Shown here piece after piece: positions 1 through 64,000 of a stretch of 64,000 bases of DNA (position 1 is the first letter of the stretch; each line of letters begins with the position of its first letter). The DNA is from Betaproteobacteria bacterium. Its GTDB lineage: Bacteria > Bacillota > SHA-98 > UBA4971. The stretch is taken from assembly GCA_050260395.1 (NCBI GenBank), contig JBLNCC010000083.1, positions 17,592-81,591 of the forward strand, written 5' to 3'. The notes under the pieces are model-generated. The model made no database searches. It was not told where the DNA came from and worked only from the letters and a program-made list of their open reading frames with translations. The position numbers and the translations under genes were made by a program.

Positions 1-220
1 ACGCACCGGCGGAGGCGCCCGCCACGCGCCACTACGCGCGCCGCAGGTTTCTTGAGAATCCCCACAGATCCCGTACGGCCCACGCCCGCAGCGCAACGCG
101 CGCAGAGCCACCGACCAACGGGATCCCGACTTGCCGCTGCTGACGCGCGAACACGCAAGCCGCAGACGTCCGAGGTAAGGCGCCAGGCGCCCGAGCCGGG
201 CGCAAAGACAGGCGGCGGTA

Positions 221-250
221 CAAGAAAACAGCGCCATAAACAGAGGCGCC
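221..250 (-). terminator. Rho-independent terminator candidate after the Tyr-Gly-Thr tRNA cluster
   Basis: Minus strand reads GGCGCC-N9-GGCGCT (6 bp stem, one G-U) followed by GTTTTCTTG. It begins 18 nt past the tRNA-Thr(GGU) 3' end. Confidence 0.45.
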
Positions 251-267
251 TCACATAGCTACACAAC

Positions 268-343
268 TGGAGCCCACGGCCGGAATCGAACCGGCGACCC
301 CATCCTTACCATGGATGTGCTCTGCCTGCTGAGCTACATGGGC
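268..343 (-). tRNA. tRNA-Thr (anticodon GGU)
   Basis: Cloverleaf folded by hand, 76 nt. Acceptor GCCCATG/CGTGGGC, D arm GCTC..GAGC, anticodon arm CATCC-ATGGTAA-GGATG (GGT), T arm GCCGG-TTCGATT-CCGGC, discriminator T, CCA encoded. Confidence 0.93.
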
Positions 344-357
344 TCCTAAACATAACC

Positions 358-434
358 TGGAGCGGGAAACGGGACTCGAACCCGCGACATTCAGCTTGGA
401 AGGCTGACGCTCTAGCCAACTGAGCTATTCCCGC
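358..434 (-). tRNA. tRNA-Gly (anticodon UCC)
   Basis: 77 nt. Acceptor GCGGGAA/TTCCCGC, D arm GCTC-AGTTGGCTA-GAGC, anticodon arm TCAGC-CTTCCAA-GCTGA (TCC), T loop TTCGAGT, CCA encoded. Confidence 0.93.
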
Positions 435-449
435 TCACCACAAAAGAAC

Positions 450-535
450 TGGTGGAGAGGGGTGGATTCGAACCACCGAAGGCTGAGCCAACAGATTTAC
501 AGTCTGCCCCCTTTGACCAGCTCGGGAACCTCTCC
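450..535 (-). tRNA. tRNA-Tyr (anticodon GUA), class II with long variable arm
   Basis: 86 nt. Acceptor GGAGAGG/CCTCTCC, anticodon arm GCAGA-CTGTAAA-TCTGT (GTA), long variable arm TGGCTCAGCCTTC, T arm GGTGG-TTCGAAT-CCACC, ACCA end. Confidence 0.93.
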
Positions 536-663
536 ACGAAAAGCCTCTGCGCGGCTTGCCATCCCGCGATAGAACATGCCCCCGGAGCACACGCACGGCA
601 TTTCGGCGTGGACCCTGGCGCTCACGTCTGCACCCTGAGTCAGTGCCCCGTGCCGCGTTTATT

Positions 664-692
664 ATATTACCATAGAGACCGCCCGTACGCAA
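664..692 (-). promoter_or_regulatory. Candidate sigma-A promoter for the Tyr-Gly-Thr tRNA cluster
   Basis: Minus strand reads TTGCGT-N17-TAATAT (overlapping TATAAT), about 120 nt upstream of the tRNA-Tyr 5' end. Confidence 0.35.
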
Positions 693-1056
693 GTATCATT
701 CGCCTCCTCGCCTCTCTGCGTGGGCACGCTCAAGAGCCGCACCCCCGCGCTCTGACGGTACATGTCGCTTTTCGCCCCTCCTCGTTGAGCGTGTCACGGG
801 CGCCAACCTTGCCGGCGTGGGCGCAGGGACGCGCCGCGTAACTCATGTCGCCGACGGCCGTCGCAGCGTCCCCAACCGTAGCAGGACTTGTGGGGTCGCC
901 GACGAAGACATGTTTTGCGTCCGCCAAAGCGAGTGGGGAAGGTCAAACGGCAATGCGCCGCCGGACTCGAAGGCGGCGAGGTCGATTGCGCGCGCCGGCT
1001 GTGCGATCATGTGGAAAGCAGACGAAGGACGAGAATCGAGGAGGAGGCAGCAGCTC

Positions 1057-2352
1057 ATGAGGGTCGATCTCTCTTCGTGCAGGAAGGAGTTCCCATCGCT
1101 TGAACTTCGGGTGAATGGACACGTCGCGGCTTATTTTGACGGCCCAGGGGGCACTCAGGTGCCGACCAGGGTGATCGAGGCGGTCACCCGGTACTATAGA
1201 GAAGCGAACGCCAACTCCCATGGTGAGTTCGTGACTAGCCACCGCACCGACGAGATCATTGCGGCGGCGCGGGAGGCTGTGGCGGACATGCTCGGCGCCG
1301 CTTCGGCCGACGAAATCGCTTTCGGTCCCAACATGACCACGCTGAATTTTGCGCTTTCGCGTGCCATAGGACGCGCGCTCGCGCCCGGTGACGAGATCGT
1401 CATCACCGACCTTGACCACGAGGCTAACCGCAGCCCTTGGCAAGCCCTTGAAGAAAAGGGCGTGGTGGTGCGGTCCGTGCGCGTGAACGTGCCCGAGTGC
1501 ACGCTTGACTACGACGACCTCGAGCGGGCGACCAGCGAGCGAACCAAGGTGGTAGCGCTTGGATACGCGTCGAACGCGGTCGGGACCATCAACGACGTGA
1601 GGCGCGCGTCTGCCCTCGCCCACTCTGTCGGGGCTCTGTGCGTCGTTGACGCGGTTCACTACGCACCGCACGGTGTCATCGACGTGCGTGACATCGGATG
1701 CGACTTCCTGTTGTGCTCCGCTTACAAGTTCTTCGGGCCGCACATAGGCATTCTGTACGGTCGGCGCGACGCGTTCGAGCGCCTGGCCACTTATAAGGTA
1801 CGTCCGCAGAACCCCGCGCCTCCTTACAAGATCGAGACAGGCACTCTCAACCACGAAGGCATGGCCGGTGTCATCGAGGCCTTGGAATTCATAGCCGGCC
1901 TTGGGGACGCCGTTGAGAGAATTGAGGGAGATGACGACGGCACGAAGGCTGCCCGGTGCCCGCAGAGTCATCCAGGAAGAGCGAATGAGCGGAGGTCACG
2001 CATCATTGCCGGCCTGCGCGCCATCGAACTCCATGAGCGGCCGCTTTTCTGCAGGCTCATGGACGGGTTAGCGAACATCCGCGGCGTCACGATATACGGC
2101 CTCCCCGCCCAAGCCGAGCGGACGCCGACCGTGTCGTTCACGATGGAAGGCGGCCGCCCGCTGGACATCGCGAGGTTCCTCGGGCAGCGTGGCATTTTCG
2201 TATGGCACGGCGATTTCTATGCCACAACTTTGATCGAACGCCTCGGCCTCGCCGACAGCGGTGGAGTCGTGAGGATCGGCATGGCGCCTTACAACACCGT
2301 GGAAGAAGTGGAACGCCTGCTCGAAGCGGTCGAGGAGTACGCAAGGCATTGA
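1057..2352 (+). CDS. Class-V aminotransferase fold PLP enzyme (cysteine desulfurase-like family)
   Basis: ORF 817..2352, start moved to ATG 1057 with GGAGGAGG 9 nt upstream. Family features: YFDGPGGTQVP, DHEANRSPW, and the PLP-lysine context CSAYKFFGPHIG. Confidence 0.85.
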   Translation: MRVDLSSCRKEFPSLELRVNGHVAAYFDGPGGTQVPTRVIEAVTRYYREANANSHGEFVTSHRTDEIIAAAREAVADMLGAASADEIAFGPNMTTLNFALSRAIGRALAPGDEIVITDLDHEANRSPWQALEEKGVVVRSVRVNVPECTLDYDDLERATSERTKVVALGYASNAVGTINDVRRASALAHSVGALCVVDAVHYAPHGVIDVRDIGCDFLLCSAYKFFGPHIGILYGRRDAFERLATYKVRPQNPAPPYKIETGTLNHEGMAGVIEALEFIAGLGDAVERIEGDDDGTKAARCPQSHPGRANERRSRIIAGLRAIELHERPLFCRLMDGLANIRGVTIYGLPAQAERTPTVSFTMEGGRPLDIARFLGQRGIFVWHGDFYATTLIERLGLADSGGVVRIGMAPYNTVEEVERLLEAVEEYARH

Positions 2353-2489
2353 GGGCTGGCACGATAGGCCGAAGGCAGGTGCAGGCAAGTCGTCCCGTCG
2401 CAGGCCAGTCCGCGACACCTTACCCGGCTCTTGCGCCAGAGGGCTATTGAGCGCAGGAAGGCCGCCCCGGCGCTGTCCGGCGCGAGGTC

Positions 2490-2816
2490 ATGACGGGAGG
2501 CGCCTCCGAGATCGGGAGGCAGACCCTGCAAACTACCTGTGCCGAAAGGGGCGGGAGGAATGAACAAGATCCTGGATTTAACGACTCTCGGGTTCCCTGG
2601 GTAGCGATGCCCCTCTTCGCGGGACTTATGCGCATGTGGGCGAGCGTCCCAACCGGGGTGGCCATGGTCTCCGCGTGTGGTCTCCTCTCGTTGTGGCGGA
2701 TCCCCTTCCAGGCCGCGATAATGGGAGGGAGGTTCACCTTGGTTCAAGTCTTCAGGAGGTTGCTCCTGCCGTTTCTCGCGGGAGCCCTTGCTCGGCTGAT
2801 GGAATCCTTCCTTTAA
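2490..2816 (+). CDS. Hypothetical small membrane protein (weak call)
   Basis: 108-codon ORF. Its C-terminal two thirds are hydrophobic (VAMPLFAGLM, VAMVSACGLLSLW, LLLPFLAGALA) with GC-rich third positions. RBS is weak and I recognised no homology. It is the only protein-like ORF in the 2353-3731 gap. Confidence 0.25.
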   Translation: MTGGASEIGRQTLQTTCAERGGRNEQDPGFNDSRVPWVAMPLFAGLMRMWASVPTGVAMVSACGLLSLWRIPFQAAIMGGRFTLVQVFRRLLLPFLAGALARLMESFL

Positions 2817-2893
2817 TAAGGTAATGCTGTACTGCAGGGCCGAAGTGGACAGGATTCACGAGAACGCTGGGCGTGAGATCACGATCAGATCAC

Positions 2894-2982
2894 GAAGGAT
2901 CCGGTGGTACCCACCTGGCACCCACCGGATCCTTCCTTTATGCGATCACTGGGGCTCCGGTCTGCGAGCACCGGAGCCCCAG
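2894..2982. other. Two adjacent perfect hairpins (14 bp and 12 bp stems)
   Basis: GAAGGATCCGGTGG (2894-2907) pairs with CCACCGGATCCTTC (2922-2935). CTGGGGCTCCGG (2949-2960) pairs with CCGGAGCCCCAG (2971-2982). Neither strand has a U-tract afterwards. Confidence 0.8.
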
Positions 2983-3686
2983 GGCGTCAGAAAACGAGAG
3001 CGATCTCATGGTCTCACGCTTTAGCGACACACAACACAGGCGCGGTAACAGCGAGTTTGCGGCCCCGACCGCGAGCGCATCCGGAAAGCGTCGGCGCAGT
3101 GGCGCACCGCCGTCCAAGGAAACGCCTGGTTTCCTGCCATGAATAGCTGACTCCAAGTGGCGGACTCCAAGGGGCGAGGCCGCGCGCTTGAAGAGGCGAG
3201 ACAAGGGCTCGGGTTACTCGGGTTACTAGACCCGAGGTCTGGGAATACTCAGGATCGCGGGGACTCCTGGAGACATATCTCGCGGCACGTGTTCCAGGCT
3301 GTCTCCTCGAGCGCCGGACAAGACGCCTCGCGCAGCGTCTCTCGGACCTTCCGGAGTCCGGGCCGCGTCTCCCGAGATACGCGACCAGGCCACTGAGGCG
3401 ATGGCGCCTGCAAGAAGGTGACTGGCGACATCTGCTGCGACGCGGTGCCCGGCGCTTCCTTCTACCCACAAGGAATGCCGCGAGATCCCACCGAGAGGAG
3501 CACACAGCGTGTGCCCGAGAATGATCGCAAAAGGGCTGACAACGAAACGCGGTCTGCTGGCACACGGGAAGTGACGAATGTTTTCTCTTCTCCCCCCAGC
3601 GTGACCGCCCAAAGAACACGAGAGTTGCGGCGTAAGGGGAAAGTGGCAACGGTTTGGCCACGGTGCGCAGCTCATTCTGAGGCCAC

Positions 3687-3720
3687 GGCAAACAAAGAGC
3701 GCCGCAAACCCTTGCGGCGC
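3687..3720 (-). terminator. Rho-independent terminator after tRNA-Thr(UGU)
   Basis: Minus strand reads GCGCCGCAA-GGGT-TTGCGGCGC (9 bp stem) followed by TCTTTGTTTGCC. It starts 11 nt after the tRNA 3' end. Confidence 0.7.
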
Positions 3721-3731
3721 TTGCATCTTCC

Positions 3732-3806
3732 TGGAGCCGACGGGCGGATTCGAACCCCCAACCTGCTGATTACAAATCAGCTGCTCTACCGTTGAGCTAC
3801 GTCGGC
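3732..3806 (-). tRNA. tRNA-Thr (anticodon UGU)
   Basis: 75 nt. Acceptor GCCGACG/CGTCGGC, D arm GCTC-AACGGTA-GAGC, anticodon arm GCTGA-TTTGTAA-TCAGC (TGT), T loop TTCGAAT (one G-G mismatch in the T stem), CCA encoded. Confidence 0.88.
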
Positions 3807-3857
3807 ACCACCTAGTACGCACCACATGGATGTTTTTGTGAGAGCGACCCGATTAGG

Positions 3858-3886
3858 ATCTTAACCCGTCCGCGCCGCCGTGTCAA
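3858..3886 (-). promoter_or_regulatory. Candidate sigma-A promoter for tRNA-Thr(UGU)
   Basis: Minus strand reads TTGACA-N17-TAAGAT, ending about 50 nt upstream of the mature tRNA 5' end. Confidence 0.5.
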
Positions 3887-4013
3887 GCGGCCCGCCCCAG
3901 TATCTGGTAGCCGCGTGCACACGGCCATCCGCTCCTCCAGGATATTCCTCGCCGCCGGCTGCGCGCAAAGCGAAGGGGCTGCTCGACGGAGATCCGCTGG
4001 GGGCCCTAGCAGA

Positions 4014-4670
4014 CTAGATCGCCTCGTTTCTCTTTTCTATGTATCGCTCGAGCTTGCGCTTGACGCGCTGTAGCGCGTTGTCTATGGATTTCACGTGTCT
4101 ATGTAGCTCGCCAGCGATCTCTTGATAGGACTTGCCGTCCAGATACGCCGAAAGCACCTTCCATTCGAGGTCGCTGAGGAACTCGCCCATTTTCGACTCG
4201 ATGTCCATGAACTCTTCCTTGCTTATCACGAGTTCCTCGGGGTCGGTGACCTTCGTGCCTGACAGCACATCGAGCAGGGTGCGATCAGATTCCTCATCGT
4301 ATATGGGTTTGTTGAGTGAGACGTACGAATTCAGAGGAATGTGCTTCTGCCTGGTAGCAGTCTTTATTGCCGTTATTATCTGCCGGGTTATACAGAGCTC
4401 CGCGAACGCTCGGAACGACGCCAGCTTATCGCTGCGGAAATCGCGTATGGCCTTGAAGAGGCCTATCATCCCTTCCTGGACGATGTCTTCACGGTCAGCG
4501 CCGATGAGAAAATAGGAACGCGCCTTGGCGCGGACAAAATTCTTGTACTTGTTGATCAGGTACTCTTCCGCGGATCTTTCCCCGCATCTCGCGCTCTCGA
4601 CAATTTCCTCGTCGAGCATGTCATCATACGCAGAAGATGGCTGGCGCTGCGGTTCAGCATTCACTGGCAT
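4014..4670 (-). CDS. sigH: RNA polymerase sigma factor SigH (sigma-70 family)
   Basis: ORF 4014..4808 trimmed to ATG 4670, giving 218 aa. Region 2 is DIVQEGMIGLFKAIRDF. Region 4 HTH is SYQEIAGELHRHVKSIDNALQRVKRKL. Its position after rlmB matches Bacillus. Confidence 0.85.
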   Translation of the reverse strand: MPVNAEPQRQPSSAYDDMLDEEIVESARCGERSAEEYLINKYKNFVRAKARSYFLIGADREDIVQEGMIGLFKAIRDFRSDKLASFRAFAELCITRQIITAIKTATRQKHIPLNSYVSLNKPIYDEESDRTLLDVLSGTKVTDPEELVISKEEFMDIESKMGEFLSDLEWKVLSAYLDGKSYQEIAGELHRHVKSIDNALQRVKRKLERYIEKRNEAI

Positions 4671-4758
4671 CGCCCCCTGGTGTGATGTCGCTCGACCTAC
4701 GAAGAAATTATACACTTCGGTTCGTGGACAAGTCAAGAAATCGCCGCCAGTCGCGGCC

Positions 4759-6132
4759 TCAGGGCTCTCGCACCCCCGGCGGCGTGCTGCGAGACCTCGT
4801 CCCCACACGGATCACGGCGTCCTGAGCGCGGTACCTGTCCCTCGAGAGCACCTCCCGTCTTTCGACCCGTCCTCCTACGATCACGAGCCGCTCCGTCACC
4901 ACCTCACAGCCGGGAGCGCCTTCCTTTTCCACCACGCGTTCGCCCTCTGCAAGCTCGGCATCTGGTATCTCGCGCACGCCCGGCGGGATGCTCTCCAGGT
5001 GTGAGGCCACGATGCGTACTTCCCGGTCCTCCGGCCGGTCGCCGAATATGCTCACGGTGATCTTCGACCCGGTCACCTGCGACATGATGAGAACGGGCGT
5101 CTTTCCCGTGTTACGGAACCTGAGGTCGTGCTGGCCATAGTAGACCGTGGCGTCGCGCCCAGGCGGAACGTATCCCGTGAGCCTGGAGTGGCTCTGCCTC
5201 ATTGTGATGCGCATGTCCGCGAGGAGGGCGGCGTTGTAGAGCGTTGACGAAACCTGGCAGACGCCTCCGCCGATCCCCGGCCTGAATTCGTCCTCCACGA
5301 TCTCAGGCGCTTCCAGGAACCCGAACTCGCGCGTCCGCGGCCCAACCACCTCATTGAATGAGAACTCCTCACCCGGCCGCACCATCACCCCGGATATGCG
5401 CCCGGACGCCAAGCGAATGTTATGACCCCTGCTCTCGAGCTGGGGATCGAAGGTTGTCGAGTAAGAGGCGACAAGCTCCCTGATGCCAAGTTCCGCAAGG
5501 TCCCGAAGGGTGGTAAAAGGCCGCACCTCGTTCGACTCGAGAAGTACCGTGGGACGCTCCGCAAGAGCCAGCGCCTCCTGTATTCGCGTCACGGCTTGCG
5601 CAACGTCTAGCCGCCGCCCTTGCCGCTCGGGCACGGGACGTCCCGTCCGCACGTCGAATGTGGCGTTCCGTGCCTCGATATTGATCTCCGCGGCCAAGCT
5701 CAAAACCGCCTCGAGCAGCCGGTCCTCGTCGACGCGCGTGACCACGCCTACGTTCCACCCGGCCACAGCGGCCGCTGCGAGCTCCCGTACCCTCCGCGCC
5801 ATGCTCCCCGTCCTGCCGACCTCCATGAGGCGTCTGGCGAGCTCGTCCGGGTCGCACTCCGCACCCAGGCTCTCAAGGTCGCGCTCCCACCGCTGGTCCC
5901 TGTGGACCAGCACAATCGGCTTCTCATTCACGAGGCCCGCCATACACGCCGCGATGTCCGCAGCCTCGGCCGGGGTCGCGCCGCCGACCTCGATCCCGCC
6001 CAGGCACACGCCGGGCGCAACCCGTCCCCCGCTTCCGCAAAAGAACGCGCCCGCCCCGAGAGCCGTCCCAGCCACAAGGCAGACGCTTGCCACCATGATC
6101 TCCAAAACAACGCTAACCAGACGGAGCCTCAC
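4759..6132 (-). CDS. VanW-family protein with N-terminal membrane anchor
   Basis: ORF 4759..6180. GTG 6132 chosen (GGAGAG 10 nt upstream, 7 nt after the rlmB stop). TM segment is LVSVVLEIMVASVCLVAGTAL. VanW core is FSFNEVVGPRT...GIGGGVCQVSSTLYNAAL. Confidence 0.75.
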   Translation of the reverse strand: MRLRLVSVVLEIMVASVCLVAGTALGAGAFFCGSGGRVAPGVCLGGIEVGGATPAEAADIAACMAGLVNEKPIVLVHRDQRWERDLESLGAECDPDELARRLMEVGRTGSMARRVRELAAAAVAGWNVGVVTRVDEDRLLEAVLSLAAEINIEARNATFDVRTGRPVPERQGRRLDVAQAVTRIQEALALAERPTVLLESNEVRPFTTLRDLAELGIRELVASYSTTFDPQLESRGHNIRLASGRISGVMVRPGEEFSFNEVVGPRTREFGFLEAPEIVEDEFRPGIGGGVCQVSSTLYNAALLADMRITMRQSHSRLTGYVPPGRDATVYYGQHDLRFRNTGKTPVLIMSQVTGSKITVSIFGDRPEDREVRIVASHLESIPPGVREIPDAELAEGERVVEKEGAPGCEVVTERLVIVGGRVERREVLSRDRYRAQDAVIRVGTRSRSTPPGVREP

Positions 6133-6139
6133 CGCAAGG

Positions 6140-7006
6140 TTACTCTCCTCTCGCCGCCTCCCGCTGGCGCAGCGCCTCAAACATCACAACCGCAGCGGCG
6201 ACCGATGCGTTCAGAGAGGACACCCGGCCCGCCATGGGGATCCTCACGAGGAAATCGCACTTCTCCGCAAGCAGGCGCGATATCCCGCTCCCCTCCGACC
6301 CGATGACCAGGGCGACTCGGCCCGTGAAGTCCACCTCATAGATGGTCCTGGTGGCGGACGCATCGGCACCGAAGACCCAGAAGCCATGCTCTTTGAGCCT
6401 TTCCACCTCGCGTACGAGGTTTGCGGCTCTCGCACACGGAACGTACTCCACCGCACCCGCGGACGCGCGAGCCACGGCGGCCGTTAGGCCGCACGCCCTC
6501 CGTTTCGGCACGATCACGCCTGTTGCGCCCACCGCGTCGCATGTCCTGATGATGGCTCCCAGGTTTCGGGGATCCTCGATGCCATCGAGCACGACGATGA
6601 GCGCCTGCCCGGCCCCTCCGGCAAGCTTCAGGAGGTCGTGCACCTCACAGTACCTGGCGGCCGCTCCCACGGCCACCACGCCCTGGTGAGACTGCCCGTC
6701 CGCGAACGTGTCCAGGGCGGCGCGCCCTGTTTCTACCACAGGGACGCCCGCACCACGCGCGAGGGACTTCACGAGCGCGGCGAACCCGGGCTCGATCCCT
6801 TTCGCGATCATGATCTTCGTGAGCGGGCGGCCAGACCGGAGCGCCTCAATGACGGGGTTACGGCCCATGAGCGTGGCCCCATCCTTCGGCTTGTCCGACT
6901 CCGCCGCAGGCTCACCGCGTTCCCTTTCAACAGGCCGACTCCGTCTTGGACGGCCCACTTTACCATCTTCCATCGGCACCGGCCCCGCTGCTATTCTTCG
7001 CGACAT
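6140..7006 (-). CDS. rlmB: 23S rRNA (guanosine-2'-O)-methyltransferase RlmB (SpoU/TrmH family)
   Basis: SpoU motifs: LDGIEDPRNLGAIIRT, VIGSEGSGIS, IPMAGRVSSLNASVAAAV. N-terminal L30e-like substrate-binding region: NPVIEALRSG. Start is uncertain (ATG 7006 or ATG 6973, both overlapping the thyX end). Confidence 0.85.
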   Translation of the reverse strand: MSRRIAAGPVPMEDGKVGRPRRSRPVERERGEPAAESDKPKDGATLMGRNPVIEALRSGRPLTKIMIAKGIEPGFAALVKSLARGAGVPVVETGRAALDTFADGQSHQGVVAVGAAARYCEVHDLLKLAGGAGQALIVVLDGIEDPRNLGAIIRTCDAVGATGVIVPKRRACGLTAAVARASAGAVEYVPCARAANLVREVERLKEHGFWVFGADASATRTIYEVDFTGRVALVIGSEGSGISRLLAEKCDFLVRIPMAGRVSSLNASVAAAVVMFEALRQREAARGE

Positions 7007-7694
7007 CCGCTGCCGCTATGAGACGTCGGCTTGCCTGCTCCACCCGGCCACAGGACATCTTGCCCTCTGGGCAATAGCCCCGCATCTCGCAAGGTGGGCC
7101 CACCGATGAAAAGAGCCGCGGTGCCACTTCTCGGACGCGTTCGAGCATCTTCTGGGCAAGCTCGCGAATCTCCCACTGCGCCCGTTCGCAAAGACGGCGC
7201 TCGAAAAAGTTGTACAGGCTCCGGCAGTTCATGGTCATCACGAGCCGCGTTTCGCACGCGTTCGGCAGGACAAACCTCGCGTCCTCCCTCGGCACGAGCT
7301 TCACGAGCTCCCGGTATGTTTCGCGAGTACGCTCCATATGCTGTTCAAAGAGCGCCCGCGCCCTGGGATCCGCCGCGACTGACGGAGGAACGACGTAGGT
7401 GAAGGCCTGTTCGTTCACGTAACGTTGCGATTGCTGTGAGTACGATGCTATACGGTGCCTGACGAGCTGATGGCTGAGGGCTCGGCTCACGCCCTCGATG
7501 GCGAACGTAAACGAGGCGTGCTCAGTAGGGGAAAGATGTCCCGCCTCGAGGATGGTCCTGATGAGTTCGCCCACCTTCTCGTCGGACAGCCCCTCCGCAA
7601 GCTCGGCGGCCTCGAGCGCCGAATAGCACTGCCTCGCCGCGACCGCCACGACTCTCTCGGGATTGGGTGTGTAACTTATGAGCACCACATTCAT
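6960..7694 (-). CDS. thyX: FAD-dependent thymidylate synthase ThyX
   Basis: ThyX signature RHRIASYSQQSQRY present. ATG 7694 overlaps the mrnC stop as ATGA. Confidence 0.9.
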   Translation of the reverse strand: MNVVLISYTPNPERVVAVAARQCYSALEAAELAEGLSDEKVGELIRTILEAGHLSPTEHASFTFAIEGVSRALSHQLVRHRIASYSQQSQRYVNEQAFTYVVPPSVAADPRARALFEQHMERTRETYRELVKLVPREDARFVLPNACETRLVMTMNCRSLYNFFERRLCERAQWEIRELAQKMLERVREVAPRLFSSVGPPCEMRGYCPEGKMSCGRVEQASRRLIAAADVAKNSSGAGADGRW

Positions 7695-8113
7695 TGTCCC
7701 AGACCTCCCGGAGGCGCGTCCGCAATGGTCAGCGCCCTTTCGATCACCTCTCGGAGCCGCTCCTCCCGGCCCAATAGGTATAGATATCCCAGCACAGCTT
7801 CGAATCCCGTGGAGTGTCTATAGTCGATGACTGCCGCGTTCCTCGGGCCGCGGCCGGTGTGGGCGTTCCGCGCGCGCCTCGCCACCTCCAGCTCGTCGGC
7901 GCGGAGAAACGTGTCGAGCTGTGCCAGGGTGCGGGCCTGGGCTTTCGCGTTCACCCGCATGGTAGCTTCCCTGTGCAGCTCGTCAAGGTCGCGCCGGCCG
8001 CTCTGTACGAGGCGCGCTCGCACGTAAAGTTCGTACACGGCGTCGCCGACATAAGCCAGCACGCCTGCGGGGAGCCTGTCCACTTCGCCAGCCTTATGTG
8101 TCGGTGTCGTCAT
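7691..8113 (-). CDS. mrnC: Mini-ribonuclease 3 (Mini-III, MrnC)
   Basis: ORF trimmed to ATG 8113, which overlaps the cysS stop as ATGA. RNase III-like motif LAYVGDAVYELYVR present. Position after cysS matches Bacillus yazC. Confidence 0.85.
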   Translation of the reverse strand: MTTPTHKAGEVDRLPAGVLAYVGDAVYELYVRARLVQSGRRDLDELHREATMRVNAKAQARTLAQLDTFLRADELEVARRARNAHTGRGPRNAAVIDYRHSTGFEAVLGYLYLLGREERLREVIERALTIADAPPGGLGQ

Positions 8114-9618
8114 CTCTCGCGCTTCCACACCGTGCCCGAGGCTGTGTCCTCGAGGACGATCCCCAACTCGCGAAGCCCGTCCCGTATCCTGTCCGCAAGT
8201 GCCCACTCTCTCTTGGCGCGAAGCTCCCCACGCACGTCCACCAAGAGCTTCACGAGGCCGTCCACTGTTTCGGAACCCGTGTTCCTGCCGCCCGCCTCCT
8301 CCTCGCGGAACAGGCCAAGGATGCTGCCAAGCTCCTCCATAGCACCCACCGCAAGCTGAAGCACCGAACGGTCCACCCCGGTGCCTGAGTGCAACGCATC
8401 GTTGACAGACCTCGCGAGGTCGTGGATCGCCGCGAGCGCGACAGCGGTGTTGAAATCATCGTCCATCCCCTGGATGAACTTCTCCCGGGCCTCGCGTGCG
8501 GCTTTGAAGAGCTCATCGCCTGGGGGGCCTTCCGGCCGAGTCGCGCCCTCGGCGGGCACCGCCGGTACTAGCGGCGTTGCCCCGGGCTCCGTGCCTGCCG
8601 CTTGCTCGCCATCCTGGGAGGCCGCGACGCGGCGCCTGGCCGCTTCCAACGTGGCTCGCAGGCGTTCGTAAGCCCTACGGGCCGAATCGAGTTCGTCGGT
8701 GCCGTAGTTCGCCGGGCTGCGATAATGCCTCGACGCGAAATAGTACCTGATAACCCCAGGCTCATACTCGCGCAGCACGTCGCGCACGGCAAAGAAGTTG
8801 CCGAGCGACTTGGACATTTTGGCGTCGCCCACGTTGAGCATGGCGTGGTGGACGAAGTACCGGGCGAAAGGTTCCTGACCTGTATAGGCCTCGGATTGCG
8901 CTATCTCGTTCTCGTGGTGCGGGAATATGAGCTCGTCGCCGCCACCGTGAAAGTCGAACCCGCTTCCCAGGTACTTCAGTGCCAGCGCAGAGCACTCGAT
9001 GTGCCAGCCTGGGCGCCCCGGACCCCACGGGCTTTCCCATGCCGGCTCGCCCGGTTTCGAGGCTTTCCACAGGGCAAAGTCGATCGCGTTCCGCTTTTTC
9101 GGGTTCACTTCCACGCGGGCTCCAGCCAACATCTCGTCCGGGGACCGCCGCGAGAGCTTCCCGTAGCCGGGAAACCGCGCAACGTCGAAAAACACGTCGC
9201 CGTCCGCCTGATAAGCGTAGCCTTTCTCAACGATGCCAGCGATGACACGGATGATGTCCTGTATGTGCTCAGTGACCTTGGGAAACACGTCGGGCCTTTG
9301 GACGCCGAGCTCGTCCATGACATCCAGGAAGTCCTCGTGGTACCGCGTGGCGATCTCCGCCGGTGTGGTGCCCCGCTCGTTTGCTTTGGCGATTATCTTG
9401 TCATCCACGTCCGTGACGTTTTGGACGCAGAAGACCTCGAAGCCCCGCCACTTGAGGTACCGCCTAACCGTGTCCCAGAAAACGTATTGGCGGGCATGAC
9501 CCATGTGCGTGTAATCGTATGGCGTGATGCCGCATTGGTAAATGTCCACCCGCCCCGGAGTGCGAGGGACGAAATCCTGCTTTGTCCTGGTGAGCGTGTT
9601 GTACACGCGCAGCCCCAT
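8110..9618 (-). CDS. cysS: Cysteine--tRNA ligase
   Basis: ORF trimmed to ATG 9618 (AAGGGGGTG 5 nt upstream). Class-I HIGH motif as YTHMGHAR and KMSKS motif as KMSKSLGN. Confidence 0.95.
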   Translation of the reverse strand: MGLRVYNTLTRTKQDFVPRTPGRVDIYQCGITPYDYTHMGHARQYVFWDTVRRYLKWRGFEVFCVQNVTDVDDKIIAKANERGTTPAEIATRYHEDFLDVMDELGVQRPDVFPKVTEHIQDIIRVIAGIVEKGYAYQADGDVFFDVARFPGYGKLSRRSPDEMLAGARVEVNPKKRNAIDFALWKASKPGEPAWESPWGPGRPGWHIECSALALKYLGSGFDFHGGGDELIFPHHENEIAQSEAYTGQEPFARYFVHHAMLNVGDAKMSKSLGNFFAVRDVLREYEPGVIRYYFASRHYRSPANYGTDELDSARRAYERLRATLEAARRRVAASQDGEQAAGTEPGATPLVPAVPAEGATRPEGPPGDELFKAAREAREKFIQGMDDDFNTAVALAAIHDLARSVNDALHSGTGVDRSVLQLAVGAMEELGSILGLFREEEAGGRNTGSETVDGLVKLLVDVRGELRAKREWALADRIRDGLRELGIVLEDTASGTVWKRER

Positions 9619-9732
9619 TTTGGCACCCCCTTGCGTGCCCTCCAGATTCCGCCGAGCCCGTGTTCGGCTTATGAATTGCCCAATACGCCAGGAATGCGGG
9701 AATTCCTCCCGCACCGTCCGGCCTCCTACCCT

Positions 9733-10590
9733 TCATTTCTCGTTGAGGATTTCAATCGCCACGGGAGCGACTCCCGGCCCGATGAGATCGATGGCCTCGG
9801 CGGCGGCTTTCGAGAGATCGATGTCACGGCCGGCGATATACGGGCCCCTGTTGTTGATCCTGACCGTGACCTGTTTCCCATTGGAGAGGTTGGTCACTCG
9901 AACGAGGGTCCCGAACGGCAGAGTCCTGTGAGCGGCGGTCAAGCTGTTTTGGTCGTAGACCTCGCCCGTGGCCGTCGGCCGCCCGTGCCAGCGCGCCCCG
10001 TACCACGAGGCACGCCCGATGAGCACAGACCTTCCTCTCTCTCCGTCGAGGGACACGAGGTGAGCGCCATCTTCGCTCAGCACGGAGACACCGGAGGCGG
10101 CTCGGATATTGTTGGCCCACCGCAACGCCAGGTCGTAACACGAGCTCCCGTTCGCGGTGCCATGCTGAGGGTCCACCGTGACGATGAGCCGGTCCCCGGC
10201 CGCCACCGCGAAGCTGCCTCGCACGATGGCGGGCTTCACAGCCTCCGGCCCTGCATCCTCAAGGCCCTTGCGAAGCCTCTCAGAAACGGCGCGCGCCCGC
10301 TCTTCAGCGGACATGCCGCCCGATCCCGCCCGGATGCGGATCACAACCTGGCCGCTCACAGTCACCTCCCACACCCCGGCCTCACTCGCCGACTCCACAA
10401 CCCCAACCGCGAGAGCACGTGGCGCCGTGCGCGCCGGCCAGTTCACCGCGGCGAGCCAGCCACAGGTGAGCAGCGCAACGGCGACCAGACGCATCAAGCG
10501 GGCCGTCGCAGGCACAGAGGCTTTTCCGGCCGCGCGCGCATCGCCACGCACCCGGGCGTCCGGACAGCAAGCGAAGAAACCTAGACTCAT
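9733..10590 (-). CDS. RlpA-like (DPBB / septal ring lytic transglycosylase family) secreted protein
   Basis: C-terminal DPBB domain: ASWYG...HGRPTATGEVYDQNSLTAAHRTLPFGTLVRVTNLSNGKQVTVRINNRGPY. ATG 10590 overlaps the murA stop as ATGA. ATG 10494, directly before the signal-like MRLVAVALLTCGWLAAV, is an alternative start. Confidence 0.75.
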   Translation of the reverse strand: MSLGFFACCPDARVRGDARAAGKASVPATARLMRLVAVALLTCGWLAAVNWPARTAPRALAVGVVESASEAGVWEVTVSGQVVIRIRAGSGGMSAEERARAVSERLRKGLEDAGPEAVKPAIVRGSFAVAAGDRLIVTVDPQHGTANGSSCYDLALRWANNIRAASGVSVLSEDGAHLVSLDGERGRSVLIGRASWYGARWHGRPTATGEVYDQNSLTAAHRTLPFGTLVRVTNLSNGKQVTVRINNRGPYIAGRDIDLSKAAAEAIDLIGPGVAPVAIEILNEK

Positions 10591-11858
10591 GGATCATCCC
10601 CGTCCTTGATCCTCTTCACGCGGGCCCCCAATGAGGCGAGCTTCTCTTCTATCCGGTCGTACCCTCTATCTATGTGGTGAATCTCGCGGATCTCCGTGTC
10701 GCCCTCGGCAACGAGGCCCGCAAGCACCAAAGCGGCCCCTCCGCGAATGTCCCTCGGGCATTCCACCGGAGCGCCAGTGAGTTTCTCGACGCCCCTCACG
10801 ATTATCGTGTCTCTGTCCACCTGAAGGTCCGCGCCCATCCTGCGGAGCTCATCAGCGTAGCCGAACCTGTTCTCGAACCGGGTCTCAGTAACCGCGCTCA
10901 CTCCCGCGGCACGCGTCATCATCGCGACGAACTGCGGCTGGAGGTCTGTGGGAAACCCGGGATACGGCTGAGTCTCGACGTTCACCGCGTTACAACGCTC
11001 GGGCCCGCGAACCCGAAGAACGGACTGGTACTCGTCGACGAGGGCCCCCGCGGCCTGAAGCTGGATGATGACTGTCCTCAGGTGTTCCGGCACGGCGTTC
11101 TCGATGGTCACATCGCCGCGCGTCATGGCAGCCGCTATGGCGAGCGTGCCCGCTTCCAGCCTGTCGGGGATGATCTCGTGTCTCGCAGAGGATAATCGAT
11201 CGACGCCGTCGATCCTTATAGTGCTCGTGCCCGCGCCGCGTATGCGCGCGCCCATCGAGTTCAATAGAATCGCGAGATCGACGATTTCCGGATCGCGAGC
11301 GGCGTTTTCCAGGATGGTGGTGCCCTCCGCAAGGCTCGCGGCAAGCAGCATGTTAACGGTTGTGCCGTGGCTTGCCTTGCCCACATAGAAACTGGTCCCC
11401 CGAAGCCTCTTCGCCCGCAGCTTTACGTACCCGTGCTCGACCGCAACCTCGGCTCCGAGGGCCCTGAACCCATCGAGATGAAAGTTGATCCCCCTTGCGC
11501 CTATGACGTCCCCGCCGGGGAACGGAACCTCCGCGGCTCCAAGGCGCGCCAGCAACAGCCCCGCCGCGTAAAACGACGCCCGTAGGCGCCTCACGAGCTC
11601 GTACGAAGGCCGGTGGTTCGTGATGCTACAGCCGTCAACTTCTACCTTGCCTGGCCCCAGGAATCGTATCTTGGCCCCGAGCTCCTCCAAGATCTGGCAT
11701 TGAATCAGAGTATCCGTGTAGTTGGGGACGTTATCAAGAACGGTTCTCCCGGCACCGAGCGCCGCCCCGGCGAGGATCGCGAGAGCGCTGTTCTTGGAGC
11801 CGGTCAGCCGAACCGAACCCGAAAGCCTGTTTCCCCCGGTCACCACCAGCTTTGCCAC
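10587..11858 (-). CDS. murA: UDP-N-acetylglucosamine 1-carboxyvinyltransferase MurA
   Basis: ORF 10587..12008 trimmed to GTG 11858 (GGAGG 7 nt upstream). N-terminus VAKLVVTGGNRLSGSVRLTGSKNSALAILAGA is typical of MurA. 423 aa. Confidence 0.92.
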   Translation of the reverse strand: MAKLVVTGGNRLSGSVRLTGSKNSALAILAGAALGAGRTVLDNVPNYTDTLIQCQILEELGAKIRFLGPGKVEVDGCSITNHRPSYELVRRLRASFYAAGLLLARLGAAEVPFPGGDVIGARGINFHLDGFRALGAEVAVEHGYVKLRAKRLRGTSFYVGKASHGTTVNMLLAASLAEGTTILENAARDPEIVDLAILLNSMGARIRGAGTSTIRIDGVDRLSSARHEIIPDRLEAGTLAIAAAMTRGDVTIENAVPEHLRTVIIQLQAAGALVDEYQSVLRVRGPERCNAVNVETQPYPGFPTDLQPQFVAMMTRAAGVSAVTETRFENRFGYADELRRMGADLQVDRDTIIVRGVEKLTGAPVECPRDIRGGAALVLAGLVAEGDTEIREIHHIDRGYDRIEEKLASLGARVKRIKDGDDP

Positions 11859-12018
11859 GACCACCCCTCCACAGCTCCGCGTCCCACACCGAGGCACGAC
11901 CGCCGCCCGGCCGGTCGCAGCCGGCCAACCGCGCCCACAACAGCCTTCGAAACCAAGTCGCGCGTCCCGGATTCCCGGATCCTCGGCTCCGAGATCCCCG
12001 GATATCACATCACGGCAC

Positions 12019-12789
12019 CTATATCACACTATAGCCGACGGCGAGCTGCTCCGGGCCGTCGACAAGGGCGTGACCGAAGCGTCCGAAAATAGCCACCGAC
12101 ACCCTGCCATCCCCGCGCACGGCAGCCAGCTTGAATCCTCCGCCAAGCCCGGGGTTGATGAGAGAAAGCTGTATGTAGGCGTCCCTCACCGCGTTGGAGA
12201 CCGCGATCTTCTCGCGCGCGTCCTCTGAGATCACTCCGAGAGCGACGGCAGCGGCGATCATGCTTTCGCGCAGCTTCGCCGCCAGGCGGTCCGCGCTGGC
12301 GCCGACCTGCGTGATGGCGCCCCTGTACCCGTATCCCCGTACCTTTTCCAGCCAGTATTTCTCATACTCCCGACTGCGGGTCATCACGAGGTATATGGAC
12401 GCGGATTCCACCGAGATCTTGGTGACCTCCTCGTCCTCCGCCATTCCTTTGACGATGTCCCTCGGGGATACGACCCCCGCGAGCTCGCCCTCGCTATCCA
12501 CGACCACCAGGGCTGGAGCGTTCGAGTCGCCAAGAAACGAACACGCTTCCGAAACGGTACACTCATCCGACACCTTGATGAGTCTCGTGTCCATCACGTC
12601 CCGTGCCACCAAGGCTTCCTGGGCTGGGGTGAGGAGATCCCTGTCAGATATGATGCCGATCACCCGGCCGGGCTCGGTCACGAGAAGGAAGTTAGTGCGG
12701 CTATTCAGCATCACTCTTCGGAGTTCTCCGACGGGCGTGTCGGGCCCGACCGTCACCGGATTCGCGTTCATTATCCGCTTTACTGTCAC
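12019..12789 (-). CDS. CBS-pair domain protein with uncharacterised C-terminal domain
   Basis: Two CBS repeats: IMNANPVTVGPDTPV...GIISDRDLL and VMDTRLIKVSDECTV...GVVSPRDIV. I did not recognise the ~130 aa C-terminal part. GTG 12789 has GGGAGG 8 nt upstream. Confidence 0.75.
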   Translation of the reverse strand: MTVKRIMNANPVTVGPDTPVGELRRVMLNSRTNFLLVTEPGRVIGIISDRDLLTPAQEALVARDVMDTRLIKVSDECTVSEACSFLGDSNAPALVVVDSEGELAGVVSPRDIVKGMAEDEEVTKISVESASIYLVMTRSREYEKYWLEKVRGYGYRGAITQVGASADRLAAKLRESMIAAAVALGVISEDAREKIAVSNAVRDAYIQLSLINPGLGGGFKLAAVRGDGRVSVAIFGRFGHALVDGPEQLAVGYSVI

Positions 12790-12794
12790 CTGTT

Positions 12795-14126
12795 CTACCT
12801 CCCGGATCGCTCATTTCGTATCGAGACAAACCTAGACCCTGTTAGTTTGAACCGTCGCGATTCCGTGCGCCGAACGCTGCACGTCGCATGACAAGCCATG
12901 CCTTCACCGCGCCCAACGAACCCCATCCCCTCCATGGTAGTGGCCTTTATGCTCACGCATCCAACGGGCACCCCCAACACGCGCGCCACCGTCTCCCGCA
13001 TGGCGGGCACATAAGGCGCTATCTTGGGCCGCTCGGCAAGGAGCATCGCGTCCACGTTGTTCACGACGTAACCTGCCCCTTCCACTAGCCGTCGAACCCT
13101 TTCAAGAATGACCGCGCTGGATATCCCCTCGGACGCCGGGTCAGTATCAGGGAAGAGGCGGCCGATGTCGCCGAGCGCGCACGCGCCCAACACGGCGTCG
13201 GCGATGGCGTGGAGAATGACATCGGCGTCGGAATGTCCCTCAAGCCCGAGTTCGAAAGGCACAGCAACCCCGCCCAGAACGAGGGCCCTCCCGCGAACCA
13301 GCCTGTGCACATCGAACCCGATCCCCACCCTGACCCGTGGCTCGCGGTCGGCTACGCCCTCAGGCGCACCTCCCGCCCGGAACCCCGGGTCCCGCCTTTC
13401 TTCAGCGGCAGGCGCTGGACCGCCTTCCGGAATCCGGTTCATCTTCATCGCCGCGAGCAGCGCTTCCGCGATCACGAGATCCTCGGGGGTGGTGATCTTG
13501 ATATTAGCGTATTCCCCTTGGACCACTTTGACTCTCACGCCTGTCCTCTCCACCAGCATCGAGTCATCGGTCGCCGGAACGCCGCCGCACGCCCCAGTCT
13601 TGTGCGCATCCTCTATCACGTCCCTGCGAAAAGCCTGCGGAGTCGCTGCGGCCCACAAGGAATCGCGGTCAAGCGTCGACACGACTTCGTCGCCACACAC
13701 CATTTTGGTCGTATCTCTCACCGGGACCGCGACGATCGCCGCTGCGGATGCGCGTGCTGCCTCCACGACGCGCGAGATCGTGTGAGGGCGAATCAAAGGC
13801 CGTGCGCCGTCGTGGACGACTACGATGTCGCATCCGGCATCGACGTGGGCGAGCCCGCGGAAGACCGATTCCTGCCGCGTGGCGCCTCCGGCCACGACGT
13901 CCCTTACCTTGGAGATCTCGCTCCAAGTGCCCACGAGGCCTCGCGTCGGCTCAACCTCGCGAGGTGCCACGATGACGATCACGTCATCGACACAACGGCA
14001 TTCTTCGAATGCCCGAAGGGTGTGGCGCAACACGGGCTCGCCGAGGAGGGGCAGAAACACCTTGTTGAGCCCCGCTTTCATCCTACGGCCCGCTCCGGCC
14101 GCGGCTATCAGAGCACACACGCTCAC
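12795..14126 (-). CDS. ispDF: Bifunctional IspD/IspF (MEP cytidylyltransferase fused to MEcPP synthase)
   Basis: N-terminal IspD features: AAGAGRRM, VHDGARP. A ~35 aa Pro/Gly/Arg linker follows. C-terminal IspF features: IGFDVHRL, GHSDADVILHAIADA, ATTMEGMGFVGRGEG. It is one uninterrupted ORF. Confidence 0.9.
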   Translation of the reverse strand: MSVCALIAAAGAGRRMKAGLNKVFLPLLGEPVLRHTLRAFEECRCVDDVIVIVAPREVEPTRGLVGTWSEISKVRDVVAGGATRQESVFRGLAHVDAGCDIVVVHDGARPLIRPHTISRVVEAARASAAAIVAVPVRDTTKMVCGDEVVSTLDRDSLWAAATPQAFRRDVIEDAHKTGACGGVPATDDSMLVERTGVRVKVVQGEYANIKITTPEDLVIAEALLAAMKMNRIPEGGPAPAAEERRDPGFRAGGAPEGVADREPRVRVGIGFDVHRLVRGRALVLGGVAVPFELGLEGHSDADVILHAIADAVLGACALGDIGRLFPDTDPASEGISSAVILERVRRLVEGAGYVVNNVDAMLLAERPKIAPYVPAMRETVARVLGVPVGCVSIKATTMEGMGFVGRGEGMACHATCSVRRTESRRFKLTGSRFVSIRNERSGR

Positions 14127-14204
14127 GCACCTACACCCCTCACCACTCTCAAACGGGCCCGAGGAAACCCTGGGCCCGCGGCGCCCTTCGCCCGGTTCGC
14201 TCGC

Positions 14205-15314
14205 TCACATGTTTTTCGGCTTGGCGAATATCATCCTGCCTGCTGAGGTCTGGAGCACGCTGGTGACGGTGACCCCGATGTCCTCCCCGATGTACCGCCT
14301 ACCCCCGTCAACAACGATCATCGTGCCGTCATCGAGATACCCCACGCCTTGGCCGACCTCCTTCCCGTCACGGATGACGTGGACGGTCATCTCCTCGCCA
14401 GGAAGAACCATAGGCTTTAGAGCGTTAGCGAGCTCGTTGATGTTCAGAACCTTGACGCCCCGGAGTTCCGCGACCTTGTTGAGATTGAAGTCGTTCGTGA
14501 TGATCTTCGCACCGAGATCCGCGGCGAGCCTCAAAAGCTTCGAATCCACGTCGAGGCCCTCGCCTGGGTCCGTGTCGACGATCTGGATTTGGACGCCCTC
14601 CTCTTTCTGCATGCCGTTGAGGACGTCAAGGCCCCGACGACCCCTGTTACGTTTGAGTGGATCCGACGAATCCGCTATCCGTTGGAGTTCCTCAAGAACA
14701 AACGTCGGGACAATAAGAGTCCCTTCAATAAAGCCGCTCTTGCAGATGTCCAGGATCCGGCCATCGATGATGACGCTCGTGTCAAGCACTTTACAACTAG
14801 ACGGGCTTTGGTGTCTCCCGCTCCTCTCTCTCGAGGTCGTCACCGCTCGCTCCACAGAGCGCGGGACCGCCATGAAGAGGTTGAGCAAGTCTTCCCGCTT
14901 CTTCACGGCGACGTGCATCCCGAGGTAGCCCATGAAGAGCGTGAAACCTATCGGAAGGTATACCCCTATGTAAGGCAGCTGAGAGAAAGGCAACGTTACC
15001 AGGACGGCGATGAGAAGGCCGACTATGGCACCGAACGCGCCCACCACAAGGTCTTGAGTGGGCGTCCTGTGAAGGTTGGATTCCATCCTCGACGTAATTC
15101 TGCGGAGACCCTGAGTGGCTAAGGGCGCGACTAGGAGACCAAGCAGCCCGCCGCCGGACGCCACGAGAACGAAAACCGCCGCATCATTGCCTGTTCCGAG
15201 GGCCGCTGGCGCGACTCCCCCCATTATCCGGTACACGAGAATGCCCAGAAACGACCCGCCTACTAGGAAGATCAGGCGGATTAGCCTGTCAAGCACGCGA
15301 TTTCTCACCTCCAT
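14205..15314 (-). CDS. yacL: PIN/TRAM-domain membrane protein (YacL family)
   Basis: Four N-terminal TM segments, then a PIN domain (VLDTSVIIDGRI...ITNDFNLNKVA), then a TRAM-like C-terminus (VGYLDDGTMIVV). ATG 15314 was chosen to give ~369 aa. Upstream in-frame alternatives exist up to 15416. Confidence 0.8.
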   Translation of the reverse strand: MEVRNRVLDRLIRLIFLVGGSFLGILVYRIMGGVAPAALGTGNDAAVFVLVASGGGLLGLLVAPLATQGLRRITSRMESNLHRTPTQDLVVGAFGAIVGLLIAVLVTLPFSQLPYIGVYLPIGFTLFMGYLGMHVAVKKREDLLNLFMAVPRSVERAVTTSRERSGRHQSPSSCKVLDTSVIIDGRILDICKSGFIEGTLIVPTFVLEELQRIADSSDPLKRNRGRRGLDVLNGMQKEEGVQIQIVDTDPGEGLDVDSKLLRLAADLGAKIITNDFNLNKVAELRGVKVLNINELANALKPMVLPGEEMTVHVIRDGKEVGQGVGYLDDGTMIVVDGGRRYIGEDIGVTVTSVLQTSAGRMIFAKPKNM

Positions 15315-15595
15315 TCCGCCCAAGACAGTTGATCGCCCCCTGGGGCTCCGGGGGCGCATGAGGTTCTGCGATATCTCACGCTGGTTGTCGGGGTTATTAT
15401 GGGAATTGCGCGCCACTGATATCCGTGCCTCGCTCGCAAGTCGTCCCGCGTCGCGGCCCTCGCGTGATGGGGCTCCCCAGGCTTCATATCGGCTCGGCTC
15501 GGCTCGGTGGTCGCGGAGCCAGAGCGCCGGGATCGACCTCTCTAAACTTTGTAAACGCGCCTGAGGGTGGGTAGGTTCCCCCGCGCGTCCCCAGG

Positions 15596-16078
15596 CTATT
15601 GCAGGACCTCCTCGATAGCCTTGAGCACTTCGGCCTCTTCGGCTTCTTGGGCCACGACCAGCTCGCTCACGAGAATCTGCTTCGCGTTGTCGAGCATCCG
15701 TCGCTCGCCCGTGGACAGGCCCTTCTCTCGGTCGCGGTAGGCGAGGTTCCTTACAACCTCGGCCACCGCGAACACGTCGCCGCTCTTCATCTTTTCGAGG
15801 TTGGCGCGGTACCTGCGGTTCCAGTTTGAGGACATTTTCGTCTTGGCCCCACCCAGTATCTCGTACACCTTCTTGACGTCTTCCTCGCTTATCACGCTCC
15901 GGAGGCCGACTTCGCGGGCGTTGTTGAGCGGAACCATGACCCTCATGTCACCAAGCGGGATGCGAAGAATGTAGTATTTCTGCCTTTCGCCGAGGACCTC
16001 CCTTTCTTCGACAGCCTCGATGACGCCAGCCCCGTGCATTGGGTAGACCACTTTGTCGCCGACGTTGAACACGGCCAT
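15596..16078 (-). CDS. carD: CarD-family transcriptional regulator
   Basis: ORF trimmed to ATG 16078. Sequence FNVGDKVVYPMHGAGVIEAVEEREVLGERQKYYILRI is the CarD/TRCF RNAP-interaction domain. 160 aa. Confidence 0.88.
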   Translation of the reverse strand: MAVFNVGDKVVYPMHGAGVIEAVEEREVLGERQKYYILRIPLGDMRVMVPLNNAREVGLRSVISEEDVKKVYEILGGAKTKMSSNWNRRYRANLEKMKSGDVFAVAEVVRNLAYRDREKGLSTGERRMLDNAKQILVSELVVAQEAEEAEVLKAIEEVLQ

Positions 16079-16393
16079 GTTCCCCCCAATCACACGTCGC
16101 CGCCCCAGCCCGGACCGAGTCCCGACCCGGACACCTGCCCCGGCGGGCTCGTCAGAACCAAGACACCCCCGCCGGAAGAGGGCCGCCGCCACGCGGACGA
16201 TGCCCGTTGCCCGCCGCGTGCCGCTCACCGCAAGCCCGCGCGAGACTCAAATAGGAGGACAACAACGGAATCGTGAGCACTTCCTGCTTTTTGATTCTAA
16301 CACGGACGCCTTCAGGGTGTCAATTGAATACCATCTGCTTACAGCGCTGGTATCGCCTGTTAGACCGCCCGTATTTCCAATGGCCCTCTAACA

Positions 16394-16423
16394 TTGACAA
16401 CCCGAGAAACGCGTCAGTATAAT
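16394..16423 (+). promoter_or_regulatory. Near-consensus sigma-A promoter (TTGACA-N18-TATAAT)
   Basis: TTGACA at 16394-16399 and TATAAT at 16418-16423. It faces the 16625..17020 ORF and leaves a ~195 nt leader. Confidence 0.6.
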
Positions 16424-16624
16424 TGAGTCGTGACCGCTGGGCTCGGAGCTGTCAAGTGGCGACGCCTCATCGATCGGGCCTTGACGAGACCTGGTCTTGA
16501 CAAAGCATGTTCCGCTTGAGGCGCCGTCCTCGGAGGCGACGCCGGCAACCTGGCAACCGCTGGCAGTCAATGGGAGAAGAGCCAACGCACCCTCTCGCAC
16601 ACTCTGCGAAGCGAGGTGACACGG

Positions 16625-17020
16625 GTGGAACACGTTGATGTCCCGTCCTTTCAAGAGGCGGTCTCAGAGTATCTGATAAGGCACAGGAGCATTCTCGACT
16701 GCATCTCCAAGTTTGACGAGGCATCCGCGCGGGTCAATCGCGCGATAATCAAGGCGGTCACGAATTGCGGGTGCGTGAAGATATCCGCTTCCCGCCAGAC
16801 GTTCCCGCCAGACGCTTCCCTGGCTGACCTGAGGAAGTACACCGCTTCGCATCTCGATGGCAAGCTATGCCCCGAATGCCGCGAAGTCGTCGAAAGCGAG
16901 CTCGGCAGAGCGCTGTTCTATATGGCAGCGCTGTGCGATCTCTTGGATCTTGACCTGGAACACATCATGGAGATAGAGCGCAGCAGGCTATCGACCCTGG
17001 GTGTTTTCGGCCTGACCTGA
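16625..17020 (+). CDS. Hypothetical Cys-rich protein (CGC ... CPEC), unknown function
   Basis: ORF 16616..17020. GTG 16625 preferred (GAGGTG 6 nt upstream). Four Cys occur as NCGCV and LCPEC. The C-terminal helix ELGRALFYMAALCDLLDLDLEHIMEIE resembles MazG-like helices. Coding-like codon bias. Confidence 0.6.
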   Translation: MEHVDVPSFQEAVSEYLIRHRSILDCISKFDEASARVNRAIIKAVTNCGCVKISASRQTFPPDASLADLRKYTASHLDGKLCPECREVVESELGRALFYMAALCDLLDLDLEHIMEIERSRLSTLGVFGLT

Positions 17021-17054
17021 TGACTTGAGGCCTCCCCTTCCGTTTCGGGGGTCT

Positions 17055-18152
17055 TCACGATCCTCGTCGCAGGCCCTCTAGAAGCGCCTGATCGCGCAGC
17101 CGTTGAAGGCCGTGCTTTATCGCGTGGGCACGGGCGGCACCGATCCCATCAACCTGGTCGAGATCGTCGGTCGACGCCTCGAGTATTCCCTGCAGGCTCT
17201 TGAACTTCGCGACGAGGTTGTCCGCCACCGACTTCGGGAGCCTCCCAATCCTAGCAAGAGTCCTATATCCCCGAGGCGAGACCGGGGTGTCTAGGCCGGC
17301 CGCGCCGGCCGAGTATCCCAGCACCTTCGCTATGGCTGCGGGATCCAGGATCTCCTCCTGGGGGGCAGCATCGAGTTCGCGCCTTGCCGCGTCAATCGAG
17401 CGGGCGTCGGGTTTCGCGATGTAGTCCTCTATGAGCAAATCGCCTTCGTCGTCGATGTTCGCCACGAGCTCCGCGAGCTGCATCCGGACGAGACGGCCTT
17501 CGCTTCCCAGCTCGCAGATGTACTTTTCTATCTCCTTCGCGACGCGCCGCACCATCACCGTGCGGAGCACAGCCACCGCAACGTCCCCAACGGTCACTGC
17601 GTTTTCGAACTCCAGGACGTTCAGCCCCGTCATGGCTTGATCCCTGACGCTGCGATACTTCTCAAGCGTCTGAAGGGCCTGGTTGGCCCTCGCCAGGGTC
17701 ACACCGGTCTCCGGAATCACGTACCTGATTCCGCCCTTGTAAAGCGTGATGACGTTCCTCTTTTGCGAAATGGCGATGACAAGCTCACCTGTCTGTTTCG
17801 CGACCCTGTCGGCGGTTTTGTGCCGCGTGCCGGTCTCGCCGGACGGGATGGAGGGGTCCGGCACGAGGAGCGCGTTGGCCACAAGAATCCTCCGGGCGTC
17901 CGCGCTCAGCAGGATCGCGCCGTCCATCTTCGATAGCTCGTACAGACGAGCGGACGTGAGGTCGCAGTCGAGGCGAAATCCCCCGTCGACAAGGGACATG
18001 ACCTCGGGGGAGTCGCCCACCACTATGAGAGCGCCAGTCCTCGCGCTGATTATGCTGTCCAGCCCCTCGCGCAGGACAGTGCCGGGCGCGACCGTCCTCA
18101 GCATCTTGAGGAGCACCTCTTCCGAAGGCCTTGCATCCGTCACTGGCACCAA
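17055..18152 (-). CDS. disA: DNA integrity scanning protein DisA (diadenylate cyclase)
   Basis: DAC domain: GALIVVGD, DGAILLS, GTRHKTADR. C-terminal HhH: VDGIGAARAHAI. It lies directly after radA. Start is TTG 18152 or GTG 18149, after GGGGGGA. Confidence 0.92.
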   Translation of the reverse strand: MVPVTDARPSEEVLLKMLRTVAPGTVLREGLDSIISARTGALIVVGDSPEVMSLVDGGFRLDCDLTSARLYELSKMDGAILLSADARRILVANALLVPDPSIPSGETGTRHKTADRVAKQTGELVIAISQKRNVITLYKGGIRYVIPETGVTLARANQALQTLEKYRSVRDQAMTGLNVLEFENAVTVGDVAVAVLRTVMVRRVAKEIEKYICELGSEGRLVRMQLAELVANIDDEGDLLIEDYIAKPDARSIDAARRELDAAPQEEILDPAAIAKVLGYSAGAAGLDTPVSPRGYRTLARIGRLPKSVADNLVAKFKSLQGILEASTDDLDQVDGIGAARAHAIKHGLQRLRDQALLEGLRRGS

Positions 18153-18153
18153 G

Positions 18154-19515
18154 TTATCCCCCCAGCACGATCTCCAAAGCCTCGCCGACCGTTGCTACTC
18201 CCTCGACTCGCAGGCCGCGGTCGCCTTTCACGGCCTTCGCGTTGGCAAGCGGCACCACGCACCGCTCGAAGCCGAGCTTAGCTGCCTCAGCTATGCGTGC
18301 GTCCACTCGGCTCGCCGCTCGAACCTCTCCTGATAGCCCAACTTCCCCGATTATCACGGTCTTCGGATCGCAAATGGCGTTCCTGAAGCTCGACGCGATC
18401 GCGCACGCGATGGCGAGGTCGCTGGCACGCTCGTCGAGCCGCGCGCCGCCCGCCACGCTCACGTAGACGTCGTGCGACGAAAGCAGGAGGCCGGCACGCT
18501 TTTCGAGCACAGCGAGGATGATGGCGACCCGGCTCGCGTCCACCCCCGTGGTGGTGCGCCTCGGTGTTCCAAAAGGCGCTGAGCAGACCAAGGCCTCGAT
18601 CTCCGCAAGGATGGGCCTGGACCCTTCCATGCTCGCGGTGACGCAAAGGCCGCTCACCTCGCGCACGCGCCCCGAGAGAAACAGCTCCGACGGGTTCTTC
18701 ACCTCCACCAGCCCGGAGTCACTCATCTCGAACACGCCGATCTCGTTCGTGGAGCCGAACCTGTTCTTGACCGCCCTCAAGACCCTGAAGCTGTGGTTGC
18801 GCTCGCCTTCGAAGTACAGGACTGTGTCAACCACGTGCTCCAGCACGCGGGGGCCAGCAAGCACCCCCGACTTGGTAACATGCCCCACTAGGAAGACCGG
18901 CACCTGCGCCTCCTTGGCCTTCCTGAGGAGGCGCCCGGCGCACTCCCTCACCTGGGACACGCTCCCAGGCGCCGACCCGAGTTCCCGGGTGTACACGGTT
19001 TGAATCGAATCCACCACCACGAGGCCGGGCCGCACCTCATCGATGTGCTGCTCGATCCTCTCTAGCTCGACCTCAGCCACGACGAGGAGACCTGGCGAGC
19101 GCACTTGCAGCCTTTCCGCACGGAGCTTTATCTGCCTCGCTGACTCCTCCCCCGACACGTACAGCACGGGAAGAGTGGCGCTCACGGAGTTTGAGACCTG
19201 AAGGAGCAGCGTAGATTTGCCTATGCCCGGATCCCCGCCCAATAGCACCACGGAACCAGGGACGATCCCCCCGCCGAGCACCCTGTCGAGTTCGGGGGAG
19301 CCGCTGGAAAACCGGTACTCTGATGTGGACTCGATCTCCGTGATTGGCATAGGCGAGCTCCAGGCGACCCCGGCACCCGTTGGAACGGCGACAGGCTTCG
19401 CTGCGACCTCTTCAACAAGGGATCCCCACGCCCCGCATCCCGGGCACCTCCCCAGCCATCTCGGGGCCTCGTACCCGCACTCCTGGCAAACGTACTTGGT
19501 TCTCGGTTTCGCCAC
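18154..19515 (-). CDS. radA: DNA repair protein RadA
   Basis: ORF trimmed to GTG 19515 (AGGAGGAGG 7 nt upstream). Zinc finger CQECGYEAPRWLGRCPGCGAW, Walker A GGDPGIGKSTLLLQ, KNRFG motif, and a Lon-like C-terminal domain. Confidence 0.93.
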   Translation of the reverse strand: MAKPRTKYVCQECGYEAPRWLGRCPGCGAWGSLVEEVAAKPVAVPTGAGVAWSSPMPITEIESTSEYRFSSGSPELDRVLGGGIVPGSVVLLGGDPGIGKSTLLLQVSNSVSATLPVLYVSGEESARQIKLRAERLQVRSPGLLVVAEVELERIEQHIDEVRPGLVVVDSIQTVYTRELGSAPGSVSQVRECAGRLLRKAKEAQVPVFLVGHVTKSGVLAGPRVLEHVVDTVLYFEGERNHSFRVLRAVKNRFGSTNEIGVFEMSDSGLVEVKNPSELFLSGRVREVSGLCVTASMEGSRPILAEIEALVCSAPFGTPRRTTTGVDASRVAIILAVLEKRAGLLLSSHDVYVSVAGGARLDERASDLAIACAIASSFRNAICDPKTVIIGEVGLSGEVRAASRVDARIAEAAKLGFERCVVPLANAKAVKGDRGLRVEGVATVGEALEIVLGG

Positions 19516-19530
19516 GTCGCGCCTCCTCCT

Positions 19531-19558
19531 GATGAACGCGTGATGAACGCGTGATCGC
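19531..19558. repeat. Tandem 11-bp direct repeat immediately upstream of the radA RBS
   Basis: Plus strand reads GATGAACGCGT GATGAACGCGT GATCGC. Minus strand reads ACGCGTTCATC twice, running into CAGGAGGAGG. Confidence 0.85.
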
Positions 19559-19690
19559 TCCCGAGCCCCCCTTGGGTCGGCAGACCCGTTTGGTCCTAAG
19601 TACCGCCGCGGTCTGCGCCGCCGCGCGCTGCGCGCCCGACTCGTGACAGCTGCAGCCCACCCTGACGCACCTACGCTCGGTTGCCGCCTC

Positions 19691-20737
19691 TCATCCGCCG
19701 CAGACCGCTTTGGCGAAATCAGCAGGGACAACGCCCGGCGAGTCGATGTCGAATTCCTCGTAGAACCGGCACACGGCCCGCTCGACCTCCGCGGCTTCGT
19801 GTCTCACCCCGACGAGCGCTTCCTCGAGGTCGCTGAGTCGTTCTCTGGGGTAAAAGGTGAAATCACCGGAAATGGAGATGTCTCGTATCGTGCAGTTCGA
19901 GGTCGCGCACGTCACCGTGAGGAGCCCCCCGGGAGCCTTGTGGTTTCGTTCCAGAACGGAGGCTCCTTCAGCGATCTTCACGTGGCCTTCGCGAGCCTGG
20001 CCCTTCTTGAAGAGAAACTCATCGGACATGAACTCCGTCTCCAGAGCTCGCGCGGCCTCGATAACCTCAGTTTCAAGCGAGGCCTCCTCCAGCTGCCCGA
20101 CGCGCTCGGAGAAGTGCCTCGCCAGGAGGTCCTCAACCTCCCTGCGCGGCGGCCTCTTTCCGGTCTCCCGGAGCAGAGTGGTAAGGTTCTCCTCGAGGGA
20201 TTTGTGAACTTTGTCGCGGAACTTCTCGCTGGGCACTTTCAGAATCCTCGCCATGGCGGCGTAATCGAAGTCCAGGATTATGTTTCCCACAAATACCATG
20301 CATTCTCCGATGTCTGCCCCACCCAAGCCGGACAGCTTGCGACCATCCCTCGTGACCACGTCGTTCACCGGACGAAAGGTCGCGTCCACACCGAGATCCC
20401 GATAGGTATCCACGCAAGGGCCGGCCACAAGCTGGTACAGGGCCGCGATTTGCCTCGGGAAAGCCGCGTTGTCCCGCCTTAAGACCAGCTGAAAAAAGAT
20501 CTGATTCTCATCCAGGTACGTCGTGCCGCCGCCGATCTCACGCCGCATCACCGAGATACCGCGGGCTTTGCAGTAGTCAAGGTCGGCTACCCTCCGGGCG
20601 TCCTGGAAATAACCGATGCTCACGATGGGCTCGGCCGGCGACACGAGTATGAGCCCTTCCCGGCCCGTTCTCGCAAGAGCGTGGAAGACGAGCATCGACT
20701 GCTGTCCCCCAAGCTTCCCCAGTCGGTACAAGCGCAT
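19691..20737 (-). CDS. Lipoate--protein ligase family protein (BPL/LPL catalytic domain)
   Basis: RREIGGGTTYLD and DGRKLSGLGG match the lipoyl-AMP binding motifs. ATG 20737. Confidence 0.8.
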   Translation of the reverse strand: MRLYRLGKLGGQQSMLVFHALARTGREGLILVSPAEPIVSIGYFQDARRVADLDYCKARGISVMRREIGGGTTYLDENQIFFQLVLRRDNAAFPRQIAALYQLVAGPCVDTYRDLGVDATFRPVNDVVTRDGRKLSGLGGADIGECMVFVGNIILDFDYAAMARILKVPSEKFRDKVHKSLEENLTTLLRETGKRPPRREVEDLLARHFSERVGQLEEASLETEVIEAARALETEFMSDEFLFKKGQAREGHVKIAEGASVLERNHKAPGGLLTVTCATSNCTIRDISISGDFTFYPRERLSDLEEALVGVRHEAAEVERAVCRFYEEFDIDSPGVVPADFAKAVCGG

Positions 20738-20758
20738 CTCCCCAGCGCCTCCTCAAGC

Positions 20759-21211
20759 TCACGTTCGCGTCTGGAAAAACGTCCTCAGCGCCTCCACGAC
20801 CTCGGCGGGCGTGCGAAGCTCGTCTGTTATCTTCTCGAACGGACACCTGTCAGTACCGTCCCTATTCAGGATCGCCGGGACGGTTTTGTCCGCGATCGCG
20901 GGGATGCCGGCCGCCGCGAGCTCCCGGAGCGCGCCCTCGGACGCAAGCGGCGTGTATACCGCGCCAACACCGGTATAGACGCACAACATCGCCGAAGCTC
21001 GCCCAACCACCCGATCCCCTACAACTGCCCCCCGCAACCTCTCGCCCGCGCCGAGCACGGCTTCGACCAAGGGGCGGACGCCACGTTCCCGCGAGCCTAT
21101 GACAACTTCGCCATCCTTCACCGCGACGAGACCGAGACCTCTCTTAACAACCATTTCCCGTGCCATTTCGATGTCCGACTCAATCCCCGAACGACAACAC
21201 GCTTGATTCAC
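20759..21211 (-). CDS. DUF1893 (TM1506-like) domain protein
   Basis: GDRVVGRASAMLCVY...AILNRDGTDRCPFEKI resembles the DUF1893 family as I remember it. Start is GTG 21211 or ATG 21166. Confidence 0.55.
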   Translation of the reverse strand: MNQACCRSGIESDIEMAREMVVKRGLGLVAVKDGEVVIGSRERGVRPLVEAVLGAGERLRGAVVGDRVVGRASAMLCVYTGVGAVYTPLASEGALRELAAAGIPAIADKTVPAILNRDGTDRCPFEKITDELRTPAEVVEALRTFFQTRT

Positions 21212-21334
21212 TGCGTCAGCACCCCTGCCAAAAAAGAAGGTCCGCGAGAAAGGTGGCCCTTAGCTTCCCCCCTCCTCACGAACCAATTCTACCATACATC
21301 GGGTGTCTCTGAGCATATCCGCGCAGATGGTTCC

Positions 21335-22516
21335 TCAGCCAAACACGAAAACCCGCGAAAGCGGGATCATAACGTCGGCCCAGGTGCGGAGCATTCTCCC
21401 GAGGATCTTCTCTCCTTCAACGATGCCGCCGCCGTACGTTCCCGGATCAAGCGATCTGTTGTCCCCCAGCAGGAAGAACGACCCTTCAGGCACCCGTGTG
21501 GGCGGGACAGCGAAGTCGCCGGGGACTTTTACGTAAGGCTCGCCCAGCGCCTGGCCGTTCACGAGCACGCGACCTGCCTTCACCTCAACCACCTCGCCTC
21601 CGAGACCGACCACCCGGGCTACCGCGACGTTTGCGACGAGTTGAGACGTGTTCCCGCCAACGCCGCAATTCGCCGGTATCCCGATGTCCACGTGTCGCCT
21701 GAGGTCGCGACGGGTGTGCTCGTCGCGGCAAAACACGACGGCGTCGCCTTTCTTGAGAGGATATGCAATGGTGTTCACCGGCACATACATGCGCGTCCCG
21801 GTCTCCGTCTCCGCTCCCGACGCCGGGACGAGCGACATTTCCTTTTCAAGGATCACCCGAATGTCGCGGGCGACCCGCGGATCCATGGGGTCCATCACTC
21901 CGACCGATGTCAGCTCCACCGGGACAAGTATGGTTTTCACGGCAAGCTGCGGGATCCAGCTCACGACGTCCATCGCCGCGTCCGACAGGACCAGCACTAG
22001 TAAACACACGAGCACGCCGCGTGCGTATGCCACCCTGAGCACCTGCAGACGCAGCACGAGCGACCATATGGCGACGACGAGGGCCACAATCGCGATACCG
22101 ACAAGCCATTGGGGACCCAAGCCACCCACACTGCTGTCGACCCGCCCTCTGAACGCAGTGAACCTCAGAACGAGCGCCAAGAGGAGGCCGGTAACGATCT
22201 CAGGCAAGTAGGTATATCCCCATAGTCCGGCAAGGCCGCGCATGTCACCGCGTCCTCCCAGCGCGCGGGCGACGATGTGAATCACAGCAAGGAACGCCAC
22301 CGCGACGAGAAAACCCAGGATCGCGCCTACGAGGACATGCGCAGGCAGCCACGACACGCTGGACAACACAGACTCCGAGAGGTAGATGCCCGTGCCCCAA
22401 CACATGAACGTCGTGATAGCGAGGGATGGCCAGACTGGCGCGCTCGCTCTGAGGTCGTGGAAAAACACCCCGGGGCGCGCCACGAACCCGGTCAGCCAAA
22501 CCCAGGCACCCCTCAT
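21335..22516 (-). CDS. Fusion protein: Yip1-like polytopic membrane domain plus C-terminal S26 signal-peptidase-like domain
   Basis: ORF 21335..22651 trimmed to ATG 22516 (GGAGGAGGAGG upstream). About 5 TM segments. The C-terminus aligns to SPase I boxes: SGAET in place of SM.PT, VARVVGLGGEVVEV in place of KR.IG.PGD, and LLGDNRSLD as box E. Confidence 0.7.
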   Translation of the reverse strand: MRGAWVWLTGFVARPGVFFHDLRASAPVWPSLAITTFMCWGTGIYLSESVLSSVSWLPAHVLVGAILGFLVAVAFLAVIHIVARALGGRGDMRGLAGLWGYTYLPEIVTGLLLALVLRFTAFRGRVDSSVGGLGPQWLVGIAIVALVVAIWSLVLRLQVLRVAYARGVLVCLLVLVLSDAAMDVVSWIPQLAVKTILVPVELTSVGVMDPMDPRVARDIRVILEKEMSLVPASGAETETGTRMYVPVNTIAYPLKKGDAVVFCRDEHTRRDLRRHVDIGIPANCGVGGNTSQLVANVAVARVVGLGGEVVEVKAGRVLVNGQALGEPYVKVPGDFAVPPTRVPEGSFFLLGDNRSLDPGTYGGGIVEGEKILGRMLRTWADVMIPLSRVFVFG

Positions 22517-22620
22517 CCTCCCAACGCCTCCTCCTCCAACCCGGGCGTTCGAATGACCCGCATCAGGCTTGCGGGGTTCGCGCTCGCAAGCGCCGCACGG
22601 AACGCCCGATGCGCGCGGGT

Positions 22621-23100
22621 TCACGGCGCCCCGCCCGGCAGGCTCAAGCAAGCGAGCACGAACGCCGCGGCCTTCACCACCAGCTTCTCAAGACCGAAGA
22701 CGGCGGCCACGTTCAAGGCCGCGAGCCACACCACCGCCCCTGAGGTCAGGAGGGTTTCGGCGGGATGCTCCAGCAGCGGGCCAACCATGTCATCCACCCT
22801 TGAGCTCACCTGAACGGCCAAGCCCCGGACGCCGCGTCTTTGAGCAGCCTGCCGCCGCGCAACCATCGCGAGCCACGCGGGATCGAGCCGGACCGCAGGT
22901 TCGTCACGCAGCGCGGTCAACGCAAAGGTGACGTCGCGAATCTGCCGCGCCACGATTCCGCAGCTTTCGCACGCCTCGAGGTGAGCCTCCACCGCCCCGC
23001 GCTCCGCCCCCTGCAGCGTCCCCTCCGCATACATGAGGACCTTCCAGCGAAGATCGCGGCAGCTCAGCGACCGATTCCTTTGTCGGCGAACTTGTTCCAC
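22621..23100 (-). CDS. Anti-sigma factor (zf-HC2 type) with C-terminal TM segment
   Basis: CRDLRWKVLMYAEGTLQGAERGAVEAHLEACESC is the H-x3-C-x2-C zinc motif. TM segment is VVWLAALNVAAVFGL. GTG 23100 lies 6 nt after the sigma stop. Confidence 0.8.
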   Translation of the reverse strand: MEQVRRQRNRSLSCRDLRWKVLMYAEGTLQGAERGAVEAHLEACESCGIVARQIRDVTFALTALRDEPAVRLDPAWLAMVARRQAAQRRGVRGLAVQVSSRVDDMVGPLLEHPAETLLTSGAVVWLAALNVAAVFGLEKLVVKAAAFVLACLSLPGGAP

Positions 23101-23106
23101 GTAGTA

Positions 23107-23712
23107 TCATTCCTCGATATAGCCGCGCAGCTTCTCCCGCAACGCCCTCTTCGCGTAAAAGAGCCTCGACATGACAGTGCCCTCCGGACAGGCGAGCACG
23201 GACGCGATCTCGCGGTACGACATGCCTTCGATGTCTCGCAGCACTATCACCGCGCGATAGTGTTCCGGCAAGGAGAGTATGGCCTCTCTCAACTTCGCCC
23301 GGAGTTCCGCGGTCTCTGCCTCCCGGAGCGGACTCCCCGAGGGATTGTGCGTTCCGGCCGGGCTGCCCGCGGCAACCGGCGTTTGCTTTGCCTCCCCGCA
23401 CCCTTCCGCGTCGACGAGGTCAAGCGAGATGGTGTCGTAATGCCGCCGGCGCCGCCTCAGGAGGTCGGTGCATAGGTTCAACGTGATCCGATGGAGCCAC
23501 GTGGTGAACGACGACCTCTCTCGAAACTTGCCGATGGATCGGTAAACCCTAACGAACGTCTCCTGCGTGATATCATCCGCGTCGTCAGGGTCACCGCTCA
23601 TCTGATACGCGATGCTCCACACCCGCCGGTGGTAAGTCGCAACCATTTCCTCGAACGCCGCTTGCTCCCCGGCGCGACACCGCTCTATGAGGGCATCGTC
23701 GGGCGTCGCCAC
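23107..23712 (-). CDS. ECF-type sigma-70 family sigma factor
   Basis: ORF trimmed to GTG 23712 (GAGGAGGG 8 nt upstream). Region 2: DADDITQETFVRVYRSIGKFRERSSFTTWLHRITLN. Region 4: YRAVIVLRDIEGMSYREIASVLACPEGTVMSRLFYAKRAL. Confidence 0.88.
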   Translation of the reverse strand: MATPDDALIERCRAGEQAAFEEMVATYHRRVWSIAYQMSGDPDDADDITQETFVRVYRSIGKFRERSSFTTWLHRITLNLCTDLLRRRRRHYDTISLDLVDAEGCGEAKQTPVAAGSPAGTHNPSGSPLREAETAELRAKLREAILSLPEHYRAVIVLRDIEGMSYREIASVLACPEGTVMSRLFYAKRALREKLRGYIEE

Positions 23713-24070
23713 CCCCGCGACCCTCCTCGTCTCTGCCCCGCACCGCACCCGCACACCTAGAGTCCCGTACAATCAGACGTTGCGACGCGGAGATTCTTCA
23801 ATGGAACATGCTTGTCGCAAGGTTCGCCGCGCCGCGACGGATCCCTTTCACCCGAAAGCATGAATCGGCCGAGCAAGGGGTCGCCTTTTCAGGCGAGGTC
23901 CCTGCCCGGCCGTTCTCGTTGCCGTGGATCGCCCGCTGCCCGCGGAACGTCTCCGGGTGCCGGAGCGCCCGCGCGCTGGGGCTTTTCGCCTTTCGCTGAG
24001 GAACGACATTCGATCGGCGCAAGTCGGTGAGCGGCGCAGGTCGCGCCTGTGCCGCGACGTCGCCCCTGCG

Positions 24071-26518
24071 CTATGCCTGACGCACGGCCTCCCTCTCTTT
24101 GCGCTGCACAGCGATGGTCCCGTCCTTGACCGAGACTTGCACCGTGTCGCCGTCCTTGATGCGGCCTTGGAGGAGCTCCTCGGAGAGCCTGTTCTCGATC
24201 ATACGCTCGATGGTCCTCCTGAGCGGACGCGCTCCGAACTCCTTGCTGAACCCCTCTTTCGCGAGGAGGTCCTTGGCTTCCTCCGTCACTTCCAAGTGGA
24301 TGTCGTGATCCTTGAGCCTCGCCTCCACGTCCTTCAGTTGGAGATCGACGATCCGCCTGATCTGCTCCGGGGTAAGCGCACGGAACACGATGATCTCGTC
24401 CACCCTATTGAGGAACTCCGGCCTGAAGGTCCGCCGCAGCTCCGACGTGATCTTCTCCTTCATCTGCTCGTAACTGTATTCCTCATCCTCACGGGCGGTG
24501 AACCCCAGCCGGGACTCCCGGTCGATGAGGTTCGCGCCGACGTTTGAGGTCATTATGATGACCGTGTTTCGGAAGTCCACAGTCCGCCCCTTGCCGTCGG
24601 TGAGCCTCCCTTCCTCAAGCACCTGCAGCAGGACGTTGAAGACGTCCGGGTGGGCCTTCTCGATCTCGTCGAACAAGACCACCGAGTACGGCCGCCTCCG
24701 CACTCTTTCTGTCAGCTGACCGGCCTCCTCGTAGCCGACGTAGCCGGGAGGCGCGCCTATGAGCCTCGACACCGTGTGCCTCTCCATGTACTCGGACATG
24801 TCGAAGGCTATCATCGCGTCCTCGTCGCCGAACAATGCCTCCGCGAGCGCCCTCGCAAGCTCGGTCTTGCCGACGCCCGTCGGACCGAGGAAGATGAACG
24901 ACCCGATCGGGCGCCTCGGGTCTTTGAGCCCTGCGCGCGCCCTCCGAATGGCCCTCGCAAGGGCCTCGACCGGCTCGTCCTGGCCTATGACTCGCTTGTG
25001 GAGGGTCTCCTCCAGTTTGAGTAGCCGCTGGGTCTCCTCCTCGGCAAGCTGCGCGACGGGGATACCCGTCCACGAGGACACGACCTGAGCGATATGTTCC
25101 GCCGTGACGGTGGCCTCGGCCATACCGCGCTTGCTCTGCCACTCGTTCTTCTTCGCGTCGATCTCTTCTTTGATCTTTTGCTCCTTGTCCCTGAGGGCCG
25201 CCGCCTTCTCGAACTCCTCGTTCTTGATGGCGGCCTCCTTCTCCGTCCTTATCCTGTTGAACTCGTCCTCGAGCTTTTTGATGTCGGGCGGTTCGATGGT
25301 CGTCGCGAGCCGGACCTTCGACGAGGCTTCGTCCACAAGATCGATGGCCTTGTCCGGCAGGAACCTGTCGGTGATGTACCGGTCCGCGAGACGCGCCGCG
25401 GCGCGGAGTGCCTCATCGGTGATCTTCACCCGGTGGTGGGCCTCATACCTGTCTCGTAGTCCCTCCAAGATGGCGATGGTCTCGTCCACAGTCGGCTCGC
25501 CGACCATGATCGGTTGGAACCGCCGCTCGAGGGCGGCGTCTTTCTCAACGTACTTGCGGTATTCGTCGATGGTCGTCGCGCCGATGCACTGGAGCTCACC
25601 CCTGGCGAGCGCGGGCTTGAGGATGTTCGCGGCGTCGATCGCTCCCTCGGCCGCGCCTGCGCCCACTATCGTGTGCATCTCATCTATGAAGAGCACCACG
25701 TCCCCAGAAGCTCTGATCTCGTCCACTATGCGCTTGAGGCGTTCCTCAAACTCCCCTCTGAACTTGGTGCCCGCCACTATCGAGCCCATGTCAAGGGCGA
25801 TGACGCGCTTCCCGCGGAGCACTTCCGGTACGTCGCCCCGGGCTACGTTTTGGGCGAGCCCCTCAACGATGGCGGTCTTGCCCACTCCCGGATCGCCTAT
25901 GAGCACGGGGTTGTTCTTGGTCCTCCGGCTCAGGACCTGGATCACCCGCTCGATCTCCTTGGCTCGTCCTATGACCGGATCAAGCTTGCCCTCCTCGGCC
26001 ATGGCGGTGAGGTCGCGGCCGAACTGGTCCAAGGTGGGCGTCTTGTGCGCCTTCTTGCCCTTCGTCGCTGCGCCCGGAGCTTCGCCGAGCAGACCCACGA
26101 CTTCTTTCCGCACCTTCTCAAGGTCCGCCCCGAGGCTCGTGAGCACCTGCGCGGCCACGCCCTCGCCCTCCCGGATGAGCCCGAGAAGGATGTGCTCCGT
26201 GCCGATGTAGCCCTGGCCGAGCTGCCTCGCCTCGGCCATGGCAAGCTCCAGCACCTTCTTCGCGCGAGGCGTGAGCGTCAACATGCGCACCCGGTCCGGG
26301 TCACCGCGGCCGACCATGCTCTCGACCGCCTGGCGCACGTTGTCCAGGTTTATGCCGAGGTTCTGCAGCGCGCGGGCGGCGATGCCCTGTCCCTCACCGA
26401 CGAGGCCAAGCAGGAGATGTTCGGTTCCGACGACGTCGTGGCCGAGCCTTCTCGCCTCTTCCTGCGAGAGCTGAAGGACTCGCTGCGCCCTCTCGGTAAG
26501 TCCTCCAAACATCATCAT
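24071..26518 (-). CDS. clpC: ATP-dependent Clp protease ATP-binding subunit ClpC
   Basis: 815 aa. Clp N-repeats, two AAA+ modules ([15 protein letters not shown] and [15 protein letters not shown]), and a UVR-like linker. Follows mcsB. Confidence 0.96.
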
Positions 26519-26520
26519 GT

Positions 26521-27588
26521 TTATCTACCTTCCTTCCTCGCCTTGATCTTCTCTCTTATCAGCGCGGCCCGCCGCACGTCTCTCTCGTGGGGCCCGAGCT
26601 CCTTCCCCATTATCCTCTGGAGGTATGCAGGCTGCGTGATGACCATGAGCTCGTTCAAGGTCTTCGCGTCGACGCCGGGAAGCAGCCCGGCCTCGACGCC
26701 GAGCCTCACGTCCGACAAAAGCCCCAGCGCCTCCTGGGACGTTATGAGCCGCGCGTGGGACAGGAGTCCGTAAGCCCGGTTCACCTTGTCCTCAAGCTGG
26801 TCTCTCCTCTCACGCACCAGTTTCTCTCGGACGCTCCGCTCCTGGCCGATGATCTGTTTGGTTATGCCCACGAGGTTGTCCACGAGCTCGTCCTCGGACC
26901 GGCCAAGGGTCACCTGGTTCGAAAGCTGGAACACATTACCCGTGGCTTCGGACCCCTCCCCGTACAGCCCCCTGACCGCGATGCCCACGTTGGAAACGGC
27001 GGCCAACACACGACCGACTTGGCCTGTGGCGGCAAGTGCAGGCAGGTGCACCATGACCGATGCGCGCAGCCCCGTGCCCACATTGGTGGGGCACGCCGTG
27101 ATGTAACCCAGCTTCTCGTCGAACGCGTAGTCCACCTTGATCTCGAACAAGTCGTCCACCCGGCTTGCAAGCTTAAGAGCCTCCTCGAGCTGCAACCCCG
27201 GCAGAAGGGCCTGGATGCGAAGGTGGTCTTCCTCGTTCACCATCACGCTCACGGTCTCGTCGGGACGAATCGCCACGAGCCGGTGTCTCGCGCCCTGCGC
27301 ATGCTGCGGGCTGATGAGATGCTTCTCGACGAGGATCTGTCGGTCAAGCGCGGGCGTCTCCGCCAGGCGGATCACAACGAGGTCTGAGAGCTCCTTCGTG
27401 GTCCTAATCGCCCGCTGAACCTGGTCCGCGACCTTCGCGAGGTCCGCTTCGGACGCCCGGTGTGGAAAGGGAATGCCGGCGAGGTTCCGGGCGAGCCTCA
27501 CTCGGGAGCTCAAGACCACGTCGGCGGACGGCGCGTCGGCCTGCATCCAAGCGCTGGTCGTCTTGTCTATTATGTCCCCAAGAGACAC
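26521..27588 (-). CDS. mcsB: Protein arginine kinase McsB
   Basis: Phosphagen-kinase-like core: [39 protein letters not shown] 27588 has GAGGAGGG 7 nt upstream. Confidence 0.93.
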
Positions 27589-27603
27589 GTCGGCACCCTC
27601 CTC

Positions 27604-28128
27604 TCACGACTCGCCCGCGAGATCCTTCTCAAGAGCGCGGATCCTGTCCCGGACTTTCGCGGCTTCCTCGTATTGCTCCTTCGCAACCAATCTGGCGAGC
27701 TCCGCGCGTAGCTCTTCGATCTCCCGCCTCTTGCCCGCCGTCGCGCCCGTCCTTCCCGGAACCTTCCCTGTATGGCGCACGCTGCCGTGGACGCGCCTGA
27801 GAAGCGGCTCTAGCCTCCCGCGGAATTCGTCGTAGCAATCGGGGCATCCCAGGAACCCGGTGTTCCGGAACTCGGAGAAGTCCAGGCCGCAGCTTCGGCA
27901 GCGGCTTGTGACGCCGCCTGGTATGGTGACCGGCCCCGTGAAGCCGGGGTCATATTGGAGCAGCCCCGCGAGAAGGCTCGGAAACGAGAACTTGGGCTCC
28001 GAGAAGAAGTCGAGCTCGCCCTTCTCACGCGCGCACTGCTCACAAAGGTGCGACTCCGTCTTCACACCGTTGATTATCTTGGTCAGATGAACGTTCGCAG
28101 GTCTCTTTCCACACTCGTCGCATACCAT
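27604..28128 (-). CDS. mcsA: McsA (UvrB/C-motif, zinc-finger activator of McsB)
   Basis: Cys pairs CDECGKRPA...CEQC and CRSCG...CPDCY. C-terminal UVR motif: YEEAAKVRDRIRALE. Confidence 0.9.
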   Translation of the reverse strand: MVCDECGKRPANVHLTKIINGVKTESHLCEQCAREKGELDFFSEPKFSFPSLLAGLLQYDPGFTGPVTIPGGVTSRCRSCGLDFSEFRNTGFLGCPDCYDEFRGRLEPLLRRVHGSVRHTGKVPGRTGATAGKRREIEELRAELARLVAKEQYEEAAKVRDRIRALEKDLAGES

Positions 28129-28197
28129 CGCTCACACCCCCACATTCCATATGATGCCTGGACCGGGACAAGCCGCGCTACGAGACCGCCTCGCGCG

Positions 28198-28368
28198 CCC
28201 CTCCCCGTCCCTCGCGCCGTTCCGATAGGACGCCCGCGGCCCTAAGTGAGGGTACGTTAGTCCCTACCCCATTTCCAGTAGGTGCCGGGTTGCCGGTGTT
28301 GCATTCGGGGACGGCGCCCCAAGCGGGGCGCGCTTCGCCAAAATCCGGCCCGTCGGGCAAGTGGACTG
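28198..28368. repeat. Copy 1 of a conserved intergenic element (core GTGCCGGGTTGCCGGTGTTGCATTCGGGGACGGCGCCCCAAGCGGGGCG)
   Basis: The 28282-28330 core matches 53760-53808 at 44 of 49 positions in the same orientation. Flanking blocks (TAAGTGAGGGTACGTTAGTCC, AATCCGG.CCGT..GGC.AGTG) are also shared. Confidence 0.8.
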
Positions 28369-28374
28369 GTTTTG

Positions 28375-28836
28375 TTACTCGCGCAGCAACGACATCACCA
28401 TGGCCCTCAGAAGGCTCGCCCGCACCATTCCGCGGTAGCTCGGGTGGAGCCTCTCCGTCTCACGCTCGAGGACGGCCTTCACAAACGCGCGGTCGCCCTC
28501 ATCGAGCAGCCCCTCGTCCTCAAGCCGCAGCAGCAGCGCGTCGGCCCGCCTTTCAGTGATCTCGTCCCCGATCTCTGCTTCGATGAGCGACGCCAGGTCC
28601 TGGCTCGGCCGAAACGACAGCCGGACTATGCGGATGTAGCCGCCACCCCCTCTGCGGGTCTCCACGACATAGCCCCTGTCGGGGGTAAACCTCGTAGTCA
28701 GCACGTAATTGATCTGTGAAGGCACGCACCTGAACATCTCGGCAAGCTCGCGCCTTTGCAACTCTATCATGCCCTGCTCGGCGTTTTCGAGAAGCCGCTT
28801 CAGGTAACTCTCGATGTAATCTGCGAGGTTGCCCAC
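28375..28836 (-). CDS. ctsR: Class III stress-gene repressor CtsR
   Basis: ORF 28375..29289 trimmed to GTG 28836 (GGAAGGGA 5 nt upstream), giving 153 aa. LADYIESYLKRLL...RRELAEMFRCVPSQINYVLTTRFT...GYVVETRRGGGGYIRI is the CtsR wHTH plus glycine loop. Confidence 0.9.
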   Translation of the reverse strand: MGNLADYIESYLKRLLENAEQGMIELQRRELAEMFRCVPSQINYVLTTRFTPDRGYVVETRRGGGGYIRIVRLSFRPSQDLASLIEAEIGDEITERRADALLLRLEDEGLLDEGDRAFVKAVLERETERLHPSYRGMVRASLLRAMVMSLLRE

Positions 28837-28900
28837 GGATTTCCCTTCCCGATGTCCCGCGATGTCGCCGGATCTACGATTTGGTATTGCCAGGAACCAC

Positions 28901-28933
28901 TTTGACCTTTCCTGACCTTTCGACCATATTATA
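28901..28933 (-). promoter_or_regulatory. ctsR promoter -10 (TGcTATAAT) overlapped by a CtsR operator
   Basis: Minus strand reads TGCTATAATAT-GGTCGAA-A-GGTCAGG-AAA-GGTCAAA. This gives three GGTC heptads, the last two spaced like the GGTCAAA-NAN-GGTCAAA consensus. It lies ~65 nt upstream of the ctsR start. Confidence 0.75.
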
Positions 28934-29174
28934 GCACCAAGCCTCCCTGAAGATGCACCCTGGAATAACCGTCGCCACGGGCCACATGCGGCTGCGATCG
29001 CCGGACTGGCGGGAAGAGGTTGCTCTTTCACTATATATCGCGCCAGCGTTCGCTCGCGCGCGTCAGCGTGCGCGCAAGCAATATGGAGGCGCGGGTCGCC
29101 GCGAGGCAACCCGCGCCTTGCTCGACTCCGTTCGGACGGCAAGGGATCACGAAACGTTCTCCCGCCAAGACATA

Positions 29175-29726
29175 CTATGTAGGCCGCCCATGGAGCACCC
29201 GCCGCTCGTGAGCAAGGAGCCACTCCTTCAGGGCAAGGCCGCCGCCGAACCCCACGAGCGACCCGCCTTTCCCGACCACCCGGTGGCATGGGATGACTAT
29301 AGGAAGTGGGTTTGCGGCGAGAGCTCTCCCCACCGCTCTCGCCGCAAAGGGCTTACCTATGGCGGCGGCAACCTCACCATAAGATGCTGTCGCACCATAG
29401 GGAATCCGGCGGGTCTCTTCCAAGACCCGTCGGACGAATGCACTGACAGTAAGGTGAATCCGGCAATCGAAGGCGCTTCGAGTGCCCCTGAAGTATTCAT
29501 CGAGCTGCGCGTGGAACTCCGCGTTCTCACCTGAAGCACGGACCAGCACAGCTCGCGGGAACTTCACCGTCAGCCAAGCCAGGATTCTGTCCTCGCTCTC
29601 GCCGGGGAGGACCACCTTCACAAGGCCCTCGGCTGTCGAGGCAAGCCACAGCCTCCCTACAGGTGAGTCCAGCGTGGAATGGAAAACCCGGTCGACCCGC
29701 CCACAGCCCTGCGATGCGATAGCCAC
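29175..29726 (-). CDS. ogt: Methylated-DNA--protein-cysteine methyltransferase (Ogt/MGMT)
   Basis: Active site IVIPCHRVV present, with IPYGATASYGEVA upstream of it. GTG 29726 preferred (GGAGG 8 nt upstream). ATG 29780 is the longest alternative. Confidence 0.88.
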   Translation of the reverse strand: MAIASQGCGRVDRVFHSTLDSPVGRLWLASTAEGLVKVVLPGESEDRILAWLTVKFPRAVLVRASGENAEFHAQLDEYFRGTRSAFDCRIHLTVSAFVRRVLEETRRIPYGATASYGEVAAAIGKPFAARAVGRALAANPLPIVIPCHRVVGKGGSLVGFGGGLALKEWLLAHERRVLHGRPT

Positions 29727-30053
29727 AGTTAGAACCTCCACCAAAGCCCTGAGCGTGCGACTGCTCAGCCGCGCGCCCATGCTTCGACTCTCGTTCGTGC
29801 GTTCTCGCTCATCTATTATTCGACTCGAGGGCTTTTCTCCCTTCTACCGCCTGCGGGCTTGCGTGGGAGCAACAGGATCGCTGCCTTACTGCAGTATCAT
29901 CCCTGCAACAGCAACGCCCGGGCCCGCCGTGACCTGCAGCGGGACCCGGAGACGTAGCTGTAGCAATGCGTGATCTCGCCTCCGCTGGAGCGCTGAACGT
30001 CCCTCGCGCTCCTGACGAAGTGGGAGGCGTCGTTCGGCTCGCGTCCGGAAGCC

Positions 30054-30854
30054 TCACTCGCTTGCAAGGGCTTCTATAGCCTCGATCGCGGTCATGCCCG
30101 CCATAGCACAGGCCATGAGTTTCTCGCGAATCCACTCGCGGTCGCGCGTGCGCACGACCTCCGCAAGGGTCTCGCCCAGACGAGCCTGAGTGCTTTCGTC
30201 GAGCTCGTCGAAAACCGGTGCGCTGCTCGCATCGTGGTCGACCGGTCCGTCCGCTGCCTGAGCGAGGTCGGGAAAGTAACCCTGCTGCACAAGCTCGGCC
30301 ATGACGCGGAGCGTGGCCGCCAGCTTCTCCTTATCGACCCCTGCTCTCGTCGCCTGGTACGCCACGCGAGCAGCGAATCCCTCACTCAGTCCGAGCGACC
30401 GCGCGTACCCAGCCATATCCGGCCCGTCAGAAGAATCCTCATGATCGTTATTATTGTTATTGTCATTGTTGTTGTCATTGTTATTGATATCGGTAGTGTC
30501 ATTGTTAGAATCATCGTAGCCAGCGCCGCTGCCCGCGCCATCCCCAGAATCGTTCTGGCCGTCGTCATGCCCGTTCCCAGCGCCGTTGCCATCATCGTGA
30601 CCATCGTCATCATGGCCGCCGTCGTAATTGCCGTCCTGACCGCCGTTGCCCGCGCCGTCCCCGCCGCCCTGGTCGTCATCGTCGTCGCCAGGCCCGCCCG
30701 GGCCCGTGGAACCGCCGTCGGCCCTGAGCGCCGGGCTGCCCGTGCCCGGAGCCCCCACAGAGCCGCTCGCCCATGCAGGAAGCGCAAAGGCAAGCACGAG
30801 GACGAAGATCCCTACCATCACAGCCTTCCACCATTTCCAGACCTGCCGCTTCAT
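30054..30854 (-). CDS. Secreted hyper-acidic D/G/N-rich protein with helical C-terminal domain
   Basis: ORF trimmed to ATG 30854 (GAAGGGGGT 9 nt upstream). Signal peptide: MKRQVWKWWKAVMVGIFVLVLAFALPAWA. A ~120 aa Asp/Gly/Asn low-complexity tract includes NNNDNNNDNNNNND. I recognised no family. Confidence 0.65.
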   Translation of the reverse strand: MKRQVWKWWKAVMVGIFVLVLAFALPAWASGSVGAPGTGSPALRADGGSTGPGGPGDDDDDQGGGDGAGNGGQDGNYDGGHDDDGHDDGNGAGNGHDDGQNDSGDGAGSGAGYDDSNNDTTDINNNDNNNDNNNNNDHEDSSDGPDMAGYARSLGLSEGFAARVAYQATRAGVDKEKLAATLRVMAELVQQGYFPDLAQAADGPVDHDASSAPVFDELDESTQARLGETLAEVVRTRDREWIREKLMACAMAGMTAIEAIEALASE

Positions 30855-31070
30855 GGTGCATGTACCCCCTTCTGTTGTAGTCGCGCAGTCTGGCCTACAG
30901 AGTTCCGCGCGTCTTCTGCTCCCATTATCAGGCCAGGGCGAACACGCGCACGTTGCCGCGGTCACAGGGGGAGTGTGTTTTTCATCACGTTCTGAGAAGC
31001 AGTGACGACCCGCACAGAGCACGGGGCACGGAGAACGGAGCGGAAAACGCGGACGGCGGCTGAAGGCACA

Positions 31071-31766
31071 TCAGGTGACGAGGTCGCGCAGGGCATCCTC
31101 GTTCTGGATGACGAGGCGCCTGTCGTCCTCGGCCGCGACAAGCCGGCTGTCGTGAAGCTCAGCGAGCACCCTTGTGACCGTCTCTCTGGTCACGCCGGCG
31201 TAGTTTGCAAGCTCCTGGTGGGTCAGCCTGAGCTTGAGACGCACGCCCTGGGCCACCCTCTCCCCATGCGCGCGCGCAAGCTGTAGCAGGGCCTCGATGA
31301 TCCTGCCGCGCGCGTCGCGAAACGCGAGGCGCTCCAGATCCTCGTTGGTCCTGCGCAGGCGCTCCGCAAGGGCGAGCGCAATGTCGGCTGCAAGCCCAGG
31401 GGTGCTTTTCATGAGGGCGAGGAATGGATCGCGATCGATGATAAGCACCTCGCAGTCGGAAAGAGCCTGGGCGGCGGCAGACCTGGGCGCCCCATCGAAG
31501 ATGCTCATCTCGCCGAAAAAGTCCCCGGCCTCCAGGATGGCCAGAGTCTTCTCCCGCCCGTCCTCGGAGATCTTGTGGATCTTCACCGCACCTGCGGTGA
31601 TGATAAGGAGAGACCCGCCAGGATCACCCTCAAAGAATATTGGGCTGCCGCGTTCGTAGCAGCGCCTGCGGGCGATCCCCGAAAGCCTTGCAAGGCTGGC
31701 CTGGTCCAGGCGGCTGAAGAGAGGCACGGTCCCGAGAATCTCAATCGGCTCAAGGCGTTGCCACAA
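31071..31766 (-). CDS. Crp/Fnr-family cyclic-nucleotide-binding transcriptional regulator
   Basis: cNMP-binding domain: GDFFGEMSIFDGAPRSAAAQA. C-terminal HTH: THQELANYAGVTRETVTRVLAEL. TTG 31766 has GGAGGTG 7 nt upstream. Confidence 0.88.
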   Translation of the reverse strand: MWQRLEPIEILGTVPLFSRLDQASLARLSGIARRRCYERGSPIFFEGDPGGSLLIITAGAVKIHKISEDGREKTLAILEAGDFFGEMSIFDGAPRSAAAQALSDCEVLIIDRDPFLALMKSTPGLAADIALALAERLRRTNEDLERLAFRDARGRIIEALLQLARAHGERVAQGVRLKLRLTHQELANYAGVTRETVTRVLAELHDSRLVAAEDDRRLVIQNEDALRDLVT

Positions 31767-31781
31767 CTTACGCCACCTCCG

Positions 31782-32669
31782 TTACCTGCCGATCACAGCC
31801 GACCACGGACCTCTGCAGCAGTCGTCACCGTCGTTGTCACCGTCCGCGCCATCATCTTCGAGGTTGTAGCCGAGCTTAGCGTCGCCGGGCGGCCCTCCGA
31901 CAGGGCCGCCGTCGTGGTCGGGAGGGTTTCCGGCGCCCGAGTCCTGTTTACTGCCTTTCTCATCGTCGTCGCCACGGTCGTTCTCATCCCGGCCATCGTT
32001 ATCGCCGTTCGCAAACCGGCCTTGCTCCTCCGCCCATGCGCGCTTCTCGTCGTCGTCCATGGGCTCTGGTTTCGCGGGGGCGTGGCCTGGTTTCACACGT
32101 GTGGCATACCCTTGAGGCACGAGTACAGCCTTTCCGGCCCCGACGACCTTGACGACCCCTGATGCGACGGAAACAGTGGTTGCGAGGTCGTCGCTCACCC
32201 ACACGCTGAAGTGCGTCCCGCGCACACCCACTACCGCGCTGGGGGTCTCGACGGTAAAGCCCGCGGCACCTGGCGCAGCAGGTTTCACCTTTGCCCACAA
32301 CCTCCCGATGAACAGCCGTAAGTACAGCAGGGAGTCGAAACAGACCTCACACCCAGGTCCGAGCGTAATAGAGCCACCATCGGCAAGACCGAGGGCTGCC
32401 CAGGAATCGGGGTCGCACCTTATGCGGTCTCCACGGTATATGAGGGAGCCTACCCCGACTTCGATCCACTCTCCGGACCTTGCAGGAAGAAGCATGCATC
32501 TTCCCTCGGCTTTCACCACGGTAGCAACTGCCGCCGTGTCAACAGCCTGGGCACGGGCGCCACCCCACAGCCCGCGCCCCGGCCACACGCAAAGCGCCGC
32601 AAGCACGAGGAAAAGGAGAAACGCCCTCGTTCGTCGTCCTGCGTGCAAACCTCTGCCGGGTTGCGCCAT
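31782..32669 (-). CDS. FecR-domain protein with signal/anchor and acidic D/G-rich C-terminal tail
   Basis: N-terminal hydrophobic segment: AFLLFLVLAALCVW. FecR-type core: TVETPSAVVGVRGTHFSV. C-terminal tail: GDNDGRDENDRGDDDEKG...EDDGADGDNDGDD. Confidence 0.75.
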   Translation of the reverse strand: MAQPGRGLHAGRRTRAFLLFLVLAALCVWPGRGLWGGARAQAVDTAAVATVVKAEGRCMLLPARSGEWIEVGVGSLIYRGDRIRCDPDSWAALGLADGGSITLGPGCEVCFDSLLYLRLFIGRLWAKVKPAAPGAAGFTVETPSAVVGVRGTHFSVWVSDDLATTVSVASGVVKVVGAGKAVLVPQGYATRVKPGHAPAKPEPMDDDEKRAWAEEQGRFANGDNDGRDENDRGDDDEKGSKQDSGAGNPPDHDGGPVGGPPGDAKLGYNLEDDGADGDNDGDDCCRGPWSAVIGR

Positions 32670-32912
32670 GCTCTTTCATCACCTCTAAGTGAGAAATAAC
32701 AAGTCTTGCCGACTTGCCAGATCTTCTACGCTCGCGCGTAAGCACCTGCAACCCTGGGACGGTCGGCAGCCTGGAACCCCTACGGGCTCCTCATCATCAG
32801 GCACCCGCGGCCCGTGCATGAGCATCGGAGTGTGAGCATCGGGTGCGGATGGCGGATGGCGAACGGGCAAGGGATCCCCACTTCTACATTGATGCGGCCA
32901 GCACAGGCTTTC

Positions 32913-32928
32913 TGTGATCGCTATCACA
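32913..32928. promoter_or_regulatory. Perfect CRP/FNR-type palindrome TGTGA-N6-TCACA
   Basis: TGTGATCGCTATCACA sits in the 290 nt gap between the cyclase stop (32959) and the FecR-domain gene start (32669). Confidence 0.6.
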
Positions 32929-32958
32929 GATCCCGCTCCAAATCGCCCCCAGCGGCCA

Positions 32959-34827
32959 TCACAAGAGTTCGTAAACCTCCACACGCGCCGATCTGCCTCT
33001 TATCTCAACGGACCCGACCCGGCGCGCATCCACTGCGCCGCATATGGCCTGGTACGTTCGTCCACACACAAGGACCTGGCCCGGCTGTGCCATGCCTTCG
33101 AGCCTCGCAGCGAGGTTCGCGGCGTCGCCGACGGCGGTGTAATCCATCCGGGCAAGCGTCCCGATATTGCCCACCACAGCTTCGCCCGAGGCTACCCCCA
33201 CGCCCACGCTGAGCCTGACATCACTGCCAGGGGCCGCGTCGGCAGGCCCGGTCGCCTCGACCGTTCGTGAGAATGCTTTGCTGATGGCAATCGCAGCCCT
33301 TGCCGCCCGAAGGGCGTGGTCCTCCTGGGGAATCGGAGCCCCAAAGACAGCCATGACTCCGTCCCCGGTGAACTTATCGAGCATGCCGCCTTCGCTGAAA
33401 ATAGCTTCCACCATCTTGGAAAGATGGGTGTTGAGAACGTCCACCACACGCTCGGGAGCCTCGTTCTCTGCAAACGACGTAAAGCCACGGATGTCGGCGA
33501 ACATGACGGTTACATCGAGCCGCCTTCCCCCGAGGGCCACATTGCTGGGGTCCCTAAGGATTTCGTCCACCACTGCGGGCGACAGGTATCGGCCAAGCGT
33601 CGCCCTGATCCTCGTCCTCTCGGCTTCGGCGAGTGCGTACGCGACCACAAGGTGACGCCCCAGCACCAGGACGAGGATCGCCATGACAGGCATGGGGTCG
33701 AACCAGACGTTCTTTCTAGCGAACAAGAGGAAGCTAACCCAGGCGACGCAAATGGCGATGGCGAGCGCCACCCCGGCTGCGACTCGCGGCCGGAGTCTCT
33801 GGAAGGCCACCACAAGCACCAGCGAAAGCGCAACAAAAGGCACCCCCGCAAACGGCTTAAGAGGCTCGCGCACAACGAGGCCGTCAAGGAGCGCCTGCAC
33901 AGTATTAGCGTGTATTTCCACGCCCGGAATCGGGTTCCCTGCCGTCGCAAGGGGCGTGAAGTAGAAGTCGTGGAGGCCTTGCGCGGTTACGCCGACAAGA
34001 ACGATCTTTCCCTCGAACTCGCCAGGGGCGAACTCGCCACGAAGCACCTTACAATAAGAGAGCGTCTCGAACTTCGGGCCCCCGGGGGAGCCGGACGAGT
34101 ACCGGATGAGGACGCGGCCCGTTGCATCCATCGGCACCCTCAACGCGCCCAGCCGGAGCCCGCCCTCGTCCAGCGAAACACCTGTGGGTGGAAGCCCCAG
34201 GGCGATCCTGGCAACCTCAACGTCCAGCGAGTAGCGCGGCGTTCCCCCGTCGATCACGACGGGAACGTGGCGGCGCAGGACCCCGTCCACGTCTGGCACC
34301 GCGATCACGCTCCCGGTGACAGCCGCGCGCTCGAGCGCTGGATACGGCGGTTTCCGGGCACCGGCCACATAGAAGACGTGGGATCCGCGCGGAAGCACCT
34401 TGTTCTCCGCGTAAAAGGGGAAAACGACCAGACCCGAAGCTGCAGCGGCCCTCGCCAGGGCATCATCGGCCGCGGGATCGGCGGATGCATCAGGCATCAT
34501 TACGTCGAACTCTATGGCCTTTGCCTTCTCGCGGGTAAGAATCTCGACGAGCCTAGCGTGGTAGGACCTCGGCCACGGCCATGGCCCGAGCTGTGCAAGG
34601 GAGTCATCGTCGATGGCCACGATGACGATCCGCGGCGTCGGGCGCGGCCCGGCTGCCATCCTGTGGCATAGGTCATACGCGGCAAGTCCAGCGCGCTCGC
34701 CCGCGCCGGTGCTATCCAGGCAGATGACGGCTACGGCTATGATGATGCCAGCCGCTATCGCTTTGACCTCGCGAGGCCTGTCGCGGGGCTCGCTACGCGC
34801 CTCGCCGGCTGCAAACGTGCGTCTCAT
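32959..34827 (-). CDS. CHASE2-sensor class III adenylate/guanylate cyclase
   Basis: CHASE2 features: IVAIDDDSLAQLGPWPWPRSYHARL. Several TM segments follow. Cyclase domain: VTVMFADIRGFTSF...DKFTGDGVMAVFGAP...GDAANLAARLEG. Confidence 0.9.
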   Translation of the reverse strand: MRRTFAAGEARSEPRDRPREVKAIAAGIIIAVAVICLDSTGAGERAGLAAYDLCHRMAAGPRPTPRIVIVAIDDDSLAQLGPWPWPRSYHARLVEILTREKAKAIEFDVMMPDASADPAADDALARAAAASGLVVFPFYAENKVLPRGSHVFYVAGARKPPYPALERAAVTGSVIAVPDVDGVLRRHVPVVIDGGTPRYSLDVEVARIALGLPPTGVSLDEGGLRLGALRVPMDATGRVLIRYSSGSPGGPKFETLSYCKVLRGEFAPGEFEGKIVLVGVTAQGLHDFYFTPLATAGNPIPGVEIHANTVQALLDGLVVREPLKPFAGVPFVALSLVLVVAFQRLRPRVAAGVALAIAICVAWVSFLLFARKNVWFDPMPVMAILVLVLGRHLVVAYALAEAERTRIRATLGRYLSPAVVDEILRDPSNVALGGRRLDVTVMFADIRGFTSFAENEAPERVVDVLNTHLSKMVEAIFSEGGMLDKFTGDGVMAVFGAPIPQEDHALRAARAAIAISKAFSRTVEATGPADAAPGSDVRLSVGVGVASGEAVVGNIGTLARMDYTAVGDAANLAARLEGMAQPGQVLVCGRTYQAICGAVDARRVGSVEIRGRSARVEVYELL

Positions 34828-34896
34828 GGGTTTATTCTTCTACAACGCTCTGCCGTGCTCCTCCCTGGCCAGCTCTTTCGCCCGGCCACCGCCATC

Positions 34897-35223
34897 TCAG
34901 ACGCGAATGAAGCTTTCCACGGCGGCGACAAACACTATGGCGCCCCCCGCCTGCACCTCCACCGGAAGCCCACCGAACGGCATTTGACCCGTCCCAGGCG
35001 TGAATTGAGGGGCAGCCTCGATTCGCCTCGGGCAGCATTTCGCGATGACGTTGATAACCTCCTGGACCCTGTGGTCTTCCACTCCTATCAGGAACGTGGT
35101 GTTGCCTTCGCGCAGGAATCCCCCTGTCGACGCCAGCCGAGTCGCGCCTATGTGCCTTTCCGCAAAGGCGTCAAGCAGAGCTGAGGCATCGCTGTCCTTC
35201 ACGATGGCGAATACCAGCTTCAT
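34897..35223 (-). CDS. darA: Cyclic-di-AMP receptor DarA/PstA (PII-like, DUF970)
   Basis: ORF trimmed to ATG 35223 (GGAGGG 9 nt upstream). MKLVFAIVKDSDASALLDAF...ASTGGFLREGNTTFLIGVED is collinear with B. subtilis YaaQ/DarA. 108 aa. Confidence 0.85.
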   Translation of the reverse strand: MKLVFAIVKDSDASALLDAFAERHIGATRLASTGGFLREGNTTFLIGVEDHRVQEVINVIAKCCPRRIEAAPQFTPGTGQMPFGGLPVEVQAGGAIVFVAAVESFIRV

Positions 35224-35228
35224 CCCCC

Positions 35229-36635
35229 TCATCCCTCCTTTGAGATGGCCGCGCGCCTGCGGCGGGCCCATTGTACGGGCGAGATCATGCGAACCGGCCG
35301 GTCCATGATTCTGGAAAGAAGCAGCAGCGATACCAGGCGGACACACGTGCCCGCGTAGAAGGTGAGCTGAATCCCGAACGTCCTGTAGAACACGTCGCCG
35401 AGGAAGGGGGCAACGAAGGTCGCAACGTTTATCATCATATTGAACACCGCGACCGCGCTTGCGCTCCTGCCGGGTTTCGCGTACGCAAGAGCCAGGTTGA
35501 ACACGGCAAGGTTGATGCCGCCCATGCAGAACCCCGATATAAGCTGCATCCCGTAAAGGTACGACACCGACCGCGAAAGCATATAGGCGGCTGGGAAGAC
35601 CGCCATCCCCGCCATGCAGATGAGCAGGACGATCCTATTGCCTCGGCGCGACACCACTCTTCCCCAGTACACTGAGCCCACGACCGTGGCGATCCCAGCG
35701 AGCGTTGCAAACGCGCCGATCGTGGCGTTGGAGAGGGACAGGACCTCGACGTGGTAGATAGGCCACATCGCGGCAGTGAACCCGAACCCGAACCAAAGCA
35801 TGAAGCAGCTCAGTGAGAAGAATTTGAACTTGTGGCCGTATTCCTCGTCCGTGAGAAGGTCCCTCACCCTGGATATGAGGCCTTGGCTCGCTTCCTGCCC
35901 TGCCTTCTGAGGCGGGACCACCTCCCGCATCCTCGACATAAAGGCAATCCCAAGACCGCCAAAGCACGCGGCGATGATGAAGAGGAGCAAGTAGTTGGCC
36001 GGGAAGCCCACACTATCCAAAAGGTACCCGGCCGCGAGCGTCCCCAGGACGCTCGTCAGCCCGATGCACATGTTCCTGAGCCCGAACACCTCGCCCCGCC
36101 GGTTCTCGGGAAACATGTCGCCCACCATGGCGGTCCAGGCCACACCCGAGATGGCGCCAGGCACGGACATAAGGGTGACCACGGCCACGAGCACCGCGGC
36201 CTTGCCCCCCTGGAGCGCGGGCAGAAACGGGATGAACGCCAGGGGAACGTAAAGTAGCCTGTGTAGACCCGCCCACAGAAGAACCACTGGAAGACGAGCC
36301 CTGCGTCTTTCAACCAAGCTCGCGGCAGGAAGGAAGACCAGCGCGTTGGCCAGCGCCGGAGCGGCTGTGAGCAGCGCCACAAGGAGGCTCGACGCCCTCA
36401 GGGCGATCGCGTACACCCCGAGGAAAGGGTTGACGAGACCGAAGGCAGTGTTGGTCGCCATTCCCTCAAGGGTCGTGTATATGAAATTGTGGCGCACCGT
36501 GCTTGTCGGCCTCGCTCGACGGCCGAGCGTCCGGCGGCGCAAGCCGAGGCGGACCGGGCGCAAACGCCCGTCCGCCTCCTGCCGGCCGCGTCTCGCGGCA
36601 AGCCCGCTGAACTTGAGGCCTTTATCAACGGACAT
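35229..36635 (-). CDS. MFS transporter
   Basis: About 12 predicted TM segments. MFS loop motif: MVGDMFPENRRGEVFGL. ATG 36635 lies 14 nt after the upstream stop. Confidence 0.8.
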   Translation of the reverse strand: MSVDKGLKFSGLAARRGRQEADGRLRPVRLGLRRRTLGRRARPTSTVRHNFIYTTLEGMATNTAFGLVNPFLGVYAIALRASSLLVALLTAAPALANALVFLPAASLVERRRARLPVVLLWAGLHRLLYVPLAFIPFLPALQGGKAAVLVAVVTLMSVPGAISGVAWTAMVGDMFPENRRGEVFGLRNMCIGLTSVLGTLAAGYLLDSVGFPANYLLLFIIAACFGGLGIAFMSRMREVVPPQKAGQEASQGLISRVRDLLTDEEYGHKFKFFSLSCFMLWFGFGFTAAMWPIYHVEVLSLSNATIGAFATLAGIATVVGSVYWGRVVSRRGNRIVLLICMAGMAVFPAAYMLSRSVSYLYGMQLISGFCMGGINLAVFNLALAYAKPGRSASAVAVFNMMINVATFVAPFLGDVFYRTFGIQLTFYAGTCVRLVSLLLLSRIMDRPVRMISPVQWARRRRAAISKEG

Positions 36636-36649
36636 GACGACTTACACCC

Positions 36650-37729
36650 TCAACCAGCAGATTTCCTTCTTCCATCGCTCCGGCGCGTCCCGCCGTGCAG
36701 GTAACTCGCAGCAACCGCCACGGCCCCGACCAGGAGCGTCAGGTAATAGGTAAGGCCTCTCCAAAGAAGCACGAACACGCCGAGGAGCCTGAACGGCACT
36801 ATCGACCCGAAGAGCACGGCCAGGCTTGCTTCGGCAGCTCCGCTCGACCCCGGCGTCGGGGCGTATGCCGCGGCAAGATAGAATATGCCCGCGATGCCCA
36901 TGGTTTGGGCGAAAGGCGGGTCCATGCCGAGGCCACGAAGCAGGAGCACCGGGATGAAAAACGCCATCGCCCAGCTGAGAAGGCTCAGCGCTGAGATGGC
37001 CACGAGCGCGGGCCTACGCTCGCGGACGAACGTCCTGAAAGCAGCGCGAAAGCCGGCAACCTCCGCCTTCAACTTCTCAAGGAACGAATCCGCCGCATGG
37101 GCTGGGATGATCCGCCTGACACGTCTGTTGCGGAGGACACGCCCCAGGACCGTCCCGACGGATTCCGGATAAAGGGCAAAGAACCCCATGAGCGTCAGGA
37201 CCAGGACATAGAGAACCAATCCGACAAAGAGCGCTGCCTCAAGCCCTCCAGGAAGGTCCCAGGATCTGCGCCCCACGATATACCACACCGGAAACACAAG
37301 CGCCAGGGCAAGCCTCGCGAGGGAGCTCACTATCGTTTTGACCGCGACAACCGCGGTGGATTCCCCTGCCCCGATGCCCTGCCGGTGGAGCAGGTACACC
37401 TGGAGCGGCTCCCCTCCCGTATCAAACGGCGTGACACACGCAACGAACGCCCCGGCAAGAGCTATTCGGAGCGCGCTCATGAACCCGAGTCTGCCCCCGA
37501 GCGCCCTCACGAGCATTTCTATGCGCGCGGCCTCGAGGATCCACCCGACCGCAACCAGCGATCCTGCGACACCGAGAGACACGGGATCCACGCGGAAGAG
37601 GCTCGACCATCCCTCGCGGCCTCCTGTGAGACGCATGATGATGAACATGGCGAACGCGCTGGCAAGGACCGCGCCAGCCGCCCCGCGGACGAGGCTTTTC
37701 GTGCTTCTGGGTGTTCTCGGCTCAGCCAC
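36650..37729 (-). CDS. Flippase-like / lysyl-PG-synthase TM-region family membrane protein (UPF0104)
   Basis: Polytopic. VTPFDTGGEPLQVYLL and YAPTPGSSGAAE match the LPG_synthase_TM family pattern. GTG 37729 lies 13 nt after the radical-SAM stop. Confidence 0.7.
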   Translation of the reverse strand: MAEPRTPRSTKSLVRGAAGAVLASAFAMFIIMRLTGGREGWSSLFRVDPVSLGVAGSLVAVGWILEAARIEMLVRALGGRLGFMSALRIALAGAFVACVTPFDTGGEPLQVYLLHRQGIGAGESTAVVAVKTIVSSLARLALALVFPVWYIVGRRSWDLPGGLEAALFVGLVLYVLVLTLMGFFALYPESVGTVLGRVLRNRRVRRIIPAHAADSFLEKLKAEVAGFRAAFRTFVRERRPALVAISALSLLSWAMAFFIPVLLLRGLGMDPPFAQTMGIAGIFYLAAAYAPTPGSSGAAEASLAVLFGSIVPFRLLGVFVLLWRGLTYYLTLLVGAVAVAASYLHGGTRRSDGRRKSAG

Positions 37730-37742
37730 GTCGTTCCGCCCT

Positions 37743-39050
37743 TCATGCACGTAGAGTCGAACAAGAGATCTCTTCACGCGATGGCGTGAAGCTGCCCACC
37801 CGGAGCCCCGGACACCTGGTGCGGAGTTCTTCGACGAAGGCGTCGATTCCGAGCACACGCCCCTTGGGGCCTGGGAGCGCCGCCGTCAGCACATCGGGGT
37901 CGATGTTCAGGTTGCGAAGCTGTACCATGTCTATGTGTGCTCTTTCAACCAGAGCACACAAGGCGTCCAGCTCCTCCTCGCGGTCGGTTAGGCCGGGAAA
38001 CACGAGGAGGTTCAAAGACACAAAAACCCCTCTCTCCTTCGCGATGGCGAGCGACCTTCGGACGTCGTCCAGCCCGTACCCGCGCGGGCGGTGGTACGCG
38101 TTGTAGATCTCGTGCCTCGCGCTGATGATGCTCACCCTCATGCTGTCGAGACCCGCCGCGCAGACTTTCTCGACGGCGTCCACAAGGCCCGCGTTAGTAT
38201 TCGCGTTTATGAGGCCTCTGTCCTGCACCTCCGCCCTCATCCGCGTGATGGACCGAGCGATGAGGTCAGCCTGAATCAAGGGCTCGCCTTCACATCCCTG
38301 CCCGAAGCTTACGATGGCGTGGGGAGCCTCACGAAGGTGCGGCAAGCCTATCTCGACTATCTCATCAAGCGTGGGAACGAAGTCGATGCGGCTCTGCGGA
38401 GAAGGGCAGCACTCCGCGGGCTGGAGCGAAATACACCCTATGCACGACGCCGTACACGCTGGCGATACCGGGATGCCCGCCTCCCATCGGCGATAAAACA
38501 CGTTTTGCGCTGTGAAGCATCGGTATTCCGTGGAACATTTCGCGAGCTGACGGAGGATCCTATTAGCTGGATGCCCCTTCAACATCGCCTCTATGAGCGA
38601 CGGAAGCTCGGGCGTGTTATAGCTGGCAGGGTCCCACCTCGAAGGCTCGTCCGTCCTGAGCGCCGCGACGTAGGGCTTTCCTTGTTTCATTCCGACCGCG
38701 GTGTATCCGTACAGAGGCAGGGCACGGATTTCACGGCGCCGATCGACCACGTACGCCGGAAGGAGAGTCCGCGTGAACCCGGCCGGAAGGAGCGCCCCCA
38801 CCGCCCACCCCGGCGTCTCCGCTGCGCACCGCTCATCGGTCTGCAGCCATAGGGCGAATGTCTCGCCGTCTTCCGGTCTCATGCCGACCGCCTGGCGCCC
38901 GGGAAGCATGGCAAGGGTGGAGCCGCGCGGAAGGGGGATCATGTCGCCCTCGCGGATATCCCATATTTCGTCCCAGGAGCGACCAAGAGCCGCCAGACTT
39001 CTCTCCTCAAACATGACGCCGTGGTCGTCCACGTACAAAGCCTGAAACAT
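37743..39050 (-). CDS. Radical SAM protein with ~200 aa N-terminal extension
   Basis: Cluster motif CTASCIGC (CX3CX2C), SAM-binding GQGCEGEPL, and NLLVFPGLTD...VQLRNLNIDP. ATG 39050 preferred over ATG 39155. Confidence 0.8.
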   Translation of the reverse strand: MFQALYVDDHGVMFEERSLAALGRSWDEIWDIREGDMIPLPRGSTLAMLPGRQAVGMRPEDGETFALWLQTDERCAAETPGWAVGALLPAGFTRTLLPAYVVDRRREIRALPLYGYTAVGMKQGKPYVAALRTDEPSRWDPASYNTPELPSLIEAMLKGHPANRILRQLAKCSTEYRCFTAQNVFYRRWEAGIPVSPACTASCIGCISLQPAECCPSPQSRIDFVPTLDEIVEIGLPHLREAPHAIVSFGQGCEGEPLIQADLIARSITRMRAEVQDRGLINANTNAGLVDAVEKVCAAGLDSMRVSIISARHEIYNAYHRPRGYGLDDVRRSLAIAKERGVFVSLNLLVFPGLTDREEELDALCALVERAHIDMVQLRNLNIDPDVLTAALPGPKGRVLGIDAFVEELRTRCPGLRVGSFTPSREEISCSTLRA

Positions 39051-39569
39051 GAACGCACGTCCCCAGTCTCTGCCCAAGCAGCCGAGCTGCACTCTCGTCG
39101 CACACGACGGCCACTGGGCCAATCTCGCGGGACAATTATACCCTCCAGGAACCATCCTCGCAAGAAGCTCGGGTCAATACGTCTGAATCGTGTCTATTCG
39201 CTATATGAGTGCGAATATGGGGCATTCACGCTTGCCAGGAATTCTCCGGAAGGAATTCGAGATGTATCATCGAATACTGTCGGGAGGTGAGGCAGCTGAC
39301 GCTATGCCGCACCGCATCGCGTGTTGATTGTGCGTTGCGAGAAAAGTCGCGGGGCGCGGAGCTTGGTGGGTGGTCAACCGGTTGTTTGTGGGTCGTTGCC
39401 CCAAGCGTCTCGGCCTCTAGACTGTTACTGGACGCCGGAAAGGAGTGATAGCCTACTGGTTGCGAGATAGCAGTGCGCTTCTACGTGCAGCTTCCACAAG
39501 ACCGCATTGCACGAGGCAGCTAATGAGGCCTTCGAGTCAAGCGGACGAGAAACCAAGGAGGTATATTGA

Positions 39570-41246
39570 ATGAGAAGAGTGCTTGTTGTGCTCATGGCCG
39601 CGCTTGTTCTTGCAACCATGAGTGTCGGGCTTGTCAGCGCAGCAAAGCCCCTGCCGAAACTGGTGCTGCTCTCGGGTGACTCCCAGATCGCCAGGCTTTA
39701 CGCCCAGGGCGTGCAGGAAATGATTCGCAAGAACCTTGGTCTCTCCATCGAGATCGAGGCGGTCGACTTCAAGACAAGGCTTCAGAAGATGAGGAACAAG
39801 GACTTCCAGATCGTCTTCGCCGGCTGGGGCGCCGACTACGACGATCCCATGACGTTCCTGGACATGTGGGTTACCGACGGGCCGTTCAATGACGTCATGT
39901 GGAGCAACCCCAGCTACGATAAGCTTATCGATGTGGCGAAGACCTCTCCCGACGAAGCGGTTCGCATGAAAGCCATGTCCCAGGCGGAGAAGATCCTCAT
40001 CGGCGAGATGCCCATAGCGCCTCTGTACTGGCCGGCCTGGAACTTCGTCGAGCATCCGTATGTCAAGAACGTTGTCCGCAAGACCGTCGGCTCCGACTTC
40101 GAGTGGAAGTGGGCCTACACAGAAGGGCGCCCGGGCGGCGACAAGGACCAGTTCCTCCGCCTGAACTTCGGCGAGGAGCCGCCGGATCTCGACCCGGCCA
40201 CGTCCACCGACCAGGTGTCTTTCTGGGTCATCAACGCGACCTATGAGGGTCTCGCGAGGAAGAACCCTGAGATGAAGATCCTCCCTGGCTCCGGCCTCGC
40301 CGAGAGCTGGACGGTCTCGAAGGACCGTAAGGTGTACACCTTCAAGCTTCGCGACGCCAAGTGGAGCGATGGGGTCCCAGTCACCGCGTATGACTTCGAG
40401 TATGGCTGGAAGAGGGTCATTGACCCGCGCACCGCGTCGCAGTACGCGTACATGATGTATGTGATCAAGAATGCTGAGAAAGTCAACGGCATGGAGGTTC
40501 CTGACGACAAGGATCCCAAGAAAGCCGAGAAGAACAAGGCCATCGACGACGCCCTCGCGACAGTGGGAGTGAAGGCGCTCGACGCTAAGACCCTACGCGT
40601 GGAGCTAGAGGCGCCCACTCCGTTCTTCCTCGACCTCATCACCTTCATTACCTACATGCCCAGCCCGAAGCATATGGTGGAGAAGCTCGGTGACGAGTAC
40701 GCCTCCGAGGTCGACAAGATGGTGGCGTGCGGGCCGTTCAAGGTCTCCAAGTGGCAGCACGAGTACAAGATCATCCTCGAGAAGAACCCCAACTACTGGG
40801 ATGCCAAGTCAGTCAAGCTGCAGCGGATCGAGGCCGACATGATCAAGGACATCGCCACCCCGCTGAACATGTTCGACGCGGGAGAGCTTGACTTCGTCGG
40901 TGTCCCTGGAACCTACATCGAGCAGTATAGGAACAAGGGCATGAAGACCATCGCCGAGGCGACCTCATGGTACCTCGAGTTCAACTGCAAACACGAGGTC
41001 TTCAAGAACGCGAAGGTCCGCAAGGCATTCTCCCTCGCCATCGACAGACAGGCCTATGTTGACTACGTGCTGAAGAACGGCTCGTTGCCTGCGACGTCCC
41101 TCGTTCCGCCGACCATTCACGGCAAAGACGGGGTATCGTTCCACGATGTGTACGTTGGCAACCTGTTGCCCACGAAGGCCGATGTCAAGCTGGCTAAGCA
41201 GCTCCTGGCCGAAGGTCTTGCTGAGCTCGGTTACGCCATGCCCTAG
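39570..41246 (+). CDS. ABC transporter substrate-binding protein, family 5 (Opp/Dpp/Nik type), circularly permuted
   Basis: AAGGAGG lies 8 nt before ATG 39570. Signal peptide has no lipobox Cys. Residues ~30-185 match the C-terminal ~155 aa of the canonical paralog at 54160. Residues ~195-558 match that paralog's N-terminal ~370 aa. Confidence 0.9.
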   Translation: MRRVLVVLMAALVLATMSVGLVSAAKPLPKLVLLSGDSQIARLYAQGVQEMIRKNLGLSIEIEAVDFKTRLQKMRNKDFQIVFAGWGADYDDPMTFLDMWVTDGPFNDVMWSNPSYDKLIDVAKTSPDEAVRMKAMSQAEKILIGEMPIAPLYWPAWNFVEHPYVKNVVRKTVGSDFEWKWAYTEGRPGGDKDQFLRLNFGEEPPDLDPATSTDQVSFWVINATYEGLARKNPEMKILPGSGLAESWTVSKDRKVYTFKLRDAKWSDGVPVTAYDFEYGWKRVIDPRTASQYAYMMYVIKNAEKVNGMEVPDDKDPKKAEKNKAIDDALATVGVKALDAKTLRVELEAPTPFFLDLITFITYMPSPKHMVEKLGDEYASEVDKMVACGPFKVSKWQHEYKIILEKNPNYWDAKSVKLQRIEADMIKDIATPLNMFDAGELDFVGVPGTYIEQYRNKGMKTIAEATSWYLEFNCKHEVFKNAKVRKAFSLAIDRQAYVDYVLKNGSLPATSLVPPTIHGKDGVSFHDVYVGNLLPTKADVKLAKQLLAEGLAELGYAMP

Positions 41247-41267
41247 TGTGGGATAGGTGGGATCACA

Positions 41268-41385
41268 AAGCCGGGTTTACCGGCTTGGAATCTCTGAGGA
41301 AACTGTGTCCACGGGTATTCCCCGCATAGGAGTATCGAAAGGAAGGCAGCGGGGCCCTGCGCCAGGAGAGCAGGGCCTTGCTGCC
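41268..41385 (+). other. Two stem-loops between the SBP gene and the first permease gene
   Basis: First: AAGCCGG-GTTTA-CCGGCTT (41268-41286). Second: GGCAGCGGGGCCCTGC-N9-GCAGGGCCTTGCTGCC (41345-41385, 16 bp including two G-U pairs). Neither has a U-tract. Confidence 0.7.
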
Positions 41386-41456
41386 GTATGATGCGGTCAT
41401 GCGGTTATTCGAAACATGCGCACGGCGCGCGTGACCGTAGCAAAGGAGTGGGTGTT

Positions 41457-42383
41457 TTGGGACGCTACATAGTCAGGCGGTTCGGGCTGATGCTTGCCGC
41501 GCTGTGGGTAATCGTCACGGCCACCTTTTTTCTCATGCACGCCATCCCGGGCGATCCCTTTCTTGGAGAGAAGGTAACCGAGGCGATCCGCCAGAACATG
41601 TTGCGCAAGTACGGCCTCGACAAGCCCCTCTGGGAGCAATACGTGATTTATCTGGGAAACCTCTTGCGCGGGGATTTCGGCACCTCCTTGAAGATGCTTC
41701 ACCGCTCGGTGAACGACATGATCCGTGACGGGTTCCCCGTCTCGGCATCTCTAGGCCTTGAGGCGCTGGCATACGCGGTGACGCTCGGCCTCTTACTCGG
41801 CACCGTTGCCGGGTTTCGGCATAACACGTGGCTGGACTACCTTGCGATGTTCGTGGCACTCATAGGCATATCGGTGCCTGGGTTCATCATGGGCGGCCTT
41901 ATGCAGTACGTTATCGGCCTCAAGCTCAGATTGCTTCCGATAGCCCGATGGGAGGGTTTCAAGTATACGATCATGCCCGCCGCTGCCCTGGGGCTTGGCA
42001 CACTCGCGGTAATGGCGAGGATGATGCGCACGAGCGTGCTCGAGGTCACAAGCCAAGACTATATCAAGACCGCGAAAGCTAAAGGCCTCTCGCAGAGGGA
42101 GATCGTCCTCCGCCACGTGCTGCGGAACGCCATCCTCCCCATCGTGACCATCCTCGGGCCGCTCACAGCAGGCATCGTAACAGGCAGCTTCGTCATCGAG
42201 CTGATCTTTGGGATACCGGGGCTCGGCAAGTATTATGTGCAGAGCATCTTCAACCGGGACTACACCCTCATCCTAGGAACGACGATTTTCTACGCCGTTC
42301 TCCTCGTGTTCCTGAACTTCCTGGTTGACGTCGCGTACGGTATCATAGACCCGAGGATCCGGCTCATGAGAAGCAGGGAGTGA
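41457..42383 (+). CDS. ABC peptide/nickel transporter permease (OppB/DppB type)
   Basis: ORF trimmed to TTG 41457 (AAGGAGTG 6 nt upstream). N-terminus RYIVRRFGLMLAALWVIVTATFFLMHAIPGDP. EAA-loop region: DYIKTAKAKGLSQREIVLRHVLRNA. Confidence 0.9.
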   Translation: MGRYIVRRFGLMLAALWVIVTATFFLMHAIPGDPFLGEKVTEAIRQNMLRKYGLDKPLWEQYVIYLGNLLRGDFGTSLKMLHRSVNDMIRDGFPVSASLGLEALAYAVTLGLLLGTVAGFRHNTWLDYLAMFVALIGISVPGFIMGGLMQYVIGLKLRLLPIARWEGFKYTIMPAAALGLGTLAVMARMMRTSVLEVTSQDYIKTAKAKGLSQREIVLRHVLRNAILPIVTILGPLTAGIVTGSFVIELIFGIPGLGKYYVQSIFNRDYTLILGTTIFYAVLLVFLNFLVDVAYGIIDPRIRLMRSRE

Positions 42384-43315
42384 TGAGATTGGCATCTACG
42401 CAAGAGATAGCGCAGGACATGTTCGAACCCCTCCAAATCGGCACGGGGGAAGGGGAAGCCATCACGCGCCCCCCTATAAGCTACTGGCGTGAGGTGGTGA
42501 GGCGCTTCAGGCGCAACCGCCTTGCCGTGGTGGGCCTCGTCATCCTGATAGCCCTTGTGGCGTTCGCGTTCGTAGGGCCGTTTGTTACGTCCTGGGATCC
42601 CAGGGAACAGAGCTTGTTCGACACGAACAAGCCTCCCTCCGCGGAGCACTGGTTCGGCACGGACAACCTCGGACGCGACATATTCGCAAGGCTGTGCTAC
42701 GGCATCAAGGTCTCGCTCTTCGTAGGGATCATGGCCGCCCTCATCGATCTTGTGGTGGGTGTGATCTACGGTGGGATCTCAGGATACTTCGGTGGAGTAG
42801 TAGACGACGTGATGATGAGGATTGTGGACATCCTGTACGGCATCCCTTATATCATCGTCGCCATCCTCCTCCTCGTAGTCATCGGTCCCGGTCTTTGGTC
42901 GGTGATCCTAGCCATGACCATCACCGGGTGGGTCGGTATGGCTAGGCTCGTGCGTGGACAAGTGCTCCAGCTTAAGGAGCAGGAGTTCGTGCTGGCCGCG
43001 CGAGCGCTCGGAGCAAGCCACCTCGGGATAATCCTTCGGCACCTCATCCCCAACGCCATGGGAGTCATCATCGTTCAGATGACCTTCACGATCCCGAGCG
43101 CTATATTTGGCGAAGCGTTCTTGAGCTTCATTGGGCTTGGAGTGCCGCTGCCCCTCGCCAGCCTCGGCACAATGGCCAACGACGGGTATCAATATCTTAG
43201 GATATACCCCTATCAGCTGATCATCCCGGCAATCGCCATCATCATGACCATGCTCGGGTTCAACTTCGTGGGCGACGGCCTGCGGGATGCGCTCGACCCG
43301 AAACTGCGGAGGTGA
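42383..43315 (+). CDS. ABC peptide/nickel transporter permease (OppC/DppC type)
   Basis: HWFGTDNLGRDIF and EFVLAARALGASHLGIILRHLIPN are typical of OppC. Start is ATG 42383 (or GTG 42380), overlapping the upstream stop. Confidence 0.9.
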   Translation: MRLASTQEIAQDMFEPLQIGTGEGEAITRPPISYWREVVRRFRRNRLAVVGLVILIALVAFAFVGPFVTSWDPREQSLFDTNKPPSAEHWFGTDNLGRDIFARLCYGIKVSLFVGIMAALIDLVVGVIYGGISGYFGGVVDDVMMRIVDILYGIPYIIVAILLLVVIGPGLWSVILAMTITGWVGMARLVRGQVLQLKEQEFVLAARALGASHLGIILRHLIPNAMGVIIVQMTFTIPSAIFGEAFLSFIGLGVPLPLASLGTMANDGYQYLRIYPYQLIIPAIAIIMTMLGFNFVGDGLRDALDPKLRR

Positions 43316-43320
43316 GAAGG

Positions 43321-44372
43321 ATGGCTGAGGAAAGGTTGCTCGAAGTCAGGAACCTCGAGGTCTCCTTCTACACCTACGCTGGCAAAGTGCACGCGGTTCG
43401 CGGCGTGTCGTTCCACGTTGACAAGGGGGAGACCTTGGCGATAGTCGGCGAGTCCGGCTGCGGAAAGACCGTCTCGGTGCAGTCGGTCATCAAGCTCATT
43501 CCCATGCCCCCGGGGAAGATCGAAGGGGGCACGGTGCTCTTCGACGGCAAAGATCTCACCGCCATGAGTGACCGGGATCTCCAGAGCGTGAGGGGCGCTG
43601 AGATCGGCGTCATATTCCAGGACCCCATGACTTCCCTGAACCCTACTATGACGGTGGGCAGGCAGATCACCGAAGGCCTCATCAAGCACCAGAAGCTCTC
43701 GGCGCAGGAGGCGAAGCGGCGGGCCATCGAGATGCTGTCGCTGGTCGAGATACCGAACCCAAACGAGAGGTTCCGTCAGTATCCTCACCAGTTCAGCGGC
43801 GGCATGAGACAGCGCGTGATGATCGCGATCGCGCTCTCGTGCAACCCGAAACTCCTCATCGCGGACGAGCCTACCACGGGCCTAGACGTAACCATCCAGG
43901 CCCAGATACTCGACCTCATGAAGAGCCTGCAGACGAAGCTCGACACGTCCATAATCCTGATAACCCATGACCTCGGCGTTGTCTCTAAGCTGGCAGACAG
44001 GATAGTGGTCATGTACGCCGGAAAGGTCGCTGAGGCCGGCACCTCCGAGGACATTTTCTATAACGCTCAGCATCCGTACACCCAGGCGCTTCTGAAATCT
44101 GTGCCCAGGCTCCACGAAGAGACCAAGAGGGAGCTGCTCGCCATACCCGGCACGCCTCCGGATCTTTTCGTCCCCCCGAAGGGATGCGCCTTCGCACCGC
44201 GTTGCAGCTATGCGATGAGAGTGTGCCTGGATCACCAGCCCGGGGACTTCACAGCGGGCGAGAACCACACTGTGGCCTGCTGGCTTATGGACCCAAGAGC
44301 CGCACGTGTCAGGGAAAGACACGCCGCCGGCGGGGCGGAGGACTCCGGTGCCAGAGGAGGCGCGACAAGGTG

Positions 44373-44373
<1 letters not shown>
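43321..44373 (+). CDS. ABC transporter ATP-binding protein (OppD/DppD type)
   Basis: Walker A GESGCGKT, signature FSGGMRQR, Walker B LLIADEPTTGLD, and a C-terminal oligopeptide-type extension. ATG 43321 follows GGAGGTG. Confidence 0.92.
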
Positions 44374-45338
<965 letters not shown>

Positions 45339-45367
45339 GGTCACCTCTATTAGAAAGCACCCGCCGC

Positions 45368-45406
45368 GCGGCCCGGCAGTCGCTAGTCGCTGGGCCGCGT
45401 TTTGTT
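45368..45406 (+). terminator. Rho-independent terminator candidate after the ABC operon
   Basis: GCGGCCC-N17-GGGCCGC followed by GTTTTGTT, 30 nt after the stop. Confidence 0.5.
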
Positions 45407-45476
45407 CCCGCGGTTCCGCCGCGCGCCCGCACAAGACCTGCGAGACGGGGGACCGGGCCTCCCGCCCGAGTGCGGC

Positions 45477-46754
45477 TCACTGGTTCAGGGCTCTCACGTT
45501 TTCGGCGAACGACGACTTCACAACCAGCTGGCGGAACTCCTCGTTGTTCTTGGTATGGTGAAGCCTCTCCAGCATGAGCTCGGTCATTTCCGCTGTGCCG
45601 AGGTTGCCCATGGCCCGGCGCAGGAGGTACATCATGTCGAGCTCTTCTTCGGTCAGAAGGAGCTCTTCCTTCCGCGTCCCGGATCTGTTTATGTCGATGG
45701 CCGGGAAGATGCGCCGTTCCGCAAGCTTGCGGTCGAGATGGAGCTCCATATTGCCAGTGCCCTTGAACTCCTCGTATATCACGTCATCCATGCGGCTGCC
45801 CGTCTCTACAAGCGCCGTCGCCAGGATGGTGAGGCTGCCCCCTTCCTCGATGTTCCGCGCAGCGCCGAAGAACCTCTTCGGGCTGCGAAGAGCGTTCGGG
45901 TCAAGGCCGCCGGACAGCGTGCGCCCGCTTGGGGGCTCCACCAGGTTGTATGCCCGCGCAAGCCGTGTGATGCTATCCATCAGGATCACGACGTCCTTGC
46001 CGTGCTCCACCAACCGCTTCGCGCGCTCGAGCACCATTTCCGCCACGCGTATGTGGTTTTCCGGCGGGAGATCAAACGTCGAGCTTGTGACGAGGCCTTT
46101 CACCGACCTCTCCATATCAGTGACCTCCTCGGGACGCTCGTCGACCAAAAGCACGAGGAGCTCGACCTCGGGGTGGTTGGCCGTTATAGCGTTTGCGATC
46201 TTCTTGAGGACCGTGGTCTTGCCCGCTTTGGGAGGCGATACTATGAGGCCGCGCTGCCCCTTGCCGAGCGGCGCGATGAGGTCGATCATGCGAGTGGTGA
46301 TCTCCTTCGAGGTGGTCTCCAATCGCAGCCTGTCGTTGGGGTATATCGGTGTGAGGTCCTCAAAGAAGAGCCTCTTGGTGGCCATCTCGGGGTCCGTGCC
46401 GTTCACCGCCTCGACCCGCAGTAGCGCGAAGTACTTCTCGCTCTCTTTAGGCGGCCTCACCTGGCCTGATATCATGTCGCCCGTGCGCAGGGCAAACCGC
46501 CTGATCTGCGAGGGCGACACGTAAATGTCGTCAGGGCTCGGGTTGAGCCCGGCCACCCTGAGAAAGCCGAAACCCTCCGCCATGATCTCCAAAATGCCTT
46601 CGGCGAAGATGAGGCCCTCTTTTTCGGCCCGCATCTTCAGGATTTCGAAGATCAACTCCTTCTTCCTCAGTTTTGTCGGGCTCGCGATCCCAAGATCTCT
46701 GGCGATCTCGTAGAGCTCATGGATGGTCTTTGCCTCCAGGTCGCTTATGTTCAT
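45477..46754 (-). CDS. rho: Transcription termination factor Rho
   Basis: ATG 46754 chosen ([23 protein letters not shown] aligns with Rho N-termini). RNA-binding region: GFGFLR. Walker A: [11 protein letters not shown] 46790 is the longest alternative. Confidence 0.94.
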
Positions 46755-47032
46755 AGGTTCCTCGGGAACACCCTGTCCGTTTCGTGCCATCTAAGTACCC
46801 AGTCCTTTCGTTGTGAATTCTCTTGTGGTTCCCTCTCGCCGGGCAAGCCGAACGCTATTCTGTCTTGAAATCGCGCCATGCCACGCCACGGGAGACGCCC
46901 ATGCTAACGTCGCACGACAGGGAACTTACAGCGGGGTACAATTGGAAAACCATGCGAAAAGGTTGATAGCATCAACACTATGGTGCCTGGTGACAACACG
47001 CAGCGTCAGTGAAGGCCTGGTCACACACCGGT

Positions 47033-47062
47033 ATTATAGCATTGCCAGGAGGACTCCGTAAA
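47033..47062 (-). promoter_or_regulatory. Candidate promoter for rho, with a ~270 nt leader
   Basis: Minus strand reads TTTACG-N18-TATAAT. The -10 is a perfect TATAAT (plus-strand ATTATA, 47033-47038). Confidence 0.35.
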
Positions 47063-47229
47063 ATCCGGGTACACCTCTTGAGACATCGGGGCATCCGCCC
47101 CTCGAACACCGGGCCGGAAGGTTCAAACACGTCAGGCGGGGGATGGAATCGCGGACCCTCACCCTCCCTGCCAATTCGCCACGGGAACGGGGATTCCTTC
47201 CGCGTTGCCCCGCCGCACTCGCCCCATTC

Positions 47230-48891
<1,662 letters not shown>

Positions 48892-49620
48892 CTACTTGTA
48901 GTTCAGCACGTACACCGTGGTGCTCTGCGGCAGCGACCCCGCACGAAGCGTGATCTGGTTCGAATCGAGCCTGACCACGTTCTGGAAGCCTGCCAAGAAC
49001 CCATCAACCCCTGCGATCGGCATGCCGACAGCAGCGGTTCTGTAGTGCATCGGGATGACCACCTTGGGCGATATCGCTTCGACAATCCGCGCGGCCCCCG
49101 CCGCGTCCACGGTGTAGGTGCCGCCCACCGGCACCAACAGAACGTCCACCTTGCCGAGCTCGTCCAACTGCTGCCTGGAAAGCTCGTGACCGATGTCGCC
49201 CATGTGGGCCAGCCTGATGCCGTCGATTTCCATCACGAATATGGTGTTCGGACCCCGCTTGGCCCCCTGTTCAGTGTCATGGAAGCTCGCGACGGGGTAG
49301 ATCTTGATACCGGCTTTCTCATACCTGCCCTTGCCTTTCAGCACGACTGGGTTTCCACGCGCGGCCGATACGTTGTTGTGGTCGAAGTGGTCGTGGCTCG
49401 ACGTCACCACGTCCGCCTCGACCTGCGGCACGGGATATCCAACTGTCGCATCAAAAGGGTCCGTTAGGATCCTCACGCCGGTCGATGAGGTGATGAGGAA
49501 GCATGAGTGTCCGTACCACCTGACCGTCATCTCCCCGCCCGACGCAGCCCTGGCGGCACCGCCCAGGACACACCCCGCCGCAACGGCGGCCGCACCCGCG
49601 AGAACAAGCTTCACAACCAC
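48892..49620 (-). CDS. MBL-fold metallo-hydrolase with signal peptide
   Basis: SSHDHFDHNN is the HxHxDH motif. WYGHSCFLI is typical of the UPF0173-like subgroup. GTG 49620 follows GAGGGGGTG. Confidence 0.8.
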   Translation of the reverse strand: MVVKLVLAGAAAVAAGCVLGGAARAASGGEMTVRWYGHSCFLITSSTGVRILTDPFDATVGYPVPQVEADVVTSSHDHFDHNNVSAARGNPVVLKGKGRYEKAGIKIYPVASFHDTEQGAKRGPNTIFVMEIDGIRLAHMGDIGHELSRQQLDELGKVDVLLVPVGGTYTVDAAGAARIVEAISPKVVIPMHYRTAAVGMPIAGVDGFLAGFQNVVRLDSNQITLRAGSLPQSTTVYVLNYK

Positions 49621-49635
49621 TAAGACACCCCCTCT

Positions 49636-50355
49636 CTATTTTGAATCCGCGTCGTGCGGCGAATCCTCGCCGCCGACCACTCCATACTTCTCGAAAAGCG
49701 CCCGCGTGGCCCGGTTACTCGTGAAAGCTACTAGACCCATGTAGAGCAGGCTGAAGGCCGGCGCGAGGACCACGCACAAGACAGTCACAGCCGCCTCGAA
49801 CGCCACAACGAGAAGCGAATAGACAGGGTTCGCGAGCGCGAGAAGAGCGGCTCTCTTGAAGGCCATGCGGAACCCGGTATCCTGCTGGACCATGACGGAT
49901 AAGAGGTAGGGCGTCATCATGGCGAGGAACAGCAGCGCATACAACCATAGACCGCCCACGAGTTTGAACACGGTGCCGGGCCGCGAGACGAACCAGAGTA
50001 TGTCCACCACTACCACGGTCGAAAGCCCCACGTGCGCTGCCGCGATGGCCAGCGAGCGTGCGGAGAACCGTTTCAGGCCGTCCAGGAAATCGCGAGGCAC
50101 CACGTCGCGTCCTTCCATGATAAGCGCCATCACGTGAAAGGCCGCCCCTTGCGGCGGGGCGGCAAGAACCACCAGCGCTGGCACGATGACAATGAGGGAC
50201 TTTACGAATAAGCTCAAGAGGAGCGCGCCGCACGCGAACCACCCGAACCACGCAAGGCTCACGAGCACCACGGTGCCGAGGTATGCATAGGCATCTTTCA
50301 CCGACGCCCCCACCGCAGCGCCCGCTCTCACTACCTCGTCTTTCGGTCCCGACAT
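49636..50355 (-). CDS. Hypothetical polytopic membrane protein
   Basis: About 5-6 TM segments. ATG 50355 has AGGAGG 5 nt upstream. I did not confidently recognise a family. Confidence 0.6.
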   Translation of the reverse strand: MSGPKDEVVRAGAAVGASVKDAYAYLGTVVLVSLAWFGWFACGALLLSLFVKSLIVIVPALVVLAAPPQGAAFHVMALIMEGRDVVPRDFLDGLKRFSARSLAIAAAHVGLSTVVVVDILWFVSRPGTVFKLVGGLWLYALLFLAMMTPYLLSVMVQQDTGFRMAFKRAALLALANPVYSLLVVAFEAAVTVLCVVLAPAFSLLYMGLVAFTSNRATRALFEKYGVVGGEDSPHDADSK

Positions 50356-50385
50356 CGCGACCTCCTGTTGAGGCACCCCACACGC

Positions 50386-52083
50386 TTACATTTTCTCCGG
50401 CGCGGAGATGCCGAGGATGCCGAGGCAGTTCCGCAGAACGATGCCCACTGCCCCGGAAAGCGCGAGCCTTGCCGATGTCAGGCCGGCGTCGTCACTCATC
50501 ACCCTGCAACTATTGTAGAATGAATGGAACAATCCTGCAAGGTCCAGAGCGTACTTTGCGAGCCTGTTGGGCGCGCGCTCCGCCGCGCTTGTGACGACCT
50601 CATCCGGGTAAGCCGCAATCTTGCGGGCGATATCTAGCTCTATCTCCTCCTCCAGCCGGGAGAGGTCCGCCTCCGGTGCGCTTTCCCACTTGACCCCGTT
50701 TTCCTCGGCCTGCCTGAATATGCTGCAGATCCGTGCATGGGCGTATTGGACGTAGTAGACAGGGTTCTCCTGAGACTGTCTCTTGGCGAGCTCGAGGTCG
50801 AAATCCAGATGGCTCTCGATGTTGCGCATAAGCATGAAGTAGCGCGCCGCATCGCGCCCGACCTCGTCGACGAGCTCGTCCATGGTTACGAACTCCCCCG
50901 CGCGCTTCGACATCTTCACCCGTTCGCCTCCGGACAGGATGGACAGGAACTGCAGGAGCAGCACCTCAAGGCGTTCGCCGGAGTATCCGAGGGCCTGGAT
51001 GCCCGCCCTGGTCGGCACCACGTGTCCATGGTGATCGGGTCCCCAGATGTCGATGACGAGATCGAAGCCGCGGTCGAGCTTGTTCTTGTGGTAGGCTATG
51101 TCGCCGGCAAGGTAGGTGTACTCGCCGTCCCTCTTAACAAGCACCCTGTCTTTGTCGTCACCGAACTTCGTGCTACAGAGCCACACTGCGCCGTCTTTCT
51201 CGTACACCATGCCCCTGTCCCGGAGGATCCTGAGCATCTCCTGGTGGGCACCGCCCTCAACTAACTTGCGCTCGCTGAACCACACGTCGAAGTCCACACC
51301 GAACCGGGAAAGCGACCGCCTCTGGCTTTCCAGCATCCTTGAGAGCGCGAATTCTCGAAAGAAGCGGGCCCGCTCTGTCGAAGTCATCGCCCTCAGCGTC
51401 TCACCATGGTCCGCGGCCGCCTCGCGCGCGATGTCGATGATGTACGAACCCTGGTAGCAGTTCTCGGGAAAGTCCACGTTCTCCCCTTGAAGCTGCCTGT
51501 ACCTTAGCTCGACGGACTCTCCAAGCACGGCCACCTGGTTTCCGGCGTCGTTGATATAGTACTCGGTGCTCACGTCGTACCCGACGGCCTTCAGGACATT
51601 CGCGAGAGCAGCCCCCACCGCTGCCGCCCGGGCGTTCACGACGTTCATGGGTCCGGTCGGGTTGGCGCTCACGAACTCGATCTGCACGCGCCTGCCGTTT
51701 CCCACATCGCTTGTCCCGTAGGCGGAACCCGCGGCATGCACGGCCCGGACCGCGTCCTCGAGCCACGTCCGTGAGAGGAAGAAATTGATGAAGCCAGGCC
51801 CGGCCACCTCGGCCCGACGAACATACCGGGTTTCGCCGAGGAGCGGCCTGAGCGACGCCTCTATCACCTCGGCGATGTGCCTTGGAGGCTGCCCGAGCCG
51901 CTTCGCGAGAACCATCGCCACAGTGGTAGCGAAATCGCCGTGGGATTTGTCACGCGCAAGTTCCACGGGGACCTCGACCGCGCCGTACTCTCCCACCCGG
52001 CCGGCAAGCTCGCTGGAAGCGATGGCTCTTGCCACGATAGCCCGAACCTCCTGTCGCACGCCCTCCGCCACGTTGAACAACAA
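50386..52083 (-). CDS. argS: Arginine--tRNA ligase
   Basis: Motifs: SANPTGPMNVVNARAA, GPDHHGHV. C-terminal anticodon-binding domain ends in M. TTG 52083 has GGGAGGGG 7 nt upstream. Confidence 0.94.
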   Translation of the reverse strand: MLFNVAEGVRQEVRAIVARAIASSELAGRVGEYGAVEVPVELARDKSHGDFATTVAMVLAKRLGQPPRHIAEVIEASLRPLLGETRYVRRAEVAGPGFINFFLSRTWLEDAVRAVHAAGSAYGTSDVGNGRRVQIEFVSANPTGPMNVVNARAAAVGAALANVLKAVGYDVSTEYYINDAGNQVAVLGESVELRYRQLQGENVDFPENCYQGSYIIDIAREAAADHGETLRAMTSTERARFFREFALSRMLESQRRSLSRFGVDFDVWFSERKLVEGGAHQEMLRILRDRGMVYEKDGAVWLCSTKFGDDKDRVLVKRDGEYTYLAGDIAYHKNKLDRGFDLVIDIWGPDHHGHVVPTRAGIQALGYSGERLEVLLLQFLSILSGGERVKMSKRAGEFVTMDELVDEVGRDAARYFMLMRNIESHLDFDLELAKRQSQENPVYYVQYAHARICSIFRQAEENGVKWESAPEADLSRLEEEIELDIARKIAAYPDEVVTSAAERAPNRLAKYALDLAGLFHSFYNSCRVMSDDAGLTSARLALSGAVGIVLRNCLGILGISAPEKM

Positions 52084-52207
52084 CGCAGAACCCCTCCCAC
52101 GATGGCCGGGCGACCGCCGACGGATAGCCCGCGCCCTTTCCTGTCCGAGTTCGTTGCCTCTCGCCGCGCCTTACGCCCGCAGCGATTCAGGCCCACCTAG
52201 TTTGCTA

Positions 52208-53482
52208 TTATAGCATAGATGCGTTGAGCGCGGCAGCCATCTCGTCCTCCCTCTCGAACGGTCCGACCGCAGCAAGATGAAGGTTCTCCTTCTTGAAAAG
52301 ATCGCGCGCCACCTCGGCGATATCCTCGGCCGTTACAGCTTCGACCTTCGCAAGCACCTCGTCCACCGGCATGATCCTACCGGTAAGGACCACGTGCTCA
52401 CCGTTACGCAGGGCGAGATTGAGCGTGTCTTCGAGGCGGAGAGCGAGCGAGCCCTTGTAGAAATCCTTTGCCTTCCGCAGCTCATCATCACCCACCTTCT
52501 CATCGCGCATGCGCGCGAGCTGCTCAAGGACCACCCGGACCGTATCGGCCCCCTTGCCCGGGTCCACGCCGGCGTACACCCTCACGATCCCGGTATCGAG
52601 ATGCGCCGAGTACTGGGATCCGACCGAGTACGCAAGGCTCCGTTTCACCCGTACCTCCTGGAACAACCTCGAGCTCATTCCCCAGCCAAGGATGACGTTG
52701 AGGATCTCAAGGACGTACCGGCGCTCGTGGAGCCGCTCGTAGCCTGGAAGTCCCAGCGCGAGGTTGGCTTGCTTCGTGTCGCGCCGCTCGATCTTCGCGA
52801 CAGGCCCCCGCGAAGCCAGCTTCGCGGCGGCGAAATCTCGCCGTTTCCCGCCAGACCGCGCTCCAAACTCGCCGGCCACAGCCTTTCGAACGTCGTCCGC
52901 CCCGACCTTGCCCGCAACGGAGACCACCATATTGGGCGGTTGGTACAGCGAGTCAAAGTAATCCATCACCTTTTCACGGGTTAAGGACCGGATGACCTCC
53001 TCCGTGCCCGCGATGCTCCGACCAAGGGGGTGACCAGGCCACATCATCTCCTCAAGGAGGACGTGGACCCACGAGTCCGGCCTGTCCCTCACCATCTTGA
53101 TCTCTTCGATTACTACACCGCGTTCCCGCTCAATGGCCTCGGGATCGAAAAGCGAGTGAAGAACCATGTCCGCAAGAACATCGAGGCCCAACCCGAAGCT
53201 CTCCGAGGGCACCTTCACCAGGAAGCACGTGGTCTCCTTATTGGTAAACCCGTTTATCGCGCCTCCCACGCCCTCTATGGTCGCCGAGATCTTTAGGTTG
53301 CTGTCACGCTTCGGGGTGCCCTTGAAGAGCATGTGCTCTATGAAGTGGGATATCCCGTTCACATCCGGGTCCTCGTACCGGGCACCGGCTCCGATCCAGA
53401 TCGTCGCGGACGCGGACCTCATGTGCGGCATCTCCTCGGTTATCACCCGCAGCCCGTTGTCCAAGGTATCGACTGAAATCAT
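52208..53482 (-). CDS. M16-family zinc metallopeptidase (pitrilysin-like)
   Basis: Inverted zinc motif HFIEHMLFKG and downstream ERGVVIEE. ATG 53482 chosen. GTG 53491 and the 53533 start are alternatives. Confidence 0.85.
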   Translation of the reverse strand: MISVDTLDNGLRVITEEMPHMRSASATIWIGAGARYEDPDVNGISHFIEHMLFKGTPKRDSNLKISATIEGVGGAINGFTNKETTCFLVKVPSESFGLGLDVLADMVLHSLFDPEAIERERGVVIEEIKMVRDRPDSWVHVLLEEMMWPGHPLGRSIAGTEEVIRSLTREKVMDYFDSLYQPPNMVVSVAGKVGADDVRKAVAGEFGARSGGKRRDFAAAKLASRGPVAKIERRDTKQANLALGLPGYERLHERRYVLEILNVILGWGMSSRLFQEVRVKRSLAYSVGSQYSAHLDTGIVRVYAGVDPGKGADTVRVVLEQLARMRDEKVGDDELRKAKDFYKGSLALRLEDTLNLALRNGEHVVLTGRIMPVDEVLAKVEAVTAEDIAEVARDLFKKENLHLAAVGPFEREDEMAAALNASML

Positions 53483-53653
53483 TCCCGCCACGCCACCCTT
53501 CCCTCCATCGGTAATCAGCAAGCGCGACCTCACCGACCGTGCCGCCGCGTGCGGCCGTGCCGCCAGCTGATAGGTTCCCCATTTCCCGTGGGGATCACGC
53601 AGGGTCCTTCACGGACATGGCGCCGCAACGTGCCCCGAGAGCGTTTCGACACT

Positions 53654-53844
53654 CCGACCCCGTTCCCTCTGCCCTGCTCCATGTGAGGTGCTTTAGTCTT
53701 TGAGCCATTGCCAAGTGGATCGCCATAAGTAACCGCCGGTTCCAGAGAGCACACGCGCGGTGCAGGGTTGCCGGTGTTGCACTCGGGGACGGCGCTCCAG
53801 GCGGGGCACCGTCGGTGAATCCGGGCCGTGAGGCCAGTGAGCGG
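53654..53844. repeat. Copy 2 of the conserved intergenic element
   Basis: Core 53760-53808 matches 28282-28330 at 44 of 49 positions. Relative to copy 1, this copy carries a ~45 nt insertion between the ATGTGAGGTGCTTTAGTC block and the core. Confidence 0.8.
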
Positions 53845-54159
53845 ATTCTGACCCTCCCTCTCACAATTACTGGCAACCCCCCCGAAAAGTCGGGGCCTTG
53901 CCGCACTCCCACCTAGTGGTGGAGCGGCAAAACGTGCCCTCAGGAAGGAAATGCACCGTGTGTACAGAATATTACTGCAATAGTAGAGCGCCCAGTCTCA
54001 TTGCGCATGTGGCACAAAACCGAAAAGGAGGTGGCAGGCGAAAAGGCAGGAGAGGGCGATGTCCCGGCAGCGTGAGCCACGGGTCCATCGACTAGGCACG
54101 GTGTCTTGAGTTCCGGGAATCCCTAGAGAGCGTATACGAGGAATGAAGGAGGTAGAGCA

Positions 54160-55842
54160 ATGTTCCGTAGAGGCCGCGTGACAACGACGTTGTTCCTTAC
54201 GGCTGCCCTGGTGCTAGCGTGCACGCTCCTGGCGAGCGGCCAGGAACAGCAGCCAAAGTACGGCGGCATCTGGAAGGACGCCCTCGGCGCAGATCCCCCC
54301 GACCTTGACCCCGTTATGGCAACGGATACCACCTCAGCCGAGGTTGGTTATCAGATCTTCGAAACCCTGGTCGCCATCGATCCTAACGGCGAGATCGTGC
54401 CTCTCCTCGCGGAGTCCTGGAAAGCCTCTCCTGACGGCAAGACCTTTACGTTCAAACTGCGTAAGGGGGTGTATTTCCACAAGACCACCGAAGGCGGTAA
54501 GCCCACCGCGAACGGAGGCCGCGAGGTCACCGCAGACGACTGGGTATGGACCTTCAATTACATCTGCGATCCTAAGACCAATTCCCCGCGGGCTTACTTC
54601 ATCGACATGGTAAAGGGTTACAAGGAGTACCGGGAGGGGAAGGCCCAGTCGATCTCGGGTATCAAGGCCCTCGACAAGTATACGCTGCAGATCGAAACCA
54701 CTTATCCATTCGCCCCGTTCATCACGGTGCTGAGCTACAACACGTTCGTGGTCCTGCCCAAGGAGGACGTGTTGAAGTGGGGCAAGGACTGGAACTTCCA
54801 CGTGGTGGGAACCGGGCCTTTCAAGTTCGAGTCATGGAAGCACGATGACAAGCTGGTGTTGTCGCGCAACGAGAATTACTGGATGAAGGACAAGTGGGGC
54901 AACAGGCTTCCCTATCTTGACGGCATCGAGTTCAGGATCATCACCGACCTCACCATTGAGTGGACCGAGTATAAGCTGGGCAATCTGTACGCGGCCCAGG
55001 TAGACGACCCGTACTATCCCGAGGCCTCCAAAGGCTTGAAGGTCGTGAACAGCGTGAAGACCGCTGTAAACGAGCTTGGCACGTACCTTGAGAGGCCGCA
55101 GCTGGGCACCTACTATTACGGCATGAACCAGACCCTCCCGCCGTTCAAGGACAACAAGTATCTGAGACAGGCTTTCAACTATGCCATAAACAGGCAGGCG
55201 CTCATTGACTTCGTGCTCAACGGCCGCGCCATGCCCGCCAAGGGTGTGCTTCCGCCCGGGATGTTCGCTTACAACGAAAACCTCAAAGGCTACACCTACG
55301 ATCCGAAGATGGCCAAGGACCTCCTCGTGAAAGCCGGGTATCCCAAAGGTGTCCAGGTGACGCTCCAGTACAACACGAACCAGGGCCACAAGAGGATAGC
55401 AGAAGCACTTCAGGCTCAATTCGCCCAAGTCGGCATCAAGGTCGACCTCAAGAACGTGGACTGGGGTGCCCACCTTGACACATGCGGCACCCAGGGCACC
55501 GTGCCTTTCTTCCGCATGGGCTGGGTAGTCGACTATCCCGACCCCGACAACTTCCTGTACGTTCTGCTGAACTCCGACAACTTCGGAGACCCGGGCAACT
55601 ACACGAGGTATCATAATCCGCTCTTCGATGACCTCACGAGGCAGGCCAGGCTCGCCACAGACCAGGAGATCAGGAGGAAACTGTATCAGAAAGCCGAGCA
55701 GATCGTGGTCGAAGATGCGCCTTGGGTATTCATATACCACTACACCAGCCACAACATGATAAAGCCTTTCGTGCGAGGATACAAGCTCCCGTCGTTCGGG
55801 CAGTACTGCAACAAGTTCACCGAAGTCTGGCTGGACCTGTAA
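54160..55842 (+). CDS. ABC transporter substrate-binding lipoprotein, family 5 (canonical topology)
   Basis: AAGGAGG lies 8 nt before the ATG. Lipobox: LVLAC. Canonical order runs from PPDLDP...ETL at the N-terminus to MGWVVDYPDPDNFL and EDAPWVFIYH at the C-terminus. Confidence 0.92.
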   Translation: MFRRGRVTTTLFLTAALVLACTLLASGQEQQPKYGGIWKDALGADPPDLDPVMATDTTSAEVGYQIFETLVAIDPNGEIVPLLAESWKASPDGKTFTFKLRKGVYFHKTTEGGKPTANGGREVTADDWVWTFNYICDPKTNSPRAYFIDMVKGYKEYREGKAQSISGIKALDKYTLQIETTYPFAPFITVLSYNTFVVLPKEDVLKWGKDWNFHVVGTGPFKFESWKHDDKLVLSRNENYWMKDKWGNRLPYLDGIEFRIITDLTIEWTEYKLGNLYAAQVDDPYYPEASKGLKVVNSVKTAVNELGTYLERPQLGTYYYGMNQTLPPFKDNKYLRQAFNYAINRQALIDFVLNGRAMPAKGVLPPGMFAYNENLKGYTYDPKMAKDLLVKAGYPKGVQVTLQYNTNQGHKRIAEALQAQFAQVGIKVDLKNVDWGAHLDTCGTQGTVPFFRMGWVVDYPDPDNFLYVLLNSDNFGDPGNYTRYHNPLFDDLTRQARLATDQEIRRKLYQKAEQIVVEDAPWVFIYHYTSHNMIKPFVRGYKLPSFGQYCNKFTEVWLDL

Positions 55843-55939
55843 TGCGTTGCTCGCGGTCTCCGGTCCGTAACGAATGGAGCAGCGCGGGCCGGAGAACTCG
55901 CTTTGACTTTCGACTGGATAAGGGAGCCGCAGACCGCCG

Positions 55940-55975
55940 CCCCTGGCGGGGAGGGGCTCCCCTCCCCGTCAGGGG
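55940..55975 (+). other. 17-bp G/C-rich hairpin between the SBP and permease genes
   Basis: CCCCTGGCGGGGAGGGG-CT-CCCCTCCCCGTCAGGGG, with one G-U pair and no U-tract. Confidence 0.7.
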
Positions 55976-56055
55976 CGTTGCGGGAGACGAAGCCAAAGTA
56001 GTAGCGCGGCGCAGCGGAAGTCGACCGCGGCTTGCAAGGGAGGTTGGTCCGCGCA

Positions 56056-56976
56056 GTGGGAAAGTACGTGATACGGAGGCTCATCGCGGCGATCCCGGTG
56101 CTCATGGGCGTCATTCTCGTGGTATTCATCCTGAGCACGATAGTGCCGGGCGACCCCGCAAGGATACTTTCGGGGCAAAGAGGCGACCCGGAGACAATCG
56201 AGAGGATAAGGCGGGAGATGGGCCTCGACAAACCCTGGTACATCCAGATGATCAAGTTCTATAAAGACGCCATCACGCTTGACCTCGGACGCTCGTACCG
56301 CAACAACATGAGGGTAACGCAGGCGATAGCCGAGAGGATACCGGCGTCCGCCAAGCTTGCAGGGGCATCCATGGCGATCGCGATTCCGCTCGGAATAGTT
56401 CTGGGCATCGTATCCGCTGTCAAGCAGTACTCCATCTGGGACTACGCCAGCATGGTTCTCGCCCTTCTCGGGGTGTCGATGCCCGTGTTCTTCGTCGGCC
56501 TTCTCGCAATCGTGGTATTCTGCGTGATACTGGGATGGCTTCCCGGCACGGGCTACGGCGGACTGCGCTATCTCATCCTCCCAGCCATGGCGCTCGGGCT
56601 GCGCCCCGCCGCGCTCATCGCTAGGATCACGCGCTCGAGCATGCTAGAGGTCATCCGCCAGGACTACGTCAGAACGGCACGCTCTAAAGGGCTCCCCGAG
56701 AGAGCGGTTGTTTGGAAACACGCCCTCCGCAACGCGATGATCCCAGTAGTCACGGTCATAGGCGTGGACACCGCGAACCTCCTGAGCGGCGCGGTCTTGA
56801 CCGAGACCATATTCTGCTGGCCGGGGATCGGGCGAATGGCCGTGGAGGCCGTGGTTAACCGCGACTTTCCCATCCTCCGTGGGGAGGTGCTTTTTATGGC
56901 TGTTGTTTTCGTCGCGGTGAACATCGTTGTCGATCTTTCGTACGCGCTCTTTGACCCGAGAATACGGTACGAGTAG
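56056..56976 (+). CDS. ABC peptide/nickel transporter permease (OppB/DppB type)
   Basis: N-terminus GKYVIRRLIAAIPVLMGVILVVFILSTIVPGDP. EAA region: DYVRTARSKGLPERAVVWKHALRNA. GTG 56056 preferred. TTG 56032 is the longest ORF start. Confidence 0.88.
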   Translation: MGKYVIRRLIAAIPVLMGVILVVFILSTIVPGDPARILSGQRGDPETIERIRREMGLDKPWYIQMIKFYKDAITLDLGRSYRNNMRVTQAIAERIPASAKLAGASMAIAIPLGIVLGIVSAVKQYSIWDYASMVLALLGVSMPVFFVGLLAIVVFCVILGWLPGTGYGGLRYLILPAMALGLRPAALIARITRSSMLEVIRQDYVRTARSKGLPERAVVWKHALRNAMIPVVTVIGVDTANLLSGAVLTETIFCWPGIGRMAVEAVVNRDFPILRGEVLFMAVVFVAVNIVVDLSYALFDPRIRYE

Positions 56977-56990
56977 GGGTGTTCGAGAAA

Positions 56991-57953
56991 ATGCGGAAAA
57001 CGGCGCCCGCTTCCGCTCCCGCAAGGTCAACGCCTCCTCCTGCCGCGCCACGCGCGAGGCGGAGGCCCAATGAACCGGCCCGCGAGGAAGCCGGCAGGAG
57101 CCTGTGGTACTATGCCTGGCTGCGGCTGCGAAGAAACAAGTCCGCTATGTTCGGGCTGTCGCTCGTGCTTCTCGTGGTGTTTTGCGCCATCTTCGCGCCT
57201 TGGATAGCGCCTTACGACCCTATCGAACAGCTCATGTGGACGGAGGGGCCCCCAGCGCAGCTCTCCCCTCCGAGCTTGAAACACTGGTTCGGGACGGACC
57301 TGTACGGTCGGGACGTGTTCTCGCGGGTCGTATACGGCACACGCATATCCCTCCGACTCGCAGTGGCCGCGACCATCATATCCGTGGTCATCGGAACGAC
57401 CCTCGGGGCGCTCGCGGGCTATTACGGCGGGTTCGTGGATGACGTCGTGTCGTGGCTCATAAATGTCATCTTCGCCTTCCCGTTCCTGCTTTTCGTCATA
57501 ACAGTGGTCGCGTACCTGCCGCCCAGCGACACTCTGGTCTATACTGTGATAGGTGCGATTTCGTGGATACAGATAGGGAGGATCGTTAGAGGCCAGGTAA
57601 TGGCGATAAAGGAGACAGAGTTCGTGCAGGCCGCGATAGCTTCGGGAGCAAGCGACGCAAGGGTGATCTTCAGACACATACTCCCCAACGTGGTCGCTCC
57701 TGTGATAGTCTCAGCGACCCTGGGCATGGGCGGCATAGTGATGCTTGAGGCGGGGTTGACGTTCCTGGGATTCGGCACGCAACCGCCCACCCCGAGCTGG
57801 GGATACGAGATATCCCGCGGCCAAGAATACCTGCTCGCAGGCAAGTGGTGGTGGTCGGTGTTCCCAGGCATCGCCATATGCCTGACCGTGCTGGGATTCA
57901 ACCTCTTCGGCGACGGACTCCGCGACGCGCTGGACCCGAGACTCAAGCAGTGA
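56991..57953 (+). CDS. ABC peptide/nickel transporter permease (OppC/DppC type)
   Basis: HWFGTDLYGRDVF and EFVQAAIASGASDARVIFRHILPN present. ATG 56991 (AGGGGTG 9 nt upstream) preferred over GTG 56979. Confidence 0.88.
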   Translation: MRKTAPASAPARSTPPPAAPRARRRPNEPAREEAGRSLWYYAWLRLRRNKSAMFGLSLVLLVVFCAIFAPWIAPYDPIEQLMWTEGPPAQLSPPSLKHWFGTDLYGRDVFSRVVYGTRISLRLAVAATIISVVIGTTLGALAGYYGGFVDDVVSWLINVIFAFPFLLFVITVVAYLPPSDTLVYTVIGAISWIQIGRIVRGQVMAIKETEFVQAAIASGASDARVIFRHILPNVVAPVIVSATLGMGGIVMLEAGLTFLGFGTQPPTPSWGYEISRGQEYLLAGKWWWSVFPGIAICLTVLGFNLFGDGLRDALDPRLKQ

Positions 57954-57959
57954 GACTGC

Positions 57960-58586
57960 CTATTTCGCCCGAACGATATCCTTCACCTTCATGAGCCTGG
58001 TGAGGTTCCCGCGCTCCATCTCATCGAGCTTCATCGTGATGTAGCGCGCCGTCTCGCGGAGGTTCGGTATGAGGACGTACTCCAGCGCATTGACGCGACG
58101 CCTGGTTTTCTCGATCTCGTCGGCCAAAAGCTCTATGGACCTCTCGACCTCGGCGAGCTCGGCCAATTTGGGAAGCAACCCGGCAAGACCCGTCACAGCA
58201 TCGTCCAACGATGCGCTCGTGCCTGAGAACCCGTAAGGATGCGCGTTTCGCGCGTCCTCGCCCCGCCACGTGAACTCAGGCACCTTAACGTTCATGATGG
58301 TCGTGGCGGAAACATCGACGCCGCACGATATCTTCGGCACCATGAAGGCCTCCTCGAGCGCTTCCTGAGACATAGCGGCCCTTGCCTCAAGGAACGCGGG
58401 AAGGACCGAGCCAAGGCCGGCCTCAACGTGGCCGCGCAGCGCCTGCTCCTTCTTTATGAGATCGAGGAACTTCTTCATGAGCTCGTCGCGCTTGTCCTTC
58501 AGCAGCTTGTGCCCGCGCTCGGCCATGGCGAGGCGCTTCTTGAGCCTCAAAAGCTGCATCCGGGTGGGGCTCACCCTGACCTCCAT
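57960..58586 (-). CDS. atpD: V-type ATPase subunit D
   Basis: SPTRMQLLRLKKRLAMAERGHKLLKDKRDEL is the conserved subunit-D N-terminus. Start is ATG 58586, or GTG four codons later after GGAGG. Confidence 0.88.
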   Translation of the reverse strand: MEVRVSPTRMQLLRLKKRLAMAERGHKLLKDKRDELMKKFLDLIKKEQALRGHVEAGLGSVLPAFLEARAAMSQEALEEAFMVPKISCGVDVSATTIMNVKVPEFTWRGEDARNAHPYGFSGTSASLDDAVTGLAGLLPKLAELAEVERSIELLADEIEKTRRRVNALEYVLIPNLRETARYITMKLDEMERGNLTRLMKVKDIVRAK

Positions 58587-58729
58587 GACGTCGCCGCGTC
58601 GGCACGCGCGCCCGGCCTCCATCTGCCCGCGCGCGGTGTCCCGCGGCTCCCTCCTTCTCAGATCTTCACATCGCAAGCCCGGCCGCCCGGCTGGGCAAGC
58701 CAGCTGGGCGGGTCAGCCGGACCGGGGTT

Positions 58730-60112
58730 CTACGCGGTCCGAACTTTGGGCATGTATTTCTCGATGTACTCCTCGCGGACCCTCTTGAGTTCCCTCGTGG
58801 GAAGCATGGCCAGGAGCTCCCAGCCTATGCCGAGGGTCTGCTCTATCGAGCGGTTCTCCTCGGGTCCCTGTTTCACGTAACGTGTCTCGAATTCGTCGGC
58901 GAACTTCGAGAACTGCTTATCCACTTCGGTCAGCGCGGCCTCTCCGAGGATCACCGCGAGCTCCTTGGCTTCTTTCCCACGGGCGTACGCCGCATAGAGC
59001 TGGTTCATCGTGTCGGCGTGGTCCTCGCGCGTCTTGCCCTTCCCGATGCCCTTGTCCTTCAGTCGCGACAGGGAAGGCAGCACGTCGATAGGCGGGTATA
59101 TGCCTTTGCGGTGCAGCTCGCGCGAGAGGAATATCTGCCCCTCGGTGATATAACCAGTAAGGTCCACGATGGGATGGGTCTTGTCGTCCTCGGGCATGGT
59201 GAGGATGGGGATCTGCGTGATGGATCCCTTCCGCCCTTTTATCCTTCCTGCCCTCTCATAGATGGTGGCGAGGTCCGTGTAGAGGTAGCCCGGATACCCG
59301 CGCCGCCCGGGAACCTCCTTGCGCGCAGCCGACACTTCGCGCAGAGCCTCGCAGTAGTTGGTCATGTCAGTGAGGATGACCAGCACGTGCATGTCTCTCT
59401 CGTACGCCAAGTATTCCGCTGCCGTGAGGGCCATCCTCGGAGTCGATATGCGCTCGATGGCGGGGTCGTTGGCGAGGTTGAGGAAGAGGACCGCCCGCTC
59501 AATGGCGCCGGTGCGCCTGAAGTCTCTGATGAAGTAGTCCGCCTCCTCGAACGTGATGCCCATGGCCCCGAAGACCACAGAGAATTTCTCGTCGGTTCCG
59601 AGCACCCGCGCCTGCCTCGCTATTTGCGCCGCCAGGGTCGCGTGCGGAAGACCGGAAGCCGAGAAGATGGGCAGCTTTTGCCCGCGTACCAAGGTATTCA
59701 TGCCGTCGATGGCGGAAACGCCCGTCTGAATGAACTCCGACGGGTAGTCCCGGGCGTACGGGTTTATGGGGCTGCCGTTTATGTCCAGCTTTTTCTCGGG
59801 GATGACGGGCGGGCCACCGTCGCGCGGGCGCCCAAAACCGTCGAAAACGCGCCCGAGCATGTCGGGGGCCACCGCAAGCTCAATACCTCTCCCGAGAAAC
59901 CTGACCCTGGCCCGAGCAAGGTTGAGCCCGGCCGACCCCTCGAAAAGCTGCACCAGCGCCCTTGAGCCGGACGCCTCGAGCACCCTGCCCCTCCTGGTCT
60001 CGCCCGGAGCGATCTCTATTTCCACAAGCTCTCCGTATTTCACGTCCCGGACCTGCTCAACCATCATGAGTGGCCCGGCGACTTCGGAGACAGTCAGGTA
60101 CTCCTTAAGCAA
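58730..60112 (-). CDS. atpB: V-type ATPase subunit B
   Basis: Motifs: [49 protein letters not shown] 60112 has GGAGGTG 6 nt upstream. The longest ORF starts at GTG 60121. Confidence 0.93.
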
Positions 60113-61877
60113 CCTCTTCACCTCCAGCTTGGGTCAAGCCGGCGAACGCCTTCGCTATTTCCTCCCCGATCTTGTCCAGCCTCGCCACGTCGCTCTCCGG
60201 CACGTACTTCATCCTCGCGATCGCGTCCCTTACCGAAAGCTCGAGAACGACGTCCAGGTTGGCACCCCGCTCCACGGCGGCAAGCGCCGCGTGATGGAAG
60301 TCGAGGATGGCCTTGAGCATGAGGCGCTGTTTCTTGAGGGAGGTGTACGTGTCCACCTCATGGTACGCGTTTTGGTGCAGGAAGTCCTCGCGAAGGCTTT
60401 TCGCCGTCTCAAGGGTCAGCCTGTCTCGTACGGAGAGCGCGTCCACCCCCACCAGCCGGACTATCTCCTCGAGCTCCGCCTCTTCTTGCAGGATCTTCAT
60501 GGCCTCGGCGCGCAGCACCCCGAAATCTGGCGCCACGGTCTCAGTTATGTGCTCCTCGAGTCTCTCGAGATACAGCGAATAGCTGATTAGCCAGTTGATG
60601 GCCGGGAAATGTCGACGGGCCGCCAGAGAATCGTCCAGGCCCCAGAACACTTTCACTATCCTCAGGGTGGCCTGGGTCACCGGCTCTGAAAGGTCTCCGC
60701 CTGGAGGCGATACCGCGCCCACAACAGTGAGCGTGCCTTCCCGATCGCCGCTGCCGAGGCACCTCACGCGGCCCGCCCTCTCGTAAAACTCCGCGGCCCT
60801 CGAGCTCAGGTAAGCTGGATAGCCTTCCTCTCCCGGCATTTCCTCGAGCCTGCCGGATATCTCGCGCAAAGCCTCGGCCCAACGCGATGTGGAGTCGGCC
60901 ATCAGGGCCACGTTATAGCCCATGTCGCGGAAATACTCGGCAATTGTGATGCCGGTGTACACCGAAGCCTCTCTAGCGGCCACCGGCATGTCGGAGGTGT
61001 TCGCCACAAGCACCGTGCGCTTCATCAGCGGCTCGCCGGTGCGCGGGTCGGTGAGCTCGGGGAAGTCCATGAGCACTTCGGTCATCTCGTTCCCGCGCTC
61101 GCCGCATCCGATGTATACGATGATGTCGGCGTCCGCCCACCTCGCGAGTTGGTGCTGGACCACCGTCTTGCCGCTTCCGAAGGGACCGGGCACGCACGCG
61201 GTGCCACCCTTCGCCACCGGGAAGAACGTATCGATGATCCGCTGCCCGGTCACAAGCGGCTGGTACGGTGCAAGCTTTTCCCTATATGGGCGACCGCGCC
61301 GCACAGGCCATCTCGTAAGCATCGTGATGTCCTTGATGCCTGAGGCCGTCTTTATCCGTGCCACTACATCGAGCACGGTGAACTCGCCCGCGCGGATGTC
61401 CTCCACGGTCCCCTCGATGCCGTGGGGCACCATAATCCTGTGTTCCACCACGGGAGTCTCCTGGACAACGCCGAGCACATCCCCCGCGCTGACGCGGTCG
61501 CCGGACTTGACCCGTGGTTCGAAGGCCCACTTGCGTTCGCGGTCCAGGCCGGGGAGCTCGACGCCGCGCTCGATCCGGTCGCCGACCGCGGCCCGGATCT
61601 TGTCGAGAGGCCTCTGGATCCCATCGTAGATGGACTCGATGAGCCCCGGTCCGAGTTCCACGGAGAGCGCCTCGCCAGTCGAATACACCGGCTCCCCCGG
61701 TCCAAGCCCAGCGGTCTCTTCGTAGACCTGGATTGACGCCTTGTCGCCGCGCATCTCGATGATCTCGCCGATGAGCTTCTTTTCGCTCACCCGCACCACA
61801 TCGTACATCCTGGCATCGCTCATGCCCTCAGCTACAACGAGCGGCCCTGAGACTTTGATGATCCTTCCCACGTCCAT
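60105..61877 (-). CDS. atpA: V-type ATPase catalytic subunit A
   Basis: Walker [17 protein letters not shown] and [10 protein letters not shown] present, plus the non-homologous insert region typical of A subunits. ATG 61877. Confidence 0.95.
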
Positions 61878-61885
61878 CGACGATC

Positions 61886-62218
61886 CTACCCTCTCTCTTG
61901 AAACAGGATGTCGGCTCCGACCGCCTTCTCGACGATCCTCTTCATTCTTTGCGAGGCAAGCCCGAGAGAGCCGCCTACGCCCGGGATGATGAGCACCGCG
62001 GGCAGCGGCGCGTCCTGGAACCCCTCGATGACGTCGGGCACGGCCTTCGCCACCTGCTCAGTCACGAAGATCACGGCGTACCCGCCCTTGCGCGCCTCTT
62101 GCAGAACGGAGGCGGCATCGTCCTCGTGCTTCACGACGAAGACATCCACCCCGAGGGCGCGAAATCCGAAGACCGACGCTTCCTCGCCGACGGCTGCGAA
62201 CTTATACATGAAGATCAC
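61886..62218 (-). CDS. atpF: V-type ATPase subunit F
   Basis: About 110 aa. [21 protein letters not shown]...[10 protein letters not shown] is the subunit-F pattern. Start is GTG 62218 or ATG 62209; both overlap the end of subunit C. Confidence 0.85.
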
Positions 62219-63221
62219 GCAGCCTTTCCTTCAGGTTCTCCCTGGGCACGCCCGAGAGCTTACCCACAAGGATGAGCCTTACCAGCTTGAGCTCGTGCAG
62301 CTTCGCGAAAACGTATCCGACAAGCGGCTCAGGCCCCAGAGGCATGTACCGCGCCCTTCGGATGCGCTCCCACATGATCTCCTCTGAAAGCGTTTCCAAC
62401 CCTGAAAGCGGCTTCCCTTCCGCAAGCGCGGTTGCGGCCTGCGCCGCCAACGCTTCGTAGCCGGTGCCAGTCACGCTTGCGCCCACAGCCTCGGGGGGTT
62501 GCTCATACGAAGCCAGAAGCCGCATGGGATTGAGTCGACCTCCTGGCACCATGGCTTCCGCCGCAAACGCCTTGTCCCTTCCCATCCTCCTGGACCTGAA
62601 ATACACGGATATGTTGAACAAGTCCACCTCTGTTTGGACGAGGTCCACGAGGTACTGTATGCCGATGGAGTTCGCCAAGGCCAGAAGGTAGCGGTACATC
62701 TCCCGATCCACGGCGATGTCGATGGTCTCGGGCACCGGGCGAAGATCGTGAGCCGCCTTCGCGACGCCGAGAGCCTCAGCCAAGTGCTGCGGGAGGTCGC
62801 GCGTCTCGCCGTCGACGGCACGCTCGATCACGGCCACGTCACAGGCACCGTGCCTTGCCACGGCCTTCTCCGGAGGGACCCGATGCAGCTTTGCCTTCAT
62901 CATCGCTTTGAGGTTGTGGAAATCCCACCTCGCGGTGATGAAATCCACCAACGCGGGTTCGGGGGTGGTTTCGCGGACCAGCTGAATGAGCCTCGCTTCC
63001 TCGCCCGCCGTGATCTCGTCGATCGCCAAGTGGGTCTTCTCGGAAGGCTGAACGCGAGCATAGCCCGCTTCGGCCAGAACTTTCAAAGCCGCCTCTAGGT
63101 CTGGGGCGTCGATCATTCGATCGATGCGACCCAGGTCGAGGAGCTTGGTCTCGAGCACCCGCACGCGCCCGGTAGCATACGCGAACTTAAATTCAAGCCC
63201 CAGCATCTCGCCATCCGTCAC
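62202..63221 (-). CDS. atpC: V-type ATPase subunit C (d-type)
   Basis: 339 aa helical protein. YATGRVRVLETKLL and the operon position between E and F support the call. Confidence 0.82.
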   Translation of the reverse strand: MTDGEMLGLEFKFAYATGRVRVLETKLLDLGRIDRMIDAPDLEAALKVLAEAGYARVQPSEKTHLAIDEITAGEEARLIQLVRETTPEPALVDFITARWDFHNLKAMMKAKLHRVPPEKAVARHGACDVAVIERAVDGETRDLPQHLAEALGVAKAAHDLRPVPETIDIAVDREMYRYLLALANSIGIQYLVDLVQTEVDLFNISVYFRSRRMGRDKAFAAEAMVPGGRLNPMRLLASYEQPPEAVGASVTGTGYEALAAQAATALAEGKPLSGLETLSEEIMWERIRRARYMPLGPEPLVGYVFAKLHELKLVRLILVGKLSGVPRENLKERLRDLHV

Positions 63222-63251
63222 CTCCCGGGATCCTCACTCAGGTGCCGAGCG

Positions 63252-63851
63252 TTACCCGAACAACACCTTGGCCACCTCGACCACAAGCGCCTCCCGCTGT
63301 CGCGCCAGGATGGCGTCGAATGTGGAGTTGATTTCCGTCCTCCCCGTCCGCAACACGAAGCCCCCATCGAATTCACCGGGAGCGCTGGACAGGCGGAGGC
63401 CGGCCTTGCGGCCCTGTCCTGACAACTCCGCGTTCACCTCGGCCACGACCTCGGGCCCGATCGTCTCCCTGTCGCGCGCGGACATGACGACCTCTTCCTC
63501 ACCGGTTTCCACGGCTTCAAGCATCGCGCCTTTCAAGTACGCCGCGTACCGGGCGGGCTCAAGCGAGGCCAGGCGTTTCCGGGCCATCTGAAAGGCCTCG
63601 TCCATGAGAGCCGCTTTCGTCGCCAGAAGCTGCTTGCGAGCATCCAGTTCCGCGAGGGTGAGAGTGCGCCGCCTTTCCTCGTCGGCCTTCTCCTTGCCGC
63701 GCGCAAGCACCTCGTTGCGCTTCCGCGCCGCCTCCGCCTTGGCCTCAGCGAGTATGGCCTGGGCCTCCGCTGTGGCGGCGTTCACGATCTCCTCAGCCCT
63801 GGCTTTCGCGTCTTGTAGGATCTTCTCCTGCATCTTCTCCAGAGCAGACAT
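63252..63851 (-). CDS. atpE: V-type ATPase subunit E
   Basis: N-terminal Ala/Glu/Lys coiled coil: ILQDAKARAEEIVNAATAEAQAILAEAKAEAARK. Globular C-terminus: GGFVLRTGRTEINSTFDAIL. AAGGAGTG lies 6 nt before the ATG. Confidence 0.85.
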   Translation of the reverse strand: MSALEKMQEKILQDAKARAEEIVNAATAEAQAILAEAKAEAARKRNEVLARGKEKADEERRRTLTLAELDARKQLLATKAALMDEAFQMARKRLASLEPARYAAYLKGAMLEAVETGEEEVVMSARDRETIGPEVVAEVNAELSGQGRKAGLRLSSAPGEFDGGFVLRTGRTEINSTFDAILARQREALVVEVAKVLFG

Positions 63852-64000
63852 TCACGCCACTCCTTTGAGAGGCAGGCCGAACATGATGAGAAGCAGCGAG
63901 GCGAGGAACGATAGCACCGCGTACGTCTCCACCATAGCTGCGAACGTAACAGGCTTGCCGAGCTCTTCGGGTCTCTTCGCCACAACTCCGACGCCGGCCG
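63852..64000 (-). CDS. atpK: V-type ATPase proteolipid subunit K (3' part only, truncated by window edge)
   Basis: My hand translation of the minus strand ends ...AGVGVVAKRPEELGKPVTFAAMVETYAVLSFLASLLLIMFGLPLKGVA-stop. This includes the proton/sodium-binding Glu helix. The stop TGA abuts the subunit E start. Confidence 0.75.
   Translation of the reverse strand, partial: AGVGVVAKRPEELGKPVTFAAMVETYAVLSFLASLLLIMFGLPLKGVA

Follow-up and report, generated by a model that had tools for sequence, protein, structure and literature searches.

The ctsR and mcsA genes of a class III heat-shock operon in a 64-kb stretch of DNA (hereafter the window) are separated by 246 nt (28129–28374), a gap that raises the question of what the intervening DNA is and whether it encodes something of its own. 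The first-pass annotation of the locus proposed that the gap is filled by an element recurring elsewhere in the window and that this element gives rise to a structured plus-strand RNA lying antisense to the operon, with REP/MITE-like DNA named as an alternative. Our analysis supports the alternative: the spacer carries a truncated copy of what is very probably a previously undescribed family of MITE-like, non-autonomous mobile repeats, and this copy is probably neutral and read through in the operon transcript. This family occurs specifically in one clade of uncultured, high-GC Bacillota and, as far as a full-text literature search for four signature strings of the element could find, which returned nothing, has not been described before.

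Pfam analysis confirmed the identities of the operon genes, all on the minus strand (Table 1). The repeat proposed to fill the spacer is real, but it occupies only the 133 nt adjoining ctsR, and the other 113 nt are native, with the mcsA-proximal ~60 nt aligning with the spacers of repeat-free relatives. Relatives without the insert keep spacers of 41, 157 and 168 nt, demonstrating that the insert alone is not the cause of the long spacer. The repeat is absent from the ctsR–mcsA spacers of L001 and L002 (McsA 93% identical to that of the window), L003 (89%) and L004 (81%), and comparison with these genomes shows that the copy entered an already non-trivial spacer after the split from the sampled relatives. 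The truncated repeat abuts the ctsR stop codon, and nhmmer and local alignments run ~25 nt into ctsR as though its last codons were repeat-derived, but relatives lacking the repeat share the conserved ctsR 3′ end and carry the same C-terminal codons.

The CtsR-box match in front of ctsR is the only one in the window, and the window-wide scan found none in the ctsR–mcsA spacer. Promoter scans of both strands found no promoter inside the spacer, and no terminator-like site (GC-rich stem followed by a U-run) occurs on either strand between 27900 and 29100. A lone plus-strand promoter-like match maps beyond the spacer, where the ctsR operator and −10 region, read in reverse complement, give rise to it. 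With no second promoter, CtsR box or terminator in the spacer, the repeat is probably transcribed passively within the ctsR–mcsA–mcsB–clpC mRNA.

Table 1. Positions in the window of the operon, its spacer and the copies of the repeat.
Feature	Position	Strand	Basis
clpC	24071–26518	-	Pfam
mcsB	26521–27588	-	Pfam
mcsA (174 aa)	27604–28128	-	Pfam UVR motif; homologues named protein arginine kinase activator
Native part of ctsR–mcsA spacer, including mcsA ribosome-binding site	28129–28241	-	Alignment with relatives
Copy 1, truncated type-A repeat	28242–28374	+	nhmmer type-A profile, E=1e-40; consensus alignment
Copy 1 left terminal arm, beginning with terminal inverted repeat CTAAGTGAGGGTAC	28242–28287	+	Consensus match
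Copy 1 central stem, 5′ strand GGTTGCCGGTGTTGCA, partner strand deleted	28288–28303	+	
Inner hairpin H1, GCGCCCC-AAGC-GGGGCGC	28314–28331	.	Read from sequence; conserved in subfamily 1
Inner hairpin H2, AAAATCCGGCC...GGACTGGTTTT, weakened in copy 1	28340–28373	.	Sequence and family pairing
ctsR (153 aa)	28375–28836	-	Pfam CtsR and CtsR_C domains
Operon promoter −10 box (TATAAT), then three CtsR heptads GGTCGAA, GGTCAGG, GGTCAAA	28901–28933	-	Sequence scan
Copy 2, complete but degenerate, chimeric	53679–53916	+	nhmmer, E=2e-29 (type A) and 5e-37 (type B)
Copy 3, degenerate left arm and core fragment, intergenic	16483–16596	-	blastn; nhmmer, E=3e-15
Copy 4, short degenerate fragment (weak evidence)	~2951–3024	+	nhmmer type-B profile, E=7e-4

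Copy 1 spans positions 1–132 of the 199-nt consensus and ends exactly at the ctsR stop codon, leaving it without the 3′ strand of the central stem and without the right arm (~67 nt missing). Its left arm matches the type-A consensus left arm (CTAAGTGAGGGTGCGTTAGTCC...CCAGTAGTTGCCG), and the shared block that the first-pass annotation had recognized as TAAGTGAGGGTACGTTAGTCC in one copy and ATGTGAGGTGCTTTAGTC in the other is real and represents the left terminal arm of the element. The AATCCGG block and the hairpins CGCCCC-AAGC-GGGGCG and GCCC-GTC-GGGC are all present as it described. H1 is intact, with seven G-C-rich base pairs, and two pairs of the weakened H2 are G-U on the plus strand only. 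A later deletion would have taken the right third of the copy, presumably stopping at the ctsR stop codon because further reach would damage ctsR.

Searches with blastn and nhmmer revealed four copies or fragments of the repeat in the window. Among repeats within the window, the one that is longest and best by a wide margin joins 28281–28329 to 53759–53807 in direct orientation at 92% identity (45 of 49 positions, first counted as 44 of 49), and all others are at most 35 nt long with 66–82% identity. Copy 2 had been placed at 53654–53844; it exists but is longer than stated, shares ~81% identity with the consensus, and is composed of a type-A left-arm remnant, a type-B left arm, the core and a type-A right arm within the divergent intergenic region between an M16 peptidase gene and an SBP_bac_5 gene. 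Copy 4 combines a variant central hairpin, GGGGCTCCGGT...CACCGGAGCCCC, whose stem (2951–2980) is fully compensated, with a type-B-like right arm ending in CTTTAG. At the site orthologous to copy 2, relative L122 carries unrecognisable, apparently decayed sequence that is 51% identical, versus 78–79% for the flanking intergenic DNA, and has no match to the family profiles; L124 and L125 are too diverged to compare. Type-A copies are 90–98% identical to the type-A consensus, which together with the L122 site suggests a recent burst plus decay.

The full element is a nested palindrome of ~200 nt, with consensus lengths of 199, 214 and 210 nt for types A, B and C and a short form of 126 nt. Perfect 14-nt terminal inverted repeats bound the subtype consensus sequences (CTAAGTGAGGGTGC...GCACCCTCACTTAG in type A) and start with CTAAGT(G/A), the pair CTAAGT...ACTTAG being common to types B, C and D. 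Two arms, differing between subtypes, surround a central stem of ~16 bp (GGTTGCCGGTGTTGCA...TGCAATCACCGGCAACC, also written GGTTGCCGGTGTTGCA/TGCAA(T)CACCGGCAACC) that is 98% paired across 88 full copies, and the long form encloses the two inner hairpins H1 and H2. This build is unusually modular: one shared core is combined with several unrelated arm types, chimeric arm combinations occur, and 7 of 82 copies carry the core in flipped orientation with respect to their arms. A further small element of ~108 nt, marked by clear 6-bp target-site duplications, inserts specifically into the arms. An alternative end of the repeat, GAGACTGTTGAACTTCCCCAG, considered as the 3′ end of a TnpB-like/transposase gene, proved to be the inverted repeat of this separate nested element. 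Mosaicism of this kind is usual for MITE families. Nesting and inversion have both been reported for bacterial MITEs (PMC10969869). Open reading frames across the repeat gave no Pfam match.

We compared these features with the definition of MITEs in PMC10969869, which calls for elements below 500 bp that do not code for a transposase, terminal inverted repeats of ~4–30 bp, many dispersed copies, direct repeats at the flanks, mobility seen as insertion polymorphism and an autonomous insertion sequence with matching ends as the source of transposase. Consensus lengths of 126–214 nt and the 14-nt type-A terminal repeats fall within these bounds. The copies are many and dispersed: a single 19-mer scan returned at least 114 stretches, and nine related uncultured Bacillota MAGs account for about 72 of the 80 matches listed, with, for example, 19 loci in MAG-64 and 17 in AS02xzSISU_21. 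Copies listed with their full context number 128. All copies outside the window were retrieved via this central 19-mer, and the apparent universality of the core is thus partly built in. Two sites differ between relatives, the ctsR–mcsA spacer and a second site, directly in front of a gene, that is occupied in L001 but vacant in the window and in L003; the junction there reads ...CACTTAG joined to AACAGAAGG in L001 versus GACTAC joined to AACAGAAGG in the window. Bacterial MITEs are typically, though not necessarily, AT-rich (PMC10969869), whereas the present element is GC-rich, in a genome of 62% G+C. Terminal inverted repeats, many copies in ~9 genomes and presence/absence differences together bear out the REP/MITE-like alternative and bring to light an abundant and so far undescribed MITE-like family in a GC-rich clade of uncultured Bacillota.

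Movement of such copies would depend on a transposase encoded elsewhere that recognises the terminal inverted repeats and acts in trans, with insertion at TA within CTAG as for IS630/Tc1-mariner-type elements. TA within CTAG is the classical IS630 target, and in the present family CTA...TAG flanks mark 39 of the 73 full copies and TA...TA flanks 43 of them. The C-TA-element-TA-G arrangement looks like the TA duplication of IS630/Tc1-mariner MITEs such as pneumococcal RUP and suggests insertion in this style, but the CTA/TAG flanks could instead be part of the inverted repeat and not a duplication. CCA...TGG flanks in two copies fit an inverted repeat better than a direct repeat, and we found no direct repeats outside the TA...TA flanks, which are themselves part of the palindrome. 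Flank-joining blast and inspection of orthologous sites in relatives recovered no clean filled/empty pair with both junctions, and one empty-site candidate (L091 versus L019) turned out to be a deletion remnant. Further likenesses to IS630/Tc1-mariner MITEs are short terminal inverted repeats, a non-autonomous nature and nesting with other repeats, as in RUP, BOX and SPRITE (PMC3049150, PMC10969869). Unlike those families, the present one has no IS630-family transposase with matching ends in the sampled DNA, and its TA may belong to the inverted repeat. More broadly, ~1 Mb of sampled DNA from these genomes contains no transposase gene flanked by the terminal repeats of the element. Inverted 18-mers starting with TAAG and lying 0.6–4 kb apart marked only separate copy pairs flanking ordinary genes, every arm without a following core was a case of the nested element, and the multi-copy open reading frames in the sampled DNA were orthologues only. 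Plasmid and phage collections gave no match, and viral contigs gave one short match at chance level. To our knowledge, several accepted MITE families, Correia elements included, have no known parent.

A family of GC-rich, extragenic and lineage-specific palindromes with compensatory hairpin pairing and high copy number also resembles REP/REPIN-RAYT systems, and we therefore considered a model in which a domesticated HUH/tyrosine transposase (RAYT, IS200/IS605-like) spreads the palindromes after recognising them as hairpins in single-stranded DNA, the repeats having no origin by internal deletion of an insertion sequence. The hairpins are indeed the most conserved feature: at two H2 positions the subfamilies differ by a double change, C-G to T-A, that leaves the pairing intact, 33 cells in H2 are compensated within subfamily 2, and the central stem of copy 4 is compensated as well. 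GTAG motifs in the arms (CTAAGTAGATCGCC, CCAGTAGTTGCC), the lack of a convincing target-site duplication outside the palindromic termini and the lack of a DDE parent element in the sampled DNA fit this model too. REPs measure 20–40 nt and REPINs about 70–110 nt. The present element, however, is far larger and more complex, with ~200 nt, inverted repeats at its very ends and distinct, subtype-specific variable arms in place of 20–40-nt palindromes set singly or as inverted doublets. Its flanks consistently show TA within CTAG, like an IS630/Tc1 insertion signature, and an ORF comparison across the small sample of loci identified no RAYT-like gene that is multi-copy or flanked by the repeats. 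We judge a REPIN-like origin very unlikely and favor a MITE-like family. The compensatory changes in H2 are nonetheless not predicted by simple transposition dependent on the terminal inverted repeats, and they leave room for hairpin-dependent mobilisation or function; we assign a low probability to the hairpin being either the unit of a single-strand-specific mobilising enzyme (REPIN-like and new to Bacillota) or a host-used site of RNA processing or insulation that tunes the ratio of CtsR to McsA/McsB/ClpC.

Conserved hairpins were likewise the basis for proposing a functional structured RNA, either a plus-strand small RNA antisense to ctsR–mcsA or a cis-acting element reused at several loci. 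The hairpins noted in the copies are genuine and conserved in the family, and H2 covaries, but complementarity is equal on the two strands, a pattern expected of palindromic mobile DNA. The two plus-strand G-U pairs in H2 of copy 1 would fit an RNA, and some bacterial MITEs are known to yield small RNAs or undergo RNase III processing (PMC10969869, PMC2649163). Other results speak against an RNA. At the gathering threshold, Rfam 15 identified only tRNAs in the whole window, and at E<=10 it returned only chance-level matches in the two repeat regions (E 2.9–9.6). Single-sequence folds of both copies on both strands do not outperform those of shuffled sequences (z −0.3 to −1.4). RNAalifold did not recover the inner hairpins from a mixed 88-copy alignment because the subfamilies differ by indels, and we replaced it with hand-defined stems for each subfamily and a count of structure pairs; in 87 family members, plus-strand G-T wobbles number 69 versus 61 A-C mismatches, and hence no strand is favored. 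Copies lie at random in sense (27) and antisense (29) relative to flanking co-directional genes, as called with a crude GC3-based gene caller. Neither the consistent orientation nor the strand-asymmetric tolerance of G-U pairs that would mark a strand-specific RNA was found. No promoter-like or terminator-like site occurs inside the element on either strand, copy 1 is missing a third of its length including one strand of the main stem, the L122 counterpart of copy 2 aligns much worse than the surrounding DNA, and the closest relatives have the same operon without the insert. A structured RNA is thus extremely unlikely. A fragment of a known mobile element had been named in advance as an observation that would count against an RNA, and a mobile-element fragment is in substance what the spacer holds, though of an undescribed family. 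As a cut-off MITE-like repeat, the spacer insert is ordinary selfish DNA and no new regulatory RNA is hidden in the long ctsR–mcsA spacer, which removes a false lead from annotation; conserved hairpin blocks of this kind in these genomes should be treated as repeats and masked ahead of searches for non-coding RNA.

A repeat that arrived as selfish DNA may still be put to use by its host. Copy 1 lies within a transcription unit directly after a stop codon, where ERIC and Correia elements reportedly affect how stable the mRNA is (PMC10969869, PMC2649163), and the truncating deletion spared both hairpins, so that H1, intact as described above, and H2 would still be able to form in the operon mRNA. 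On this model the hairpins would serve as a site at which the mRNA is processed by an RNase or stabilised, or else as a weak attenuator, uncoupling the level of CtsR from those of McsA, McsB and ClpC, as such repeats do elsewhere. However, the spacer has no terminator-like site, and the long double-stranded stem that RNase III would need cannot form in copy 1, which has lost the 3′ strand of that stem. The same operon operates in close relatives that have no insert, and there is no evidence that this copy is conserved, as one genome only carries it. We therefore consider domestication unlikely, and regulation is most likely affected little or not at all by the passively transcribed MITE-like copy. 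As a natural insertion in a class III heat-shock operon, the locus could, with insert-free relatives as the comparison, reveal whether insertions perturb the balance of CtsR versus McsA/McsB/ClpC.

Among described repeats, the closest by description are the Correia elements of Neisseria (CREE/NEMIS), which are likewise non-coding, 100–200 nt long and bounded by terminal inverted repeats with TA flanks, and which occur in tens to hundreds of mostly intergenic copies, often inside transcription units. Correia elements, too, come in a long and a short form distinguished by an internal segment, with reported inversion, no known parent transposase and transcripts that fold into long hairpins (PMC2649163, PMC10969869). 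Unlike them, the present family resides in Bacillota, is GC-rich, contains a nested second palindrome and two inner hairpins, combines one core with several unrelated arm types, and has no IHF site or promoter that we could find; the likeness is one of description. The Correia terminus begins TATAGTGGATT, which loosely resembles the C-TA-AGTGGATCGCC of copy 2. Enterobacterial ERIC/IRU sequences are similar in being imperfect palindromes of ~130 nt in transcribed intergenic regions of operons, with long and short variants arising through internal insertions or deletions and with reported effects on mRNA stability (PMC10969869, PMC2229807). They differ in sequence and host, and whereas ERIC sequences sit mostly at conserved orthologous positions, the present repeat is polymorphic between genomes whose McsA proteins are 81–93% identical.

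A canonical class III heat-shock operon, its gene identities confirmed by Pfam, lies on the minus strand of the window; its ctsR and mcsA genes are separated by 246 nt. The first-pass annotation had described this spacer as unusual and as holding an element repeated elsewhere in the window, and its description is borne out. The spacer core at 28281-28329 matches 53759-53807 at 45/49 positions in direct orientation, far above all other window repeats, and every further shared block and small hairpin that had been listed is present in the sequence. McsA homologues supplied a graded series of uncultured Bacillota, and ctsR-mcsA spacers were taken from their contigs. In alignment with these relatives the ctsR 3′ end and the ~60 nt of spacer next to mcsA are conserved, and nothing in the spacers of L001-L004, the relatives with highest McsA identity, corresponds to the block 28242-28374; the spacer therefore consists of 113 nt of native sequence and a 133-nt insert that directly adjoins the ctsR stop codon. 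The apparent run of this insert (copy 1) into the last ctsR codons is a coincidence, as those codons are also found in relatives that lack the repeat. The similarly long spacer of L007 matches none of the profiles of the repeat.

Profile searches of the window found four copies or fragments of the repeat, the third of which was also recovered by blastn of both original copies against loci fetched from related genomes, together with more copies in other intergenic regions in both orientations. A 19-mer scan for GGTTGCCGGTGTTGCAYTC with one genome per species returned at least 114 stretches. Among the matches listed, ~72/80 fall in nine related MAGs (MAG-64, AS02xzSISU_21, Yes71-24, MAG107, UBA6811, MAG111, MAG303, binned_ad_5.35 and AS08sgBPME_304), with up to 19 loci in a single MAG. 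One more short contig, labelled Ignavibacteriales and produced by the study that also yielded MAG107 and MAG111, has a core with similar hairpins and is probably mis-binned; seven matches in unrelated taxa comprise the 19-mer only, with the rest of the element missing. More generally, source records assign some contigs with Bacillota genes or repeats of this kind to Bacteroidota or Ignavibacteriales (L002-type records, P0002; L054), probably through MAG mis-binning or mislabelling.

Viewing 128 copies in register reveals a nested palindrome, of which the element first described makes up the left two-thirds. Type A consists of a left arm (CTAAGTGAGGGTGC-GTTAGTCCTCGCCCCTCTTCCAGTAGTTGCCG), the 5′ strand of a central stem (GGTTGCCGGTGTTGCAC), a spacer (TCGGGGAC), hairpin H1 (GGCGCCCCAAGCGGGGCGC), a spacer (GCTTCGCC), hairpin H2 (AAAATCCGGCC...GGCCGGATTTT), a spacer (GACACCCCTC), the 3′ strand of the central stem (GTGCAATCACCGGCAACC) and a right arm (CCTCCCAAAAGTCGGGAGCATTTCT-GCACCCCCACTTAG), its outer 14 nt forming perfect inverted repeats. 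Consensus lengths are 199 nt for type A, 214 nt for type B, 210 nt for type C and 126 nt for a short form whose interior is replaced by a 7-nt loop. Types B, C and D differ in their arms and share with type A the CTAAGT...ACTTAG termini and the central stem. Arm types are shuffled between copies. In 7/82 classifiable copies H1 and H2, which make the interior asymmetric, are inverted with respect to the arms, and this suggests that the two central-stem strands occasionally recombine with each other. No armless cores were found in related genomes.

Features of the heat-shock operon, the repeat copies and neighbouring elements (window coordinates unless a locus is named)
Feature	Position	Strand	Remarks
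clpC	24071-26518	minus	Pfam
mcsB	26521-27588	minus	Pfam
mcsA	27604-28128	minus	Pfam
ctsR	28375-28836	minus	Pfam
ctsR operon promoter	28901-28933	minus	upstream of ctsR; TATAAT -10 box with TGC before it and three CtsR heptads directly after it, GGTCGAA-A-GGTCAGG-AAA-GGTCAAA
Copy 1	28242-28374		type A positions 1-132, ~90% identical to consensus; right arm and 3′ strand of central stem missing
Copy 2	53679-53916		complete but degenerate chimera, ~81% identity to consensus; type-A left-arm remnant, type-B left arm, core, type-A right arm
Copy 3	16483-16596	minus	degenerate
Copy 4	~2951-3024		weak fragment; central-stem variant fully compensated
Palindrome GAAGGATCCGGTGG...CCACCGGATCCTTC	2870-2945		local; just upstream of copy 4
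Three tRNA genes	271-535	minus	clustered
One tRNA gene	3735-3806	minus	copy 4 lies between this gene and the cluster
ctsR-mcsA spacer, L001 and L002			168 nt; McsA identity 93%
ctsR-mcsA spacer, L003			157 nt; McsA identity 89%
ctsR-mcsA spacer, L004			41 nt; McsA identity 81%
ctsR-mcsA spacer, L007	L007:3153-3396		244 nt, unrelated sequence; McsA identity 78%
Flipped cores (examples)	L012:6720-6833, L113:2338-2468, L046:1714-1827, L072:1271-1382
~108-nt element	L003:7904-8011, L108:2002-2109, L012:6862-6969, L025:4542-4649, L058:2143-2250, L077:6975-7083, L097:2876-2983		inverted repeats GAGACYGTTGA...TCAACRGTCTC
Third palindromic element	L058:1984-2127		CTAAGCTCATTTTCCGCA...TGCGGAAAATGGGCTAAG

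The first-pass annotation had favoured a structured RNA transcribed from the plus strand, and pairing is indeed kept. The central stem is 98% paired across 88 copies; both sides have changed at 7/10 pairs of H2, two of which switch from C-G to U-A between two subfamilies (50 vs 30-34 sequences); H2 double-change cells number 89 against 43 in shuffles (exceeded in 0/500), and subfamily 2 adds 33 more compensated cells. Because pairing has been kept through such compensatory changes, the hairpins are, judged from the aligned copies, a maintained feature of the repeat, but the covariation reflects largely two lineages and has no strand preference. Watson-Crick compensation holds for either strand alike, G-T wobbles on the proposed plus strand (24+45) are offset by A-C mismatches (35+26), and copies between co-directional genes, as called by a crude GC3-based gene caller, divide into 27 sense and 29 antisense. 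A scan with Rfam 15 at the gathering threshold returned four tRNAs and nothing else in the window, and at E<=10 only chance-level matches in both repeat regions; single-sequence folds of either strand were no better than dinucleotide shuffles (z -0.3 to -1.4). The plus-strand RNA reading is not supported.

The alternative that had been offered, a REP/MITE-like element, proved right, given the inverted termini, many dispersed copies and insertion polymorphism. In L001, a type-A copy ending in ...CACTTAG abuts AACAGAAGG and lies directly upstream of a gene; the same site without the repeat is ordinary sequence in L003 and in the window, where GACTAC abuts AACAGAAGG. Type-A copies in MAGs are 90-98% identical to the consensus, which indicates recent amplification. 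At the other extreme, in L122, whose M16 peptidase is 93% identical, the counterpart of copy 2 aligns at 51%, against 78-79% for flanking intergenic DNA, and is not recognized by the profiles of the repeat. It looks like an old insertion under unconstrained decay, or a different sequence may occupy the site. At the same locus, L122:942-2125 and L123:942-2125 (the closest relative) have SBP_bac_5 and permease called as overlapping fragments of 209 and 201 aa, which may be pseudogenes or assembly frameshifts; the window SBP_bac_5 gene is intact (560 aa).

Among 73 non-redundant full copies, flanks read CTA...TAG in 39 and TA...TA in 43. This fits a TA duplication at CTAG, with the reservation that these trinucleotides are themselves palindromic, and the CCA...TGG flanks of two copies are more in keeping with an inverted than with a direct repeat. 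IS630 classically targets CTAG and duplicates the TA. In the window the empty site reads CTAC, a near match to CTAG; among the sites compared, none was a clean empty site that preserved both junctions.

No transposase enclosed by a matching pair of termini was found in the sampled DNA, arms without a following core all contain a second nested element, and ~1 Mb sampled held no multi-copy ORF. The type-A consensus matched none of 72,556 plasmids or 50,697 phage records, a viral-contig scan gave one chance-level 19-mer match, and four signature strings occur in no searchable full-text paper. By the features that define bacterial MITEs in a 2024 review (PMC10969869), the repeat is small, has no coding capacity, and has terminal inverted repeats, many dispersed copies, insertion polymorphism and stable stem-loop potential; its flanks may mark a target duplication, a parent insertion sequence was not found, and GC-rich composition is atypical. 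Elements of this kind are well known, and the family is a new one among them. Closest in behaviour are Correia elements, which share TA flanks, long and short forms, inversion, no known parent and frequent location within transcription units, with RNase III able to process them there (PMC2649163, PMC10969869); nesting pneumococcal repeats (PMC3049150) are also similar, and the resemblance proposed to both is a functional one.

Copy 1 is most likely a passively co-transcribed, near-neutral insertion, because it is truncated, so that the long stem cannot form, has no detected promoter, CtsR box or terminator, and is dispensable in close relatives, which have the same operon without the insert. 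No terminator-like site occurs around the spacer, whose sole nearby promoter-like match is the reverse complement of the ctsR operator region, itself the only CtsR-box match within the 64-kb window. H1 or H2 of copy 1 may nevertheless have a modest effect on mRNA processing. The repeat is useful mainly as sequence to mask, and copy 1 offers a natural experiment, on a small scale, within a heat-shock operon.

A second, unrelated element of ~108 nt sits 13-16 nt inside arms of the repeat, with clear 6-bp target-site duplications (CTGCAC, GTGCAG, GTGCGT, GTTCAG, CACCAT), and appears to target the repeat specifically, as a MITE nested in a MITE. One such nested pair lies between ogt and ctsR in L003 (7575-9381), ~1.8 kb without a called gene that corresponds to only ~340 nt in the window. 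The third palindromic element is inserted precisely at the left end of a type-A copy and is missing from the orthologous site in L079; its junction fits either a 5-bp CTAAG or a TA duplication.

Follow-up and report, generated by a model that had tools for sequence, protein, structure and literature searches.

A predicted cAMP–Crp autoregulatory module linking a CHASE2 adenylate cyclase and a FecR-domain protein in Bacillota

The closest known system to the locus analyzed here is the CyaD1/CyaD2/CyaK–Clr–smc02177–smc02178 system of Sinorhizobium meliloti (locus SMc02175–SMc02178; PMC5498481, PMC13001267). There, cAMP-bound Clr switches on two genes located next to clr and the CHASE2 cyclase gene cyaD1, namely smc02177, which encodes a FecR-domain protein, and smc02178, which encodes a periplasmic protein (PMC5498481). 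CHASE2 and FecR domains are also paired in the CHASE2 adenylate cyclase clusters of Campylobacterota, where the sensor adjoins an exported FecR-domain protein (PMC9239204), and in the Burkholderia BiofilmReg operon, where a LysM-FecR protein accompanies a CHASE2 histidine kinase (PMC5192318). These pairings support a functional partnership that is independent of the output domain. The Campylobacterota clusters differ from our locus in encoding a phosphodiesterase and a TPR protein with no adjacent Crp (PMC9239204), and BiofilmReg differs in signaling through a histidine kinase and response regulator rather than cAMP (PMC5192318).

The 64-kb window (the whole stretch of DNA that was analyzed) comes from an uncultured, probably diderm lineage of Bacillota. 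Four consecutive minus-strand genes in it encode a CHASE2 class III cyclase, a FecR-domain protein, a Crp regulator, and a D/G/N-rich protein with a signal peptide. As in S. meliloti, the gene for a CHASE2 receptor adenylate cyclase adjoins that for a Crp-family cAMP regulator, a neighboring gene encodes a non-cytoplasmic FecR-domain protein that is itself a target of the regulator (predicted here), and a further neighbor, activated via a palindromic Crp-type box (also predicted here), encodes an exported protein of unknown function. An ORF check and Pfam searches agreed with the gene identities (CHASE2 cyclase, FecR, Crp/Fnr) and positions given in an earlier note on this DNA, and the 15-nt distance it reported between fecR and crp was also correct; GGAGGTG lies between the fecR stop and the crp TTG. 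The same note took the gap between the cyclase and fecR genes (290 nt there, 289 nt in our analysis) to be the only sizeable one, which is wrong. The acidic-protein ORF was first listed as 30054–31022(–), but translation most likely begins at the ATG at 30854 (MKRQVWKWW...), which is preceded by GGGGG and is also the start in orthologues; given this start, a second gap of 216 nt (30855–31070) lies between crp and the acidic gene.

Features of the cyclase–fecR–crp–acidic gene cluster, in window coordinates
Feature	Position	Strand	Details
CHASE2 receptor-type class III adenylate cyclase, 622 aa	32959..34827	-	Pfam CHASE2 (4.8e-56) and Guanylate_cyc (3.6e-25)
Predicted Crp box in the fecR-crp promoter, minus-strand sequence TGTGATAGCGATCACA	32913..32928		centre about -41.5
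Weak -10-like hexamer CAATGT	32886..32891	-	exactly 21 nt downstream of the box
FecR-domain protein, exported or membrane-anchored, 295 aa, polyanionic D/G-rich C-terminal tail	31782..32669	-	Pfam FecR (1.3e-10), residues 81-174
Crp, 231 aa, TTG start, own GGAGGTG	31071..31766	-	Pfam cNMP_binding (5e-28) and HTH_Crp_2 (5.4e-18)
Acidic-gene promoter, upstream box, minus-strand sequence CGTGATGAAAAACACA	30974..30989		centre about -64.5
Acidic-gene promoter, proximal degenerate box, minus-strand sequence TGTGACCGCGGCAACG	30951..30966		centre about -41.5
-10 hexamer GATAAT of the acidic-gene promoter	30924..30929	-	21-nt spacer from the proximal box
Exported orphan protein, 266 aa: signal peptide, ~120 aa D/G/N polyanionic tract, ~120 aa six-helix C-terminal domain	30054..30854	-	no Pfam family

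All nine family relatives keep the cyclase–fecR–crp order, with fecR between its two partners, as do three genomes from two other families (G018, G020, and G021), whose cyclases are only ~39% identical. Eight congeners and a sister genus preserve the longer order orf402–MFS–DarA–cyclase–box–fecR–crp–(acid)–ogt–ctsR. Of the four-gene cassette outlined in the earlier note, the first three genes thus remain together, but the acidic gene, present in 6/9 relatives, is missing in 3/9 and is dispensable.

Hydropathy analysis of the cyclase places one transmembrane segment at residues 18–43 and three more between 322 and 402. Alignment to Cya2/IlaC and CyaB identified metal-binding residues (D445 and D489), adenine-specifying residues (K485 and D562), and R560, N571, and R575; Lys485 and Asp562 align with Glu and Lys in the guanylate cyclase Cya2, and this adenylate (Lys/Asp) signature suggests that the product is cAMP. 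Crp is most closely related, among solved structures, to M. tuberculosis CRP (Rv3676), GlxR, and Thermus CRP (2e-37 to 1e-35). Its E86, R95, and S96 side chains match the GE...RS of the cAMP pocket, and its recognition helix (TRETVTR, with R194, E195, and R199) matches the Arg-Glu-x3-Arg pattern of E. coli CRP (RETVGR); the aligned positions read RETVNK in M. tuberculosis CRP. These residues are as expected for cAMP binding and TGTGA reading, and cAMP is the probable ligand. PF00211 has a single match per genome in 7/7 genomes, and the only strong PF13545 match in the genome is the Crp of the window. Hence, the genome has one class III cyclase and one canonical Crp/Fnr-family regulator, both encoded here. 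The FecR-domain protein, which has an N-terminal hydrophobic segment (residues 16–36) and a tail (residues 205–295) with a net charge of –17, probably takes part in sensing as a CHASE2 partner.

The sequence TGTGATCGCTATCACA lies 30 nt past the cyclase stop, with the fecR ATG 244 nt downstream of it; no other perfect TGTGA-N6-TCACA palindrome occurs in the window, where 0.01 would be expected. The GTGA-N6-TCAC core is invariant at 10/10 orthologous loci of the family, in a cyclase-fecR spacer that averages 44% column identity and is unalignable outside the box region. The match of the palindrome to the CRP consensus and its distance from fecR (~245 nt in the earlier note) were described correctly, and the palindrome is conserved in orthologous loci of the family. 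CAATGT, a weak hexamer that we identified as a candidate –10 element solely by conservation and spacing, has an invariant A at position 2 and T at position 6 in 10/10 genomes, with no indels between box and hexamer. This 21-nt distance puts the center of the box at the class II activator position. Transcription of fecR-crp is predicted to start near 32879, where a surrounding TGGGG is conserved, with a leader of ~210 nt. The predicted leader is long and unconserved. No box was found in the cyclase-fecR interval of the more distant families, and autoregulation through this site would therefore be confined to one family.

The 216-nt gap between crp and the acidic gene holds another conserved predicted promoter, overlooked in the earlier note. 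It consists of two degenerate boxes in tandem, followed after a 21-nt spacer by GATAAT, and is kept across three families. In the upstream box, GTGA..A.CAC is invariant in 10 genomes of the three families. In the proximal box, which has three mismatches in this genus, the left half TGTGA is kept in 10/10 genomes, and the right half differs between this genus (CAACG) and the distant families (CCACA). The boxes are 23 nt apart, center to center, in every genome, and the –10 element becomes TATAAT in G018 and G020 and TAATAT in G021, with the A, A, and T columns invariant. The earlier proposal that Crp drives the acidic gene is consistent with these Crp-type boxes, but the gene is not merely the tail of the fecR-crp transcript, as it has its own deeply conserved promoter. 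The acidic protein has one N-terminal hydrophobic segment ending in ALPAWA/SGS, followed by a tract (residues 31–150) that is 27% G, 23% D, and 15% N and carries a net charge of –28. Just three other clusters were found among 5.8 billion proteins; the AlphaFold model of the C-terminal domain is all helical (pLDDT 84.6) and had no significant fold match in the PDB.

A 10-specified-base palindrome is expected about once in a 2.6-Mb genome of this composition, and a functionless chance occurrence might be suspected. The scan of the genome that the earlier note had suggested, however, found six perfect TGTGA-N6-TCACA sites in the 2.62-Mb assembly against about 1.1 expected, with 4/6 in the ~14% of the genome that is non-coding. 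Moreover, TGTGAY-N4-RTCACA occurs 23 times in the nine relatives (1–4 times in 8/9, and not at all in G003, whose boxes have one mismatch), as opposed to twice for a reversed control, and most of these sites fall at three orthologous loci. Together with conservation of the fecR site at the same place in all 10 genomes amid unalignable DNA, these results leave chance hardly credible, and conservation effectively refutes it. One recurrent site, outside the window, belongs to a third predicted promoter: in 10/10 genomes, a box, 21 nt, and TAnnnT precede a gene for a secreted GWGEI-repeat protein. The third conserved motif locus, the leader of an NDH-2-type gene, lacks activator geometry; its site, TGTGATAGTCGTCACA, has the Y6/R11 form, is conserved in seven genomes, and follows a strong extended –10 promoter at a distance of ~85 nt.

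We consider it likely that the locus encodes a closed cAMP unit, in which an envelope signal acts through cAMP and Crp on positive autoregulation and a small regulon of exported proteins. The CHASE2 domain of the membrane cyclase would sense an extracytoplasmic cue, probably assisted by the exported FecR-domain protein, and the cyclase would make cAMP. cAMP-Crp would then bind TGTGAY-N4-RTCACA boxes that take the place of the –35 element and recruit RNA polymerase to weak promoters. One such promoter, just past the cyclase stop, would drive fecR-crp, so that Crp amplifies itself and a putative co-sensor. Basal fecR-crp expression could stem from cyclase read-through, which is possible because no terminator intervenes. 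The second promoter, with its two degenerate boxes, would drive the gene for the polyanionic exported protein, and the third, of the same design, that for the GWGEI-repeat protein. Support for this loop, which agrees with the self-contained feed-forward or autoregulatory circuit of the earlier note, is comparative and structural: box conservation, activator spacing, a single cyclase and a single Crp, and their key residues. All comparative tests carried out here agree with it. We infer that Crp is the protein that occupies the boxes and that it activates rather than represses.

The main rival reading is that the palindrome is a Rex operator (consensus TTGTGAA-N4-TTCACAA), which would tie fecR-crp to the NADH/NAD+ ratio rather than to cAMP. 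Rex (PF06971) is encoded in 8/8 genomes of the same genus, its absence from the 85%-complete assembly of the window may be an assembly gap, and other TGTGA-type sites in the genome precede NuoE/NuoF-like and NDH-2-like genes, which are typical Rex targets; the NDH-2 leader site even shares the Y6/R11 form. We nevertheless judge this reading unlikely. The orthologous fecR and GWGEI boxes always have T or C at position 6 and A or G at position 11, never the Rex-type A/T, and differ from the NuoE/F-adjacent sites, which all read TGTGAA. To our knowledge Rex acts solely as a repressor, but the box stands in for a –35 element at a constant distance from a weak –10 element, as expected for an activator. 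In addition, boxes accompany crp across three families, rex was detected in neither G009 nor the window genome, both of which have boxes, and no box was found upstream of rex itself.

Crp might instead bind the box as a repressor or roadblock against cyclase read-through, giving negative autoregulation of fecR-crp, as is known for E. coli crp. Because the box starts 0–70 nt past the cyclase stop with no intrinsic terminator, read-through transcription must cross it, and the NDH-2 site, another instance of this motif class, is in a repressor-like position. A roadblock needs neither an invariant distance of 21 nt to the conserved xAnnnT nor the conserved TGGGG around the predicted start, however, and the same distance is found at two further promoters with a good –10 element and no upstream gene from which read-through could come, making this reading rather improbable. 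A hairpin that binds no protein, such as a 3′-end stabilizer or terminator of the cyclase mRNA, could explain the location in the cyclase 3′ region, the potential 8-bp stem and 4-nt loop, and the joint change of positions 6 and 11 (T-A to C-G) in several genomes. This explanation is very unlikely: the GTGA/TCAC core is invariant and never covaries, 2/7 pairs are broken in G006, no U-tract follows, a terminator scan was negative, an Rfam search gave no match, and the folding energy is ordinary (z = –1.5; 19/200 shuffles fold equally well). The sequence motif itself, beyond any hairpin, also recurs at unrelated promoters with fixed spacing.

Activation of fecR-crp by cAMP-Crp, the reading we prefer, would not be a new design, because a similarly built module is known from S. 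meliloti (PMC5498481). Crp/Clr targets are already known to include exported proteins whose function is unknown (PMC5498481), which qualifies the claim of the earlier note that the secreted output lies outside known cAMP regulons. The locus described here belongs to Bacillota rather than Alphaproteobacteria, its four genes are co-directional with crp inside the putatively activated operon, and its cluster encodes no NsrA-like outer-membrane barrel. We know of no comparable autoregulation reported for clr. The box is the CRP-like TGTGA-N6-TCACA rather than the TGTT-N8-AACA of Clr, and a single cyclase, a single Crp, and a small number of sites contrast with the 28 cyclases besides CyaD1/D2/K and the broad Clr regulon of S. 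meliloti. The locus shares with E. coli class II CRP promoters the TGTGA-N6-TCACA sequence centered near –41.5, where a –35 element would otherwise lie, and with E. coli CRP, M. tuberculosis CRP (Rv3676), and Corynebacterium GlxR the Gly-Glu...Arg-Ser/Thr cAMP pocket. Those proteins regulate globally and have tens to hundreds of sites, compared with the 3–4 conserved sites per genome found here, and autoregulation of E. coli crp is mainly negative, via a divergent transcript, whereas we propose positive autoregulation.

The earlier note proposed that four consecutive minus-strand genes form a self-contained cAMP module, and we found open reading frames for all four at the positions it assigned, with Pfam confirming the cyclase, FecR-domain, and Crp genes. 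The cyclase matched PF05226 (190.6 bits, residues 30–332) and PF00211 (89 bits, residues 438–619) and had hydrophobic segments at residues 18–43, 322–345, 345–374, and 377–402, an arrangement that fits the CHASE2-cyclase class, in which an extracytoplasmic CHASE2 domain between transmembrane segments is followed by a class III catalytic domain. In the catalytic domain, Asp445 and Asp489 are the metal-binding aspartates, Asn571 and Arg575 are the transition-state residues, and Lys485 and Asp562 form the adenine-specifying pair, which specifies ATP. The nearest solved structures to this domain are Synechocystis Cya2, its adenylate-converted form, and P. aeruginosa CyaB; the position of Lys485 is occupied by Glu in the guanylate cyclase Cya2 (2w01) and by Lys in the adenylate-converted form (6fht). 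This residue signature points to cAMP as the predicted product.

Genes and predicted Crp boxes of the module (window coordinates)
Feature	Position	Strand	Sequence	Basis
CHASE2 + class III cyclase gene	32959-34827	-		Pfam
FecR-domain gene (fecR)	31782-32669	-		Pfam
crp (cNMP_binding + HTH_Crp_2)	31071-31766	-		Pfam
Box, fecR promoter	32913-32928		TGTGATCGCTATCACA	
Upstream box, acidic-gene promoter	30974-30989		CGTGATGAAAAACACA	
Proximal box, acidic-gene promoter	30951-30966		TGTGACCGCGGCAACG	

The FecR-domain protein has a hydrophobic segment at its N-terminus and a polyanionic tail, features that suggest an extracytoplasmic location like that of the CHASE2 domain. Only 15 nt, containing GGAGGTG, separate the fecR stop from the TTG start of crp. 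Crp combines a cNMP-binding β-barrel (PF00027, 97.4 bits) with a C-terminal Crp-type helix-turn-helix (PF13545, 65.2 bits), aligns over its full length with M. tuberculosis CRP (E = 2e-37), and has that protein, Corynebacterium GlxR, and Thermus CRP as its nearest solved relatives. In the alignment with Rv3676, the FFGEMS (E86), PRSA (R95, S96), and TRETVTR (R194, E195, R199) segments of Crp correspond to FGELS, PRTS, and SRETVNK. E. coli CRP reads TGTGA with an Arg180-Glu181-Arg185 triad, and the TRETVTR recognition helix matches this triad. Glu86, Arg95, and Ser96 of the cAMP pocket are also kept, from which we infer that Crp binds cAMP and recognizes TGTGA-N6-TCACA boxes. Each genome examined encodes exactly one class III cyclase, and the window genome encodes exactly one strong Crp-type regulator; the module can therefore be called self-contained, as the earlier note had it.

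The perfect CRP palindrome that was first noticed ~245 nt before the FecR gene lies 30 nt past the end of the cyclase gene, with 244 nt between it and the fecR ATG downstream, and is the only TGTGA-N6-TCACA match in the window (0.01 expected). Further perfect matches, for which a genome-wide scan had been suggested, do occur: the 2.62-Mb assembly contains six versus ~1.1 expected, and four of the six were called intergenic with a codon-bias gene model. When the region after the cyclase stop was aligned for 10 genomes, mean column identity was 44% and most of the spacer was unalignable, but GTGA-N6-TCAC was invariant in all 10 orthologous loci and the GAAA after the box was nearly so; the palindrome is thus conserved at its core. 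Exactly 21 nt downstream of the box, without intervening indels in the 10 genomes, is a hexamer (CAATGT in the window) whose A at position 2 and T at position 6 are invariant (10/10). No positions matter more in a –10 element than these two. Next comes a conserved TGGGG, at the transcription start predicted near 32879. A 21-nt spacer to this conserved xAnnnT hexamer implies that the box would be centered at about –41.5, which is where E. coli CRP binds to activate class II promoters, in place of a –35 element. A consensus promoter scan missed the putative fecR promoter because it has no –35 element. Scanning and folding revealed no terminator after the cyclase gene or after crp, and the 210-nt fecR leader has neither an Rfam match nor a second copy in the genome. 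Two relatives (G005 and G001; loci L024 and L025) carry two to four copies of GTGATGTSCT, as repeated half-sites, right after the cyclase stop.

Two other promoters share this design. Upstream of the acidic gene, two degenerate boxes 23 nt apart are followed by a 21-nt spacer and GATAAT, a tandem arrangement that aligns across three families with invariant GTGA, CAC, TGTGA, and –10 columns; in distant genomes, the gene downstream of crp is preceded by TGTGATGAAAAACACA-N7-TGTGACCGGGCCCACA, 21 nt, and TATAAT. In the window, transcription from the acidic-gene promoter would begin near 30917. The third promoter lies outside the window (contig C27, 35082), where a perfect box, with 21 nt to TAACCT, is upstream of the gene for a 284-residue secreted GWGEI-repeat protein; this box, the 21-nt spacer, and a TAnnnT hexamer are kept in all 10 family genomes. 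All of these boxes have Y/R at their inner positions, giving the motif TGTGAY-N4-RTCACA. Eight of nine relatives have one to four such sites per genome and the ninth, G003, whose boxes have one mismatch, has none; the total of 23 sites compares with 2 for a reversed control, and three orthologous loci account for nearly all of the 23, namely the fecR and GWGEI promoters and the NDH-2/ApbE intergenic region. A larger regulon was sought with a composite scan of the genome (a box with ≤2 mismatches, 20–22 nt, and xAnnnT, intergenic and in the right orientation), which gave strong matches only at the fecR and GWGEI promoters. For annotation, the results provide a lineage-specific Crp motif, in which the box is followed by 21 nt and a –10 element, and a regulatory context for two orphan exported proteins.

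Insertions and repeats were seen around these promoters. In G018 (L030 minus strand, ~1440–1520), six tandem ~12-nt half-box units, (C/A)TGATG(C/T)(A/G)A(A/G)A(C/T)C, directly precede the tandem Crp boxes. G004 and G007 (L021 and L020) carry a ~200-nt insertion between the acidic-gene promoter and the reading frame, of which only 26 nt matched a MITE of the window. The GWGEI leader of G002 (L136) is interrupted, immediately past the Crp promoter, by a palindromic MITE that shares 84% identity over 133 nt with the one at window 28142–28274. In none of these three genomes does the insertion disturb a box or –10 element.

The acidic protein, described in the earlier note as a secreted D/G/N-rich product, is indeed of that kind, but its start is likely the ATG at 30854 and not the GTG at 31022, giving a product of 266 residues. 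Its signal peptide (ALPAWA/SGS) is followed by a Gly/Asp/Asn tract of 120 residues, which has a net charge of –28, and by a helical C-terminal domain. The protein has no Pfam family and belongs to an orphan family with three other clusters. The confident model of the C-terminal domain (pLDDT 84.6) had designed helical repeats as its best PDB matches (E 0.05, TM 0.43), which offered no functional lead. In distant families, the gene downstream of the crp boxes encodes a protein of analogous build, in which a hydrophobic N-terminal segment and a low-complexity tract rich in Gly precede a helical C-terminal domain. Homology of the two was considered, but their only common sequence is an 18-residue VRTR..LRE.L motif (hhalign E 0.0016, probability 16%), and we treat them as positional analogues; neither family has similarity to the GWGEI family. 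Long charged low-complexity regions occur in the FecR tail (window 31782–32055), the acidic protein (window 30400–30765), and the GWGEI C-termini (L114–L126), with D/G/N composition in the first two and G/S/K or D/K/N in the last, and in these Crp-box-linked exported proteins their length differs strongly among close relatives. An Omp85/BamA-family protein (~186 bits) is encoded in the window genome (contig C89:22329-23243) and in six relatives (G001, G002, G008, G018, G020, and G021), and none was found in monoderm control genomes. This makes it probable that the lineage, an uncultured one within Bacillota, is diderm, in which case "secreted" may here mean periplasmic or outer-membrane-associated.

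Occurrence of the cassette in other genomes, another point raised in the earlier note, is well supported within the family. All eight same-genus genomes and one sister genus share the gene order orf402-MFS-DarA-cyclase-fecR-crp-(acidic gene)-ogt-ctsR-mcsA-mcsB. The acidic gene is present in six of nine family relatives; in G002, G003, and G008 (L023, L026, and L027), ogt comes almost directly after crp. In G003, the crp stop overlaps what is left of the upstream box, GTGACGAAGAACACA (L026 7374–7388), which indicates that a deletion took away the proximal box and –10 element along with the acidic gene. Outside the family, the cyclase-fecR-crp triad is found in three genomes, which belong to two further families of the class (cyclases ~39% and Crps ~48% identical), and in a fourth distant genome the cyclase gene adjoins crp without fecR. 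Among the best 80 Crp relatives from other phyla, clustering of the cassette within 6 kb was found only in this family. An operon encoding a radical SAM protein, LPG_synthase_TM, an MFS protein, and the c-di-AMP receptor DarA (window 34897–39155) stops 69 nt upstream of the cyclase gene. Throughout the family, darA is next to the cyclase gene with a gap of 69 to ~500 nt, so that the only cAMP cyclase gene has a c-di-AMP receptor gene as its constant neighbor.

The module is real, its anatomy and conservation are established, and its earlier interpretation as an autoregulatory loop appears largely right, with the ligand, Crp binding, the direction of regulation, and the transcription starts predicted from sequence. 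We propose that an extracytoplasmic cue would act on the CHASE2 cyclase, probably with the FecR-domain protein, and raise cAMP. Crp-cAMP would then activate fecR-crp from the –41.5 box, a positive feedback on the regulator and a putative co-sensor, and would activate the acidic gene through its tandem-box promoter as well as the GWGEI gene. As there is no terminator between the cyclase gene and fecR or between crp and the acidic gene, read-through could supply basal levels. A bolder reading, which we put forward tentatively as possible but less than probable, is that the whole cAMP system is a single closed envelope-sensing switch, which has a lone CHASE2 cyclase and a lone Crp but lacks a barrel partner in the outer membrane. 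The only outputs that it activates would be its own exported FecR-type co-sensor and two exported proteins bearing charged low-complexity regions, the polyanionic orphan and the GWGEI-repeat protein. cAMP-Crp would then be bistable and dedicated to controlling what the surface or periplasm is made of, with a role in, for example, cation binding or matrix, and would not be a metabolic global regulator; such a switch would be a minimal system for asking what CHASE2-FecR pairs sense.

Other readings of the boxes fare less well than activation by Crp. That Crp bound at the fecR box represses, blocking read-through from the cyclase gene, would fit a box directly after the cyclase stop, but it leaves the conserved spacer and –10 element unexplained and seems unlikely to us. 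The chance that the fecR palindrome acts as an RNA hairpin or terminator is very slight: its folding energy is ordinary (z = –1.5), the core of the box is invariant and does not covary, the stem core is AT-rich and not GC-rich, no U-tract follows the stem, and the terminator scan finds no site there.

Recognition of the boxes by the redox repressor Rex is improbable, even though Rex reads a similar palindrome and rex is present in all congeners; it was not found in the 85%-complete assembly of the window genome. Rex operators have the form TTGTGAA-N4-TTCACAA, with A/T inner positions, and are placed to block a promoter. By contrast, every orthologous fecR and GWGEI box has Y/R at these positions, and the fecR, acidic-gene, and GWGEI promoters have a predicted activator geometry, with boxes linked to crp across families. 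NDH-2 genes are classical Rex targets, and what does speak for Rex is that the conserved NDH-2 leader has, in a repressor-like position, a conserved box belonging to the same class. This site, TGTGATAGTCGTCACA (contig C15:5896-5911), is near letter-perfect in seven genomes (G001, G002, and G004–G008), lies ~85 nt downstream of the extended –10 promoter TGGTATAGT, and is upstream of a gene for an NDH-2-like oxidoreductase-DoxX fusion, divergent from that for a 410-residue exported protein (ApbE-like by eye). Its geometry is not that of class II, and either Crp or Rex could act there as a repressor. Autoregulation of rex was considered as a guide to the Rex motif, but no boxes were found upstream of rex in eight genomes. 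Sites of the form TGTGAA-N5-GCACA or TGTGAA...TCACA (contigs C1:10553, C15:8414, C35:19853 and 19898, C41:44725, and C102:18530), a class found upstream of genes for NuoE-like (2Fe-2S thioredoxin-like) and NuoF-like proteins, look like the true Rex regulon of the lineage. On C35, a box of this class overlaps the –35 position of a TAGAAT promoter.

The closest match to the module is the CyaD1/Clr locus of S. meliloti, which contains clr (SMc02175), cyaD1 (SMc02176, a CHASE2 cyclase), smc02177 (a non-cytoplasmic FecR-domain protein, Clr-activated), and smc02178, whose periplasmic product has no assigned function and is activated through a Clr box (PMC5498481). Both loci cluster a CHASE2 cyclase, a Crp-like regulator, a FecR-domain protein, and an exported target, and in both of them the genes for the last two have Crp-type boxes. 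They differ in phylum, in that crp here lies inside the predicted activated operon, and in the box, which is CRP-type and not Clr-type. In S. meliloti, the signal reaches the cyclases via the outer-membrane protein NsrA (PMC13001267), whereas no NsrA-like barrel or TPR gene was found here in the conserved cluster from orf402 to mcsB. CHASE2-FecR clustering is also known in Campylobacterota (PMC9239204) and in a Burkholderia two-component operon (PMC5192318), and cAMP-Crp is poorly documented in Bacillota, whose model members appear to lack it (PMC5217690). The module thus adds an example to a known kind of module rather than founding a kind of its own. What makes it valuable is that the circuit is minimal and well delineated, comprising a single cyclase, a single Crp, three promoters, and a clear motif with three or four conserved sites. 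For CHASE2 ligands and the role of FecR partners, this very small circuit, with predicted positive feedback and a clear promoter architecture, would be a cleaner system to reconstitute in E. coli than that of S. meliloti, which is entangled with 28 other cyclases.

Follow-up and report, generated by a model that had tools for sequence, protein, structure and literature searches.

A circularly permuted OppA-type binding protein at the head of an oppBCDF operon

Few binding proteins are as well studied as those of the OppA type. The classification of binding proteins is based on the topology of the chain and on the number of hinges. The window analysed here, i.e. the whole stretch of 64,000 nucleotides, contains an uninterrupted ORF of 558 aa (39570..41246, + strand) whose product matches canonical OppA-type binding proteins in two swapped blocks. 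Does this ORF encode a real and functional circular permutant, and what could the altered chain order mean for the importer encoded next to it? The features of the locus are collected in Table 1.

Table 1. Features of the permuted gene, its operon and the canonical-order paralog (positions in the window)
Feature	Position	Strand	Evidence and remarks
Shine-Dalgarno AAGGAGG	39555..39561	+	8 nt upstream of ATG 39570; strong ribosome-binding site; read from sequence
Signal peptide, residues 1-25, MRRVLVVLMAALVLATMSVGLVSAA	39570..39644	+	Sequence; low pLDDT and helix in the model
Block A, residues 26-185, displaced canonical C-terminal third	39645..40124	+	BLASTP, phmmer, identity, OppA mapping
GWGAD motif, G85-D89	39822..39836	+	Aligns with E. 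coli OppA W416-C417-A418-D419
Junction GRPGGDKDQ, residues 186-194	40125..40151	+	Kept in all permuted relatives
Block B, residues 195-558, canonical N-terminal two thirds	40152..41243	+	BLASTP, 8ARE, Foldseek, mapping
Stop codon, where a canonical chain would run on into the strand now opening the mature protein	41244..41246	+	
Hairpin AAGCCGG-GTTTA-CCGGCTT, oppA-oppB spacer	41268..41286	+	Sequence; lacks a T-run and is thus no consensus terminator
Second hairpin, longer, GC-rich, oppA-oppB spacer	41345..41385	+	Read from sequence
oppB, permease	41457..42383	+	NCBIfam Opp3B 1.4e-113, match from ORF residue 25; probable start TTG 41457 behind AAAGGAG (mechanical ORF start 41388)
oppC, permease, overlaps the oppB stop	42380..43315	+	NCBIfam Opp3C 2.8e-119
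oppD, ATPase	43312..44373	+	NCBIfam OppD models, 1.8e-112 to 4.8e-123
oppF, ATPase, start ATG 44373	44373..45338	+	NCBIfam OppF 7.4e-117
Canonical-order family-5 paralog, distant, outside the operon	54160..55842	+	PF00496 in one stretch, 78-476

Block order and conservation of the permuted protein

An earlier note, made from the sequence alone, had described two swapped blocks within one ORF and suggested looking for them off the diagonal of a pairwise alignment with the paralog. BLASTP gave exactly two such blocks, residues 200-548 of the permuted protein matching 42-391 of the paralog (30% identity, E 1e-39) and residues 21-170 matching 389-539 (26% identity, E 2e-11), and the motifs quoted in the note are all present. 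Similarly, the match to Pfam PF00496 (294 bits; cut-off 32.4) falls into two stretches; profile-based annotation splits such proteins into two partial matches. The NCBIfam OppA models match as well, but under their equivalog cut-offs. The best solved relative, Bacillus subtilis OppA (8ARE), was aligned by phmmer over chain residues 11-363 with query residues 185-556 (i-E 9e-65) and over chain residues 363-516 with query residues 23-175 (i-E 1e-25), and the break point corresponds to a single residue of the canonical chain, 8ARE residue 363.

Block A is 45-71% identical to the C-terminal block of canonical relatives. This homology rules out an unrelated N-terminal domain, and the N-terminal ~160 aa are, as the note had it, the counterpart of the canonical C-terminal third. 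By alignment with E. coli OppA, residues 26-156 of block A make up the second half of lobe 2/domain III and residues 157-185 the C-terminal segment of domain I. In block B, the N-terminal part of domain I extends to ~225 and is followed by domain II (~226-366), by the remaining domain I (~367-464) and finally, at ~465-558, by the first half of domain III, where the chain terminates with ..LAELGYAMP. With the signal peptide in front and the junction between the blocks, the chain is read in that order. Lobe 2 is consequently divided between both chain ends in this mapping. In the canonical topology, stated for YejA and 'other oligopeptide-binding proteins', lobe 1 is made of the N-terminal part and a C-terminal segment and lobe 2 is contiguous (PMC10924461). 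The lack of a lobe 2 made of one contiguous middle segment is the sole departure of the window protein from its family.

The junction, which the note had placed within a few nucleotides of its position in Table 1 (~40122-40154), is composed of the old C-terminal tail (..EGRP), GG and what is left of the old N-terminal linker (DKDQ). Canonical relatives end with ..WKWAYT(E/Q)GRP(KK/NS) followed by the stop, and the mature core of one of them, P0048, starts with ..DKDQFLNVNLGDEPP. The two reversed homologous segments cover both proteins, with the old termini joined, and once the sequence is rotated, its alignment with the canonical relative P0027 takes in 529 of the ~533 mature residues (56.1% identity). 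As judged from its sequence, the protein is a real circular permutant whose last third has been moved to the front of the chain.

Homologs with the same junction, as the note had proposed to look for, make up 35 of the 120 best database homologs, and chain order, cut and junction are common to them. All permuted relatives among these 120 have both the junction WKWAYTEGRPGGD..LNLNLGEEPP and the C-terminal end in conserved form. The exact sequence of the window protein was not on record in a sequence look-up, and several permuted proteins carry the NCBI label 'hypothetical protein'. A 98%-identical copy is found in three other assemblies with the same synteny and the same upstream neighbours, a 94%-identical copy in a GTDB species representative (MAG 'Bacillota bacterium Yes71-24'), and the permuted relative P0028 in 165 assembly blocks (ENA, NCBI, Logan). 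Since tandem oppA arrays are common in related genomes, the ORF might be imagined as a chimera of assembly or gene calling, in which the 3' part of one oppA was joined to the 5' part of the next. This explanation carries almost no weight: the same ORF, with the signal peptide directly before block A and with this junction and stop, recurs in many independent assemblies and sources, synteny is kept on both sides of the gene, and no second binding-protein fragment lies beside it in the window. An assembly chimera is ruled out by the independent assemblies and the conserved synteny, and the permuted form is a conserved natural family.

The 34 full-length permuted relatives (45-98% identity) share 73 invariant positions, the ligand-anchoring Asp included. 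The dN/dS ratios of the two blocks, 0.028 and 0.052, are alike, and values of 0.03-0.05 in both blocks indicate that selection acts on the whole frame. Hardly more probable than an artefact is therefore a decaying, non-functional fusion left behind by deletions in a tandem oppA array, even though the origin proposed below requires just such deletions; the conserved positions, a predicted model with a confident single fold and the place of the gene in its operon also speak against it. A pseudogene remnant is ruled out by dN/dS and conservation.

Predicted fold, operon and function

The AlphaFold (AF2) model of the window protein has a pLDDT of 92.4 and a pTM of 0.87. The predicted structures of the un-permuted window sequence and of P0027 agree in 94.5% of their DSSP assignments over the 529 aligned residues (96.3% in block A and 93.7% in block B), and Foldseek matches block B to OppA/DppE structures with a probability of 1.00. 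The permuted model is thus predicted to keep the bilobed fold with the extra domain II known from solved OppA structures. A sequential alignment does not cover its full length, as the note had expected of a permutant: Foldseek aligned the model with 8ARE over only ~385 columns (TMq 0.55), compared to 531-545 columns (TMq up to 0.83, TMt 0.95) for the model of the closest canonical relative, used as a control.

The new termini had been supposed to lie near the hinge and the ligand cleft, which is not supported and probably wrong. In the alignment with E. coli OppA the cut falls in a loop of lobe 2, at about residues 353-358, and the beta-strand after this loop extends at its far end to the cleft. 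The new termini are accordingly assigned by alignment to this lobe 2 loop, and we infer the same location in space. The fold, the two crossings between the lobes and the ligand-anchoring Asp would all be kept, and only the position of the chain ends would be altered, to a surface loop of lobe 2. The cluster C fold would, on this prediction, tolerate new ends within lobe 2.

The note had also placed the gene at the head of a complete ABC operon, and oppB, oppC, oppD and oppF were indeed recognised downstream by NCBIfam, OppB and OppC being ordinary by these models. The permuted gene is the only binding-protein gene of this complete, translationally coupled operon, and oppBCDF lies 3' of the permuted gene in the window and in 11 of the 11 permuted loci checked. 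A consensus scan of the + strand found no promoter or terminator around the gene, the 41268..41286 hairpin not being called either. No regulatory RNA was detected in the 414-nt leader with Rfam at gathering thresholds; the only hits in the window were four tRNAs located elsewhere.

W86 and D89 do not vary among 34 permuted sequences and align with OppA W416 and D419, D89 taking the place of D419 inside the GW(x)AD motif. In OppA, Asp419 anchors the amino terminus of the ligand (PMC3173086). R413 and H371, which bind the ligand carboxylate in enterobacterial OppA, are not conserved, the window protein having F83 and A41 at these positions. Taken together, we consider with a probability of about 0.85 that the window gene encodes a functional natural circular permutant of the OppA type (family 5, cluster C), predicted to serve the downstream OppBCDF ABC importer. 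Family-5 binding proteins are also known to feed signalling, and PrgZ and AapF are among the structural matches, so that the permuted protein might have been recruited for a role outside transport, such as a ligand sensor for a signalling protein, with an incidental opp neighbourhood. This is quite improbable for a gene that heads oppBCDF in all 11 loci, with no other binding-protein gene in the operon.

As a component of the importer, the permuted protein would be exported by the Sec pathway and, in the lineage of the window, may end up free in the periplasm of a Limnochordia-like, diderm Bacillota cell, by extrapolation from related lineages; Limnochordia are diderm (PMC11456536). There it would close in Venus-flytrap fashion on a peptide with a free amino terminus and then dock on OppBC.

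Origin of the permutation and the lipid anchor

The most likely origin of the permuted family is the fusion of tandem oppA paralogs followed by truncation. Two paralogs would have fused in frame. The upstream copy would then have kept its signal peptide but lost the first two thirds that follow it, and the downstream copy would have lost its last third. The composition of the junction, a canonical C-terminal tail joined to the end of a canonical N-terminal linker, argues for such a fusion. Close canonical relatives often occur in tandem arrays, and fused multi-unit family-5 proteins exist in distant lineages. No tandem-fused intermediate closely related to the permuted family was found, and a database search with the junction only returned short fragments.

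The fusion and truncation may have happened once, at the base of the permuted family. In a neighbour-joining tree of un-permuted sequences, the permuted proteins group with canonical P0027, and P0048 and P0055 come next. Only 3 of 50 bootstraps gave the permuted proteins as strictly monophyletic, because P0027 falls among the basal permuted branches, and the single origin is therefore argued mainly by the shared junction and cut. Elsewhere in family 5, permutants have arisen independently several times, at least in the lineages of P0226, P0157, P0187, P0189/P0263 and P0260. Recurrent permutation beside tandem oppA arrays and fused multi-unit proteins illustrates a duplication-fusion-truncation route.

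In other permuted lineages, the chain is cut at the first hinge, so that the lobes stay covalently connected at one place only.

The signal peptide of the window protein has a signal-peptidase I site of the Ala-x-Ala type and no Cys, and therefore no lipobox, whereas the paralog carries the lipobox LVLAC. The note had pointed out this difference, which holds for the window protein but is not general: most permuted relatives have a lipobox (..AGC or ..SSC) at the aligned position, 27 such relatives in number, and its lack is a trait of the sub-clade of the window rather than of the whole permuted family. The lipobox Cys is separated from the core by a median of 5 residues in permuted proteins (range 5-13, n = 27), compared to 20 residues in canonical ones (range 8-59, n = 161). 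In the lipoprotein members the anchor is thus shifted from a tether of ~20 residues on lobe 1 to one of ~5 residues on lobe 2; with the new termini in the lobe 2 loop, the lipid anchor of most relatives sits 5 residues from that lobe.

Whether the lipid tether and the N-terminal loop of a lipoprotein binding protein matter for its assembly with the translocator is a question of recent cryo-EM work. In the Mycobacterium tuberculosis DppABCD structures, the lipoprotein DppA stands on the translocator via its hinge and N-lobe, its N-terminal loop follows TMH2 of DppB to the anchor, and its C-lobe rotates by about 25 degrees upon ligand binding; in the view of the authors, assembly requires both the tethering and the recognition of the N-terminal region (PMC10954201). 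By analogy with this system, the permutation could be adaptive, a recurrent and selected change in the way in which OppA-type proteins are attached to their translocators and form a complex with them. In the family of the window it would have brought the N-terminus to lobe 2, the mobile one, with a lipid tether of ~5 residues in most members, and removed an N-terminal loop of the kind that the permease recognises in M. tuberculosis Dpp. The protein might then be held on or assembled with OppBC in another way, e.g. in a different resting pose or as a permanently docked complex, and would not be functionally equivalent to canonical OppA. The shortened tether on the opposite lobe fits this idea, which was also raised by the authors of the TpMglB-2 structure for a cluster B permutant, and permutation has recurred independently in this protein family. 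We nevertheless regard it as doubtful, as recurrence may just mirror the abundance of tandem oppA arrays, the OppB and OppC of the operon are ordinary to NCBIfam, and the sub-clade of the window keeps the permuted order without a lipid anchor, showing that the topology persists without the tether. If true, it would imply a docking or resting geometry unlike any described for cluster C importers. The family also provides a natural experiment on tethering, with the anchor moved to the other lobe and shortened, and dropped altogether in one sub-clade, that of the window.

Comparison with known systems

The best sequence and fold matches of the window protein are the canonical Gram-positive OppA/DppE proteins (B. 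subtilis OppA 8ARE/8ARN and DppE 8AY0/8AZB, B. anthracis 6NPO, Listeria monocytogenes 5KZT). They have in common with it PF00496, the three-domain cluster C architecture, the GW..D motif and the oppABCDF gene order. However, their N-terminal two thirds precede the C-terminal third, whereas in the window protein this order is reversed, with a few residues linking the old ends. None of the PDB sequences gave a match in this permuted order.

The nearest canonical relatives, P0027/P0123, P0048 and P0055, are metagenomic proteins of canonical order with a long lipoprotein tether on lobe 1. P0027 resembles the window protein in its C-terminal tail (..EGRP) and in the start of its N-terminal core (..(Q)YLNLNLGEEPP), and its gene is followed by oppB and oppC.

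The claim of the note that no permutant had been described in this cluster was borne out by searches of openly accessible full texts, in which no natural permutant in cluster C was found. The only natural precedent found belongs to cluster B: TpMglB-2 (Tp0684) of Treponema pallidum, for which 'cluster Bc' was proposed, is a circularly permuted ABC binding protein that still binds its ligand. Homologs with this topology occur in other bacteria, and the protein is mostly tethered and is encoded with its transporter (PMC4990184). It differs from the window protein in being a sugar-binding, MglB-like cluster B protein of an unrelated sequence family with another cut position. The window protein gave only PF00496 and OppA-type matches and no MglB-type cluster B homology. 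On sequence grounds, TpMglB-2 is an analogue in kind, and the window protein is not a member of 'cluster Bc'.

Engineered circular permutants of periplasmic binding proteins, made as biosensors, show that the fold tolerates new termini, as here. They are man-made and derived mostly from maltose- or sugar-binding proteins, and are not natural transporter components. The cut site and junction of the permuted family offer ready-made design rules for peptide biosensors built from permuted binding proteins.

Permuted block order and predicted fold

The permuted oppA is a single unbroken ORF coding for 558 aa, in which the earlier note had described the blocks of a family-5 substrate-binding protein as swapped. 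Comparison by BLASTP with the canonical-order paralog bore this out, as residues 200-548 aligned with paralog residues 42-391 (E = 1e-39) and residues 21-170 with paralog residues 389-539 (E = 2e-11), giving two significant segments in swapped order. The block swap is real and far above chance. Pfam PF00496 was detected in two stretches in the permuted protein versus one in the paralog. The top match among PDB sequences was B. subtilis OppA (8ARE), with residues 185-556 of the query matching chain residues 11-363 and residues 23-175 matching 363-516. Both segments meet at residue 363, and the break thus corresponds to one residue of the canonical chain; the same split was seen in all strong PDB matches. 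The displaced canonical C-terminal third is called block A and the canonical N-terminal two thirds block B.

An AlphaFold2 model of the window protein, built on 34 permuted sequences, was confident (pLDDT 92.4, pTM 0.87). By sequential Foldseek against PDB it matched OppA/DppE structures with a probability of 1.00, with only ~385 columns aligned (TMq 0.55, TMt 0.60), versus 531-545 columns (TMq up to 0.83, TMt 0.95) on the same structures for a control model of P0027, the closest canonical relative (pLDDT 92.4). The full-length sequential alignment that would speak against a permutation was not obtained. After rotation of the window sequence at residue 190, 529 residues aligned with P0027 at 56.1% identity, and the predicted secondary structures agreed at 94.5% (block A 96.3%, block B 93.7%). 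This DSSP-level match, together with homologs sharing the same order, junction and C-terminus, supports the interpretation as a circular permutation.

The un-permuted window sequence was aligned to E. coli OppA (mature numbering), which placed the permutation cut at about OppA residues 353-358, in a loop joining a helix and a beta-strand in lobe 2, and the joined old termini between OppA residue 517 (window R187) and ~10 (window D191). OppA GW416-C-A-D419 corresponds to window G85-W86-G87-A88-D89, of which W86 and D89 are invariant across the permuted family. Enterobacterial OppA binds the ligand carboxylate through R413 and H371, at whose positions the window protein has F83 and A41. Ordinary peptide capture for OppBCDF is very probably the function. 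On the domain borders that Tame et al. reportedly set in 1994 for S. typhimurium OppA (I, 1-44, 169-270 and 487-517; II, 45-168; III, 271-486), the permuted chain runs through IIIb (26-156), Ic (157-187), a linker, Ia (191-225), II (226-366), Ib (367-464) and IIIa (465-558), and both inter-lobe crossings are kept. The general cluster C domain scheme agrees with the published one (PMC10924461).

Positions of the features (window nucleotides unless stated otherwise)
Feature	Position	Strand	Remark
tRNA genes (four)	271-535 and 3735-3806	-	three clustered at window start; Rfam RF00005
Imperfect palindrome	39239-39258		GAATTCTCCGGAAGGAATTC; in the permuted oppA leader
Permuted oppA	39570-41246	+
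Signal peptide	residues 1-25	+	Ala-x-Ala site, no Cys
Block A	residues 26-185	+
Junction	residues 186-194	+
Block B	residues 195-558	+
Hairpins, oppA-oppB spacer	41268-41286 and 41345-41385	+	no T-runs
Second family-5 system	54160-57953
Canonical-order paralog	54160-55842		lipobox-like LVLAC
V/A-type ATPase subunit D	57960-58676	-
V/A-type ATPase subunit B	58730-60121	-
P0260 and tandem paralog	5001-6656 and 6796-8445		locus L089
Family-5 fragment, 144 aa	844-1278	-	locus L090; divergent, just upstream of P0027

Conservation, recurrence and origin

The permuted order was found in 35 of the 120 best database homologs and the canonical order in 85, and identity to canonical relatives is 45-60% in both blocks alike. 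A signal peptide immediately before block A, a conserved junction WKWAYTEGRPGGD(xx)..LNLNLGEEPPDL and a chain stopping a few residues past ..LKELGY are common to the permuted proteins; the homologs with the same junction that the earlier note proposed to look for thus exist. A 98%-identical copy is present in three separate Logan assemblies, where its upstream neighbours are radical-SAM and LPG-synthase-like genes as they are in the window, and the MAG 'Bacillota bacterium Yes71-24' carries a 94%-identical one. For the permuted relative P0028 the index lists 165 assembly blocks (ENA, NCBI, Logan), and nine loci with the permuted order occur among GTDB species representatives (Bacillota MAGs, Candidatus Fermentithermobacillaceae and Limnochordaceae). 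An assembly artefact was ruled out by these many independent recoveries and the shared family features.

Compared with relatives of 93.5% and 88% nucleotide identity, the window gene gave dN/dS values of 0.028 and 0.052, similar between the two blocks. In the window, as in 11 of the 11 loci examined, the permuted gene is followed by oppB, oppC, oppD and oppF, and the complete ABC operon proposed earlier was confirmed. In the window protein OppA occurs as a natural circular permutant that is conserved and under selection.

A search of 1.84 billion representatives with the permuted-family profile, its matches mapped with block HMMs, revealed further permutants whose nearest relatives are canonical in both blocks and which are hence independent permutation events. 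P0226 has the window-type order and a cut identical to that of the window family; the nearest relatives of P0226 and P0157 in both blocks are canonical proteins (P0148 and P0144). P0157/P0271, also of window-type order and found on 16 contigs of up to 259 kb (cluster member P0271), are cut ~20 residues earlier, so that the helix ending the window protein opens the P0157 mature chain. In a second type (P0187, P0189/P0263, P0212, P0234 and P0260) the first hinge, before the VRKAxxLAIDR helix, is the cut site. Here the chain opens with the end of block B, passes through block A and finishes with the start of block B (B2-A-B1), which would keep lobe 2 contiguous at the N-terminus with one covalent link between the lobes. 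Most B2-A-B1 examples are singletons on short contigs and are thus candidate permutants. P0260 lies in or behind an oppBCDF operon and adjoins a canonical tandem paralog (51-52% identity in both blocks).

The nearest canonical relatives end in ..WKWAYT(E/Q)GRP(KK or NS), and their core starts with ..(Q)YLNLNLGEEPP. The junction consists of these canonical ends run together, and canonical P0048 even has ..DKDQFLNVNLGDEPP where the window protein has GRPGG-DKDQFLRLNFGEEPP. Close canonical relatives are often encoded in tandem sets of two to four oppA paralogs arranged head to tail, and in other lineages two to four family-5 units are fused into one polypeptide. In a neighbour-joining tree of un-permuted sequences all permuted proteins group with P0027, with P0048/P0055 adjacent; as P0027 sits among the basal branches, support for strict monophyly is poor. 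Taken together, these observations favour the classical route, in which oppA would have been duplicated, the copies fused and the product truncated, once.

Two to four complete units are fused in tandem in P0121 (2704 aa), P0122 (2843 aa), P0124, P0131, P0135, P0136, P0143, P0147, P0178 and P0233. In some of them a large N-terminal region is unrelated; the start of P0122 resembles a SARP/ATPase/TPR-type regulator. Such proteins are natural instances of the fused state needed by the duplication model of circular permutation. The L090 fragment is possibly debris of oppA copy rearrangements in the P0027 lineage.

Expression signals and neighbouring genes

The ATG of permuted oppA is preceded at 8 nt by a strong Shine-Dalgarno sequence (AAGGAGG). 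A spacer of ~210 nt leads to the probable oppB start (TTG 41457, behind AAAGGAG), and its two hairpins could govern how much binding protein is made relative to permease, either through partial termination or through mRNA stabilisation. The oppB, oppC, oppD and oppF neighbours overlap or abut. Within the 414-nt leader that separates permuted oppA from the divergent radical-SAM gene, neither an Rfam family nor a consensus + strand promoter was found; the palindrome in this leader is a possible operator site. The second family-5 system, a binding protein and two permeases without ATPase genes, adjoins the V/A-type ATPase genes; OppD/OppF may be supplied to it by the first operon or from elsewhere.

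Membrane anchor and relation to known binding proteins

The absence of a lipobox, also claimed earlier, holds for the window protein and not for 27 permuted relatives. In these 27, the lipobox Cys lies a median of 5 residues (range 5-13) from the first block A profile position, versus 20 residues (range 8-59) to the core in 161 canonical relatives; judged from sequence, the anchor is relocated onto lobe 2 and the tether shortened. A signal-peptidase I type site replaces the lipobox in the Limnochordaceae-like sub-clade of the window protein (with P0001, P0002, P0005, P0007-9 and P0011). Limnochordia are diderm (PMC11456536), and the loss is consistent with a soluble periplasmic protein. In M. 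tuberculosis DppABCD structures, the lipoprotein DppA rests on the translocator via hinge and N-lobe, its N-terminal loop follows DppB to the anchor and the C-lobe is the moving part (PMC10954201). By analogy, a 5-residue tether on lobe 2 might impose a different pose on the translocator, a tentative and rather unlikely hypothesis.

No PDB sequence matched the permuted order and no natural permutant of cluster C was found in full-text searches of the freely accessible literature, in agreement with the earlier note. The sole natural precedent found there is TpMglB-2 of Treponema pallidum, a permuted ABC binding protein of cluster B, for which a sub-cluster 'Bc' was suggested in the original paper along with speculation on tethering (PMC4990184). 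The interest of the present family lies in its topology, its relocated or lost tether and the repeated permutation within family 5. By sequence the window protein is an OppA-type family-5 protein, and it very probably works like one, departing only from the canonical chain topology.
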